A stretch of DNA of 63,976 bases, the filler included, from Craspedostauros australis (lineage: Eukaryota): the NCBI GenBank assembly GCA_030167865.1. It is 5 parts of 5 records of this genome, joined end to end, with 100 filler letters (N's around TTAATTAATTAA, not from the genome) between each part and the next. Parts side by side here need not be neighbours in the genome. Positions count along the whole stretch, not along the records: positions 1 to 23,646 come from JALAGF010006710.1; 4 more parts are not named here. One strand, 5' to 3'. The position numbers were made by a program, and so were the translations under genes. Under the pieces are notes generated by a model, which worked only from the letters and a program-made list of their open reading frames with translations, did not search any database and had not been told where the DNA came from. This document shows positions 1 to 63,976 of the stretch, in pieces; the stretch's first letter is position 1; the number at the start of each line of letters is the position of its first letter.

Positions 1-75
1 GACTCGCCCAACATCCATCTTTTCACCGATTCCTCGTGATGTTTTACACACTGCGTGTTTTGTCGCGTTATTCTT
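1..75. repeat. Left inverted repeat arm (partial)
   Basis: gactcgcccaacatccatcttttcaccgattcctcgtgatgttttacacactgcgtgttttgtcgcgttattctt matches the reverse complement of 3570-3644 with one mismatch. Confidence 0.95.
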
Positions 76-1859
76 CCAACCCAATAACACATGGTGCATT
101 TCCCTCTCGTATTAATATAATAATAATAATAAAAATAACAATAACAATAACCCACAACAATTAAACCTATAATAGGGAGTGCCTGAGGGCTTTAGCCTCG
201 CCCGCACATGCCTGGCTGCACCAGGTAGGTCGAGTATGTCACGAATATATGCACTCCTGTCATTTCCGCGTTTTAACAGCCACAGACCCAGGTGCCTGTA
301 CACTGCGCAACCTGGGGGATTGTGTAGCCCCACACAGGGCGCTGGAGGTGGCCCTTGTATCCTGGAGCACCATCACCAGGCCACGATGCACGCACCCCCA
401 GCTGAACAGCAGTGAGTCACCCCCATAGACCATGTGCGGACGTGGGTGTCGCCGTCCGGACTCCTGGCCTCCTGTCCAATCCGATTCTGTCCAGTCCTGT
501 AGTCACCCGCACGCTCATCCCCTGTTGCCTGCCCTGCGCCATCAGACCGCTCAATGCCACCCTCCAGCCCAGACCTTCCACCGCTCTGCGCGCTTCCATG
601 AAACAGAACTTTGTCTCGTACCACCCAACCAAAACGCAGCCAGGCTTTCCGGGCGTCATCCTCCGTCACCACACCAGCCTCGCCTCCGCGATGGGCCATG
701 GCTTGATCCAGCTGTTGCCAACCAGCAAAACCAAGACTGCGCTCCGCAGCTTCATAGCTCGCCTCGCAATCTCCCTTTCGCATTGCCTGTCAGTGTCTTC
801 TACACACCCGTTGGATTTCATCTTTCTCCATCTGCATCCGTTCTGATGTTCATTCCATCTGAACCCCTTCCGATCCTTGTTCCACACTGTCGTCTGCATA
901 CCTACGAACCATTGCTGCCTTCTACACTCTGTATCACTCTGCTGCATCATGTGTGCTTCAACATCCCTTCTATCACTCGTGAAACGGAGTGTTGACTGGA
1001 CTGATGACGACAGCGACGACAACCACCTCGACCCCAACTGCGTTGACGACACCTTTGACAGTGATCGAGTACTTCGTTCTCCTGATAGCTGAAAGCGACG
1101 AGGACATTCATAGCGTGTTGGAATCCAACGCCATCAGCGCTGATAACATTGATGCTGATGTTGATCGAAGTGGTGATTCCTACATTGCCAAGNGTGGATC
1201 ATGAGGAAACCTTCTTCCATCCATGACAACGCCAACCGCCAATGCCTCTACCAAAAATTTCAGCGCAACTACTGCAGGTGATGCTGCGTCCACAACAAAC
1301 ACAAGCACCCCATGCAAAGAGCACAACCAATCAGAGGCAGAATGGCTGGCAAGCATGGATCTCGTTGGCTCCTTCTTGATCCCGACAATGAAGAGTTCCC
1401 AGTTTTGGTGGGGAATGCCCGTCGGTACATATACGAATTGCTTCTTGGTGAGGTTCATCAACTCAGCTGTACCACCACAGATTGTTGTGGTTCCCCAACC
1501 CATCCATTTCAATACCCAGTTGATCAACCTGATCTTAGGTCTTGGATCTCTGCCTCGTCTTGGCATGGCGGCTCTCAGACATGTCGATCGCACTCCGCAA
1601 ACGCAGAGTTCAGATCTATGAATCCGGTTGCATCGGAAGACGATGAGCAAGCATCGCAGACTGACAAAGTGGGAGCAGAGGAGGAGTATTCCACCAACAA
1701 TCAATCCCACACCAGCATTATTGAAACGAACCAATCTACACAAACTACTGCACCATCAGCGACACCAGCCGCAGCCAGTGATCCTCTGGTGGCCGGGCTG
1801 ATGACCATGACAGCAGACGATACAAATCCGGACGTGGCAGAGGTCCATTGCTCCGCAGA

Positions 1860-2408
1860 CTTCCAGAACCTGAAGAGCCTGAAAAACAAACATGCCAAAA
1901 CAGCGCTGATGCCATGGTTCATGACACCACAGAAAGGTCAGGCGAACAGGTATGCCAGACTCGGCCACATGNNNNNNNNNNNNNNNNNNNNNNNNNNNNN
2001 NNNNNNNNNNNNNNNNNNNNNCAAGTGGCAATGGACTGCCAGGGCATGCTTGGAGGAAGCAGCCAATTCAGTGCAGCATTTAGGGTGGGCCTGGTGAAGA
2101 AGGGCAGCAAAGGCTACACTCGCGCATCTGCCAACTTCATCGGTATTGTTGGAGACCCCATAGGCGATGCAACAGACGAAGCTGTTATCGTGGAAATGAA
2201 AACAAGGACAACAGCCGAAACGCAAAGGGAGGAAGAGGCGCATCAGACAAAAGCACACTGGGTCCATGGCATCCCAAGCACCATCCACGTATTCTTGGAG
2301 TCGCGCAGCCCTTCATATCGAGCATTGATCAAAGCAGATGAAGAGATGCTGCAGGTTTCACATCACATTTATATATGGTGTGAAAGGGAGTGTTTTGGTG
2401 ATCGGTGA
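1860..2408 (+). pseudogene. YqaJ / lambda-exonuclease-like PD-(D/E)XK nuclease remnant
   Basis: Motif order across two frames and a gap: LMPWFMTP...YARLGH (GxxxE helix), FRVGLV...RASANFIG (ASxDG position), IVEMKT (ExK), MLQVSHH (QxxH/Y). Catalytic D appears as N, so degenerate. Confidence 0.55.
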
Positions 2409-2599
2409 GTGCGTTTGCGTCACTCAGAACTGCTATTCCTACCCGCTCCTTCCTTCGAATCGCGATTACTACAACCATGCCAGACTTTGTCCTCATGTCA
2501 ACCAATACAATGTTTGTACAATTCATTCCCTTTGTATGCTTGTCCTCCTCCCTGCATTCGGAGGAGGAGACGAAGCTTCCAAAACAATTACACGAGGGA

Positions 2600-2836
2600 G
2601 AGCACATATCATGGTACAACCCGAACAGAAGAGGAACTTGCATTGTATGTTCAGCCAGGACGAGATGGATTTGCCCTGGGTGCTACATTCATGCTTGTGG
2701 CTTCATGAAGCGGGAGAGACAGGAGTGGCTGAACAAATGTGGCATCGCACTCACTGTGGCTTTGAAGAAAGTCGCAAAAGGAGAAGATGCGGTGATCATA
2801 CAAAAACTCTTGCCACCAAATTGCTCACCAAGATGA
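2600..2836 (+). pseudogene. piggyBac-type C-terminal Cys-rich zinc-finger coding segment
   Basis: H-ISWYNPN-RRGTCIVCSARTRWICPGCYIHAC fits the RxxCxxC-T-x2-CxxC-x3-C pattern of piggyBac transposase CRDs. Confidence 0.55.
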
Positions 2837-3569
2837 AGCAGGGTGGGCAGACAAGGTACAAGCGCAGCTCGGAAGAGAGAAGTTAGCAGCAGCAGTGCCG
2901 AATGCTGTGGAGACTGTACCCGCCAAAGGTGGAGAAGCAAATGGTAGTGGAGAAAAACAGCAGGAGCAACTGCAGGCACGGACAGCAAAGCACCTGCAAT
3001 CGAAGAAACTATCAGAGGCGAGCAGCAACATGCGGAAGCAAGCCTCACACACACTTATCAAGAACCAATCGGAGATAAGAGGAGAACAATCCAGAGGAGA
3101 AGAAGCAGCAACCATCGAAGAGTAGGTCATGAACGCTAGCCCTGGATGTAGTAGAGGAGAGACAATGAGCGTGTCGGAAGCAATGGAAGCTCTTCAACGA
3201 GAGGAAGATGAGGACAAATTTGATGACGTGGATGCATCAACGGCAAAGTGGGCACAAACAAGCCAATGCACCACAGGAGTAGCAAGCGAGCTCAGTAGGA
3301 CACAAACAATATGATCTGTGCATAGGTCGGCAGCCGAGGCGAGGCTGAACAGCAGAACAGAATTGCTGTACTTGCACAGTCGAAATGGGCGGAAAATAGT
3401 GAGATAGATGAACTAATAATAATGCGTGTAACCCCAGGCTTCTGCCACAGTACATGTATGTGCAATATCCTCTATAACGCTAGTACCAGACGTAGTACAC
3501 ACCACCAATACAACAAAGGTTACAACGCATTGGAAAGAGAAGCTGCAACGTCGGGACAGTTTATGTCGT

Positions 3570-3644
3570 AAGAATAACACGACAAAACACGCAGTGTGTA
3601 AAACATCACGAGGAATCGGTGAAAAGATGGATGTTGGGCGAGTC
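3570..3644. repeat. Right inverted repeat arm
   Basis: aagaataacacgacaaaacacgcagtgtgtaaaacatcacgaggaatcggtgaaaagatggatgttgggcgagtc is the reverse complement of 1-75. Confidence 0.95.
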
Positions 3645-3694
3645 GAACTAATCCAATCTCAGAGAGGGGGTAATCTGACGAGTCATTTTGTGCT

Positions 3695-3789
3695 CGTAAG
3701 TGGATTGGTGAGTCCACTTACGTAACTGGATCGGTGAGTCCACTTACTGCGAAGGTGGCAAAATAAGTGGATCGGTGAGTCCACTTACG
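3695..3789. repeat. Three copies of a ~28 bp hairpin-forming repeat
   Basis: cgtaagtgga-ttggtgag-tccacttacg (3695-3722), cgtaactggatcggtgagtccacttac (3721-3747), taagtggatcggtgagtccacttacg (3764-3789); copy 1 has a perfect 10 bp stem and 8 nt loop. Confidence 0.9.
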
Positions 3790-4142
3790 AGAACACCGCA
3801 CAAAATTTTCCTTACGGATATCCCGGTTTGTTTCTGCACAATGACAACACCCACATGCGACCTAGGCTTTCAATGTGACAATGCAATCTTATGTGGCTAT
3901 GCGATTGATTGCCACGATGTCACGTCATCACTGACAGTTCCCATGTTCCACCATACCAATACAGAATAGAGCAGAATGGATTAGAATACAGAAGACCACT
4001 CTTCTATTCCACGGTCAGCCACATTGAACCAAATCAAGCCACAGAGTGGCGTAGAGCAGCTCGCATTGATGGATTGGTACCAGCCGCCAGCCTTTAGGAT
4101 CCATGCTGGCACTTGTCGAAAGCAAATGCCACTCCATACTCC

Positions 4143-4772
4143 CTACAGCTTCCACATCTTCAGAAACAACTGCGATTCCCCAATGAAGGCCTTCCCGGCA
4201 GCCTTCGTGCAAATCTGCGACTCATGCCCGCCGTCGGATGCTTCACCGCTGCTCTTCCGTTCCAATCCTTTGCGCCTTGCGCTTAGCATGGCAGGATACG
4301 GTGCGTGCCCTCGACGACTCTTCAGCTTACGCACTTTGCCGCCACCTCTGCTATTCTCCATCAATCGCGTAGCATTCACTTTGTGTTGGGCTTCCTTGAT
4401 TTCGTTGTCACTGCCCATCTTGGTGCTGCAGCTTGTGGTGTCGTCTTTCTTATCATTCAGAAGGCTCGCGATTGCGGAGATCTGGGGATTGCTGGCAAAA
4501 TCACTGGGTAGCGTGTCCATGAACAGCGGGCAAAAATTCGCGTTGCTGTTGGCATTGCTGCTGCTGCCGCAATCATTCTCATCATTGTCATCGCCTTCTT
4601 GCTTGTCGCTGGTCATGTTCTGCGACGCCAAGCCTCTAGTTGCCACAACCGCTGCTGTCATCGCTTGATTGTCCTTTGCTGCCGTTGCTGTTGCTGCTGT
4701 GACTGCTGCTGTGCTTGTTGTTCTATTTGAATTGTCATGACCTGAGTTGTCTTCCATGTTGCTACACTCCAT
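4143..4772 (-). CDS. Hypothetical protein with a Cns1/TTC4 N-terminus-like PLFMxxLP motif
   Basis: Open frame with FCPLFMDTLPSDFASNPQISAIASLL and C-terminal GESQLFLKMWKL between low-complexity stretches; start codon uncertain. Confidence 0.5.
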   Translation of the reverse strand: MECSNMEDNSGHDNSNRTTSTAAVTAATATAAKDNQAMTAAVVATRGLASQNMTSDKQEGDDNDENDCGSSSNANSNANFCPLFMDTLPSDFASNPQISAIASLLNDKKDDTTSCSTKMGSDNEIKEAQHKVNATRLMENSRGGGKVRKLKSRRGHAPYPAMLSARRKGLERKSSGEASDGGHESQICTKAAGKAFIGESQLFLKMWKL

Positions 4773-5019
4773 GGATGATGCCACCAGCAAATCATTCTGT
4801 TCGGTTGGCGGATAGAGCAAAGCAACCAGAGGTGCATGTCCGTGCAGAACGTGCCACGACAGTTGGATGCTGGTACTGCTGCTGGTGTTGGTGGTGGTAT
4901 TGCCTTTGTTGATAATAGAGCCCAAACATAATGGCTGTTGTCTTGTTGGCTGTTGTTAGCTGTAGGGCAGAGGCTTGATTGACAAGCAGGTCCAAACAAG
5001 AGTCTTCTGTTCCACAAGT

Positions 5020-5900
5020 AGTCGATTGAGAATACTGGTAGATGGTGAAGAAACGTGCGGATTATGAGATTAGTGCTATGGTTCTTCCCTGCGGGGAGGG
5101 TCTCTTGTGGTGTCCTGAGTGACAGTGTGTATGGGTCACATGGCCCAAGTACCGTGGGTTGAGATCCCTTGGCTGAGTTCTGTGAGAGACAAGGGGGATG
5201 ATGTGTGTTGCTGGGGCACTGTTTCCATGTGTCAGCAATTTGGCGAGGATGGGTTTCAGTGGCCTGGTTATCGGAACTCTTCTGGTTCCTTGACACATGT
5301 TCCAAAGATCTGCTTCAATGTTCTGGATCAGTCCCCAAACGTGGGGGCCGGCGAGGTGTGCATTCGATCTACTGGACTGCTGACAGGTCAGATGGTTCGT
5401 AGTGTCTCTCTCTAAGGTAGGTACTAGTTTAGCTCTATTAAGACTATCGTAAATCATCCAGAGTGCTACTCCAACTTTCATGCCAATTTCGATCCGCATG
5501 ATGTGGCTGTGGTGCAGCTTTTCAGAAGCTTTCAAATACACTTGCTTCCTCTCATGAAGAAGGAAGAACAAAGGCGGTGTGCTGATGGCCGTTGGATGGA
5601 CCATAACTACACGAGCGATCCAACCACAAGCACAACAGAGCTACGATAGGCAGCAGTCTGCTCTGTCGCGCACTCAATTGACAAGTGCCAGGATGCCGCT
5701 AGCGTGGTTTGGAACAGCAACACTCATTGGATCCACAAATCAAGGAAATCTCCTGATCGGCATTGGGAACTTCTCTCCTGGTTCGTCATCTTTGTCAGCT
5801 GCATGGCTAGCCGTGCGGTATCTGGTGTGCGCCTTGTGCGATATCATCGATAGACTGTCACAGCAACAACAAGGCACAGCAGCAGTTCATCTCGCTAAGT
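5020..5900 (+). mobile_element. Possible highly decayed Ambal-like non-LTR (RT/RNase H) relic
   Basis: Scattered fragments VPWVEIPWLSSVRD and GWTITT...STTELR resemble Ambal post-RT and RNase H segments; many stops and frameshifts. Confidence 0.25.
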
Positions 5901-5980
5901 CAAGTTGTCATGGAGTACTACAATCCATGCATGAAGTCTGCGGAGTCTGCATCTCTTTCTCACACACCTCTTTCCACATC

Positions 5981-6142
5981 ATGGAAAACCGCATGATCGG
6001 CGCTGACGACGATGACAGCGGTGGCCAGCCCATCGTCTTTGTGCCACACTGCCCGATGATACCGCACATGAACGTGCTGGACACCAGCCGGGATCACATG
6101 CAGCACAGCGTCGGGGTCATCAGCAAGGCAACGGCGGACTAG
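5981..6142 (+). pseudogene. SRR1-domain-like fragment
   Basis: QPIVFVPHCPMIPHMNVLDT...VGVIS resembles the SRR1 LFxMPHCP-x3-Y-xNxL motif; short and isolated. Confidence 0.3.
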
Positions 6143-6407
6143 GCGAACCTGCTGCTGTTAGAAGATCACGCGTTGCGGTCCAGCCAGGCTGTGCTGCGAA
6201 CGATGCGATCGTGCGCAGAATAACACGTCACGGCATGCCAGGTGCAACATTGGATGCATCATTGATTGCCTCCTTACACAATGGATACTACTCTGACTAC
6301 TAATTTTACGCATCAACTCTACTCCATCATTCGTTCACTTCTCAGTCTGCTGTTGGTGTGGTTCGCTCCTCTTCCTCAGCAGGGCCGTCCACCTCAATCA
6401 CTTCGGA

Positions 6408-8112
6408 TCAATTGGTACTCATGGAGCGGACGAAGTACACCAATGTCGCCCGATCCATGTGTGCATCCACATGTACTATACCCTCATCTCATCTACAACC
6501 TTGTACAGGTCCAGCATGAACATACAACTGTACTCATCATCGATACCATCACTCTTGGCTCTCCCACTGCAAAACATCTGGATCTCCGTCATCAGTTGGG
6601 GTTGTAGAATCAGCTTGCTTAAATCTAGATGAGTGAACACATCTTTCTCCCTTTCAGCTGCCATTCTCATTGCCACATCCTTCAGCACCACACAGTTGTG
6701 TTGAGGGGCGAATAGCAATGCATCTATCATGTTGTCCTCTGTGAGATGCTTGTGGGCCAACTCTGCTTCAAGAACAAGCTTGAGTCGCCAGAAGTCGAAC
6801 TTGTTGGCCACAAGGATCAGCTGTTGCAGATCGTGCTGTCCAGTGAGAATGAGAGTTGGCAGGTGAGAGGCATCTGCATCGTGGTGGGCGTCAGTGTGAG
6901 CGCTGGTGTGAGCGCCGACGCGAGCAGCAGTGTTTTCACGAACGCTGTCATCAAAGGATATCTCGCCTGTGTAGATGCATTGGAGGACGTATCGGACATG
7001 GTTTGGGTTGAAGGTTGGGAAGAGAGACAGTGACTTGCATGGGACCGTGCCGTCTCCGGTGCCATCATTCATGTGCTGATGTTGGATTTCTTTGTCGATC
7101 AGTGTCTCAATGGATGGGACGGTGATCATGAGGACTTTGGCGTTTGCCTTGATTGGTTGTTGTTGGTTGCCCTGTCCACACAAGAAGATGGTGTCTGACC
7201 TGTTCTTGGTGTGGAAGGATCTGAGCCAGTCTTCTGCAATGCGATGTTGGTCCTCTTGTGGCTGCTGTGTTTGTGTTCATTCTCTTGCCTCTTTCGCTTC
7301 AACTGTTGTCCCAACTGTTCTTGTGATTGTTCATTCTCTTGTTCGTTTTGTTGTAAGCGTTGCTGCAGTTATTGCAGTTGTGGGTGAGCTGAAGGCGAAA
7401 GTCCTCTGATGAGGGACTCCATACACTCCAGTTGGCCGCTGTCGCATGCGTTATCAAGGGGAGTGATACCATAGTTGTTTTGGCAGTTGATGTTCGCCCC
7501 ACATGATTTGATGAGGTACTTCACACACTCCAGGTGGCCGTTGCGGCATGCCCAATGAAGGGGAGTGTGACCATAGTTGTTTTGGCAGTTGATGTTCGCT
7601 CCACCTGATTTGGTGAGGTACTCCACGCACTCCGGTTTGCCGTCGTAGCATGTGTGATGAAGGGGAGTCCAACCATTGTTGTCTTTGCAGTTGATGTTCG
7701 CCTCACATGATTCGATGAGGTACTCCACACACTCCAGGCGGCCACACTTGCATGCCCGATGAAGGGGAGTCCAACCTCGGTTGTCTTTGCGGTTGATGTT
7801 CGCCTCACATGATTCGATGAGGTACTTCACACACTCCAGGTGGCCGTTGTGGCATGCCCAATGAAGGGGAGTGGCACCATGCTTGGTTTTGCAGTTGATG
7901 TTCACCCCACATGATTCGATGAGGTACTTCACACACTCCAGGTGGCCCTTGTAGCATGCCCAATGAAGGGGGGTCCGACCAGCCCGGTCTTTGACCTTGT
8001 TGACATCAACTCCTTCATCCTGCGCCTTGTTCTGCTTCTTCCATTCCTTCAACACCGACAAGTCACCTTCCCCGGCAGCATCAATGAGTTGTTGGTCTGT
8101 GACATTCGGCAT
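6408..8112 (-). pseudogene. Ankyrin repeat - coiled coil - BTB/POZ(BACK) protein pseudogene
   Basis: About six 34-aa ankyrin repeats (TPLHWAC..GHLECVKYLI); in-frame TAA at 7369-7371; frame continues LQQRLQQNEQE; frameshift near 7275 into SDTIFLC..VLQCIYTG..ANKFDFWRLKL..DALLFA..CVVLK (BTB); a further frameshift near 6480 before GIVHVDAHMDRATLV. Confidence 0.8.
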
Positions 8113-9519
8113 TTTGAGAGGATGGTCGAAGGTTGATGGTTGATGGTTGCTGGACGATTGACGTTGGACGATTGGTGTTGGTTTGGCTGTCGAGGAAGCG
8201 CGTAGTCTGAGCTATCTACTATAAGGCTGGAATATTGATCATGTGTCTCCAATAGCTTGTATTAGGATGAGTACCATGCACTGTGTGATGAATAGTCGTA
8301 TGAGTGGCAATTCGATGTCTGTTGTTGATGTGCTCGAGTATGGGGTTGTGTGGTGTGTGTCGTTGCCTTGTTGTCTTGGTCGCATGGTCCTCTGTTTGTC
8401 TCTTTCTCTCTCTTTCTCTCTCTTTCGCTCTTTGTGCGCCAGTGGCAGCGGAACTTGTGTTATCATGGGTGCATCGAATGCGATCTTGAGGTCTCATCAC
8501 TCAAACGAGTCGTGTGAGTGTGAGGAGGGGTTCGCGACTCCACTTTGTCACATGCGTGTGCGTATCCTTCACTCAGAAATGTTCGCCATTTGCATTCGCT
8601 GAGCTTCTCCTCCAAGAAGACAACAACATGGTGAGAACAAGAACGACACCGAGCGTGAGGAAAAACACGGCGTGGGATGAGCACTCGTTTGATGATCATG
8701 GATGCCCCATTGCACCACCACCACGGAACTGACAACGCTGCAACAAACACAGTGATGATGTGCATACGAGTAGAAGTGCTGTCAGCAGAAGTGTTACCAA
8801 CAGAAGTATCGACCAACAAGTAGAGAGATTCGAAGTATTTGCATCAGTGGCCGGAGATCCCACGGCACCAACACTTCCGCCATGTTCTTCCTCTCGTCCA
8901 TGTACACGCAGAGAATTGCATTCAGGAGGAACATCAGTCGCCATGGCGTTACGAGGACGCAACCGATCCATCGTACCTTCCTGGAAAACAGATGAGAACA
9001 ACAGCAGCAGCAGCAGCGCTGAAGGGGGCCGTGGCCGATTTCGGGCACGATCCAACACGGAACACCAGCGGTTTCTCCAGATTCGTGTTGACTCGCATTC
9101 TTTGCAACATAGTCGTACCACGCTCGCAGGATCCTCGATCGTCTCCACGTTCCAAGGATGTTGGTATGATGATGACTTCCGACACCTTCGCCCATGATCA
9201 CGTTCAAGCCAATGTTCAAGCTGATGTTCACGTTGATGCCAAAGTTGATCGGGTGATCACAGCGACATCGCGGTAACAATGTGAAATGAGAAACATCGTG
9301 AAACAACAATCAACGCAATGCCATGCACGCTGCGTGAAACGGAGCATGAGATACCACCACCAACGACCATGAAACAGAAGATGATCGCTTCATAACAAGC
9401 AGATAGAGATGAGATCAAGCGACTACGATCAGCCAAGCAATCATTCAATCACATAAAAGGCCCGTCGCATTGATCTGATCTGAGCAATAAATCATCCCAT
9501 CTCGAAACGAAGCTCCACC

Positions 9520-11499
9520 ATGGTCGTCATCCTTCCACGACTACTGGTCAAGCTTACTTCTGCAACACGCATCCGCAACCTCCGGGCTTTGTCAACACAA
9601 ACCACAAAATGGTCGTCTCCCTTCCCGCTCAAGTCTACCCCTGGTGATGCGTCCAGCCCGACCATCACCAACCAGGATCTTCTGCACGCCGCAGAACGAG
9701 GAGATGTGGACACCCTCACCGCATGGAAGACAGCATTTCCACAAACCTCCATCGACACGATCAAGGATCACCGTGACAAGACTTCACTCCACCTCGCATG
9801 CTCCAACGGCCAGCTTGAAACGATCAAACAGTTGATGGAGTCATGCGGAACAGACATCAATGCCCAATCCATGGATGGAGAGACTGCGCTACACTATGCA
9901 TGCGCACAGGGCAACGTCGACGTCGTGGAATACCTGGCCGGGTCGCATACCGCAAATATCAACCTCCTGGACACCTCCGGGAAGGTGGCACTCCACGACG
10001 CTTGCACCGAGGGGCATGTGGCCATCGTGAAGACTCTCATCGAGTCATATTCTGCAAGCGCTCTCGTCCAAGATGACAAGGGTGAGAATGCCCTCCATGC
10101 TGCATGTCTTCATGGACACTTGGATGTTGTCGGGTACCTCGTTGGATCATGTGGAGTGGACGTCAATGTGCAAGATGATTTCGGCAACACTGCGATCCAC
10201 AATGCGTGTCTGAAAGGTCATCTTGATATCTTGAAGTATGTGATGGAGGCTCGTACTGTGGCTATCGACGTCCAGAACAATGACGGCGATACCGCACTTC
10301 ATGTTGCTTACAGAAATGGCCATTTGGATGTTGCAGAGTACCTAGTGAAGTCGTGCAAGGCAGATATTCATGTTGAGAATGACGCTGGCGGCACGGCTCT
10401 TCAGTCTGCATATTCCAAAGGTCATCTGGATGTTGTGAGATGGTTGGTGGAGTCAGGTCAGGTGGATATCAATGCCAAAGACCGGAATGGCGACACTGCC
10501 CTTCACTGCACAAGTGCTGGAGGCCATCTGGGTATGGTGGAGTACTTGTTGAACTCAGACGACCTGAAGGCGGATGGCAACGCCAAGAACAACGATGGCA
10601 ACACTGCCCTTCACTGCGCAAGTGCTGGAGGTCATCTGGATGTGGTGAAGCATTTGGTGGACTCAGGCAACGCGATCATCGATGTCAGCGCAGAGAACAA
10701 GGCTGGCAACACTGCACTCCATCTTGCAACCGCGGATGGACATCTGGATGTTGTGAAGTGGCTGTTTGAAAGAGGCGAAGCCAACATCAATGCTGAGAAT
10801 CATGAGTGCGAGACTCCACTCTACAAGGCATATTGTCACAGCCACTTCGATGTTGTCGAGTATCTCATCGGAACACCAAGCATATATCCCAACTTCCGAC
10901 ACAAGGATGGAAACACCGTTCTCCATCTCGCAAGTGGCGATGGCCATCTCGGTGTTGTGAAGCGGCTGGTTGAATCCGGCAAGGCCAATATCAACGCTGA
11001 GAACGACAAACGTGAGACTCCGATCTTCAAGACATATCGCAACAATCATTTCGACATTGTCAAGTATCTGGTCGCAGCACCAAATATCGATTTGAACGTA
11101 AAAGACAGGGATTGTCAATCGATACTCCATTGCGCAAGCGCACTTGGTCAGCTCGACGTTGTGAAGCTGTTGGTTGAACAAGGCAAGGTAGATATCAACA
11201 TCAAAACCGGCACTTTTGGCAACACTGCACTGCACCTTGCAAGCATTCATGGCAGATTGGAGGTTGTGAAGTATTTGGTGGATGTCTGCAACGCAGAAGT
11301 CAACATTCAAAACAAGTATGGCGGAACTCCACTTTGGTGGGCAAGTTACCATGGCCATTTGGAGGTGGTCAAGTACTTGGTGGAATCGTGCAACGTAGAC
11401 ATCAGCATCAAGAAGAACGATGGCGACACTGCACTGGATACTGCGAAAAATGGGGGCTGCACTGGTGTTATCGACTACTTGACCACTCTTGCTTCATAA
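9520..11499 (+). CDS. Ankyrin repeat protein (~16 repeats)
   Basis: 659-aa intact ORF of GxTALHxA..GHLDVVKYLV repeats; N-terminus rich in R/L/S/T with no acidic residues (transit-peptide-like). Confidence 0.92.
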   Translation: MVVILPRLLVKLTSATRIRNLRALSTQTTKWSSPFPLKSTPGDASSPTITNQDLLHAAERGDVDTLTAWKTAFPQTSIDTIKDHRDKTSLHLACSNGQLETIKQLMESCGTDINAQSMDGETALHYACAQGNVDVVEYLAGSHTANINLLDTSGKVALHDACTEGHVAIVKTLIESYSASALVQDDKGENALHAACLHGHLDVVGYLVGSCGVDVNVQDDFGNTAIHNACLKGHLDILKYVMEARTVAIDVQNNDGDTALHVAYRNGHLDVAEYLVKSCKADIHVENDAGGTALQSAYSKGHLDVVRWLVESGQVDINAKDRNGDTALHCTSAGGHLGMVEYLLNSDDLKADGNAKNNDGNTALHCASAGGHLDVVKHLVDSGNAIIDVSAENKAGNTALHLATADGHLDVVKWLFERGEANINAENHECETPLYKAYCHSHFDVVEYLIGTPSIYPNFRHKDGNTVLHLASGDGHLGVVKRLVESGKANINAENDKRETPIFKTYRNNHFDIVKYLVAAPNIDLNVKDRDCQSILHCASALGQLDVVKLLVEQGKVDINIKTGTFGNTALHLASIHGRLEVVKYLVDVCNAEVNIQNKYGGTPLWWASYHGHLEVVKYLVESCNVDISIKKNDGDTALDTAKNGGCTGVIDYLTTLAS

Positions 11500-11909
11500 G
11501 AGTATAGCTGGACTATGGACAAGAAGCAACCAACCACCCGTCAATGGAGTCTCGCTTAGCAGCTGTCAAATGCTTAACATCCATCGTTGACGGAAATCAG
11601 TCGTTACTGTGCTATTGTACAGTGGACTACGCTTATTGCACTATGAGAGGATGGTACGCTGTTCTGTGCTCAACATCGCTTCGTGTTGCAAGGTCATGGC
11701 ACCTCTGTCCAGCCTATGTGTTGTGATGTGTTGTAGCAGGTATGGCATTCGAATGCGCTTTGCCTCTCTTGGAGGAAAGCGGCGCCAGGATCTGAGGTTC
11801 ACGATGCATCTCGAGATGCAATCGGCGGCGTGATGCATTTGTGTTGGTGCGCTGGTGTGCTGTTGTGGCGCGCTGTGGTCGCGCCTCAATGCGCCAAGTG
11901 TCAACGTGC

Positions 11910-13240
11910 TCACTTCTGCACACCCATCTCCTCGTCACTCTCGGCGGCACTGTCGTTCTCCACCTGGTTTAACTTGTTCATGGCAGCAGTCTCCATGCGA
12001 AGGGCAGACTCAAAGACGGCGGCGGCGTCGTCGTTGCTGCACGAATTGATCTCCTCACGGAGTCCCTTGATGTTCGACAGGATACGCTCGCGGCGGACGG
12101 AGTACGACTCATTCTATGCGGCGAAGGACCTTGCAGATGCAGGTATTCCTATGGAACGGCTGTGGAACTTGTCTCACCGACAAGCACGTTGGTTCTGACA
12201 TGCAGGTTGCGGTTGCTCTGGTGGTCTGGCTTCATGCCGGCGGCACGCTCCTCTGGGGTGCCGATGTACACCTCATCGAGATGGAAGCCAGAGACAGCCT
12301 TGTGGACGGAGGCAAGGACCCAGGCTCCGGAGCAGATACCGGCGGCTTCCAACAACAGAAAGAACTGGAGGAAGATGTAGACGATTGGGTTGGAGAGGAA
12401 GGCGATTGGGAAGACGGATGCAACCAGCTGCCATGTGATGGAGGCGATGATGGTGGTGATGAGGGCTCCAAGAAGTCCAGTGTTGAAGAATTCCTGGGTA
12501 CTGTCGGAGGCTCCGAAGATGTTCTCGCCAGTTCCGACCTTGACATCGAGGGTGGTGACACGGGCGAAGAAGGCGATCTACATACCCTCGAGCATACCCA
12601 CGATGGACATGGGGGAGGGGGGAGGATGACGGCGACTCTGTTTGGCACTCCGGCCCACATGGTAGTCTTTCCATCGAACAGGGCGACGAGGGTGACGGCC
12701 ATGGCGTAGCACAGGATGGCTAGAGCGATGAGGATGCGGCCCCAGTAGAAGAGGTTCTGGGCACCGTCGCGTGGTGGTTCCTTCGACTTGATGTACTTGC
12801 CGAATACCCAGAGGAAGAACATCTGGACGAAGTAGCACGAATGCAGAAGTCCGGAGAACTCGATGGCGAGGGCGACATAGAGGGTGAAGACGGCGAAGAA
12901 ATTGTTGCTGTAATCAAGCATGCAGAGGGAGGCGTTGACTTGGGAGTTGAGCTGTCCGGCCATGGCGATCATGAGGATCATGGTGGCTTCGGATCCGAGG
13001 AAGATCTGGATGATGATGGCTGGGAGACCGAAGACCTCGGCGTCCTCGAGCGGGGCACCGCACTGGTTGATGGTGAAGACCATGAGGAGGACCATGAACT
13101 GACGTCCCATGAGGTAGCGGTCGACAGACGGGAGACCGACAAGGGAACCCTGTCCTTGTTGGTGTCAGCATCAATTCATGATGAGGACAAAGATGATGGC
13201 TCGGCCGGAGACCAACTGGATGGAACGGCGATCATGAGGA
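11910..13240 (-). pseudogene. SIT: Diatom silicon transporter pseudogene
   Basis: GQGSLVGLPSVDRYLMGRQFMV; GQLNSQVNASLCMLDY; GMLEGM*IAFFA; FFNTGLLGALITTIIASITWQLVAS; DEVYIGTPEER; C-terminal coiled coil ending at TGA 11910-11912. Frameshift near 12615, TAG at 12578-12580, two internal deletions, no intact 5' end. Confidence 0.93.
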
Positions 13241-14122
13241 CTCCGCTGTTTGCTTCGATCGGTTGTTCTTCATCGCCTTGATAGCATACAAGGTGGTGCC
13301 TGCCAGCGCTACGGTACGGACAGCGGCGCGACGATCATGATCGATGCTGATGATGACTGTTGTGCGGATTTGGGAGTTGTTGTGTTGGATAGTGTTGCGA
13401 TGGTTTGTGTTGCCTTGTATTGGTACTGGGATGTCCTCTCTTTCTCTTTTTGGATGCTGCTGCATTCAATCGCAAGTTCGAACAGATTGGCGTTCTATCC
13501 ACACATGTCGGATTGGATGGGGAAGACAGCAGATTTGTTTCTTCATCATGTTCATCGCACGTTCATGATCATCGTATTGGTTGCTCTTTGGAAAATGTCA
13601 AAATTGTGTCCGTTGGAGATTGTTTCGTGTTGCAGGTCGGCTGGCGTGTTGGTGTTCGTTGTTTGAAATTGAACACGGAAACGAAACGCATGTCACGAAC
13701 ATGTGGAGACACACGACAATGACGAATGGAGCTCTGGAGATCAACACACACCCCTTATTGCTCACTCATGTCAACCCAAACCGAATCAAACGCAAAGAGA
13801 GAGACCTGCACTTCTACTTGCTCAACCGAATACGCTCACATCATACATGCACAGAGTCGAGTACTATACACCACACTGCGTCGCATTGCATTGAGACAAA
13901 AGTGCAGGCGCGAAGCGAGGAGTGCTGGGCAAGTGCTATCCGTCGTCGCTGTGATGAATGGAGGCGTGAGGTGATGGCAATCGGCAGGCGCAAGCAGCAA
14001 TAGAGAGGCAGATAGAGAGATACAGTGCAGCACGTCCACTTCTCCTGTCATAATCAAGACGCAAATCGGATGGATAGAGTCCAACGAAGAAGAAGACGAA
14101 GAAGAAGGAGACGGTCAATCAA

Positions 14123-15631
14123 ATGATGTGGCGCATCACAACCATCCGCGCGCTGCTTCTGTGGTGCGCATCACTTTCACAAGTCACCGTTGCCAATGTG
14201 GTCAAAGATAACAATGGCAGTAACACAGTCGCAGCCACCTCCACCATCACTCAAGACGATTCCATCATGGCATTGAAGGATTGGTTGATGAGGAATGGCG
14301 CATTGTTCACGGATCGCATAGAAATCCGCCATTTGGTGGAGGACGACCCCACCAGCGTCCGCGGCATGTTCGCAAAGGAGGAGATCTCCCAAGGGCACGT
14401 GCTGTTCACGATCCCGTACCATCTCTTCATCGTGCCCGAAGACGAAGAGTCCGATGATCCCTGCGAGACGATCGATGTGCTGTACCGGCAATTCCAACTG
14501 CCCGAAGAGGAAATGACGCCGTACGCAAAATACTTGAAGGGGCAGCCACAACGATACTTACCATCGCTATGGTCCGATGCCGGCAAGCAGATGCTTGGCG
14601 AACTGCTCGATGCCGGCAATGCGGACACGCCGTATCCGCAAGTCGTCGATGCCGAGGACTACTACAGCGACAAATGCGAAGTGGAAGATGCTGACGATTT
14701 GTACATCCATGCTTGGATGATCGTGACGGCGCGCGGCGATGATTACCGGCTGACACCCTTCTACGACATGGCCAATCACCGCAACGGCCATCATTACAAC
14801 ACAAAGACCCTCGTGGGAGACGAAAGCGCTCTGTCCATGGTCACCAATCGCAATATTGCCAAGAACGAACAAATTCACAACAGCTACAACATGTGCAATG
14901 AATGTGGCAACCGCTCGCATTGGCATGACACGCTGTGGATGTTTCGCGGCTACGGCTTTGTCGAGATGTACCCTCGTCGACTCGTGTTGGAAAACGAGGA
15001 GGTGAGATTGAAGTTCACCATCGATAAGAACGAAACGACAGGGCAGCTCGTGGTAGATTTTGCCGTTCCCGTTGGTGAGAGCGTCGTCAAATTCTTCAAT
15101 GATGAGATGGAACGGCTGATTCAATTTCGAAACAAGCACTATGGCGAAGACACCGTGTCCTTGTCATCCTCGTCGTCGTCAGCATTATCATCGACTACGT
15201 TCCTTGGAAAGAAACCTGATGCAATGCCGTTGTTAGAGTGGCAGAATATCGGCGAGCTCTGGGCTGCTTTGTACGAAGCGTATGTCACAGCCAACGAGGC
15301 AGCGTCGACCATGGATCTATCCGAAGAGGTTTGGGAGATGGGAGAGGAATGGTACGCGCCGGAATCAGAAGAAGAAGATGATGATGACGATAACTACGAC
15401 GATGATAACTACGAGTACGAGAACGAAAATGCATACTCATACGGGCATGACACATTCGAGCACCACGACCATGCAGACGACTATGACTACGACACGCAAT
15501 CGGATAATATGTCCCATGAATACGATGGTGGGGAGAGCACCGACGATGAAGTTCTTGCAGAAGACTCAAACCATGAGAAGCATCCCTGGAATCAGCGTCA
15601 CCATTCAGCCTCTCAACATGACGAGCTGTGA
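14123..15631 (+). CDS. ER-lumenal SET-domain protein methyltransferase (LSMT-like; BacSET-like)
   Basis: Signal peptide MMWRITTIRALLLWCASLSQVTVA; RGMFA..I..G motif; PFYDMANH; IHNSY; YGFVE; acidic D/E/Y/H tail ending HDEL. Confidence 0.88.
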   Translation: MMWRITTIRALLLWCASLSQVTVANVVKDNNGSNTVAATSTITQDDSIMALKDWLMRNGALFTDRIEIRHLVEDDPTSVRGMFAKEEISQGHVLFTIPYHLFIVPEDEESDDPCETIDVLYRQFQLPEEEMTPYAKYLKGQPQRYLPSLWSDAGKQMLGELLDAGNADTPYPQVVDAEDYYSDKCEVEDADDLYIHAWMIVTARGDDYRLTPFYDMANHRNGHHYNTKTLVGDESALSMVTNRNIAKNEQIHNSYNMCNECGNRSHWHDTLWMFRGYGFVEMYPRRLVLENEEVRLKFTIDKNETTGQLVVDFAVPVGESVVKFFNDEMERLIQFRNKHYGEDTVSLSSSSSSALSSTTFLGKKPDAMPLLEWQNIGELWAALYEAYVTANEAASTMDLSEEVWEMGEEWYAPESEEEDDDDDNYDDDNYEYENENAYSYGHDTFEHHDHADDYDYDTQSDNMSHEYDGGESTDDEVLAEDSNHEKHPWNQRHHSASQHDEL

Positions 15632-15824
15632 AATGGACTATAATATTATACAATACAATATTGGAGTATTCCATTGGTAGAGAATAGTGTTGGCTATTGC
15701 TAGTGTTTGAATTGAATGGTACAACTACGACTATTGCATTTGCCGCGACGGAAGTCCATTTCGTGTATTGGTTGACTCCGAAGTGTGGATGCTATTGTTG
15801 CGTTGCCGTTGTCGCTGACGCGAT

Positions 15825-17390
15825 TCATCGATGCGGTTTCTTGACTGTCCGTTTGCCAGGCAAGATGATCTTTGGGCGCTTCCGCTGGTGATGCGGCCTT
15901 TGGTTGGTCGCAACTGGAGGCGTGGAACTGACGAACACGACCTCGGGGTCGTCGCCTTGCCCCGCAGCCGCAGCCCGCTGATTCGGGCGATGGTCGTGAA
16001 GTACCAACGGGCCTCTTGGTCTTGGCCTTGTGGTTTGTGGGTTCGCGCGCGTGGACTGTGATTGCCGTCCTCCTCGCTCGCGGTGTTGCGGTTGTACAGC
16101 TCTTCTGTCTCTCTCACGGCGCTGCGATTGCATGCTTCTATCCTCTCGCTCACGCTGTTGCGGCTGCATGGCTCTTCCCTCTCGCTCACGGCGCTGGTGT
16201 GGCCGCATGCTTCTATCTTCTCGCTCTCGCCGTTGCGGTCGTCGCACAACGTTGGACGGACGATTGTCGTCCATCCGGGGACGCTTCCGTGCTGCGGTTG
16301 GGTTCAAAGTGCTTCTTGGTGTCTTGACGACTTGAAGAAATTCAATGTCCGAGTCGTCGCCATCATCATTGTCGTCGTCCGCGCTGCTGTTGGTGACAGA
16401 CGCGCTTCTGCCTCCGCGCGGGGATTCAATGGCTTTCTGCAAACTACGCGACATTTCCGTGGCGGCACCAGGACTTCGGTTGACGTGGCTCCTTGCACGT
16501 CCGGAGCGTTCGTATGTCGATGATATGCGTGCCGCCTTTGCTCTTGATTTCTTGCGTGCCGCTTCCGGTGACGGTGTTTTCACTGCTGCCGTCATGACCG
16601 TTCTCGATCTTTTAGGTGCGGCTGCTGCTGATGTTTGTAATCGTGCTGCAGATGGTGTTTTCGATTTCTTGGCAACATTTCTCACTGCGTACGATTCCAT
16701 CCCATGCGAAGATGCCGTGAACCTCGAGGCAGCTCTGTTCTTTTCTCGTTTGACCCCTATCAGCCGTGCAAGGCCCGATGACTGACCATCACCTCGAGCT
16801 TTCTCACTGGCAAAGCGACGTACACCAATTGCAGTGTCATCGTCCACATCGATGGCATCATTCTGAGAACTTCCTCCAATACCATTGCCATTGCCATTGT
16901 AATAATAAAAATCATCATCATCATCATCATCAATGATGGCGAATTCTGCATTTGCACCCGTGGCGTTGCCACCACCACCATTGTCCTCGTCTTCATCCAC
17001 ACCGATGATCTCCTGCACGTCATCGCCATCACTATCATCATCCGCAAAGATCGACGACGGAAAGTTGGGAATCTTCATCATTTCCCACAGCGATAGCTCC
17101 TTCAGCAAACAGTACATGGCATGTTCATTGTCGCGCTTCTCGTAGTAGTCGTACTCCTTCTTGAGACGGATGTAGGCCGCCGTCCGCGTCTCCAAGATGG
17201 CCGGACTCACGCGCTGCCGCAATCGCATGCCGCCTCCCAGCTCGGGATTCTTGAGGACCCTCGGCGTCGTGTAATGCTTCTGCAGCACGTCGAAATCCTG
17301 CGCGTCGAAGGCGTACTTCAGCAGCCGGCAGCGGCGTTTGCGCGTCACGCCGCTGGCCACGACATCGGGGCGGCTGTCATTGTGGCTCAT
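15825..17390 (-). CDS. Hypothetical largely disordered protein
   Basis: 521-aa ATG ORF; globular-looking N-terminus, acidic middle, basic C-terminus with QRREREDRxM tandem repeats (16060-16240) and SIM-like IEFL/VVFV motifs. Confidence 0.65.
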   Translation of the reverse strand: MSHNDSRPDVVASGVTRKRRCRLLKYAFDAQDFDVLQKHYTTPRVLKNPELGGGMRLRQRVSPAILETRTAAYIRLKKEYDYYEKRDNEHAMYCLLKELSLWEMMKIPNFPSSIFADDDSDGDDVQEIIGVDEDEDNGGGGNATGANAEFAIIDDDDDDDFYYYNGNGNGIGGSSQNDAIDVDDDTAIGVRRFASEKARGDGQSSGLARLIGVKREKNRAASRFTASSHGMESYAVRNVAKKSKTPSAARLQTSAAAAPKRSRTVMTAAVKTPSPEAARKKSRAKAARISSTYERSGRARSHVNRSPGAATEMSRSLQKAIESPRGGRSASVTNSSADDDNDDGDDSDIEFLQVVKTPRSTLNPTAARKRPRMDDNRPSNVVRRPQRREREDRSMRPHQRREREGRAMQPQQREREDRSMQSQRRERDRRAVQPQHRERGGRQSQSTRANPQTTRPRPRGPLVLHDHRPNQRAAAAGQGDDPEVVFVSSTPPVATNQRPHHQRKRPKIILPGKRTVKKPHR

Positions 17391-17856
17391 TGGGTTGGCG
17401 TTGGAAAGGTTGGGGTCGTATAATAGCTATTCTATAATATATTATATTTTGGAGACACCAGCAGCTTCAGTCTCAAAAGGTATCCACAAACACCCTCGAT
17501 GTTGCCTCTTTGCGAACATCGAATGGCTCGTCTTCTTCGTGGTGCGATGAGTTTGCCACCGAGCGTGTTTCTCAATCGTGGACACGCTGTGCAAGCGTGG
17601 TTTGCGTTGTTGGCGTGAGATCCAATCACGAGTTGGACTTCCGTTCATGAAACTCAATGGAGACGCAGAGTATGTGTGTGGAGCGTGGACGAATGTAGAC
17701 GTCGAAAGGCAGCCGCGGACGATGTGAACATACTCGTTTGATACTACTACGATTGTTCCGAATGCCCTGCGCTCTCATCTAAAGTATGCATATTGCACAA
17801 TAAAATGTAATATTATATTATACTTGAGCAGAATATTACTTCCAATACAGTTGCAT

Positions 17857-20480
17857 TCAATCCACCGGCAAACACTTGACGACTTCCCGTTTCTGGATGG
17901 GCGCACGGAACAACGGATGCTCGCACAGCAGCGGTATCGATACGTCCGCGATGTAGTGGCATGTGCTGTCCTCCTTCACGTTCATCTTCATCGCCGGGCC
18001 GCAGTAGAAGCGAACCGACGTGGCGCGTTCGATGCCGCCCTTGCCAACTTCGCCGGCCTTGATGGCGGAGTCCGTCACGTCGGGGTGTTCGCACGCATCG
18101 CCGTGCGTGTATTCGATGGGGAAGTAGGCGCCGTTTCCGCCGTACTTGTTCTTGCCTTTGATCATGTTCCTTCGGCTGTTGCTGCCGCCCATGTTCGGAG
18201 TCTTGCTGTCCTTCGCTTTGCCCAAATGCAGATCGAATGGGTGCGTTGCGTTCACTACTATCTCCCAATCTTCCAGTTGCGCTTCGTCGGGCTGCTCGAC
18301 ATCTCTCGTGGGAGTGTCTTTACCATCAGCAGTCTGCCTATCGGTGCCATCGCTGGCACGAATTTCATCGGCAATTTTATCGAGCTCAGGGTTTTTGCGG
18401 AAGTGCGCATCGAATCCCAAGTAATGCTGGGTGTCCACCTCCGAGGATGTTGCGCCAGTCATGCGATCCATGACCGTCGTTTCATGGAACTGTCGCAAGT
18501 GCTTCTTGAAGCACAGCTCGTACACCCACCTGCGATTGGCCGGGGCGTAGGCAGAGTCGGACAGAGCAGAGTGTAGTACGGTAAAAGAATATATGCGTAG
18601 TATGGACCCGCATGCGAATGCACCACGAATCCGTGCAAGAGAGCGACACACGCACAGACAGAGAGAGAGAGAGAGAGAGGGAGAGACAACGTGCATCTGT
18701 GTGAGCGATATCCATCACCCTTCTCCACCGTGACACACTCACATCCATACAAGTTCACATCCGCACATATTCACATTCACAAACACCCAACACGCCCCAT
18801 TCCCACGTACCAACCGCCCGTCCCAACCTGCAAACACCCCGCCTGACCTCCACCAAAGGTCGCCTCGAGAACCTCCTGCACGGTCATTTCGGCCACATCC
18901 AAGTTTTCATCCGATCGAAATGACACAAGCGACTCTTCGCCCTGCTGCGCGCGTTGACGCGAGTTGCGCAACGTGCTGAGGTGCGGCACTTCTCTCTCGT
19001 GTCCCTTCTTGGCGCACAGCAGTCGCGTGCAGACGGTGACATCGTAGGAGCAGACGCCCTTCTTCTCTGCGACGGGTTCGGGTATGCCCGCGATGGGCTC
19101 CGGCAGCGGTTGGTTATGAATCAGCACGCCGGCCTTGAACTGTTTCATCGTCTCTTCGGAACAGCATCGCACTGTGACTTCGGTGCGGCGCGGTTTTCCG
19201 GTTTCGGGACAGACGTCGCCATCGATGAAGATGTCGGTGACTTTGGCGATGCCCTCGGACAGGGGATCGTACTTGTGCTCGTCCTCCAAGTGCCTTTGCT
19301 TGGCATGATTGCGCACCACCCTGCGGACCGTTTCTGTACGAATAATCTGGCCATCGGCAACGGTGATCGTGGCGGCCTTGCGGCTCGTTGCCACGTTCGG
19401 CTTCCTGGGGTCATCGTCGGCCAGCTCCGTGATGAAGATGATGCGACGATCGAAGATGCCGAGGTTGGTGACGTCTTGGATCTCCAGTTCACGGTGCCGC
19501 GGCGATTCATTGATGTGGATGTGGAATTGGGACATCTTGTTGCTGTGGCACCATTCGTAAGACCACCAGCCGCGGTGTGTCTGGGCGCAGACGCCTTCCA
19601 GCTCCGCGAGGCGTTGCGAGACGGCTGCCACCTTGGTCACGAAATCTTCTTGCATGTGTTTCTGCGTCGACGTGATGCTCACATTATCCACCACCCTCTT
19701 TTGTTCTTGCGGATCATTTGGTTGCTGCTCCTGTTGTCGCTGTTGTTGGTTCTGCTGCTGCTCCTCTTGCATTTGAGCCTCCCTCTGTTGTTGATTCTGC
19801 TGCTGGTTCTGCTGCTGCGAAGCATCCTCCCCACCCTGCTGGTCGTGGTTCACATCTCCCTGATCAACACCATCACCCGGCAATGGATCGTCGGCACCAA
19901 CCGCCACCTCACTGAATGTCTTGGGATCCAGAGGCACCGGCTGCGGCCTCGGTCCTCCATCTTCCGTCGTCGCTCCATCGGATGCCTGCCCATCGCGCTC
20001 GCTGACCCCAATCCCGCGCGGCCCCGCCGCATCATGCTTCTTGGGACGCTTGCTGGAAGACTTGCTCGCGGAAGACTTGGACTTCTTGTGCATGACCTCG
20101 CCCTGCGCCGCCGCCTGCGTCTTGAGCACGGCCACATCGAACATGCTGTCCTGCAACGACGACGCTTCGAGCTCATCCTCGTGGTAGACGCGACACACGA
20201 ACGCGCGGCCGTGCGTATCGCGAATGACGGACGTGGTGTACTGCGGCACGAAGTCCTCGAGAGCGACGTCCGACAGCGATGGCGGCAACGGCAGCGGCAG
20301 CTTGGCCAACCGGCTTGCCGTGCTGCGCGCGTATCCGCCCAGGGGTGCGCCATGCAGGCTCTGCGGGTCCAGCACGCCGAAGTCGTACTCCTCCAGCTCC
20401 GGGAAGAACGAATCCGTGTACTTGTGCGCTTCTATCGTTGCGCACAGCGCCGCAACAGCCACTCCAATTGCGTGGTGCAT
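17857..20480 (-). CDS. OS-9/ERLEC1 (XTP3-B)-like ER lectin with two MRH (PRKCSH) domains, 2 exons
   Basis: Signal peptide MHHAIGVAVAALCATIEA; MRH1 GWWSYEWCH..QFH..GDVCPETGKPRRTEV..C; intron 18530-18810 (gtacgt..cgcag) restores GGWWVYELCF..QFH..YTHGDAC..R..VRFYC..E.STCHY..LLCEHPLF. Confidence 0.88.
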
Positions 20481-21134
20481 CGTGTTCTCGGGTGTCCCTG
20501 TCTCTGCCACGCACGGTACTCGCGGTATCGTTCTGTCTTCAACTGGTTGGTTTGCAGCACTTTTGAGAATGCATCATCATGCCTCCTCTTGGTATCGTTG
20601 CGTGTGGTCCAGCGACGCAACTCGAAAAGAAGATCGTTTCCGCCATGGTCGATTCGTCTTCTTCGGTGTTCTCTGTGTTGGTGTTTTGTTGCAGATCGTT
20701 GGTCGGATGGGTCAAAGGCTGAAATCAGTTGAGTCCATTGGATCGATCCACGTCCCACGATCTTCCCCAATCGTGTTGTGTACTCTCCAAACGTGTCATG
20801 CACACCATTGTCGAACCTTCATCAAACGATTGTGGCACAACTGCACAGGCCAGGATTACGAGTGTGGCGGAACCATGCCTTGACTATTGTCAAGAGCACT
20901 GATTCTAATGGACTGGTACTATACGCATATGATCAGGATGGTCGGGTACAGTGTGTATGTATGTATGCATGTTAGAATAGAATACTGGGTGATTCCACCG
21001 AATTGGAGATGCTCCAATTGCTGCGCTGCTCTCTCTCTCTCTCTGTGGAGCTCTGTGTACTTCACAATAACTTCCACAAGATTGAGTATGCTCAACTGCG
21101 ACTCGCGATATGTAGAATACGGACCATCATGGTA

Positions 21135-23072
21135 TCATAGCAGGACGCACAATGCCGCCGATGCAATAGTGACAATAGCAAAGCTCCAGCCGCATTGGCC
21201 CCCCGCAAGTATGGCGGAGCTATCATCCACTGGAAACTTGCCCTTCGGTTCGCCGGCGATGCCCAATGGATCGAAGACGACCTTGCCGTTGAATACGGTC
21301 ATCTCCACACGAGCATCGGACGCAATCTTGCGCGTGTCCGCAAACTCGATGAAGTTGTCAGAGATTATCGCCAGATCTGCGAACTTGCCCACCTCGATGC
21401 TGCCGGCGCCTGTTCCGATCGTCTCTCCCGGAATCCTCGTCATGAGCGGTAGCACGGTCTCAACATCAGCAAAGGATTTGCCGGATGGTCGGTTCAACAG
21501 CGTCTCGATCTTCAAGAGGGGTGACAGGATGTCGGCATCCCAGTCGCTGCTGATCGTCACGGTGGCACCCGCCTCGTGGATCTCCACAGCGGGCAGCAGG
21601 CGACTCGCCCGTTGCGTGCCGATCAGCTCGTCCGAGGCAAATTTGGTGAACTCCCTCGAAACGCTGGATGGAGCGATCTGAAAATCCATCACGGCACCAA
21701 TCTCGGCAGCCTTGCCGTACACGCTGGGATCCACCATGTAGCAATGCGTCAATCGGTGCGGCAGGCTTGGCTTCGTCGCGGACTCCATCTCATTCACCTT
21801 CTCGATGGCGTTCAAGGCGAGCAGCGCCGCGCGGTCGCCCACCACATGGTAATTCAGTTGGAATCCGGCATGCGCTAACTCCATCGAAACATTGAAGAGG
21901 TTTGCGGAGTCTCCGAAGTACTCGAAACCGAACCGGTCCGCCTGCGGCAAGTCGTCGGCAAAGAGGTATTCCTGTTCCAGCGCCGCCGTCTGCAATCCCA
22001 GAATCCCATCGACGTACACCTTCGCGTGATTCAAACTGCTCAACTTGCTGGGGTCGTTCGTGAACCGTTGCTTCAGGTCTGGCAGCTGCTCGCCGATGGG
22101 CACATCAGGGTACACGTAGAGCGCATTCTTCGCGCGCACGGTGAGCACGTTGTTCTTCTCGGCACGCGCCCATGACTCCACCTGGGCCTGCCTCCAGAAA
22201 CCTCCGGCGTCCGATACGCTCGTGATACCGTTTGCTGCCAACGTCTCCAGCGCTTGCAGCAGAGACCTGTAGGCAGTGTCCTGGTTCGTTGTGGAGCTGG
22301 CCGGGAACGCGGCATCGCGCAGCTTTTGTTGCGCATTCTCCAGGACGATGCCGGTGAGCTCGTTTGTCCTTGTGGGGTGACGGTTCAAGACGCCGCCCAC
22401 CGGATTGCCCTGCATGGTCGTGTATCCCGCAATCTCCAAGGCCTTCGTGTTGGCAACGGCGCCATGGCCCAAATTATCCAGGATGAGGACGGGGTCGTTT
22501 GGAAATGCCTTGTCCAGAATTTGACGCGGCGTGTCTCTGTTGGGGTTCGAAGCGATCTCGTTGAGAACGTATGAAATGTCGATGCCTCCACCGACGTACC
22601 ATCCCTGATCGGCGAATCTGCCACCATCCTCACAATCCTCAAAGTAGAACTCCAGCTCGTCGAAACGCGATTTTTCATCGAAGAAACAGACGCCTTCGTT
22701 GACCCCAGCCTCCACAGCATGCAGATGGATGTCCTGGAAGCCGGGAAGGACCAGCCTCCCAGCTAAATCCACCGTAAGGATTGAAGCATCCGTGCTGCCC
22801 GTCGATGTTGATGCCACGGCATTCTCAGCTTCCTCGTTGACTTCGGCATCTGTTCCAACGGCCACAATCCTGCCGCTGTCTGTGTCATAGGCAACCGCAT
22901 CGGCCCACTGATTGTCGCTGCTGCCGCCTTGTTGAGACGGTGCGGTGACTTTGTACACCCTGGCATTTGTAAGGATCGTCACTTGGGCTCGACAGCACCT
23001 GGTGGAAGGACTTAAGCAGCATGCGTACGCCAATGCACAGACCTGCGCCGCTCGCTGCCAACGTCTCGTCAT
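21135..23072 (-). CDS. Amidohydrolase family 3 (YtcJ-like), secreted and probably membrane/GPI-anchored
   Basis: VDLAGRLVLPGFQDIHLH, KVYVDG, HVVGD, RLTHC, SSDW, GSIEVGKFADLAI motifs; hydrophobic N-terminus and DDSSA...hydrophobic C-terminus; intronless. Confidence 0.9.
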   Translation of the reverse strand: MTRRWQRAAQVCALAYACCLSPSTRCCRAQVTILTNARVYKVTAPSQQGGSSDNQWADAVAYDTDSGRIVAVGTDAEVNEEAENAVASTSTGSTDASILTVDLAGRLVLPGFQDIHLHAVEAGVNEGVCFFDEKSRFDELEFYFEDCEDGGRFADQGWYVGGGIDISYVLNEIASNPNRDTPRQILDKAFPNDPVLILDNLGHGAVANTKALEIAGYTTMQGNPVGGVLNRHPTRTNELTGIVLENAQQKLRDAAFPASSTTNQDTAYRSLLQALETLAANGITSVSDAGGFWRQAQVESWARAEKNNVLTVRAKNALYVYPDVPIGEQLPDLKQRFTNDPSKLSSLNHAKVYVDGILGLQTAALEQEYLFADDLPQADRFGFEYFGDSANLFNVSMELAHAGFQLNYHVVGDRAALLALNAIEKVNEMESATKPSLPHRLTHCYMVDPSVYGKAAEIGAVMDFQIAPSSVSREFTKFASDELIGTQRASRLLPAVEIHEAGATVTISSDWDADILSPLLKIETLLNRPSGKSFADVETVLPLMTRIPGETIGTGAGSIEVGKFADLAIISDNFIEFADTRKIASDARVEMTVFNGKVVFDPLGIAGEPKGKFPVDDSSAILAGGQCGWSFAIVTIASAALCVLL

Positions 23073-23646
23073 GTCGAAGGATAAAGTTACACTGTGTGCG
23101 TCCTTGCGTCCGTTCCTACGAGCGGAGTACTCTCCTTGGAGTTGGCGGGCCACGATACGTGTGGAAGAGCGTTTAACACTGCACTATGATATGCTATGCT
23201 ATGCTATGCTATCCTATGCTGATGATGATGTTGGGGATAATGTTGGTGATAATGTTGATGGCCGTGTGGTACGTTCACGACGACCAAGATGACCAAGAGA
23301 AGGAGCAGGAGATTGTCGAAATTCCCCGTAGTCCTAAAAGTAACGTGCTCCTGTAACGCTCAGGAGTGATCGATCATGCGCTTGCCACGTTGACGATAGG
23401 GGGGTATTTGTTGTTTCTGTACTCTATTTTGGTTCAGTCCCGTACAATCGGGAATTACTGATGTCACACATTTCGACACCCTCCCTAATTCGCGATTTGT
23501 ACTCGATGATTGGTTGGTTGGTTGTTGTGCTTGTCCGTCTCTGTGTGTCTTCTTCTGGGGTTGTTGGGCCTTCAGCTTCTCTCTTGCACTCTGCTTGAAA
23601 CCGTTGTCACGTTCCTTTTTCGTATACCGCTGATGCAAGCGGTCGC

Positions 23647-23746
23647 NNNNNNNNNNNNNNNNNNNNNNNNNNNNNNNNNNNNNNNNNNNNTTAATTAATT
23701 AANNNNNNNNNNNNNNNNNNNNNNNNNNNNNNNNNNNNNNNNNNNN
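23647..23746. other. Artificial contig linker (N-TTAATTAATTAA-N)
   Basis: N runs flanking ttaattaattaa, which gives stops in all six frames. Confidence 0.97.
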
Positions 23747-26700
23747 GACGAGTGCGCAGTCCATCTTCTTGATTAGCATGATCACCATCATGACCCGATA
23801 GGTCACGTCATGGATGACGGGTGAGTAATGTTCTTGGAAGTCTACTCCTGCAACTTGTGAATAGCCACATGCAACAAGCCGTGCTCGATGTGTGCCGTCA
23901 CGCTTCAGCTTGAAGACCCATTTGCACTTGCAGCATCTGCGGCCGCGTGGGATGGCGTCTCGTTTGATCTTGCTATACACCTTGCGTGTGTCCATGGAGT
24001 CGAACTCCTTTTTGATGGCTGCTCGATATCCCTTTCGAGGGATGGGATCTGGGTGATTGAAGGCTCCATCGAATGTCGTTGGTTCGATGTGCTTCTCTGG
24101 TTCCTTGTTCTCGTCCTGCATCGACAGTCCGATGTCGATCGCTGGTGTCTTGGTGATGATTGCATTCATCCCGTACAGTCCTGTTGTACTATGGTGAGTG
24201 ATCTCGATCTCTTCTTCATCCATGATTTCTTCATCATCTATAGTTTCGTTGTTGGAATCGTCAATCACCTCGTCGCTGAGTTCGTTACTCTCTTCGTTGG
24301 ATGATGGATCGCTCTCATAGCCTTTCTCCTTTCGACCTCGTTCATTGAAGTCTGCGAGCTCACGCAGAGCTCTAGGAATGCTCTTCCCTGTAGTCAGCTT
24401 AGGATTAGTTTCTCCCTTCCTGCCTCGTGACTCATGACGTTGGATTCTCTCCTTTCTAGCTATATCACGCTTGCTTGGTTTGCTCGGTGGAGGTCTGGAT
24501 GGTGTGTCATGTGTAGACCTCGCTGGTGTGTTCGGAGGAGTGACGCCTGTGTCATCGTCGGCTTCGTCGCCGGATGGTGTGATTTCGTCATCCTCATGAT
24601 TGGATTCGCTCCGATCTTCCTCCTCGTTGTGGGCTAGTTGAGTCACTACTCCGTCGTCCTCATTATCCTCATCGTCGCTGTCTGATAGGATGTAGTATCT
24701 GTTGCTGTCAGCGAAAGATACTCTCTTTGCTTCTGATGCTTGACGCATTGCCGTCCTTGGCATTGCTCCCTTCCGTCCGATGGTTGTGAAGCCGTCTGCG
24801 TCCGTTGTTCCTACTTCGCTGGATAGGTTCGGTGCTGGTGCCCAGCCACGGAACTGTCCGTATGATTGGTTGAGCCATTTGATGTTGCGAGAGCAGACCA
24901 GTGATTTGGTCGATGGTCTGTACATGTTGTAGACTCCTGATGCATGTTGGTGTGCATATCCAATGAACACCATCTCTTCTCCTCTGTTCTTGAGTTTGGC
25001 GGTGATCCCGCCGTAGGTAGTCTTCACAACACCCACCTCTCCGAAAGTGCGGAGTGCATCTGTATATGGTGGATCGCTGTCGAAGAATTGGCGATATGGT
25101 GACTCTTTTTTTTCTTCGCTACGGTGATGTTGGCAATGGCGGTGGCAGTGCTTGCAGCTGCTGCCCACAGGCCATGTCTATACTCTTCGTCGAGTTGTGC
25201 TCCGTTGAGCATGGAGCGGATCTTGGTGTAGAGGTACGCGAACTTGCGTTCTACTCTACCGTTCTGTTGCGGCGTGTTTGATGCCGTGAACTCGAATTTC
25301 ACGTTGAGTCCTGCATCGATGAGAGTATCCTGCGTGGATTTGTTCTCTCCGCTGTTGTCTCCTCGGAAGATGATTTGTTGATCACCAGTCTGTGACTTGA
25401 TCATCTGAACGAATCATTTGATGTACCCTGGTTGGTCACTCTTGTTCTTGAGAAAGAAACTCCAGCAGTGATATGTGCAGTCGTCCACGATCAGGGTCCA
25501 GTAGCGTTTATCTCCAAAGCTTGTGTGTTTAGTGTAACTAATGTCAATGAAGAGCCGTTCGGCGCGGCGAGTTGCTCTTGGAATCGTCACCTTTGGGATG
25601 TTCTTCACTCTTGCGTTCGCGACCGCGCAGTCGCGACATACCGGCATCTCGCCAATGATCTTCCATCCGTACTGAGCGGCCGTCCGCTTCATGGTCTCGA
25701 GTGGCGCGTGGCCGAGCATTCGGTGCAGGTTCACCGCGCTGATCTCNTTGGATGGATTCTTGACGATGGCTGTGCAAGCCTTGTCGTCGTCTGTTGGCAT
25801 GATGGGATGCATCTGTACTCCCGTGATGAATCCGTTGGATGTGGGGAAGACTCGATCGAACACGATCTTCGTTCCGGATCCATTGATGATGTCCATCAGA
25901 ATGCCGTTGTTACCAAGCTGGTAACCGTTGTACAGAGCCTTGTTCGTTGAGAAAAGGTCCACCGCCATTTTCGGTGTGTACTTCACATCATCGAGCCGGA
26001 TGATGTGGCCAGTGTTGTCTCGTTGCTTGACCTTCAAGCGAATGGATCCCATTTTGGGAGAGTCCAGCTTTGTGCTGTCTCCCACTTGGACGAAGGACTT
26101 GATGTGCCGCACGTTGAAGAGAGCGGCGTCTGAGTTGACGATGTGACACGAAGCTCCGCTGTCGGCGAGCCAGGTGTCCTTATTGACCTTGTCCTTGTGT
26201 CTGGTGCTCAGCTCGTGGAGCTGTTCCATGGCTGCCGCAGCTATCTCGTCGTCGAAGCTGCCGTCATCGTCATCTTCGTGAACTCCATCTTCGTTGTATG
26301 GATTCTGGTGGTCCTCATCATCCATGTCGTCGGGTAGTTGCGCGTAGTCCGATGGAACCGCGCTGTTCCGATGTGATCCTGTGACTGAATCGTAGGGGTT
26401 GACGCGTGGTCGTTCGCGTAAGAGTACGCGCATGCATCCTCCAAGGATGTAATGCAGATCCGTCTCCGGGATCGTCTCTGTGTCAGCTGCTTCCAATATG
26501 CGGTTGATGACGACTGCGTTGACGAGAATCTCTTCGATGGATCTGAAGTTCTCGGATAGGATGGATCCCATCATGTTCACCCATATCGGTCTGAGTACTC
26601 CTCGTTCGATTCCTGGGAACAGCTTCACTCCTGCTTCCATCACTGCATCGAAGATGAGTTGCTTCTGGATTACCGATGCTGTCTCTGTTGCATATGGAAC

Positions 26701-28555
26701 GGTATCATGACGATGGAGGTAGTTGGAGCCATTGGGATCCTCAATCGGTGGGAAGTCGATGTTCCCTGGGTAGACGACGCGCTCGTTTGGATTAAAGCTG
26801 TCGTCCGGATGATTCTCGGTTTCGTCGCTGTCATCTTTGTCGAAGATGCCCGATCTGTTGTTCCCCGCTGCTGGAGGAGGCGGCGCTGTGCCGCCGTTCG
26901 TTTCGTCTTGGCCTCTATCATCCTCGTTGATCTCGTCGTCGGCCTCTTCGCTCATGGCCTCTTCGATGTCGCTATCGTTGGCCTCGTTGTCCATCTCGGC
27001 TCCGTCGCCGTATGGACCGATCAGGTCGTTTGCGTTGAAGCAGCATTCGTAGCTTACTTCGCGTCTTGGATCCACCTCGTGGATGATTGGCTCCTCGCTG
27101 AGCCACTCCGGGACGATCTCATCGTCCTGNACTTCGTCGTCACTCCCNACGTACTCGAAGTTATCGAAGAAGGAGTCTTCGATGTAGTCGTCGGACACCA
27201 ACATGCAGAGCGGCATGTCTTTTGCCGAGAGTACCATCTCGTGCCCGCTCTTGTCGTGTCCTTGTGTTGCTGTGTTGACCTGTTCGTCGGTCTTCTTCTT
27301 CTCGTTGAACTTCTTCTTTCGGCACTCCGCCTCGCAATGTCCGAAGATGCCGCAGTAGTTGCACTTGCCCTTGAAGCCGCTTCCCTTGTTGCGGTTGTTG
27401 TTGCGCTTTCCGTTCATCTTGTTGTTGTTGTTGTTTTTCTTGTTGTTCGATTTCNNNNNNNNNNNNNNNNNNNNNNNNNNNNNNNNNNNNNNNNNNNNNN
27501 NNNNGAAGCCGCTTCCCTTGTTGCGGTTGTTGTTGCGCTTTCCGTTCATCTTGTTGTTGTTGTTGTTTTTCTTGTTGTTCGATTTCTTACGTTCTGGGCA
27601 ATCGGCGGATCTGTGACCATACACACCACAGTTGTGGCAAGTACCCTTGAAGTTACCGGTGCTCGTGAAGCCGGTGTCGTTGCTCTTCGTGTTGCTGTCT
27701 TGGAAGTCGTCGACGTATGCTTTGCCTCCTTGATGAGTGGCGTATGCAGTGCGGAGTACTCCTCTGATCGCGTTGATGGTAACCAGTTCCGGATTGAACG
27801 TGAGTTGATGTTGGAAGTTCACGATGTGTGTTCTGTATTCCACGCTCACCGTGCTGAGGATTTGCATGATCATTTCCTCGTCCGTGATCTCGTACTTGAC
27901 ATCGTGGAGACGCGATTGTAGACCCTCCAGTCGTGTGATGTAGATGTCGGGGTCCGTGTCTCTCTTCACCTTTTCGTTGTTGAACTGACGCTTGAGCTTG
28001 ATCTTCGTCGCTGAGTCGGATGGACGGAACTTCTCCGCGGGAACGTTCCACGCTGCGTGTGGATCTCCTTCGGGGTAGTCGTCGGAGACGCATTGGTTGA
28101 TGTACTGGATGGCCTGCTTGCCCTCTCCTTTCTCTGCATCCATCATGAGGATCAGATCGCTGAAGCAGTCGCATCCCAGTTCGTAGATTTCCTCCATCGC
28201 TTCCTTGGCATCGTCGGNNNNNNNNNNNNNNNNNNNNNNNNNNNNNNNNNNNNNNNNNNNNNNNNNNNNNNNNNNNNNNNNNNNNNNNNNNNNNNNNNNN
28301 NNNNNNNNNNNNNNNNNNNNNNNNNNNNNNNNNNNNNNNNNNNNNNNNNNNNNNNNNNNNNNNNNNNNNNNNNNNNNNNNNNNNNNNNNNGCCATGTTGA
28401 TTCGTTGTTTCGTCGTTGGTGCGCTCGCGCCCTTGATTTCCGTCGGTTTCTGTGTTGCCGATTCTTCGATTTTTGTTGGCAAGTTCCGCGCACGGTAACC
28501 TACGATCGTGGAAGATGGTGTTGGTTGATAGTCGTCTGTTTGCTATTTCATTACT
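23747..28555 (-). mobile_element. Ty1/Copia (CoDi-like) LTR retrotransposon gag-pol, disrupted and truncated by contig ends
   Basis: Gag DPDIYITRLE, CCHC knuckles, protease WLADSGASCH, LHRMLGH..CRDC, integrase IDIS/IVDD/RGDNSGEN/TPQQNGRVER, RT CKWVFKLK..RARLVACGYSQ; order PR-IN-RT; stop at 25414 and frameshift near 25165. Confidence 0.95.
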
Positions 28556-28655
28556 NNNNNNNNNNNNNNNNNNNNNNNNNNNNNNNNNNNNNNNNNNNNT
28601 TAATTAATTAANNNNNNNNNNNNNNNNNNNNNNNNNNNNNNNNNNNNNNNNNNNN
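28556..28655. other. Artificial contig linker
   Basis: N-ttaattaattaa-N. Confidence 0.97.
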
Positions 28656-29312
28656 TACTTGGTGAAGCACTCGCGACCAGACATTGCGAATGCGGTGCGC
28701 GAACTTACCAAGGTGCTGGACGGACCATCAGCTGCAGCATACAAGGAGATGCTNNNNNNNNNNNNNNNNNNNNNNNNNNNNNNNNNNNNNNNNNNNNNNN
28801 NNNNNNNNNNNNNNNNNNNNNNNNNNNNNNNNNNNNNNNNNNNNNNNNNNNNNNNNGAGTTTGCGGGAGACAAGGATAACCGGATCAGTGTCGGGGGACA
28901 TCTCGTCCTACTGCAAGGGGTGCCCATCGTATGGAGATCGAAGGCACAACGAAGCGTAACTCTCAGCTCAACAGAGGCGGAATACGTCGCCCTGTCAGAA
29001 GCAGGAAAGGAGATTCGCTTCCCCACGCAACTAGTGGAGGACATCGGGTTGACAATGACCAAACCAGTGGATGTGTATGTGGACAATGTGGGGGCTATCT
29101 TCATTGCCTCCAATCCATCGACATCAGCACGAACGAGACACATCGATATACAACATCATTTCACTCGGGAGCTGATAGACAACGGAGAGGCACGAATTCA
29201 ATTTGTGCGCTCAGAGGAGAACATCGCGGACGGCTTCACCAAGAACACAAAGAAGGAGATCTACGATAAACACAAAGGGAGCATCATTCAATTGAGATCG
29301 ACCATGGATTAA
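28656..29312 (+). mobile_element. Copia RT end + RNase H coding region
   Basis: SRPDIANAVREL; FAGDKDNRISVGG; WRSKAQRSVTLSSTEAEYVA; VDNVGAI; RTRHIDIQHHF; NIADGFTK. Confidence 0.95.
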
Positions 29313-29399
29313 TGGGACAGAAGAGATGAGCGAAAGAGCGAGACAAGGGAGTATGACGAAAGACGATTTGTGTGTGTGAGTGAGTATGGTGGTGCGACA

Positions 29400-29980
29400 A
29401 TGGAAGGGTGTCAGGAATCGGGGGTACGACTTTGCAAAGATACCGTATTCTGCCGCAGCTCCCATGAGGACTGACCGGAACCGGAATGGTATTAAGTGCA
29501 AAGATACCCATGATTGCCGCAACCCCCAATAGCATCTACCAGACAAAACGCAACCTAACAATCGACCAGTTGCACTCGGACAGCCCAATGGCCTTACCTG
29601 TCTTATGCGACATCCAAGCACCCTCATCCAGTGGCCTACTCGGCCATGTCCAGATAACGGTCGGGAACGGAGAGATCTATGAGGATGGCAACACACCAGC
29701 CCATGAGTGAATCGAGTGAGCGCGACAACCAATATATCTGAACAAGTCGACGCGTCCCTGAGAACCAAATGTAAGAAAGTGAAACAGAGGCGATCCCTAT
29801 TCACCCAAGACCACGATCCGAACGACAATAAGTTCCAAAGATCCAAAGGCAACCATCGAGATGACCGAAGGAAGGAACTGAAATGACACGGATCAAAGTG
29901 GGACCAGTGAGGCGACAGAAGACCGAAGGAGAGGTACCTACAGGTCTACGAGTATGAACTTGACGAATGTAGGTGCTCTC
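29400..29980 (+). mobile_element. Probable polypurine tract and start of 3' LTR (TG at 29409); right end not defined
   Basis: ggaaggg immediately followed by tgtcagg, ~95 bp after the RNase H stop. Confidence 0.55.
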
Positions 29981-30163
29981 CAACTCTCAACCAAGCAAGC
30001 GATGAACCACGATGAAAGCAAGATGAAGATGCAGACGAAAAGAGCCAAGCTAAAGGGTGTAACCTCGGGTGGCTACTGCAGATCATGCTTGTTGTGAATT
30101 GGAATTGAAAGGAGATGAGCATGTTGTGCTCACAGTTCTAAAACGGTACAGACTGATAACAGA

Positions 30164-30552
30164 TTAGTCTACTACTATAACCCCGGATTTCCAACAGTCA
30201 TAGTCTTCCCATTCCGCTTCCTCCACACGCACTGGATCAGTGACATTTGATGCCACAAGCAAGTCTGCGTAGCCGTTTCCGTGTTGCACCTCGTGCGTTG
30301 ATCGTACAGTCATGCCCTTCGCGCGGAACCTGTTGCGCGGATTTGTCTTGTGCATCACACAGCGACCTTCCAAACCTGATGCATCAACCAAGACAGTGGT
30401 AGTACCTCTGATATTTCCCATTCGCATCGCGTCGAAGATTTCGCGTTCGGTTTGAATTTTGCCGCCGCTTTGTACGTAGGATCGTAGTACGATAGTGATG
30501 TAGGCAAAGTGAGTGTCGATTCGCCCTTTGCCTGTTTGGGCTTCTGTGTAGA
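30164..30552 (-). mobile_element. Sola-like (DDD) transposase fragment
   Basis: Open frame from the gap reads YTEAQTGKGRIDTHFAYITIVLRSYVQSGGKIQTEREIFDAMRMGNIRGTTTVLV; the GKxxxD motif resembles the third catalytic Asp region of Sola2/3-type transposases. Confidence 0.55.
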
Positions 30553-31818
30553 NNNNNNNNNNNNNNNNNNNNNNNNNNNNNNNNNNNNNNNNNNNNNNNN
30601 NNNNNNNNNNNNNNNNNNNNNNNNNNNNNNNNNNNNNNNNNNNNNNNNNNNNNNNNNNNNNNNNNNNNNNNNNNNNNNNNNNNNNNNNNNNNNNNNNNNN
30701 NNNNNNNNNNNNNNNNNNNNNNNNNNNNNNNNNNNNNNNNNNNNNNNNNNNNNNNNNNNNNNNNNNNNNNNNNNNNNNNNNNNNNNNNNNNNNNNNNNNN
30801 NNNNNNNNNNNNNNNNNNNNNNNNNNNNNNNNNNNNNNNNNNNNNNNNAACCTCAGATGACGATATCATCTGACAGGCTGCTGCATCACCAATGGAACAT
30901 GACATCTGGAGAGCAGAAGGACGCCTACTGACATCGACAGGATGTCATCATGTCACCACGTTGACATCTGTCTCCAAGTCAGAGCAGGAGGCGAAGATCC
31001 GATGACCGAAGGGCATCAGCATCATGGATACAGAAGGTGAACTTCAAATGGTAAGTACTCATGGAGTAGGAGCCAGTACTGAATGAACGGAGTGTCGAAT
31101 GTGGAGTACGCATCGAATACGGAGTATCGTGTAGTACGAGCACACGATGTTGAGAGAGAGAGTTGGATTTTCGTGTGCTGTTGTGACACGATCCGGAAGG
31201 GATGGCCTAGTTGACTGCCAGATTCAAGGAATCTGATGATGAAGTCAACGTGTGGCGACCGTCTGGAGATTAGTAGTTAGTGACAATGAGGTAGATAAGT
31301 GTTGTAGTGCTGATCTTGAGTTGTGCTATTTGTTATTTGAATAGTCTGCATTGTGAATTGATCAGTTTGAGATGCAGGATGAAGAAACGATAGTCAGTCT
31401 GAATGGTGCGGCTCTGCACTGACCTTCAGAGGTTCAGTGCTGAGGGCGGACGGGTCCTCTCTTTCTCTCTTTCTCCAATATCTCATCGTAGTAGTTCTAC
31501 GTTCGAGTACTAAGCTTGACACCTTGATTGAGGTTGAGATCGAGAACACAGGTTGTCGAGCCGAGGGAATTTGATGTAGGATTCCCTGCATGTGTTGAAG
31601 CAGCGAAGATCTCTTGACTGTTGTCGTGCAGGGTTATCAGGTTGGTTAGCTGACAACGGAATTCAGGTTGGCTGCATTACAATAGTTCAGGAGAGCACAT
31701 AGTTCCCAGGGTGTCTTGATCCCATTGATTCGGATAGTATTTGAGTCAGTGGTGATTCATGATTGAGTGTGGGAGAAGGAGGGGAAAGAGCAATTGTTCC
31801 GTATTTGTTGGTGGGAGG

Positions 31819-31844
31819 TTTCGCGCCAAAATTTCGCGCCAAAA
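31819..31844. promoter_or_regulatory. Tandem E2F-consensus-like sites
   Basis: Perfect 13 bp tandem tttcgcgccaaaa x2, matching TTTSSCGC on both strands. Confidence 0.3.
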
Positions 31845-31910
31845 GCAATTTCAAGCAACGACACAGGACACACTAGAAAGAAAGTAGTCGGTTCTTAGTT
31901 GAACTGCAAT

Positions 31911-32039
31911 TGTGACAAGATGGAAATCTTGGTCTCATGATTCGCCATCGAGAACAAGAAACGATAACAACAAAACGAAATGAAGCACAATTTGTGTGAA
32001 ACAAGGACTCTGAATTTACGCTAAGTGGATTTCTCAACA
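31911..32039 (-). repeat. LTR-like element end (TGTTGAG...), copy 1
   Basis: Reverse complement begins tgttgagaaatccac and aligns with 36094-36233. Confidence 0.8.
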
Positions 32040-32158
32040 CATGAAGACCCAATGAAGAGGGCGAGTTTGCCATCATCCGTAAGGTGGCTGGCCCAAACCC
32101 TTCAAGACCTGGTGTTGGCGCGGAACCGGAGGAAGAATGTACTTGTGCTGCTGTCCCC

Positions 32159-34882
32159 TCAGGGCACAGTGGTGCAGTCTGGGCAAGTGCTGTTGGAGGC
32201 AATGGTCAAGACGGCGCCGAGGAGCGCGCAAGTGGAAGTCGACAGTACGTTGTATTGGCATCGGTTGCAGTTGGCGTTTTCCGCGGCAGGGTCCTCGTTG
32301 CACACGTTGTCGCCGAGGATGATGTCCGCGTTAAAGGAGCCGCCGTAGCCCATCAATTCGCAGGAGGCATTCGGCACGCATGTACCATCACCGATAAGCG
32401 TGTCTCCCTTGAACCCGCTCCATATTTGATTAAATTCGGAGCGAGAGTTCATGTCCGCGCACGATTCGGCGTTGACACAGGACCCGGTTCCCACGATAGT
32501 GTTGGATACAGGCTTGTTGTCGTCGCCGTTGCCCTGGCTGGTCGTTGTGCTGACGGGGTTGTATGGTCCAGAACCCATCGCATAGCAGGATGCAAAGCTA
32601 GCGCATGATCCTGCACCAATATTGGTGTCGCCGTTGGAGTTGCTCGCGAGGTAGAGGCATGCGTTTTTTCCAGTGCATGATCCTGCACCAATAATGGCGT
32701 CGCCGTTGGAGTTTGCCGCAAAAATTCTGCATGCTTTTCTTCCAATGCACGATCCTGGCCCAATGATGGAGGCCTTGTCACTTCCAGAGTTGAAGTTGAA
32801 GAAGTAGCATGAATAAGTGCCAGAGTGGCAGGATCCCTGGAAGATGATGGACTGAGTCTCTATGTTTTTGCATGCCCTGTACCCCATGCAACTGTTGGAT
32901 GCGATAGACGCAATGCCGATCCAGTTGCAGGTATCCTCTCCGTTACAGCATGCGCGCCCTTCTTTCTTACACCAACCCCTGGCATCAGCTGCGGTTCCCG
33001 TGAACATCTCACCGGGGGCGGAAGCGGCCGCCTCGAAGATATCGAGGACACCGGTCTTTCCGCTGATGGTATTGAAGAGAGCGACGCCGTCAGCAGTGCT
33101 GTTCTGGTTTTCGAAGATCCCGAGGAGATCAGCTTTGTCTCGGATAGTGGAGAGAAGGGCTACTCCCTCGGCTGTGTCTGGTGGTCCGAGAGCAACCGGG
33201 AATGTCAGGGGAGTTGGGGCGCTTGTTGGAGCGGTCGGTGCTGAAGTTGGTGCGCTAGTCGGTGTCGAGGTCGGCGAAGCAGTGGGGGCCGATGTCGGCA
33301 CCGATGTCGGTGCGCTAGTCGGTGCTGAAGTTGGCACGCTGGTCGGTGCCGAGGTCGGCGAAGCAGTTGGAGCTGTTGGGGATGGTGTGGGAGGTGACGT
33401 GGCAGGCGTTGGGAAAGGGGTGGGGGAAAAAGTTGGAGAGTCTGTGGGCAAGGTGTCCTTGCCAATACAGTACTCATCCACTCTGTCACCAGTGGGATTC
33501 ATGTTGCTGTCGTTGCCTCCCTTTGGGCAGGCCCCGTCGACATCGCTGATGATGTAGACTTTGTCGGAGTCGCACTCCGTCTTCGTCATGCATCCTCTGC
33601 AGCTATCAACACTGCCGCATCCACCAAGAGGGACGACGAGGTCGGTCCTCATCCTGTCATGGAAGCCCATCTTCTCACATGACCCATCGGCGGCACAGCC
33701 ACCAGCACCAATGGTCAGGCTGCCTGCATACTTGCCCGCAGTACCATGGTTGACAGTGGAATGGGCATCCTTGCAGGCACTGCTGCCAACGCACGCATTC
33801 GGGCCAATGTCGATATGGCTGCGGAAGCGATATGATGGCGACTTCTGCACGACGCGGCGGCCAGATGCATTGCATGCGTCTGGCCCAACGCATGCACCGG
33901 TCTGGATGGTGACATCACCATGAGAACGACGCCCCACTCCCTCACAAGAATGAGGGGTGGTGCATGCCATCTCACCAACAAAGGTGACTCCTGTGATGGA
34001 CGGGTTGATCTCGTTCTCATTCATCAACTCGCATGCACTTGTGCCAGTGCAGGAGGAATCGAGGATGAGCGGGTTGGGTCCCATGTCCTTGCAGGCGCTG
34101 TCACCAGTGCATGCCGTGATGGCGACAGTCATGAATGGAGGAGAGATGGAGGCGGAACCAGTGACTGAGGCGCATCCCGACGGTCCTTGGCAGCACAGAT
34201 CCGCAGCAGGCAGCGACTGGGCCATTCCGATGGTCATGCACGCCTCCTCCATTGCATCCGCTCGCTCGGTGATGAGGATTGCGTTGGTGGCAGCGACCAA
34301 CGCCAACTGCCCAGCAAGCACGTCATGCGACGCGTACTGGTTGAAGAGCTTGCGTGCAGCTCCTTCACCGAGGTCTCCTGCACATCCGAAGAAGTTCTGC
34401 AGCTGCTGGGATTCCTTGACGGCGGTCACTGCCTTGCGGCAGGATGGCTTGGCAGAGTTACAGATGATGGTCTTGGCGCTTGTCTCTTGTGGTGTGAGGG
34501 TGGTGGTGCCATCCGGCTGGCAAACGACCTCTATGGTGGAATCGAAGACGGTTGAAGCAGCTGATGGTTTGGATGTTGGCAGGCGGGTGGACTGGGAGGT
34601 CGGCGAGGCAGTTGGCGACCCAGTAGGCAATGCGGTTAGCGCTGTTGTTTCCGCACCAGCCGGGTTCTCAGTGGGTGGCACTCGGTTGTTCTTGTTGCCC
34701 TTGTTGCCCTTGTTGGTGTTTGCGTCATCGTCGGCGTCCTTGAGGATGCGGGTCTTCGTCATTGCTGTGTGGAGTTCCTTGGTTGGATCCACGGGAGTTC
34801 TGTTGCCGCGGAGGACAGCATGGGTTGTTGCCGTGTTGGTGACAGCGATAAAAGCCACGAAGGCTGCCTTGACGTTGAGCAT
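32159..34882 (-). CDS. Secreted Cys-rich repeat protein with PTS-rich mucin-like linkers (cell-surface/extracellular)
   Basis: Signal peptide MLNVKAAFVAFIAVTNTATTHA + VLRG; two blocks of IGxGSCxGxxAC repeats separated by (PTSA)n; intact ~908 aa. Confidence 0.85.
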   Translation of the reverse strand: MLNVKAAFVAFIAVTNTATTHAVLRGNRTPVDPTKELHTAMTKTRILKDADDDANTNKGNKGNKNNRVPPTENPAGAETTALTALPTGSPTASPTSQSTRLPTSKPSAASTVFDSTIEVVCQPDGTTTLTPQETSAKTIICNSAKPSCRKAVTAVKESQQLQNFFGCAGDLGEGAARKLFNQYASHDVLAGQLALVAATNAILITERADAMEEACMTIGMAQSLPAADLCCQGPSGCASVTGSASISPPFMTVAITACTGDSACKDMGPNPLILDSSCTGTSACELMNENEINPSITGVTFVGEMACTTPHSCEGVGRRSHGDVTIQTGACVGPDACNASGRRVVQKSPSYRFRSHIDIGPNACVGSSACKDAHSTVNHGTAGKYAGSLTIGAGGCAADGSCEKMGFHDRMRTDLVVPLGGCGSVDSCRGCMTKTECDSDKVYIISDVDGACPKGGNDSNMNPTGDRVDEYCIGKDTLPTDSPTFSPTPFPTPATSPPTPSPTAPTASPTSAPTSVPTSAPTSAPTSVPTSAPTASPTSTPTSAPTSAPTAPTSAPTPLTFPVALGPPDTAEGVALLSTIRDKADLLGIFENQNSTADGVALFNTISGKTGVLDIFEAAASAPGEMFTGTAADARGWCKKEGRACCNGEDTCNWIGIASIASNSCMGYRACKNIETQSIIFQGSCHSGTYSCYFFNFNSGSDKASIIGPGSCIGRKACRIFAANSNGDAIIGAGSCTGKNACLYLASNSNGDTNIGAGSCASFASCYAMGSGPYNPVSTTTSQGNGDDNKPVSNTIVGTGSCVNAESCADMNSRSEFNQIWSGFKGDTLIGDGTCVPNASCELMGYGGSFNADIILGDNVCNEDPAAENANCNRCQYNVLSTSTCALLGAVLTIASNSTCPDCTTVP

Positions 34883-36093
34883 CTTTGCTGTTGTCTTCGT
34901 TGCTGTCGTGAGACTGTTTGGTTCTGCACATCGGGCGCATTTGTATGTGTGCATGTATGCGTACGTGCCAGAAGAATGGGTTGGTATGAATCACGTATGG
35001 GTTGAGATTGGCAATGCGAGCATCACGTGTAAGTTTGGCGGCGAGTTCCGTCCCACGAACAACGGCAACGATTGTGAGTGTTGCAGTGATATGTTCGTTT
35101 GTGTGAGCGTAATTGTTGGTGTGTGAAATGACGCAATACGTGGTGGCGAGCAATGACAACGACGGCAATCAATGAAGATTAACGAGATCCATCAATCGAC
35201 ACAACATCGTGACGATTCGATCATGTCAAGATTGCGCACACAGGAGGCATCAGTTGCGCAGACGAAGGGAAGGGAAGGGAAGGGGAGAGAAGGAACGTGA
35301 TGGAAAAGAGCAGCTTGAGTTAATTCGGCTTGGAGGTGCGGGATTTGAGCACCTTGATGTGGAGTGGCGCGTGTCGGACATTGGCATGACACGAGGCATC
35401 CTGAACGAGATGGTCGCCATCGGCAGGCGCCGCAGCACCGCCGCATAACGAGGCGCGAAGATTGACTGGAATGTAGTAGGTATGGTGCTCACGCTCGTAA
35501 GTATCTTGCATCTTGAGCGTTGGTGCGTGCTGCCGTTTCACCAGTGCTGCTGCATCATCTGCGACACTGTCCGCGGCTCACGTGCGTGTTGACGTCGGTT
35601 TTGCAAATGAATACTCTCTCCGTTGTGTCGGTTTGAGTCTGTGCGTGCGCGTCTGTGCGTGCGCGTCTGTGCGTGCGCGTCTGTGCGTGTGCGTGTCTGT
35701 TGTCGATTCTTCCTCATGCACCAGCTCGGCTTCCATCCCCCTTTCTTCGTGATGTGCGCGTACCTTTTGAGCTGTTTCTCTTCGTTGCGGCCTCAGAGGG
35801 GCTTGTCTCTTTCTTACGCCTGCTGGTTGTTAGTTGATTGCTGGTTGCTGGCGTTTCCAATCTGATGATTGATCTGTTTTATGAGACTTTGTGTCGATTT
35901 CGGAGGCAACGAGGTGATTCCTGTGAGTTTGTTTCGCGGTGTTCTTAGTACACCCTTCCTCTGGAGGAAGATTGGGGGTTCAGCGAGGGCCAATTCTTCC
36001 TCCGAAGGAAAACCGCCCTCCAAAGGAAGGTTTCCGCCCTCTCAGGAGACAGCCAACCGGAACCACCTCCTAACACAAACTGGAGACCACACT

Positions 36094-36233
36094 TGTTGAG
36101 AAATCCACTGACCGTGAATTCAGAGTCCTTGCTTCACACAAATTGTGCTTTGTTTCTCATTTTGCTTTGTTGTCGTCATCGTTTTCTTGTTCTTGGTGGC
36201 GAATCACGAGACCAAGATTTCCATCTTGTCACA
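36094..36233 (+). repeat. LTR-like element end (TGTTGAG...), copy 2
   Basis: tgttgagaaatccactgaccgtgaattcagagtccttg...gagaccaagatttccatcttgtcaca; inverted relative to 31911-32039. Confidence 0.8.
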
Positions 36234-36279
36234 CAATTTCCTTTCTTCATTTTTGTATTCACACTTTGCATTCATTGTC

Positions 36280-36379
36280 NNNNNNNNNNNNNNNNNNNNN
36301 NNNNNNNNNNNNNNNNNNNNNNNTTAATTAATTAANNNNNNNNNNNNNNNNNNNNNNNNNNNNNNNNNNNNNNNNNNNN
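36280..36379. other. Artificial contig linker
   Basis: N-ttaattaattaa-N. Confidence 0.97.
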
Positions 36380-37094
36380 CTCGTGGAGGAGCTGATGCCG
36401 TTCACAGATATCGTGTCAGCGGTGACAATTGGATGGACCAGGGAGCACTACGGTGTTCATTCGTAGGCCACCAACGGGTTGAGGATGGAGGAAATGAGGC
36501 AAGCCGCGAGACCTGGCCATGGCCACCGGCCGTTTGCGTTGCGACTCCATGAGGCATTCGCAGATTTGCCGATGCCTACCATACTCGGACACGCAGATGC
36601 TGTGGAACTGAGAAGCGATATCCTCTCTCTCTCTCTCTCTCTCTCNNNNNNNNNNNNNNNNNNNNNNNNNNNNNNNCTTTTCTCCTGGTCCATAATACTA
36701 TTGTATTATATGAATGCTGCTGGGTATGAGAATGGATTTCATGCAGTCCTCGTACCCGGAGCGTATCACCACGGAATAAACATGAATCCGATCAAAATGG
36801 CGGCAAGCACACCTGCCATACGTACAAGAAATATTCCGCGAGCGGTCTGCATACGATAATACGAGCTATGCGGACGGAGGAGATTGGTAATGTACGTATG
36901 TATGTGCTTCTGTGAAGACGTTATAACATGTATCATATCATGGAGTAGATCGTTCATTCTTCAATCCTTGGGCTTCGATGGCATCCCTCATCCCATGGTC
37001 AAGGATTGTGACACAGCCTGGTGAGAGACCACCATCTGCCTTCATTGCTGCAACAGGAGCTGGATGCACGAGTATCCATACTCATTGAGTTGTG

Positions 37095-40000
37095 TCATTT
37101 GGGGCTCTTCGACAACTTGCTTGATTTGGGTGACTTGGATGACTTCGTCTTGCTCTCCTTTGATGACTTTTTCGATTTGTATGATTTCGCCCCCTTCGTG
37201 CTGCGCATGTAAGATGGTTGGGAGGAAGGGAAGGACGACAGCGTGGACGACAGCGTGGACGACAGCATGGACGACGGCGCGGATGACGGTGTGAATGACG
37301 GCGCGGACGACAGCGTGGATGACGGCGTGGACGACGGCGTGGATGGCGGCATCTTCGAGTTACCGTTGCAGAATTCCAGTGAACCCATGAAGTACACAAA
37401 GAGACCATCGCAGAGAGGAGGAGGATAATCACCGACAACCTCACTCGCCGTTCCCGTAAAGATAGTGAATGGGCAATTGCCGCAATCAATCCAGTCTGGA
37501 GGGATGGGAATGATGTCTTCTGTGAATTGGCTCCCCGTGCTCGTTCGTGTATCGATGCGGATGGAGATCACATCGTCGCTTTCGGATACAGCCAAAGGTT
37601 GATCGAATGCAACCACGTCTGTGAATTCACCATCACCTCTGGCCTCGATCGTTCCCGATGCAAGTTCTGTCCAACTCCCGGGTGTATCCCACGTACTTGG
37701 GCGATAGAAGATTGTGAAAGTTTGGTTCCCCGTCGATGGCAGGACAAGCCTCATGCCTGTGATGTCGACACTATCCAGAATCTGAATGTCGTGTCTCACT
37801 GAAGCGACCGTGTCAGGGAAGAATGGTCTTGGGAGACCTGCTGTTTTTGCGTCGCGGCAGGTGTCTGTTGGTGCCTGTGTGGGGCCTGCGGATGGCTGGA
37901 TTGTTGGCGATGTTGTCGTAGTGGGGGAAGCAGATCCAGTTGGCGGCATCTTCGAGTTACCGTTGCAGAATTCCAGTGAACCCCTGAAGTACTCAAAGAG
38001 ACCATCGCAGAGAGGAGGAGGATAATCACCGACAACATCGCTCGCCATTCCCGTAAAGATAGTGAATGGGCAATTGCCGCAATCAAGCCAGTCTGGAGGG
38101 ATGGGAATGATGTTGTCCGACCAGTCATGCCCTGAGCTCGTTCGTGTATCGATCCGGATGGAGATCACGCCGTCGCTTTCGGACACAGCCAAAGGTTGAT
38201 CGAATGCAATCACATCTGTGAATTCACCATCACCTCTGGCCTCGATCGTTCCCGATGCAAGTTCTGCCCAACTCCCGGGTGCATCCCAAGTACTTGGGCG
38301 GTAGAAGATTGTGAAAGTTTGGTTCCCCGTCGATGGCAGGACAAGCCTCATGCCTGTGATGTCGACACTATCCAGAATCTGAATGTCGTGTCGCACTGAA
38401 GCGACCGTGTCAGCGAAGAATGATCTTGGGAGACCTGCTGTTTTTGCGTCGCGGCAGGTGTCTGTTGGTGCCTGTGTGGGGCCTGCGGATGTCTGGATTG
38501 TTGGCGATGCTGTCGTAGTGGGGGAAGCAGATCCGGTTGGCATCTCGGTGCTCAGATCCGGGCAGAATTTGAGGACGCCGTAAAAGACAGGGAACCCATC
38601 GCGGAAATTGGGCGGTCTGTTTCCAACTTCGAGGCTACCTTGTCCGGTGAATACCTCGAATGGGCAGTCTGGGCACTCGAAGAATCTCTCCGGGATCACA
38701 ATCGGAAATGATGAGGCCAAACTCCTCAATCTGTCGGCCATGTCAATGCGGAAGGATACAATGTCATCCTCCGCAGACACCACCACAGGCTGGTCAAATA
38801 CGAGGGAGGGGGACAAGCCAGACGAGTCCGTTTCTCCGTTGTTTCCTGATGCAATCTGAGTCCAGTCGCCATCGGCATCCCAGGTGCTTGGGCGGAAGAA
38901 GATCGTGTATGGCATGTTGGTGAGTTCAGGAGCCACGACGACCTTGATGGCGGTGAATTCGATGCGGTCCAGTATGCGAACATCGAATCTGAATGACTCA
39001 ATGCGCTCAACTGAGCGAGATTCGCTGGGCGTTGCGGAATCCCACGCTTCGCAAGTTTCGGTTGGAACATTCGATGGGGGTGATGACATTGATGGTGCCA
39101 TAGAAACGGATGGTGCCACACTTGGTGGTTGGCTGAAATCCAGTTTCACGCTCACCGTCGCACACATGGGTGTGGCCGACTCATCATCGATGTTGGATAC
39201 CGAAATGACGATCCCATCCAGCAAAGACGACCGGGCATCAATTCTGTACGATGGTTCTGTCATGTCCAGGATGGCCTCCAGGTGAGAGAATCGCGTCTGG
39301 GTGGTGCCGTGGTCTTGTGCCCTTGTCACGAGGACCTGATCCCTGCCCAGCGGAGAATCGGCGTTGAAGCCTATGGCTCTGTTGAAGGCGATGTAGTAGT
39401 TCAATTCACTCTCAGGATCGTCAATTCGGATGATGACGTCGAAGCTGGTGTCAGCGGGGTCATAATCGACCACTCCGCAGAGCCTTCCCTCGAAGTCGAT
39501 GTCTTGACCTCCGGTGAGCAATGTGGTCTGATCGGAGTACCACCCCATCAGCCAGCTCTTGGCACCTATGTGTGGTGGAGCAGGCGCATGAGTAATGATA
39601 TTGAAGGGGTAGGTTTGCAGCATGAGCAAGAGAGTGTGAAATGATTTGTCGTGGACGTAAAGAACGAAACGATGGAGAAGGTAACGATTGGTGAGGCAGT
39701 GTACGTAGAGCGTCGCATCGCATCGCGTGTGATGAGGTGACAAGACTCCTCCTGGACCGGAATCATCTGGGCCCTTGCTCTCCACAAGGCGGCACCGTAG
39801 CACTTACCGTTGTATCCCACCTTATCAATCAGCGTTTCATCACCAATTTGATTGTATATTGCTCCGCCCATCGCGCCGCTGCGGCATGATAGTCGATGTT
39901 GGGGTCGGAATCCATTGGCCGGAAAATGTCAACAATGAGGAAGAGGATCCACGAAGACTGGGGTTAGATGGGCTTCGAACGATAAACAGGTTTCCTGTCA

Positions 40001-41628
40001 TGTGATGAGGACCAGAACATGGCAGACGTGTCCAATGTGCTCTCTCCGAAGTTCGATTGTGTGCGTTCTTGTGTCCGCTCGTCCATCCGCCTACAATGAT
40101 TGATGCAGAATGTCGCAGATCGTCTCCAACCTCTCTCTCTCTCTCTCTCTGTTGGCACATTGGCTGCGCTTACCTGACATCTCCGTACTCTACCCCGTTC
40201 CGATTGGAATGGCCAAGCCCGAAGTTGTGACCGAGTTCGTGGACGATTATGGAAGGGTTGGCTGCCCAGTGCGTGTCTGGATAGTTTCTGACACCGTTGT
40301 ACATGCCGATCTTTTGGTCGCGATAAGCGTACGCTGTGAATCAGTGGTGTGTCGGTTGCATTGGTGCGCGTTGATAATCGGGAGAGTTTGATTCGCACGG
40401 AAGAAAGATGGTATTGCACGGTGGAGTGAGATGGGTTGGATAGGAGTATGAGCACGGGTGGAGCTCGTCACGATACCAGCGCGTAATGTTGATGAGGAAG
40501 ATACAAGTTGTGTGGTCCTTGTCAGCACTTACCGGTCCAGTCAGTGTCAGTGTCAATGCCAATGCCCAGCCCCAACCCGAACGGGACCAGGATCAAGAAT
40601 AAATCAAAGTCATCATAGATCTTGACCTCCTGCTTCAGATATTGGGAGACAAGATTATCAAACAATATTGCCTCGAGAGTGGTGGGATCGACGTCAGGGG
40701 GGAACTCAATTGTCAAAATCCCATCATCTGTCCCATTCGTCGGCATGGTGGAGAGCCTCAGCTTGTCAAAAGACATGGCTGCAAACTGGTCGGTGAAGTT
40801 GGGTTGAGAGCCGAAGATCTCGTCTTTGATGAGGGATTTGGGAACTGTGTAGTTGGTTTGGAAGACGACCTGGATGAAGAGGAACTTCTTGTCGCCAGAA
40901 CCANGGACATCAGGAGTGGTCAGAGAACGACCATGTCCATGGCCATCGCTTTGTTCGCTTCGTTGATGATGCTCGATCGTCATGTCATCGATGATCTTCA
41001 AGTCCGGCAGCTTCAAGGAGAAGTCGGTGACATCGATGATGACATTCTCCAGAAACAACGTGGACTTGGAAGAGGGAGTTGGCCATGCCTTGTTGTTCTT
41101 GGCCCATTCCGGCGTCAGCCCTTCGATGGCCATATGCACAGGCCCATGCACTTCCTCATCGGAGCCTTGGAGCATGCAAGATAAGTCAGTTGCATCCGTT
41201 CCGTCGGCAGCGCCGATGATACGTGCCGAGACGAGGCATGGCTCCTGTAGGATACTGTGTTCGNCCGAGGCAGCGTCATGCGTCTGAATTGAGTTCGATT
41301 CAGTTGTTGGTTGTGTGATGAAGGACGTGACGTGAAGTGACGTGACGTAATGTGTTGTGATGTATTGCATAATACAAGGTACAGAATCATGGTTGAGTTG
41401 AGGATGAGATCATTGAATTGGATGCACGTACGCGTATGTCTGTGGATGCGGATGCGGCAAGGCAAGAATGCCAGCAAAGAAGGAGCCCCCACACGTCGAG
41501 ACAACAGTGACAGTTGCCATCTTGCTCGTACTCACCAGCCACCTTGACATCGGGGATGCTGCTGCCGTAGCGACAAGCGCCGCAAGCAGCACAGCAGCAA
41601 GGATTCGTTGGCAGAAGTGAGAATGCAT
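37095..41628 (-). CDS. Gametolysin/peptidase M11-like secreted metzincin, 5 exons, with repeated C-terminal domains and a Lys/Ser tail
   Basis: Exons 41628-41536, 41283-40533, 40333-40174, 39878-39808, 39565-37095, all GT-AG and phase-compatible; signal peptide; WTAYAY; HELGHNFGLGHS; EYGDVSGAMG Met-turn; NGAKSWLMGWY. Confidence 0.9.
37344..38540. repeat. 597 bp in-frame tandem duplication inside the M11 gene
   Basis: 37344-37940 and 37941-38540 are near-identical; a diverged third copy lies at ~38560-39050. Confidence 0.95.
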
Positions 41629-42193
41629 GGCTTTTCGTCATCAACGAGATGAAGGATTTATGAGATGATTTGGAGTCCGAGGAAGGAANNNNNNNNNNNN
41701 NNNNNNNNNNNNNNNNNNNNNNNNNNNNNNNNNNNNNNNNNNNNNNNNNNNNNTGCGGTGAACGCTTCCCTCTTGTGTGGGTGGGATTTTCGGTCGCCTC
41801 TTGTCGCAACTGGGGTTGATGCGAGGTTGGGGATGTGTTCATGATCGGTGGTGGAGCACTCGTATTGGCATGGTGCTGTCTCTGTGGCCGTTCGCTGGAA
41901 CTCTGTGTGCCAAGGTTTCTCAATTTTATACGTGATTTTGTGAGGGAGCCGCCCCAACAGCTCACTTGGAAACGTCCGATCACCACAAATTTTATGGACG
42001 AACAGAACAAATTTGTCGTGTCGATGTCGCTCACGACGATCAATTTATGGACCAATCTTGTGTCACACGTTGTCAACGGAACTCAAATTTGTGAGTGGAA
42101 CTACCCTGAGCGCACTTGAGTGATTGTGACATCGGATTTGTGGCATTTTGCGCCCATTGGGTCATCGAAGTGACGATCGGATGACGCCATCCG

Positions 42194-42293
42194 NNNNNNN
42201 NNNNNNNNNNNNNNNNNNNNNNNNNNNNNNNNNNNNNTTAATTAATTAANNNNNNNNNNNNNNNNNNNNNNNNNNNNNNNNNNNNNNNNNNNN
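42194..42293. other. Artificial contig linker
   Basis: N-ttaattaattaa-N. Confidence 0.97.
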
Positions 42294-42639
42294 CGTCTAC
42301 GTCGACGAGGTGCATGCATCACCTCTGACGATGTTGTTCTGGATCCTAAATGTTGTTGCTACGTGCTCAATGATGCACTCGGCATGGCTAGACAGGTCAG
42401 CGTACCATGACTAAAACATAATCTCGATTCCGAGGATCACAATGACCGATCCTCTGATGTCATCGATGATGTCAGTGCCTACGTCAGATTCGATGACAGT
42501 AGTGACTGAATCTTAATCGTGTATCAAGACTCATCCGACTATACTCTCAAATCGAGTCGAATCAGATAATATTGAATCACGTTCTAGTCATGGGAGATGG
42601 GTACCTTAATTTCGATCTAGATGTTGATATCGCCAGAAC

Positions 42640-45178
42640 CATCGCGAGAGACTACGTGTTCGGGCACACTGACAATATGGGAATGGGGATCCAACACCTC
42701 CACACCAATCAAGTGATAGCCCACCTGTCGACGATCATGCGACACTTTGAGCAGCCCACCGACACTGGCAAGCTGCTGCGGACGTCCCTGAGGCATTTGG
42801 AGCTGTGGACAGGACTGCCTGGGCGGCTCCAACAAACAGAGACGGAGTGGAGAGCCTGGACCGCGGCCACATGGTGGCAGAACACATTCCAGTCAGCGAC
42901 GGAGTTGGGTATCATCATGACAGAGCAAAGACACCAGGCGAGGCCCCCGAGAGACGGAGACGAGCTCGTCATGCACCTTGCCATCAGTGCGGGGGTGCAC
43001 CGCTCCACGCTGGCGCTGGCAAACGCAGCCAGACTGTATCTGCGAGTGCTCTGGCTATCAGACATCGCCACCGCCCAAGGCGATCAAGTCCGATCCCGCA
43101 TCCTCCAACACTCCCGACTACCGGCCGGAACCACGAGGTGGCCAGTGGTGGGAGGAGTCTCCAAGAAGGCCTGGGAGGCATGGGACCAAGTGCTTCAGGC
43201 GCTCGTCGCGACAGACCGACCGGGATGGCATGTGAGACACAAACTGGGGCCGTGGTTAACCACCCCGAGGCGACGCGCCACCCTACGCCCAGACGGGACG
43301 GTCACACTGCCAGGCCAGACTGCTACAACTGACAGGGCCGACCAAGATCCAGCCACGGTCATTGACCGGGCGCCCAGACGATCGGGTATGGTCATCATAT
43401 CTCAAGGGCAGATCCGCCGGCCACCACCTCCCTCCACGCTGCGCGAATGGTTGCGAAGCAAAGGGCCAGCGGCGGCGCATATGCTGTCCGACATACAAGT
43501 CCATGGCAGCATTCACCACGTAGTCCAAGCAATTGCCACAGGCACGTGCTCAGCCTGCAGCGACGCATCGGCCAAGAACAGCCAAGGGACTGCGGCCGCC
43601 GTCATCCAACGGGCCCCAAACGACGAGGACCACCAAATTGTCGCAACTACCGAAGTGCCAATCGGGTCGCACGCCACCGACTCCAACCGATTGGAACTCG
43701 CCGGGGTTCTAATGTCGGTGTGGATCATCACCTCGGTAGCAGAGTGGGCAGGCATACAGGGGACGGCGACGATCGCGTGCGACAACAACAGGGCACTGCG
43801 CGCCGCCGATCCATCCCTATGGCCGGACCCCAGCAAACCAGATTACGACCTCTGGTCGGAGCTGGTCCGATGTCTGCGGGAATCACCAGTACGATTCCAA
43901 CAGCAGGAGGTCCAAGGCCACGCCGACGACGACGGCCGTCTGCTGACGGACTGGGAGAAAATGAATGTCCTAGCCGACAAGCACGCGGGACGTCGCTGGA
44001 CAGCAGCCTTCGCCGTCCACGGGCCGCAGGCCCCAGAGCTGATCATACAGACAGGTGGATGGCACCTGAGCACCACACGAGGCACCATCTCCGATCTGAA
44101 CTACTGGACCGTCTCCAAAGCTCTCCATCGGAACGACGTCCAAGCCAAATGGTGTAGCAGGTGGGGCCAAAGCCAGCCAGCCGAGGTGGACTGGATGCCC
44201 CTACGCTCCGTCTCACGGAAATGGAAGGGCGGCAAGCGGCGAACCCTGCTCAAACTCATGACAGGCACCAGCGCCAGCGGAAAGAATATGGCCAGGAGAC
44301 AGCAGACGACGACAGACCGCTGCCCCCGATGCGGGAGGTCCGAGGACAACTCCCACATCATCATGTGCCCCGGCCAGTCCAGCCAAGCTATCTGGGCCAA
44401 GGCGATACAGAAGGTGCGGTCAATCGTGCGACCGCCAACGACGCCACCGGCGATCGCCCAGCTAGTATGCACGGCAATACAGCGCATCACCACCGGGGGC
44501 CTCCCACCATCCGGCATCAGAGACTCTCCCACCAAGGACATACAATTGCACCAGAGCAAGGTGGGTTGGAATGCGATGGTTTGGGGAGGATGGGCCGTTC
44601 AGTGGAGATCTCAGGCGCCGCCCATGGCACCTCACCGCCGCAGGCGAGCCCCGAGATTGCTCCATGACTGGCAAGCCAGCGTCACCAATACCCTGTGGCA
44701 CGCAGTGCTGGCCCAGTGGCAGGATCGGAACGAAGCCAAAGCAGCCCTGACGAGCGACGACATGACGCCAGTGTTGCTCCAGTACTTCCAAGCGTTGCGA
44801 TCGCAGGCAGCGTCCACCATACCAGCGACGCTGCGCCCGCTCTGGGAACGCCCCCCTAACGCTGAGGCGACCAGCCAAATCATTCCATGGGTCCAGACCT
44901 TGCGCCAGAGCCTCGGCGACTCCGCTCCGCCAATCGACAGGGTGCTGGTGAACTGGATGAGCAACGCTAGCCGCCACGCCCGTACCCGACCACACGAAGA
45001 CACACCCAACAACCAGTCGCTGCGCGCACCACACTCCCAGCGATGATCGCCCACGACACACAGAAGAAACACATATGCATCCGTTCCCGCTGCGTGCTGA
45101 CACGTAGAATAAACGAGGCGGAATCAAAGCGCCCCCGGCGCATGACCTAACAGTTAGAATCCGTGTGATATATATATA
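42640..45178 (+). mobile_element. 5'-truncated Ambal-like non-LTR retrotransposon (RT thumb, RNase H, CCHC finger)
   Basis: RDYVFG..GMG; NAARLYLRVLWLSDI; RNase H CSDAS, SNRLELAG, CDN, DYDL, VQGHAD, NVLADKHA; RCPRCGRSEDNSHIIMC; open to TGA 45046; (TA)n at 45168-45178; GC-richer than flanks. Confidence 0.85.
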
Positions 45179-45809
45179 GAATCCAATCGCCATGGATTGC
45201 GACCATTTTGTGAGTTTGGCCAGTCCTGTGCTAGAACAGGTATTTGTACCTAGACAGTAGCAGATATGACCAAGGTGGCCTGGCAGGCAGAGCGGTTCGA
45301 TTCCGCAGCACCTTATGTTGCAACAGTCCTGCGTACGAGGCTATCTGCCCCTTTGCATTCACATTTGTCGGTTTCGAATTCACAGCAGAAACAGTCAGTA
45401 TCTGTGCGTGATAGTGTAGATGTTGTAGGTACTGTGTGGGATGAGGATCGGAGGGATTACGAGGACAGGAGACGGACGTGTGAGGGCCTTGCGGACCGTC
45501 TGTCCATCGTCAGGCCCATGGGTATGGCTACTCACCACGCGCACAAAAACCCTTGTGCCATCAGAAAAGTGTCCAGATCCAGAATCCGCAACGCAGACTC
45601 CACATGCATGTCCTCTCATAATCTGCGGACGACTAATCACATTGAGGAAGAGACCGACAGCACCCGCCGAAGCCCCTGGCATGGCAGCGGTCTCTGCTTT
45701 CGATGGACCAGCGCATGCGGCATGGAGTGACATCGAGTGCAACGCAGCGGAATGAATTGCATTGGCACGATCCGTGCCGCCGTTACCACCGTCGCCCCAA
45801 GGAACAGCC

Positions 45810-48800
45810 ATGTCGGAACGATCTACCGCCGCGTTCGGCGCACGGTCCAGCACAACTGCTAGCAACAGCAGTAGCAACTCCGACTCTGGCGATGCCGGCA
45901 GTCGACAAGTGCTGCGCGGCACCATTACCCACCGTTTGGACCACTCCGCATTCCGTCGCATCAGCAATGCGTCCACATCCACGCCTGCCCGGACTCCTAC
46001 GTTCGTGTCCACGACGGTCCCAAACAAGGAATGCATTGCGCGGAAGCGAAAGCATGCGGAAAGCGCAGTAGGTCCAGTAGAGCTGGGTGCAGATTCGATC
46101 GATGCACAATCGCTGCAGCCAACATCAGTACCAGAAGCATCGTCGCGGCGTGACAGAACCGATAGAGCGTCAGCAGCCCAAACCATACTTGGCTGTGCAG
46201 GTTTCATCTTCACGCCGGATACATCCAACCCTTCAACACCGCAGCAGAAGCATCAACGGCAGCAACAACAGCAACAGCAACGATATTATGCCGCACAAAG
46301 CTACGTTGCATGCATCACCCATGCGCAGTCTTGGCATGTTCGTTCGGCCATCGAACTCCATCGCAAGATTTGCATTTTGGATTGGGAAGAATTCTATTGG
46401 CGCTGTGATTTGAAGACGATCTCTCCTTCTGTACATGATGATGATTACGACAACGCCATGGAACCGGAATCAACCCACATATCCGTTCCTGTTCTCATGA
46501 TCAAGCATCTTCGTGTGGATGAAGGTACTAGCAGCGTCGCGATACCTGCCACCATTCCAGACACTTGGGCAGGCAATGGCCTCGTTTGGACCCTGTCTCA
46601 ATTCCGTCGCAAGGAGTACCTCGACGAATACATGCACAAGCATGAGACCGCACAAACAGCGAACGACACTCCAGGCTCACCGCACACTGTTTCGGATCGA
46701 GAAGACTGTTCTGACCACGACAAGCACTGCATTCGGGGTGTCGTGGATGCGGTTTCTCCAATCTTCATTAATGCCGAGGGACTGCCATGCGCGATCGTTC
46801 AGTTGTCAGATGAAGATGATGCTAATGGTCGCAGCAATGCCCACAATGGCCGCCATGGCGTTGACAGCAGCCCCATCGTGACAGCCACTTGCATCGTTGT
46901 GCTGCAAGGAAGCGACGCAATGGTGAATCATGCATCCATCCTACCGCAGCAGAAGATCACGATTACGGCGCGCAAGACATCGCGGAAGGTACCACGGGCT
47001 GCAGGCACCGCTGCGCCCACAATTGCAGGCATCGATGCAAGGATCAATCCACGATCAGTGCAAACTGGCATGCCTTCAAGCATCTTTCTTGTAACACTGG
47101 CGAGCGATATGCGATGGGACGCAAGTCCTTCCACTCCCACGGACGTCTCAAAGCACCGCACACTTCCGATTCGAGGCACAGTCACGCGACGGCAACTCTC
47201 TTGTCAACCGGCGCCGTTCTCGATCACGAGTACGAGGATTCGCTGGTTTGAGATATTCGATGAGTCTCGCAGACAGAAGATAGTCGTGTACCTTACGGAG
47301 TTCCCAACGAGCTTCGCGCTCCAGCTGTCACTCCTACCAGGCGCAGTCGTCGAGGTATGGAACGCCACGTCCATGCACCCGAAGACGCCACAAACCAAGC
47401 TGCCCATCTTCGCGGCGACATTGCGAACGACAGTGTCTCTGGTGCAGCATTCTCGTGCGAATGCATCAAGATTCCTCCAGCATGAAGGCAAAAAGTGCAC
47501 CCCATCCAACTTTCTTCCGTATCATCTGTCCCACACGCAGCAGCCGCATCTGGGAGGCATCCTGCATGAGCAAATGTCAAGGTGGCGAGATACTGATGGC
47601 GGAGATGCGCATTCCACGGACGACACGAATACTGGTATCATGAGAACATCTCCCAACCGCATCCTTCAAAGCCGCCAGCGCCCTCCATTGACACAGAAAG
47701 AAGAGGGCCCGCCTCAATGCAACTACAAGCGCCACGGACTAAGGTGCCCAAAACGGAGTCTTGGGAACATCAATATCAACATCAATGTGAACGACAACAT
47801 GAAACCGCAGCCCCACCGCCTCGAGAGTTCCGCTGAGGCCCTCGCACAGTTTTGGTGTCCCTCCGCTGGTTGCCCTGCGAACTGTGGTTCGCCATCTCGC
47901 ACTGCACACCACAACCACAACTCTCCTGGATTCCCCGTACCGATAGACCTAGCATCCATTCAATCCACTGCCATCGCACTGATCAAGGAATCCCTCCGAT
48001 CTCACATCTTCAAGCTAGAGAGCGCCGATTCAACATCCGTCTCATCGATTCGGGTTGGATGGACGGGCTCCAAACACATCGATCCATCCGATGTCGTAGA
48101 TCTCGGTGAGCCCGATGTACATCGCTTCACGAAAGCGACACCATTGGTATTCGCCGCCATTCGTAACGCATCAGCAACAAATTGCGCACAGGGCTCATCC
48201 TTCGTTGCGGAGTCTGCTGGGTGCCGAATGATCTTGCATACTCAACCACGACGAGGTGCTACCACTAGCATCGCACAGGACAATGTAAGCTTCGTGATCG
48301 TGGAGAAAATCATTGCTTCCGTTCTTTGCTTCGGCGTACCTGGCCCACCTTCCCATCCGCAACCTTTGCAAGGTGCAGATCGCCACCAGAAGCTCCCGTT
48401 CGACGACTCTGTGCCGGGCGGAGATTGCTTTGTGTTGATTGTTGAACACTATATCTTCGTGCTCAGCCTCCAGCTCCTGGAGGGCAGCAGCGCAACGTCG
48501 GAGATGGTCAAGGAATCAGACACTATCGCAAGCTGTGGAAGAGCAGCAACCACAACTGCAGCCACAACCGCATCCATAGCACCAGCAGAAGCCGAAGCAG
48601 CAACCCGAGCAGGAGCGACCACAAACATGTACAGGCACGATGTGTCATGCACCATCTCTGAATGCCTACACACGTCTATTACATTGATCAGCACGGAGGG
48701 GAGAGTTCCAAAAAGCATATTCGGATTACTCGTTCGATCTCACCACATCGCCTTTGCTCCGAAACACCCAGCTGGACAAGTCAATATGACGTGCGTCGCA

Positions 48801-50369
48801 ACATTGAGCCACATTGATGGCGATCATGACACTCGTCCTTTGGATGCAATTTACACCTTACAAAAGATGAATGTGCGCATAGAGACGACTGTAGATGAGA
48901 AGATTCGAGCGAGACTTCGGAACACGGCACGCGCAGTCGCTGCAAACAGCCCCCGACTGCAGGAGGGCATGCGCGGGGATCACATCGAGGTAGCTTGCAT
49001 GTGGTGGACGCTCGCAAGTTGTCCTCGCACTTCCGCTATGGTGTTAGGAGGGTGGGATGAAGTGGCATCGGCCACAAAGTCTCGTCCGCTCATCGCGACT
49101 ATGCTACGTATTCCGTATTCGTCCTTGTCGTCAGATACGAAAGGCCTCCCTTTGGTTCGGTGTTCGCATGTGGAGCTGAAAGCCTCCGTGACGAGGTTTC
49201 AACCATCAGCAAGTGTTGACAGCGTGGCAAATACGGGTACGGGAACTCAACCAAGCAGAGACGAACTACAGTACGTAGGAGGGAGGAAATGGCGCGAAGG
49301 CCTCGTGGATCGGGTACCACCAAGGCTGTTGGGGACGCTGCTCCCATCTCCTGCGTTGAGCAACGGGATTCCATTCCAGACTTTGCGGCAAGTGCTCCTT
49401 GATTGCTTCCACAATGGCAACAACAATATCGGCATCGGCAGCGGCAGCACATCGCCGTCACTGGTGAGAGGGATTCGGAATGCGAGATACCTGGGGGTTG
49501 AGTACTGCGAGGCCGTGTGCTTTTGCTACGCGTGCGGAATGCGGTTGTGCACTGTGCCAACCCTTGATGCCTCGCAGGCCAGCGGCGTGACACAAGCGAA
49601 GGAATCTCCTTCGTTTTGGCATCAACCGCTCCCGACGCATCGGCGCTATGAAAACATGCCGGTATCAACATTGACACCTACGCTAGCGCCGACACGAACA
49701 TCGAGCGCGAACGAAAGTGATCCATTCGGTTGGTACGATCGTGCCAGCGTCATTGCAGCCTGCAACCTTCGGTGCTCCTACGGTGGTCACGAAGGGTCCT
49801 ATGGAGTCAAGTGGGATTGCAACGGTGTGTTGGACGACGGGACCGGCCAGACGAAATTGTTCGCAAAGGAAGAAGCTGCGATTGCATTGTTGGGACTGGA
49901 CGACTCCGTGGTGAATCAAATCGAGCTGGCGGCATTCCTTTCACCAGGGGGAAAGATAGCGGTGACGAAGAACAGGCCGCCAACGGAAGGTCTGCGGGCA
50001 GCATTGCACAATATCCCTCCATCTCTGCCGTCGCAGATACGCTCCAACAATCGTGGCGGCAACAGCCGCAATAGGAACGGCGCCAGCGGCACCGTTCCCG
50101 ATCACTTGGCGCATCTCAGCCATGTTCATCGAGGCGAGTATCTGATGCAGTACCAGTGCCGCATATCCATGGTACCGAGGCGGAGGCTGAACTACTGGGT
50201 GAGATGCAGGCATTTAACGAACAGCAAGAACCGTCTGGGGAAGATACCCGTGGGAACATACCATGCCACATCGAATGGACTGATCCAGGAAGGGAAGACC
50301 AAGTCGTTCGTGCTCCCGCGCATCCAGCTGCAATTGGTGGATTGCTCCATGCCGTCGCAGTCTCTTTGA
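45810..50369 (+). CDS. CTC1: CST complex subunit CTC1-like OB-fold protein
   Basis: ~1520-aa single ORF; IRGVVDAVSPI and VYLT..LSLLPGAVVEV OB-fold segments; CxC..C zinc ribbon followed by VKWDCNGVLDDGTGQ, typical of the CTC1/RPA-like C-terminal OB. Confidence 0.65.
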   Translation: MSERSTAAFGARSSTTASNSSSNSDSGDAGSRQVLRGTITHRLDHSAFRRISNASTSTPARTPTFVSTTVPNKECIARKRKHAESAVGPVELGADSIDAQSLQPTSVPEASSRRDRTDRASAAQTILGCAGFIFTPDTSNPSTPQQKHQRQQQQQQQRYYAAQSYVACITHAQSWHVRSAIELHRKICILDWEEFYWRCDLKTISPSVHDDDYDNAMEPESTHISVPVLMIKHLRVDEGTSSVAIPATIPDTWAGNGLVWTLSQFRRKEYLDEYMHKHETAQTANDTPGSPHTVSDREDCSDHDKHCIRGVVDAVSPIFINAEGLPCAIVQLSDEDDANGRSNAHNGRHGVDSSPIVTATCIVVLQGSDAMVNHASILPQQKITITARKTSRKVPRAAGTAAPTIAGIDARINPRSVQTGMPSSIFLVTLASDMRWDASPSTPTDVSKHRTLPIRGTVTRRQLSCQPAPFSITSTRIRWFEIFDESRRQKIVVYLTEFPTSFALQLSLLPGAVVEVWNATSMHPKTPQTKLPIFAATLRTTVSLVQHSRANASRFLQHEGKKCTPSNFLPYHLSHTQQPHLGGILHEQMSRWRDTDGGDAHSTDDTNTGIMRTSPNRILQSRQRPPLTQKEEGPPQCNYKRHGLRCPKRSLGNINININVNDNMKPQPHRLESSAEALAQFWCPSAGCPANCGSPSRTAHHNHNSPGFPVPIDLASIQSTAIALIKESLRSHIFKLESADSTSVSSIRVGWTGSKHIDPSDVVDLGEPDVHRFTKATPLVFAAIRNASATNCAQGSSFVAESAGCRMILHTQPRRGATTSIAQDNVSFVIVEKIIASVLCFGVPGPPSHPQPLQGADRHQKLPFDDSVPGGDCFVLIVEHYIFVLSLQLLEGSSATSEMVKESDTIASCGRAATTTAATTASIAPAEAEAATRAGATTNMYRHDVSCTISECLHTSITLISTEGRVPKSIFGLLVRSHHIAFAPKHPAGQVNMTCVATLSHIDGDHDTRPLDAIYTLQKMNVRIETTVDEKIRARLRNTARAVAANSPRLQEGMRGDHIEVACMWWTLASCPRTSAMVLGGWDEVASATKSRPLIATMLRIPYSSLSSDTKGLPLVRCSHVELKASVTRFQPSASVDSVANTGTGTQPSRDELQYVGGRKWREGLVDRVPPRLLGTLLPSPALSNGIPFQTLRQVLLDCFHNGNNNIGIGSGSTSPSLVRGIRNARYLGVEYCEAVCFCYACGMRLCTVPTLDASQASGVTQAKESPSFWHQPLPTHRRYENMPVSTLTPTLAPTRTSSANESDPFGWYDRASVIAACNLRCSYGGHEGSYGVKWDCNGVLDDGTGQTKLFAKEEAAIALLGLDDSVVNQIELAAFLSPGGKIAVTKNRPPTEGLRAALHNIPPSLPSQIRSNNRGGNSRNRNGASGTVPDHLAHLSHVHRGEYLMQYQCRISMVPRRRLNYWVRCRHLTNSKNRLGKIPVGTYHATSNGLIQEGKTKSFVLPRIQLQLVDCSMPSQSL

Positions 50370-51996
50370 ACACTCTGCATTTCGGAGTGTATGCGCTAAC
50401 TGCTGCGGATGCCAGAGTGATACCTCAATGCTGCTCGACAGTGGAACGGTGGATCAAACATACAGCTTACGCTCGTATTCAAGCACCACCGCAACAGATG
50501 TGGTTGGCGTGCGTTATGCAGGGTAAGCAAACGAAGCCCCAGGGAGGACATCTCATCATTCGATGGGAACAACGCGTGTGACCGGAATCGAAACCCCAAA
50601 GCATGTCCTGGCTGTGTTTTCTTGGGATGTGATTACTTTAGTTTTATGATTAGATTGGCTGAGTTGCAGAGTGTTGACTGTTCACATGGGAGGTGCATCG
50701 ACTGTGTTGACAGAGAGATGCAGTGAGGCCCATCGAATGCGTTGGAACGGATGCGTTCGATTGTCGAAAATTGGGTCTGATAGGATAACGCTTGGTGATC
50801 GAATCAGTTGGATGATTGATATTATTTGTTTGATTGTTGTCGATCCGATGGATGACACATAGGACATGGTCCCACAAAGGACCATGCGTTGAGGTAGGTG
50901 CACATTCTCTGCGCACCGATGATGTGGTCTGATGTGGGCCGAAGTGAGTTTTGGCGCGAAGTGTCTGATTGGTGTTTCTTGTTCAGGCCTGAGTCCCGCA
51001 TGGGATCCAGTCGTGGACTCGTCCGCTCACAATTTGGGATCGGCGGACGATTGCCTTTGGTGCCGACGACCATGGAAGAAAGCTCACGCAATAACGTACA
51101 ACTCCCATTACTCTGGAACAGCAACCATTCCTGGCAGCAGAGCGCACATCAGTTGTTTTGCGCGTTTGGGTGCAAAACATGAAGAGGGATTCTTTGGAAA
51201 CTATTGGTGGACTAACGGACATTGATAGTATTCTATGACACAAACGGACACTAATAGCTCGTTTGGGATACCCTGAAGATACTGTGGATAGCACTATGTT
51301 AGTCTTCATCTCGTAGCGGAATTTCGTTCCGCCCCCAAGTTCTATCCCCCAAATACTGAAAATGGGATTCCGCGACGGACAGTGGAGAACAACTCCGGAG
51401 AAATTCTTGGTTCGTCTCGGCAGACAAAGGCACAAGAAGTACCTGTAATTTATCCAATTCACTCACCCAAGAAGGAAAGCGAACATCACGCTGGTTGCTG
51501 TTGTCGAATGACATGAGTGGTGTCCACCTCTCCTAAATGGAACACTCGCGCAGCGAAGGGAAGCGGCAACCTCATTCTGCCTTTGCCGTTTCTGCGCAGA
51601 CGATGCGGAGCAACACCGGCACAAATCGCGGCACGGCTTTTCACCTCCATTGATGTCTTTGCGGAAAGCGATATCGGCTCCTTGAGGTCGGGGTGGAGAC
51701 TAAGTATTATTCTGACGCATTTTCACGTTGGAATTGGAGCGCGATTCTTGTCCTCTCTGGTGGATGAGAAAGAGAGAAGGGACAACACCAGGCGCTGACA
51801 GGCGACACCACTGGCCGCTTCCTCCGTCTGCCCTGGCGACCTCCAAAGAGGAGGTGGAGTCATGATGACGCGAAGATCCCATTTGTCCATCCTCTGAGCC
51901 ACTCAGATGTTACATCGCTCGCACGAGTAGAACACTCACGGCCACGATAATAGCAACAACAGCAGAGTACCAACACGAGCATCCAACATCAATGGC

Positions 51997-54900
51997 ATGG
52001 CATCTCACCGCTCTTTGAGGATCACTGGAGTACTCCCTATGGCATCAGCGAGGTCCAGTGCTTCCCCAACACCCGCTGCGGCGATGGGATCAACAAGCAA
52101 CATGGCATCTCCTTCCACTTCAGCCACACCACAATGCAGCAGGACATCGCTTCGCCTTCACGACACCGTCTTGACGTCAGGAAATGACTTCTACGATGAT
52201 GGATACAACGAGGTCGAGCTCGACACAGAAGTGCCAAGCTCGCTCTTTGGCAATCGCCGCAGTGGCAGCGATGATGGTAATGATGGTGATGATGGCAGAG
52301 ATGGAATGTTTGGACGTGAGGAGGAGCTGCGAACACTCCATCGCACATTCAAGCAGATGATACACAATTCCAAATCAAAAAGAAATAGGGATAGGAAAGG
52401 GACCACCCAGAAGTCCTCCGCAAATACCACCCTTCCGTCTCAGACATCCATGGATGTGACCACCGATCGATCCTTCGTTCCAGCCGCCTTCGTTTGGGGT
52501 ACCAGTGGCACGGGCAAGTCCAAGCTCGTCGACGTCTTCTGTGACCAGCTGCTCCAAACGACCAATACCCGCAAAGGCAGAGGAGTCCGCGTGCTGAAGG
52601 GCAAATTCCAGGAGCATCAGCAAGGCAATCCCTTCTCCGCCATCACCCAGGCGCTGTCCGATTGGTGCAAGCAGCTGACTCCCTCGCATTCATCACTGAC
52701 GCCCATCAAGGAGGTCGGCAGTGGGGAGAGGTATGAAGAGATGAGCGATGACGATGATGAAGATGTGGATGTGGATGTGGATATGGATGCAGATGGCCAC
52801 CCAACGAAAACAGCAGACGATCATCTCAAGACGGACAAGCAGCACCACCACAGCTCGAGCCACTCATCTGAGCTGCAACGTCTCCGATCCATCATCAGAT
52901 CAAGCAAGCTCACGATGCAACAGAAGGAAGTCCTTGTAGCATTCGTACCGGCGCTATCCATCCTCCTCAGTGACGATGACGACAGCAGCGTCGTTTCCAT
53001 CGCATCCTCCAATGCACGATATTCTCACCTTCCACAGGCATCATCGACAGACACATCATGGAATCAGTTCCAATACACCTTCACTCAGCTCTTGACCCTC
53101 ATCTCATCCAAGNNNNNNNNNNNNNNNNNNNNNNNNNNNNNNNNNNNNNNNNNNNNNNNNNNNNNNNNNNNNNNNNNNNNNNNNNNNNNNNNNNNNNNNN
53201 NNNNNNNNTGGATTGGCACAATCCGACAAGAGATCGATCCGCAGTGTCTGGATGAGGTGATGGAGTTGGATGCTGATCTTCCCTTCATGCGCCTCCTCGA
53301 TGATATGCGGTTGCAGTGTGCACCAGCACCAGCACCATCGGGACCGATGAGGACGATGACGACACCATATACCGACATCCACCTGCAGAACTTCAGCAAA
53401 GAGGCGCTACGCGACTGGGTGTCGCAGCTGTTTGATCAGGACGATGATGTCGTGGATGAAACCACCAAGCTCCTGCACGAACAGACTGCAGGTAACATCT
53501 TCCACACCATCCACCTGCTACAGGACATGGAGCGCACCAAGGCTTTGACATACAGCCGCATCACGTTCCAGTGGGAGATCGATGCTTCCCGGCTCAGTTG
53601 CACTCCAAGCAACAACAACCACAACATCAGTGATGGCATGGGCGGCAGCAGCCACGTCGTAGCCAACGGTGTGGTCCAACTCATCACATCCAGACTACGA
53701 TCTCTGCCTGTTCCATTGCAGAGAGCACTCGTGCTGNNNNNNNNNNNNNNNNNNNNNNNNNNNNNNNNNNNNNNNNNNNNNNNNNNACAGGCATCATCGA
53801 CAGACACATCATGGAATCAGTTCCAATACACCTTCACTCAGCTCTTGACCCTCATCTCATCCAAGTACCACCCGGTGGTGATGGTGATGGATGATTTGCA
53901 ATGGGCGTCACAAGAGTGCATGAATCTCATGTCCACAGCCATGTATCAACCCCACTTCCTATGGATTGGCACAATCCGACAAGAGATCGATCCGCAGTGT
54001 CTGGATGAGGTGATGGAGTTGGATGCTGATCTTCCCTTCATGCGCCTCCTCGATGATATGCGGTTGCAGTGCGCGACAGCATCATCGGGACCGATGAGGA
54101 CGATGACGACACCATATACCGACATTCACCTGCAGAACTTCAGCAAAGAGGCACTACGCGACTGGGTGTCGCAGCTGTTTGATCAGGACGATGATGTCGT
54201 GGATGAAACCACCAAGCTCCTGCACGAACAGACTGCAGGCAACATCTTCCACACCATCCACCTGCTACAGGACATGGAGCGCACCAAGGCTTTGACATAC
54301 AGCCGCATCACATTTCAGTGGGAGATCGATGCTTCCCGGCTCAGTTGCGCTCCAAGCAACAACAATAACACCAGCGATGGCATGGGCGGCAGCAGTCACG
54401 TCGTAGCCAACGGTGTGGTCCAACTCATCACATCCAGACTACGATCTCTGCCTGTTCCATTGCAGAGAGCACTCGTGCTGGCGTCGTACATCCGATCCTC
54501 GTTCGAGCTAGACGTACTACAAGCGGTGTGGGACTACGAAGCGCAGCACAGCTCCACCGGCGGTGGCGTCCTTGCCACTCCTGGAGGCAAAGTCAACGAG
54601 GCGGACGCTGGCAAGCCGCTTGTAGAGTGGTTGGAACAAGCTGTTCTGGAGGGCCTCCTCGCAAACTCCATCGGCGCTGCAAGCTATCGCTTCGCACATG
54701 ACCGCATCCAACAGGTAGCGCGTGATCTCGTGCCGTTCGGAGAGGCGCGCATGAAGCTTCGTCTGCGGATCGGCCAGTGCCTGTGGGAATTCTGCACAAA
54801 CACCACCACCAGCAGTGGTGGCGGTGGCGGTGACTCGCCCAACACAGTCACTGATCGAGGAAGCGACAGTGGCATATTCTTCATCGCAGCCGACCATCTC

Positions 54901-56877
54901 AACTGCGCCCCAACCAAGGATCATCTGACATCGACTCGACGCAACCTGCAAGTCGGCGAGCATGCGCTTCAGATCGCCGCTTTGGCGCCTGCTGCGACGT
55001 ATCTCCAGCTTGCGAACACTGCACTACGCAAGGTGAAAGGTAACCTGTGGCAAGACTACTACGATCTGACGATTCGATTGATGCGTGCTCGATGTGACGT
55101 CGAGCTCTCTCTCAGCCGATTCGACCTGGGATATTCGTTGGGAAACGAGGTGCTTGAGCATGCACGTTCTGCCCACGACAAGCTCCCCACGTACATTGTC
55201 ATGACGAAGGCCCTTGGTAGGCAAGATGACCATGCGGAAGGGTTACAGTTGGCCCAGGAAGGTGCCCAGATCTGTGGCGAGTATCCCAAGCGATGGTTTG
55301 CGTTCCATGGTATATCGCAGCTTCTTTCTGTCAGAGCCTACTTGAAGAGGACAACAGTGAAACAGTTCTTCGAACAAAATCCGATCACCGACAACCCACA
55401 AACATTGCTCCGAATGCACCTATTGGCGGAACTTTGCGTCCGAGCATATTCATGTCAAGACATAATGGCATGGATGGTGGCAGCCATGCGGACGATTCAG
55501 ATGACGAGGCGAGATGGCATCTGCGAGTATTCTGCCGGCGCCTTGATTTCCTTTGCCATGATCCAAGCAGGCTTGGGCAAGTTTGCGGACACACGCAAGT
55601 CCGCCCAACTTGCAAAGGAGATGACACTTAGGGTGGGCCGTGGGACGAGGACAGAGGGATGGATATACTACACCGTCGCCATGTATGTGGATTCGTTCTT
55701 CAAACCATGGAGTGAAGTCTCCCAGGATCTCCAGCATGCTTACACGTCGGCCATGGCAGTTGGCGATGTCGAGCTCAGCGTGCTAACCCAAACCAGCTCT
55801 ATCTTGTTCTCGTTCTTCGATGGGCGCCCCCTCCCCTACGTCGTACCGGCCGCAAGGTCTCTCTTCAAGCACACGGAGATATACAAGGTCGATGCGCTTC
55901 GGGGCACACTCGATGAATTGTTCTTGTTATACAACTGTATGCAAGGCAACATTGAATTGGAATGGGAGACAGTCATGGACGTCAACAAAGATGAACACAC
56001 AAACCCATTCGAACGAACCTCCGCTTATTGGGGTCGCCTCTACATCGCGGTGTACTTTGGCAAGTTCGAATACGCGGAGAAGATGGATCATCTGCTCACG
56101 ACGAACGGCGCCAACGACCACAGCTTTCCTTTTGTGACGACCGTTCCCTTCCTGAGTGGTGTGATGGCTTCTCATCGATACCGACAGACCAAGAAGAAGA
56201 AGTACCTCAAGATGCTACGGCAACGAAGGCGGGAGCTGAAGAACATGTGCGACCAGAAAGGAATCAGTGTGTACTATCTGTACTTGATTCTGCGCGCTGA
56301 ATGGAAGGCCATCAAGGTTGGAGCCACCAGGTCTGCCGTCGTGGACACCTGCTACGACAATGCCATCATGCATGCCAGAGCCGGAAACCATCTTGACTCA
56401 GCAGGACTGGTGAGCGAGCTGGCGGGCAAGCAGCTGCTGAGGAGCAGCGGCGGCAAGGACCCTCGCATCCGTGGCTACTTCACCCAAGCCCTGGGCTTCT
56501 ACGAGAGATGGGGCTCCGTCCCCAAGGCCAAGAGCTTCCGTGAAGAGTACGGTGACTACGTTGATGAAGATCGTGTGCGCAAGATGAAGGTGGACAACAG
56601 CCTCGTCGGGCAAATCAAGTCCATCGATCTTCGCGATCAGTCGCAGGAGCATCACAGTCATACGGGCCACACCCAAGATCTGATGTCACACGGAGCACCA
56701 GGCAATGGACTTGCCCAGTCTGTTTCCGACATCATTTCTAAAGGGCAGGCAAGCAAGGATCCGACGGTGAGGATGGCGAGGGATACCAATGTCAGAAGCA
56801 CGATAGGAAACAACGAATCGGCGGAGAGTGCTGTCGATGATGACGTCATGTCTCAGCTGACAGATTCATCGCAGTAG
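51997..56877 (+). CDS. STAND (SWACOS/AAA_16-like) ATPase with C-terminal helical/TPR repeats, paralog 1
   Basis: FGREEE; Walker A GTSGTGKS; GKF..PFSA; Walker B VMDDLQWA; GNIFH; YRFAHDRIQQ; ERWG. Contains a ~700 bp duplication across N gaps that is likely an assembly artefact. Confidence 0.88.
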   Translation: MASHRSLRITGVLPMASARSSASPTPAAAMGSTSNMASPSTSATPQCSRTSLRLHDTVLTSGNDFYDDGYNEVELDTEVPSSLFGNRRSGSDDGNDGDDGRDGMFGREEELRTLHRTFKQMIHNSKSKRNRDRKGTTQKSSANTTLPSQTSMDVTTDRSFVPAAFVWGTSGTGKSKLVDVFCDQLLQTTNTRKGRGVRVLKGKFQEHQQGNPFSAITQALSDWCKQLTPSHSSLTPIKEVGSGERYEEMSDDDDEDVDVDVDMDADGHPTKTADDHLKTDKQHHHSSSHSSELQRLRSIIRSSKLTMQQKEVLVAFVPALSILLSDDDDSSVVSIASSNARYSHLPQASSTDTSWNQFQYTFTQLLTLISSKXXXXXXXXXXXXXXXXXXXXXXXXXXXXXXXXWIGTIRQEIDPQCLDEVMELDADLPFMRLLDDMRLQCAPAPAPSGPMRTMTTPYTDIHLQNFSKEALRDWVSQLFDQDDDVVDETTKLLHEQTAGNIFHTIHLLQDMERTKALTYSRITFQWEIDASRLSCTPSNNNHNISDGMGGSSHVVANGVVQLITSRLRSLPVPLQRALVLXXXXXXXXXXXXXXXXXQASSTDTSWNQFQYTFTQLLTLISSKYHPVVMVMDDLQWASQECMNLMSTAMYQPHFLWIGTIRQEIDPQCLDEVMELDADLPFMRLLDDMRLQCATASSGPMRTMTTPYTDIHLQNFSKEALRDWVSQLFDQDDDVVDETTKLLHEQTAGNIFHTIHLLQDMERTKALTYSRITFQWEIDASRLSCAPSNNNNTSDGMGGSSHVVANGVVQLITSRLRSLPVPLQRALVLASYIRSSFELDVLQAVWDYEAQHSSTGGGVLATPGGKVNEADAGKPLVEWLEQAVLEGLLANSIGAASYRFAHDRIQQVARDLVPFGEARMKLRLRIGQCLWEFCTNTTTSSGGGGGDSPNTVTDRGSDSGIFFIAADHLNCAPTKDHLTSTRRNLQVGEHALQIAALAPAATYLQLANTALRKVKGNLWQDYYDLTIRLMRARCDVELSLSRFDLGYSLGNEVLEHARSAHDKLPTYIVMTKALGRQDDHAEGLQLAQEGAQICGEYPKRWFAFHGISQLLSVRAYLKRTTVKQFFEQNPITDNPQTLLRMHLLAELCVRAYSCQDIMAWMVAAMRTIQMTRRDGICEYSAGALISFAMIQAGLGKFADTRKSAQLAKEMTLRVGRGTRTEGWIYYTVAMYVDSFFKPWSEVSQDLQHAYTSAMAVGDVELSVLTQTSSILFSFFDGRPLPYVVPAARSLFKHTEIYKVDALRGTLDELFLLYNCMQGNIELEWETVMDVNKDEHTNPFERTSAYWGRLYIAVYFGKFEYAEKMDHLLTTNGANDHSFPFVTTVPFLSGVMASHRYRQTKKKKYLKMLRQRRRELKNMCDQKGISVYYLYLILRAEWKAIKVGATRSAVVDTCYDNAIMHARAGNHLDSAGLVSELAGKQLLRSSGGKDPRIRGYFTQALGFYERWGSVPKAKSFREEYGDYVDEDRVRKMKVDNSLVGQIKSIDLRDQSQEHHSHTGHTQDLMSHGAPGNGLAQSVSDIISKGQASKDPTVRMARDTNVRSTIGNNESAESAVDDDVMSQLTDSSQ

Positions 56878-56911
56878 ACAGAGGAAACGAGTATAATAAT
56901 GAGCTCAATAG

Positions 56912-57100
56912 TCAGGTGCTGTACGAGTCCACTCTATTTTGGTAGTGTTCCATGTCGAGGAATGGAGAGTACCCTCCCCGATCGCGTCGGAGGTGGTTGC
57001 GTGCTTCATGATTTCGCACGTCGACAGTTCCTGCTTTTGTTCTGAACCGGTTGGGTGACTTCATCCTGACCACAAGATACTTTCCACAATGTGGTGGGGG
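56912..57100 (-). mobile_element. Possible second Sola-like relic between the STAND paralogs
   Basis: GKYLVVRMKSPNRFRTKAGTVDVRNHE resembles GRCVMHKTNPRNRFRAKGMTVRSTHE of the 30164-30552 fragment. Confidence 0.3.
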
Positions 57101-58008
57101 TGAAAGAAGGGGACAACGGTCTGATAACGGTGTGGGCACAGTTGTGAATTGTGAGAATTGATTTTCGAAAAGTCTCAAAATGGGTCTGTTTCCTTCACAA
57201 TTTCACAATACCCATCAAATTACTGGACTCATTTTCTGTGCAATTTGGATGTTGATGTGTTTGCGGGACTGCTATGGTGAATTGTGCAAGGTGCGCGCCA
57301 GTCTGGCCAGTGCAGATTAGACGGAGTCATCAATCAGGGAAGCTGCTGTTGGCGTCTTTTATGTATTTGGGCAACACAACCCTTTCGCCACGAGTACCCA
57401 CAGGCACATAAAAAATTTCTGTGGTGGAGCAAAAGCGCAACCAAAGACGGCATCAGCACCACTCTACGGGTATGATTAGTACATAATACGTTGCTCCACT
57501 CGCTAAGCGTTGCTAATCACCCGAGAGGAACACCAGTAACATCAACCGTTGACTGCGATGAACAAAGATGGGATGGAGAGAGATGAGGAACAGCTGGCGA
57601 GGGAAAAGGACACAGGTTTGCTCATTCGCGCGTGGGGAATAGACTCCTCCGCAGAGGCGCATTTTCACGTGCGCGAGTTGCCGCGTGGGAGCTTTCTCAC
57701 TTCTTTCGTATGGTGACTCTCAAAGGGATGACTCTCTCAAAGAGGAAAGAAGTCCATGGCGGGGGTGGAGACCCCACCGACCCTTCCATTGAGCAAGACC
57801 ACATCTCTAGCCACATCTCTAGCCACAACAATAGAAACAGCAACAATCGAGCACCAGGAGCACTCCAAACATCAGCATCTGCGAGAAGCAAGGTGACGAC
57901 AAAGACCAAGGCACCCACGACATTGCATCTCACCGTTCGTCGAAGACCACCGGAGTACTCCCTGGGGCATCAGGGAAGTCCAGTGCTTCTCCAACACTCG
58001 TTGTGACG

Positions 58009-61000
58009 ATGGAATCAACAAGCACACGCTCGATAGCTTTTACGACCACGTCCACATGTACTGCAGCCAAATCGCAAGGCAACAATCCACCACCCCAACT
58101 GCGATGCAACAAGACATCGCTTCGCCTTCACAACACCGTCTTGACGTCAGGAAATGATTTCTACGATGATGGATACAATGAAGTCGAGCTCGACACAGAA
58201 GTGCCAAGCTCGCTCTTTGGCAATCGCCGCAGCGGCATTGATGATGGCGATGATGATTGCGATGATGGCAACGACGACGGCAGAGATGGAATGTTTGGAC
58301 GTGAGGAGGAGCTGCGAACACTCCATCGCACATTCAAGCAGATGATACGCAATTCCAAATCAAAAAGGAATAAGAATAGGACAGGGACCGCCCAGAAGTC
58401 CTCCGCAAATACCACCCTTCCGTCTCAGACATCTATGGATGTGACCACCGATCGATCCTTCGTTCCAGCCGCGTTCGTTTGGGGTACCAGTGGCACGGGC
58501 AAGTCCAAGCTCGTCGACGTCTTCTGTGACCAGTTGCTCCAAACGACCAATACCCGCAAAGGCAGAGGAGTCCGTGTGCTGAAGGGCAAGTTCCAGGAGC
58601 ATCAGCAAGGCAACCCCTTCTCCGCCATCACCCAGGCGCTGTCCGATTGGTGCAAGCAGCTGACTCCCTCGCATTCGCCACTCACTCCCATCAAGGAGGT
58701 CGGCAGCGGGGAGAGGTATGAAGAGATGAGCGACGATGATGGCGATGATGAAGATGTGGATATGGATATGGATGCAGATGGCCACCCAACGAAAACAGCA
58801 GACGATCATCTCAAGACGGACAAGCAGCAGCACCACCACAGCTCGAGCCACTCATCTGAGCTGCAACGTCTCCGATCCATCGTCAGATCAAGCAAGCTCA
58901 CAATGCAACAGAAGGAAGTCCTCGTCGCATTCGTACCGGCGCTATCCATCCTCCTCAATGACGATGACGACAACAGCGTCGTTTCCATCACATCCTCCAA
59001 TGCACGATATTCTCACCTTCCACAGGCATCATCGACAGACACATCATGGAATCAGTTCCAATACACCTTCACTCAGCTCTTGACCCTCATCTCATCCAAG
59101 TACCATCCGGTGGTGATGGTGATGGATGATCTGCAATGGGCGTCACAAGAGTGCATGAATCTCATGTCCACGGCCATGTATCAACCCCACTTCCTGTGGA
59201 TTGGCACAATCCGACAAGAGATCGATCCGCAGTGTCTGGATGAGGTGACGGAGTTGGATGCTGATCTTCCCTTCATGCGCCTCCTCAATGATATGCGGTT
59301 GCAGTGCGCGACAGCATCATCGGGACCGATGAAAACGATGACGACACCATATACCGACATCCACCTGCAGAACTTCAGCAAAGAGGCGCTACGCGACTGG
59401 GTGTCGCAGCTGTTTGATCAGGATGATGATGTCGTGGATGAAACCACCGAGCTTCTGCACGAACAGACCACAGGCAATATCTTCCACACTATCCACCTGC
59501 TACAGGACATGGAGCGCACCAAGGCTTTGACGTACAGCCGCATCACGTTCCAGTGGGAGATCGATGCTTCCCGGCTCAGTTTCACCCCAAGCAACAACAA
59601 TAACACCAGCGATGGCATGGGCGGCAGCAGCCACGCCGCAGCAAACGGTGTGGTCCAACTCATCACATCCAGACTACGATCTCTGCCTGTTCCATTGCAG
59701 AGAGCACTCGTGCTGGCGTCGTACATCCGATCCTCGTTCGAGCTAGACGTACTACAAGCGGTGTGGGACTACGAAGCGCAGCAGAGCTCCACTGGCGGTG
59801 ACATCATTGCTACCGCTCCTCACGTCACCACAAAGGACAACGCAAGAGACAAGGTCAACGAGGCGGACGCTGGCAAGCCGCTTGTAGAGTGGTTGGAACA
59901 AGCTGTTCTGGAGAGCCTCCTCGCAAACTCTATCGGCGGTGCGAGCTATCGCTTCGCACATGACCGCATCCAACAGGCAGCGCGTGAACTCGTGCCGTTC
60001 GGAGAGGCGCGCATGAAGCTTCGTCTGCGGATCGGTCAGTGCCTGTGGGACTTCTGCACAAACACCACCAGCAGCAGTGGTGGCGGTGGCGGTGGCTCGC
60101 CCAACACAGTCACTGATCGAGGAAGCGACAGTGGCATATTCTTCATCGCAGCCGACCATCTCAACTGCGCCCCAACCAAGGATCATTTGACATCGACTCG
60201 ACGCAACCTGCAAGTCGGCGAGCATGCACTTCAGATCGCCGCTTTGGCGCCTGCTGCGACGTACCTCCAGCTTGCGAACACTGCACTACGCAAAGTGAAA
60301 GGTAACCTGTGGCAAGACTACTACGATCTGACGATTCGATTGATGCGTGCTCGGTGTGACGTCGAGCTCTCTCTCAGCCGATTCGACTTGGGATATTCGT
60401 TGGGAAACGAGGTGCTTGAGCATGCACGTTCTGCCCACGACAAGCTCCCCACGTACATTGCAATTGTCAGTGCTCTCGGCAAGCAAGATGACCATGCGAA
60501 AGGGTTACAGTTGGCCCAGGAAGGTGCCCAGATCTGTGGCGAGTATCCCAAGCGATGGTTTGCGTGGCATGGTATATCGCAGCTTCTTTCTGTCAGAGCC
60601 TACTTGAAGAGGACAACAGTGAAGCAGTTCTTGGATCAGAATCCGATCACCGACAACCCACACACATTGCTCTCAATGCGCCTATTGCAGGAGCTTGGAA
60701 TACGAGCACACGCATCCCATGACGTCATGGCATGGGTGGTGGCAACCATGCGAACGATGCAGATCACGAGGCGAGATGGCATCTGCGAGTACTCTGCCGG
60801 TGCCTTGAATTCCTTCGCCTTGGTCCAAGCGGGTATGGGTGAATTTGTGGAGGCTCGCAAGTCTATCGAGCTTGCAAAGGAGATCACACGCCTAGTGGGG
60901 CGTGGGACAAGGACCGAGGGATGGGTATACTACATTTCCAGCTTATTCATCGATCCATACTACAAATCCTGCAATGAAGTCTCGCAGGATCTCCAGCATG

Positions 61001-62124
61001 CCTACACGTCTGGCATGGCAGCTGGCGATGTCGAGCTCAGCGTGCTAACCCTGAATGCGAACGTAATGTTCTCGTTCTTCGATGGGCGCCCCCTCCCCTA
61101 CGTCGTACCTGCCGCAAGGTCTCTCTTCGAGCACATGGAGATATACAAGGTCGATGCATTTCGGGGTACCCTCGATGAATTGTCCATGTTATACAACTGT
61201 ATGCATGGCACCATCGAGTTGGAATGGGACACGCTCATGGACGTCGACAAGTATAGACATGCCATCCCACTCATACGAGGCCCAGCGTATTGGGTCCGAC
61301 TCTACATCGCGGTGTACTTCGGCAAGTTCGAATACGCAGACAAGATGGATCATCTGCTCACGACGAACGGCCTGGATGACCCAACGTTTGCCTTCGTGAC
61401 ATCAGTCCCTTTCCTCTGCGGGTTGATGGCATCTCATCGATACCGACAGACAAAGAAGAAGAAGTACCTCAAGATGCTGCAGCAACGAAGGCGGGAGCTG
61501 AAGAGCATGTGCGACCAGAAAGGAATCAGTGTGTACTATCTGTACTTGATTCTGCGCGCTGAATGGAAGGCCATCAAGGTTGGAGCCACCAGCTCTGCCC
61601 TCGTGGACACCTGCTACGACAATGCCATCATGCATGCCAGAGCCGGAAACCATCTTGACTCAGCAGGACTGGTGAGCGAGCTGGCGGGCAAGCAGCTGCT
61701 GAGGAGCAGCGGCGGCAAGGACCCTCGCATCCGTGGATACTTCACCCAAGCCCTGGGCTTCTACGAGAGATGGGGCTCCGTCCCCAAAGCCAAGAGCTTC
61801 CGTGAAGAGTACGGTGACTACGTTGATGAAGATCGTGTGCGCAAGATGAAGATGGACAACAGCCTCGTCGGGCAAATCAAATCCATCGATCTTCGCGATC
61901 AATCGCAGGAGCATCACAGTCAGGGTGGTTACAGCCAAGATCTGATGTCGCACCAAACACCTGGCTTTGGATTTGCCCAGTCTGTTTCCGACATGATTTC
62001 TAAAGGGCAGGCAAGCAAGGATCCAACAGCGAGAACGCCGAGCGATGATAACGCGAGAAGCAACGGATCGGCGGAAAGTGCTGTCGATGATGACGACATG
62101 TCTCAGCTGACAGACGCATCGTAG
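58009..62124 (+). CDS. STAND ATPase-TPR, paralog 2
   Basis: Gap-free ORF with the same motifs as paralog 1; first ATG at 58009 (the paralog-1 ATG position is ttg here). Confidence 0.92.
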   Translation: MESTSTRSIAFTTTSTCTAAKSQGNNPPPQLRCNKTSLRLHNTVLTSGNDFYDDGYNEVELDTEVPSSLFGNRRSGIDDGDDDCDDGNDDGRDGMFGREEELRTLHRTFKQMIRNSKSKRNKNRTGTAQKSSANTTLPSQTSMDVTTDRSFVPAAFVWGTSGTGKSKLVDVFCDQLLQTTNTRKGRGVRVLKGKFQEHQQGNPFSAITQALSDWCKQLTPSHSPLTPIKEVGSGERYEEMSDDDGDDEDVDMDMDADGHPTKTADDHLKTDKQQHHHSSSHSSELQRLRSIVRSSKLTMQQKEVLVAFVPALSILLNDDDDNSVVSITSSNARYSHLPQASSTDTSWNQFQYTFTQLLTLISSKYHPVVMVMDDLQWASQECMNLMSTAMYQPHFLWIGTIRQEIDPQCLDEVTELDADLPFMRLLNDMRLQCATASSGPMKTMTTPYTDIHLQNFSKEALRDWVSQLFDQDDDVVDETTELLHEQTTGNIFHTIHLLQDMERTKALTYSRITFQWEIDASRLSFTPSNNNNTSDGMGGSSHAAANGVVQLITSRLRSLPVPLQRALVLASYIRSSFELDVLQAVWDYEAQQSSTGGDIIATAPHVTTKDNARDKVNEADAGKPLVEWLEQAVLESLLANSIGGASYRFAHDRIQQAARELVPFGEARMKLRLRIGQCLWDFCTNTTSSSGGGGGGSPNTVTDRGSDSGIFFIAADHLNCAPTKDHLTSTRRNLQVGEHALQIAALAPAATYLQLANTALRKVKGNLWQDYYDLTIRLMRARCDVELSLSRFDLGYSLGNEVLEHARSAHDKLPTYIAIVSALGKQDDHAKGLQLAQEGAQICGEYPKRWFAWHGISQLLSVRAYLKRTTVKQFLDQNPITDNPHTLLSMRLLQELGIRAHASHDVMAWVVATMRTMQITRRDGICEYSAGALNSFALVQAGMGEFVEARKSIELAKEITRLVGRGTRTEGWVYYISSLFIDPYYKSCNEVSQDLQHAYTSGMAAGDVELSVLTLNANVMFSFFDGRPLPYVVPAARSLFEHMEIYKVDAFRGTLDELSMLYNCMHGTIELEWDTLMDVDKYRHAIPLIRGPAYWVRLYIAVYFGKFEYADKMDHLLTTNGLDDPTFAFVTSVPFLCGLMASHRYRQTKKKKYLKMLQQRRRELKSMCDQKGISVYYLYLILRAEWKAIKVGATSSALVDTCYDNAIMHARAGNHLDSAGLVSELAGKQLLRSSGGKDPRIRGYFTQALGFYERWGSVPKAKSFREEYGDYVDEDRVRKMKMDNSLVGQIKSIDLRDQSQEHHSQGGYSQDLMSHQTPGFGFAQSVSDMISKGQASKDPTARTPSDDNARSNGSAESAVDDDDMSQLTDAS

Positions 62125-62550
62125 TCGACGGCACATGAAAGAGTTGAATGTATAATAATCTACCATTATTCCACGGAAAATGGGGTGCACTCGTTGGTGA
62201 AAGCAGAGTCCTCAATTCTAGTTTCTCTGGAGAGAGAGATACCATACATATTAAATAGTAGAACATGGAAGCACACGACGCGATACGAACTCCAACATGT
62301 AGGACTATAGGCTCCATTATCTATGCTCGTTTCGTGTTCTACATCCTAAGCCGCATTTTCCGCGTTTGCTTGCTCCCAACACATCAAACACCAAACCAGA
62401 TGATGCAAAGACACGCAACATACCTTCCACATGCAAAGGGAACGGTTTCTGTCCATCATCCAAGTCCACGAGGGTCAGCATAGGTAGTTCCTCATCGTCA
62501 CTCGCATCAGTCTACTACAGCAGCTCGCGTCAGTGTAAAATGAGGAAATT

Positions 62551-62601
62551 CACTAACCAGGTCGTTTTGGAGGCCAAAGTCCACTAACCAGGTCGTTTTG
62601 G
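62551..62601. repeat. 20 bp direct repeat
   Basis: cactaaccaggtcgttttgg at 62551-62570 and 62582-62601. Confidence 0.85.
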
Positions 62602-62754
62602 TATTGGCCAATCACAATGGCCGTAGTCTTGGCCGGCGCGTCCCTGTGACAACGGCGAAAATAATAATTTAGCCACGAAGCCAACACAAACATTTCAATG
62701 CAGAACAGTGGAAAGTAGTCTAGTTTATGATGTTGTCGATGAATCCTGTTGAGC

Positions 62755-63976
62755 AGAGGGTCAAACCAGCTATTATTGATTGCATACTAACATCAGCCAT
62801 TGGCATGTACCTACCTTGGAACAGCTACATCCAACTGCAAGGAGATTCAGATTACATTTAGTCAGTTCATGTGCTGTCATTCGGTCACTGTGTGTAATGC
62901 GTTGGTCATATGTGCATACAAAATGTCAATCACAATCAGATCCGACCTGGCGCCCACTTCCAAAACACTCCAAAGGATCTGGTCACAAAGTATGAGGTCT
63001 TAGATCCGTCTGGAAGGTAGTCAAATCTGAGAATCTAGATTTCGAGTGGTGCTGTGGGTGACAGTACTGCGAGCTACGCACCATACTGTACAGTAGATTG
63101 CCCATATCTGCATAGAAAACGTCAATCGCAATCGAATCCAACCCTGCGCGCACTTACAACACACTCCAAAGGATCTGGCCACGAAGAATGAGGTCCTAGA
63201 TCCATCTGGAAGGTGTTCAAATCGATGGATCTAGATTTCAAGTGGAACATTGCGTCTTGTGAGGTAGATGGAGCACCGGACTGCCACCTACAGCACCACT
63301 CGGAATCTAGATCCATCGATTTGAACACCTTCCAGATGGATCTAGAACCTCATTCTTCGTGGCCAGATCCTTTGGAGTGTGTTGTAAGTGCGCGCAGGGT
63401 TGGATTCGATTGCGATTGACAGTTTATATGCACATTTTGACAATCTACTGTGCAGTTTGGTGCGTAGCTCACAGTACTGTCACCCACAGCACCACTCGAA
63501 ATCTCCACATCCAGATATGGATGCCTTCCAGATGGACTGGAGACCTCATAGTTCGTGACCAGACGCTTTGGGGTGTGTTGTAAGTGCGTGCCGGGTTGGA
63601 TTTCATTGCGATTGACATTTTCTATGCAAATTTTGACAATCTACTGTACAGTATGGTGCGTAGCTCATAGTACTGTCACCCACACTACATGATATCTAGA
63701 TTCTCAGATATGGATGCCTTCCAGATGGACTGGAGACCTAATACTTCGTGACTGTACTCGCTGAGGTGTTCTCGGAGTGGTGGAGTTGTTGTAATCAAGT
63801 ATGCTTGACATTTTGTATGCACATATGACCAACATAGTACACACAGTGACCGAACGGTATCATGAGAACTGGCTATATGAGATTTATCACTTGTTGCAGC
63901 TGGATCTGGACCGTCCCAAGGTAGGTACATGCCCATGACCGATGTCAGTATGCAATATAGTTGGTTTAACCCTCTC
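62755..63976. mobile_element. Non-coding foldback element (~1.2 kb imperfect palindrome built from ~196 bp subunits)
   Basis: Inner arms 63121-63237 and 63304-63420 are reverse complements (116/117) with a 66 bp spacer; outer arms 62755-62925 and ~63805-63975 are also inverted; subunit repeats start at 62926 and 63122. Confidence 0.85.

What the first reader, a model, noticed from the sequence alone, without database searches (positions are those of the whole stretch)
1..3790. Inverted-repeat-bounded element pairing a YqaJ/lambda-exonuclease-like nuclease with a piggyBac-type Cys finger
Seen: near-perfect inverted repeats (1-75 / 3570-3644) enclosing broken ORFs with PD-(D/E)XK-like motifs (GLV..ASAN..VEMKT..QVSHH) and RRGTCIVC..TRWICPGC..AC. 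Known: lambda-exonuclease accessory ORFs occur in some Kolobok-type transposons, and this CRD pattern belongs to piggyBac transposases. Inference: a non-autonomous copy of a possibly undescribed diatom transposon family combining both modules. No DDE core is visible, yet the repeats are almost intact while the cargo has decayed, which suggests mobilisation in trans.
Basis: partly seen in the sequence, partly recalled or inferred. Interest (0 to 1): 0.72.

Follow-up and report, generated by a model that had tools for sequence, protein, structure and literature searches.

The report
Gutted piggyBac with built-in exonuclease
This is a gutted but recently copied jumping gene whose intact relatives in the same algal genome encode a piggyBac-type cutting enzyme with a phage-type DNA-chewing enzyme built into its middle and insert at ATAT instead of the usual TTAA.

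Summary
The element ends at window 3817 (…TTACGG) followed by ATAT; its left 183 bp lie off the contig. It is one of about ten copies of a ~4-kb family, 91–97% identical. ATAT flanks 28 of 30 termini; the other two are one copy with GTAT duplicated, so this is a true 4-bp target duplication. The nuclease and Cys finger are not separate cargo. They are leftovers of one three-exon transposase. A full-length relative (L026, 6.6 kb, ~1,826 aa) keeps a DDD core that aligns with piggyBac (hhalign 95%; top fold hits piggyBac and piggyBat, weak Z). A lambda-exonuclease-fold domain (Z 15.5) lies between D2 and D3 and is under purifying selection. The window family lost D1, D2, D3 and half the nuclease by two deletions, so it moved in trans. 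It is not Kolobok. This scan noted the same architecture three times in other genomes. I found no description in nine paper searches, but it may be Repbase's piggyBacX (recalled, untestable here).

The parts
1..75 (+). Inner part of the left terminal inverted repeat (element positions 184-258; the outer 183 bp, ending CCGTGAGG after ATAT in other copies, lie off the contig start)
949..1553 (+). Broken remnant of transposase exon 1 (N-terminus; matches about residues 40-195 of the L026 protein); stops before catalytic D1
   Evidence: the match to the closest core-bearing relative L024 ends at 1553
1553..1555 (.). Deletion junction 1 (approximate): removes D1, intron 1, D2, the beta insertion and nuclease motif I
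1555..2404 (+). End of exon 2: S/T-rich linker and C-terminal half of the lambda-exonuclease-like domain. The motif II Asp reads Asn (ASAN) in all 6 copies that cover it; there is a frameshift at about 2370 in 5 of 6; N gap at 1972-2021
   Evidence: fold of homologue
2405..2548 (+). Retained donor (GTGAGT) and remnant of intron 2, containing deletion junction 2, which removes the start of exon 3 with catalytic D3 (KGGSD)
2549..3130 (+). Remnant of exon 3 with the Cys-rich domain CxxC-x7-CxxC-x4-C at 2639-2698, followed by the low-complexity tail
3570..3817 (-). Right terminal inverted repeat, ending TTTTCCTTACGG, with three 22-bp subterminal repeats (3698-3719, 3724-3745, 3765-3786)
3818..3821 (.). 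ATAT target-site duplication (right copy)

Best explanation
The window holds a non-autonomous, internally deleted (~4.0 kb) derivative of a piggyBac-related cut-and-paste transposon that targets ATAT. SHOWN BY SEQUENCE: autonomous relatives in this genome encode one three-exon protein of about 1,450-1,900 aa. Its order is N-terminal helical domain, D1, D2, beta insertion, lambda-exonuclease-fold domain (itself split by a SAP-like or low-complexity insert), D3, Cys-rich domain. A founder copy lost the core by two deletions and then spread to about ten places while its coding remnants drifted neutrally. INFERRED: a sister-family transposase, supplied in trans, binds the shared CCGTRAGGA tips and AAGTGGACTC subterminal repeats, excises the element by the piggyBac hairpin route and inserts it at ATAT, a palindromic tetranucleotide like TTAA. 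INFERRED, weaker (about 35% among the nuclease hypotheses): the nested nuclease is an active 5'-to-3' exonuclease held next to the flanking DNA, where piggyBac's insertion domain lies. It would resect the donor-site break so that repair copies the element back from the sister or homologous chromosome, turning seamless excision into copy gain. Trimming of hairpin or flap overhangs is the next option (about 25%).
For: Multi-copy family, 91-97% pairwise identity among 8 aligned copies. 28 of 30 termini flanked by ATAT, and GTAT duplicated at both ends of one copy. L026 has both ends, ATAT on each side and an open spliced frame of 1,826 aa with D286, D366, D1455. GT-AG introns sit at the same two positions across families. 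Unspliced or transcript-derived homologues carry the same order in one chain: P0008 has D1-D2-nuclease-D3, P0005 has nuclease-D3-Cys finger. hhalign of the core without the nuclease against this genome's canonical piggyBacs gave probability 95.4 and E 1.7e-8 with all three Asp in register; 20 of 20 shuffled or reversed controls scored at most 0.64. The N-terminal model's top two hits among 48,161 chains were piggyBac 6x67 (Z 6.3, rmsd 8.5, 208 aligned) and piggyBat 9c0f (Z 5.3, rmsd 7.8, 215 aligned). The nuclease model matched LHK-Exo (Z 15.5, rmsd 2.8, 183 aligned) and lambda exonuclease (Z 15.4; Foldseek E 3e-5). Motif II Asp is present in 19 of 19 listed rows and the ExK Glu in 18 of 19 (18 of 24 loci scanned gave rows). 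For the nuclease half, pN is 0.21-0.32 against saturated pS of 0.77-0.88 in 7 of 7 family pairs. In the window family the same stretch shows 8 synonymous and 30 non-synonymous changes. piggyBac's insertion domain lies between D346 and D447 and lines the target channel (PMC7351741 passages).
Against: No Pfam hit to PF13843 or YqaJ above cut-off for any family member, and the PF13843 genome scan did not list the contigs of L026, L027 or L036. The piggyBac fold match is weak: Z under 8, and Foldseek ranked 6x67 fifth at E 0.068. The D3 segment was never modelled with confidence. No intact parent close to the window family was found: the nearest core-bearing copy (L024, 81-85% identical) is broken by a Copia insertion, and the next is 66%, so the helper is unidentified. 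Nuclease activity, expression and present mobility are untested. The role assigned to the nuclease is inference only.
Confidence: 0.85

Rival explanations
1. Same element, but the nuclease works on the transposon ends: it opens or trims the 4-nt hairpin or flap overhangs, allowing insertion at imperfect sites, rather than resecting the donor site.
For: It sits inside the insertion domain, which in piggyBac contacts the hairpin loop and the target (PMC7351741 passages). One copy inserted at non-palindromic GTAT.
Against: ATAT is self-complementary like TTAA, so the piggyBac route needs no trimming at 28 of 30 termini (plus inference). The catalytic triad is intact in L026, so hairpin opening needs no second enzyme.
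Confidence: 0.25
2. The nuclease domain is kept for self-restraint or as a non-catalytic DNA clamp: it degrades excised or competing copies, or merely binds DNA ends.
For: The domain is split by long inserts of variable length (D2-D3 distance 678-1,089 aa), which may be hard to square with the toroidal trimer of lambda exonuclease (inference).
Against: Catalytic residues are conserved in nearly all rows and the model has a complete fold, which argues against a pure binding role.
Confidence: 0.2
3. It is a KolobokE or ISL2EU element, or a TIR shell that captured a separate YqaJ gene as cargo.
For: KolobokE encodes a lambda-exonuclease-like nuclease and Kolobok occurs in diatoms (PMC9587614 passages); ISL2EU carries a YqaJ ORF (PMC4122938 passage).
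Against: Ends are CC..GG with ATAT, not RR..YY with TTAA. The nuclease is inside the triad, neither downstream nor a separate ORF. The core aligns with piggyBac.
Confidence: 0.03
4. The two arms are independent MITE insertions around unrelated decayed DNA.
For: Short derivatives with related ends exist (L019, L020).
Against: Both copies with two ends (L014, L015) enclose the same interior, with one target duplication around the whole. The interior is collinear with a full-length transposase.
Confidence: 0.01

Closest known systems
Canonical piggyBac (Trichoplusia ni PB, PDB 6x67; piggyBat, 9c0f; Pfam PF13843)
   Same: CC..GG termini, 4-bp palindromic target duplication, subterminal repeats, unequal left and right ends, DDD triad with D1-D2 spacing of 76-80 aa (78 in PB), insertion between D2 and D3, C-terminal Cys-rich domain.
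   Different: Target is ATAT, not TTAA. The D2-D3 insertion is 680-1,090 aa and holds a lambda-exonuclease domain (62 aa insertion in PB). Two conserved introns. Not detected by PF13843.
Repbase/Dfam piggyBacX and piggyBacA subgroups (recalled; only the label 'DNA/PiggyBac-X' was seen)
   Same: As I recall, these are divergent piggyBac relatives with ATAT duplications, piggyBacX from red algae and oomycetes. This comes from memory and from no call.
   Different: Unknown: I could not read their definitions or sequences, nor check whether they carry the nuclease (review not held).
KolobokE (Kolobok superfamily)
   Same: [quoted passage not shown]
   Different: [quoted passage not shown]
ISL2EU (PHIS group)
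   Same: Eukaryotic cut-and-paste element with a YqaJ exonuclease.
   Different: YqaJ is a separate ORF, and the transposase is ISL2/IS5-like with a THAP domain.
Lambda exonuclease / LHK-Exo / YqaJ family (PDB 3slp, 3syy; PF09588)
   Same: Fold and motifs QG.P.WF..R..TSS, H..E, S.D, ExK, QxxHH.
   Different: Fused inside a transposase and split by a long insert; no Red-beta-type partner seen; the window family retains only the C-terminal half with Asp changed to Asn.

Membership tests
piggyBac superfamily | RNase H-like DDD core homologous to piggyBac, three Asp in register | tested here: met
   For autonomous relatives: hhalign 95.4, E 1.7e-8, controls at most 0.64; top fold hits 6x67 and 9c0f with weak Z. 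The window copy itself has lost all three Asp.
piggyBac superfamily | 5'-CC..GG-3' termini | tested here: met
   CCGTRAGG..CCTYACGG; definition from PMC10045372 passage.
piggyBac superfamily | 4-bp target-site duplication | tested here: met
   ATAT at both ends of L014, L026 and L092; GTAT at both ends of L015.
canonical piggyBac | TTAA target specificity | tested here: not met
   0 of 30 termini TTAA, 28 of 30 ATAT. PMC5381638 reports ATAT only rarely, in single copies.
canonical piggyBac | Pfam DDE_Tnp_1_7 (PF13843) match | tested here: not met
   No hit in 15 relatives; 107 other matches in the genome, none listed on the contigs of L026, L027 or L036. Introns and the insert may hide a match.
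piggyBac superfamily | C-terminal cross-brace Cys-rich domain | tested here: inconclusive
   CxxC-x7-CxxC-x4-C conserved at the C-terminus, only sub-threshold zf-HIT hits; not folded.
piggyBac superfamily | Hairpin-mediated seamless excision | not testable with these tools
   Needs biochemistry or empty-site comparison.
Repbase piggyBacX / piggyBacA | Sequence match to the Repbase consensus and its stated ends and target (ATAT, recalled) | not testable with these tools
   No Repbase or Dfam access; searches found only the label; review not held.
KolobokE | RR..YY termini and TTAA duplication | tested here: not met
KolobokE | [quoted passage not shown] | tested here: not met
   The nuclease lies between D2 and D3.
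ISL2EU | YqaJ in a separate ORF beside an ISL2-like transposase | tested here: not met
   One chain in P0008 and P0005 and in spliced loci.
Lambda exonuclease (YqaJ) family | Lambda-exonuclease fold with motifs I-IV | tested here: met
   Homologue P0008 residues 255-566: Z 15.5 and 15.4, Foldseek E 3e-5; motifs. Not met for the window copy, which lacks motif I and has Asn at motif II.
Lambda exonuclease (YqaJ) family | 5'-to-3' exonuclease activity and trimeric ring | not testable with these tools
   Needs purified protein.

The most novel reading that the evidence does not exclude
An undescribed lineage of piggyBac-related transposons, widespread in diatoms and other protists, has its own target (ATAT) and a two-active-site transposase. 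The nested 5'-3' exonuclease resects the donor break and steers its repair to homologous recombination, so that a cut-and-paste element copies itself. The same activity would explain why ends are swapped between families and why coding interiors are flipped relative to the ends in this genome.
Probability: 0.2. Interest if true: 0.8.

Novelty: new variant of a known kind. Interest (0 to 1): 0.5.

Why it matters
piggyBac is a main gene-delivery tool, limited by its TTAA preference. A natural relative with strict ATAT targeting and a seemingly intact full-length copy (L026) could widen that tool set. Lambda-exonuclease-like domains travel with three unrelated eukaryotic DNA transposon groups (KolobokE, ISL2EU and this one), and I found no account of why in the passages I read. 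Here the nuclease is in the same chain as the transposase, so one point mutant would test its role directly. The window copy itself is a dead derivative; its value is as a cargo-free substrate that shows which ends suffice for movement in trans.

Tried and rejected
Pfam scans of window ORFs, copy ORFs and relatives gave nothing above cut-off. Three word-index protein searches found nothing or only the query itself. The full HMMER search gave 10 weak homologues, E 1e-6 to 1e-3. Sequence-profile searches of PDB gave lambda exonucleases only at E 0.45-1.1. ESM Atlas hits were under 0.9 and are leads only: YqaJ 0.82 for the nuclease part, and P-element-like RNase H 0.77 for the core, which does not point to piggyBac. 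In the first fold the transposase core had low confidence, so it was refolded alone; Foldseek on that model found nothing at E<=0.001. No sequencing run was listed, which is no evidence on expression. Searches for an intact close parent found none. The 6.6% divergence for window 1-80 conflicts with 0.8%; it is probably an alignment-edge artefact, which I did not check, and I used. My first splicing script missed L026, L031, L032 and L034 because of its filters; only L026 was redone. Kolobok, ISL2EU and twin-MITE readings were rejected. Nine paper searches found no description of an ATAT-targeting piggyBac or of a nuclease inside the triad. The library lacks Repbase Reports and most subscription papers, and I read no supplements (those of PMC5381638, PMC9587614 and PMC13461360 could list such elements).
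Full report
Observation. The window starts at base 1 of contig C6710, so the left arm is cut. The arm occurs at 13 places and the interior on at least 8 contigs at 92-100% identity. Aligning 12 ends shows that the element stops at …TTTTCCT(C/T)ACGG, window 3817, followed by ATAT. Each end is about 250 bp and has three 22-bp subterminal repeats. The inner ~185 bp of the two ends are nearly identical and the outer ~75 bp differ. The complete copy L015 is 3,961 bp; the window lacks 183 bp on the left.

Target site. A pattern that did not include the flank found 30 distinct termini in the loci then held. ATAT flanks 28 of them; the other two are the two ends of L015, with GTAT duplicated. A later, overlapping set gave 32 of 34. 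The tetranucleotide is therefore a target duplication, not part of the repeat. CC..GG ends with a 4-bp duplication are the piggyBac/IS1380 pattern (PMC10045372, passages). Kolobok has RR..YY ends and TTAA (PMC9587614, passages). In 157 piggyBac-like elements ATAT was seen only rarely, in single copies (PMC5381638, passages).

Parent. The nuclease-like peptide of one copy (P0001) has 84 matches in the genome. I fetched 20 of these loci. They share one layout: an exon ending LDDDKVH…RHxxxNRxG, an exon with DRG[FY] and the nuclease motifs, and an exon with KGGSD and the Cys finger. GT donors lie at the same two positions. Splicing gives open frames with introns of about 100-150 bp for L027, L033, L036 and L037 and for L026. 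L026 (C949, 227-6863) has both ends, ATAT on each side and a 1,826-aa frame with D286, D366, nuclease motifs at 568-1319, D1455 and the Cys finger at 1631. Homologues from elsewhere show the order without splicing: P0008 has D1, D2, nuclease with a SAP-like insert, and D3; P0005, a diatom transcript product, has nuclease, D3 and Cys finger. Named homologues come from three diatoms. By eye, transcript-derived P0006 is nearly identical to part of the L038 frame, so the lineage is transcribed in a diatom.

Domain identity. A model of P0008 was confident only for residues 255-566. That part matched LHK-Exo (Z 15.5, rmsd 2.8, 183 aligned) and lambda exonuclease (Z 15.4; Foldseek E 3e-5). For the core I aligned the nuclease-free profile to canonical piggyBacs from the same genome: probability 95.4, E 1.7e-8, with LDDDK/IDEMM, MDRGF/MDNFF and KGGSD/MGGVD in register; 20 shuffled or reversed controls scored at most 0.64. 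A separate model of the N-terminal part of P0004 (pLDDT 71) ranked piggyBac and piggyBat first and second of 48,161 chains, aligned over 6x67 residues 117-430, but with Z only 6.3 and 5.3; Foldseek gave E 0.068. Against this reading, Pfam recognises neither domain, and the ESM Atlas leaned to P-element-like RNase H at a non-significant 0.77. In piggyBac the insertion domain (372-433) lies between D346 and D447 and lines the target channel (PMC7351741, passages). The nuclease occupies that position.

The window copy. Against L026, it keeps about residues 40-195, about 1,070-1,334 and about 1,600 onward, and lacks D1, D2, nuclease motif I and D3. The intron-2 donor survives at 2405. All 6 copies that cover the site have Asn for the motif II Asp, and 5 of 6 share the frameshift near 2370. 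Intact families keep Asp in 19 of 19 listed rows. Among copies the nuclease remnant shows 8 synonymous and 30 non-synonymous changes, as expected without selection. Between autonomous families pN is 0.21-0.32 with saturated pS, like the D2 region. Ends differ from the majority by 9/1,113 and 7/662 bases, interiors by 1.4-2.6%; this fits selection on the ends, though collapsed assembly of repeats could contribute. So the founder was already crippled and spread in trans. The helper is not identified: L024 (81-85% identical, with D1 and D2) is broken by a Copia insertion. Sister families share the tip and the subterminal repeat, and L089 joins a window-type end to another family's interior, which suggests that ends are interchangeable.

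Mechanism. Shown: anatomy, target duplication, deletions, selection pattern. Inferred from piggyBac: hairpin excision and insertion at a palindromic tetranucleotide. Inferred and untested: the nuclease is active and most likely resects the donor break to favour homology-directed restoration of the element (about 35%); end trimming (25%) and self-restraint or binding (20%) are rivals.

Known systems. It works like piggyBac and passes the tests for core, ends and duplication length, but fails TTAA and PF13843, so it is not a canonical piggyBac. KolobokE has a similar nuclease downstream of the transposase, and ISL2EU has YqaJ as a second ORF (PMC4122938, passages); both memberships fail. A survey of 13,693 piggyBac subfamilies filtered on a TTAA-type motif and reported N- and C-terminal fusions (PMC13461360, passages). 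A broad DDE survey did not mention an exonuclease (10.1101/2021.09.26.461848, passages). The Repbase table lists only 'piggyBac' (PMC4455052, passage). The label DNA/PiggyBac-X exists (10.1101/2025.07.30.667784, passage). I recall that Repbase's piggyBacA and piggyBacX make ATAT duplications, but the review was not held and this is memory only; I put about 55% on this lineage being piggyBacX. Nine searches (listings only, except the papers above) found no description. No supplements were read.

Earlier scan notes. After I had reached this reading, one search returned three unchecked notes from other genomes with the same nested architecture; two searches returned none. They agree and are not independent support.

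Verdict. Real, recently spread, non-autonomous derivative of an ATAT-targeting piggyBac variant with a nested lambda-exonuclease domain. New variant of a known kind, possibly already catalogued in Repbase. Interest 0.5.

Noticed in passing
L026, L044, L092, L104, L106, L107 versus L093, L098, L105, L089 and the window family: Two outer-end types occur. Type A lies 5' of the transposase in some families and 3' in others (window family, L105); type B does the reverse. The coding interior has been flipped relative to the ends more than once.
   Followed up: partly
L089 (G000:C6727:2841 onward): Chimera: an outer end nearly identical to the window family's left end sits at the 3' end of an interior that is 89-91% identical to another non-autonomous family.
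   Followed up: partly
L014:2051-2800: A TG…CA insertion of about 0.75 kb with a CATTTT duplication lies inside the right terminal repeat of this copy; probably a solo LTR.
   Followed up: no
L024:2546-5119: A Copia-type retroelement interrupts the closest core-bearing relative, and a second, more distant member of the lineage lies head-to-head with it.
   Followed up: partly
genome G000: 107 PF13843 matches: canonical piggyBacs are abundant alongside the ATAT lineage, many with a long S/T-rich insert in the N-terminal domain.
   Followed up: partly
copies of the window family, window 200-3500: 148 of 339 transitions fall in CpG, which covers 290 of 3,300 bases; this fits CpG methylation of these copies.
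   Followed up: no
window 31911-36233: Another pair of inverted repeats (51 and 63 nt, 90-94%) about 4.3 kb apart, starting TGTGACAAG; a possible second TIR element.
   Followed up: no
window 62779-63956: A 1.2-kb fold-back element with nested 196-bp repeats.
   Followed up: no
window 52121-61366: Tandem segmental duplication with 5-6 kb spacing at 87-98% identity.
   Followed up: no
window 6476-8211 (- strand): An ankyrin-repeat ORF (102-bp period) followed by an ORF that looks like a BTB domain by eye.
   Followed up: no
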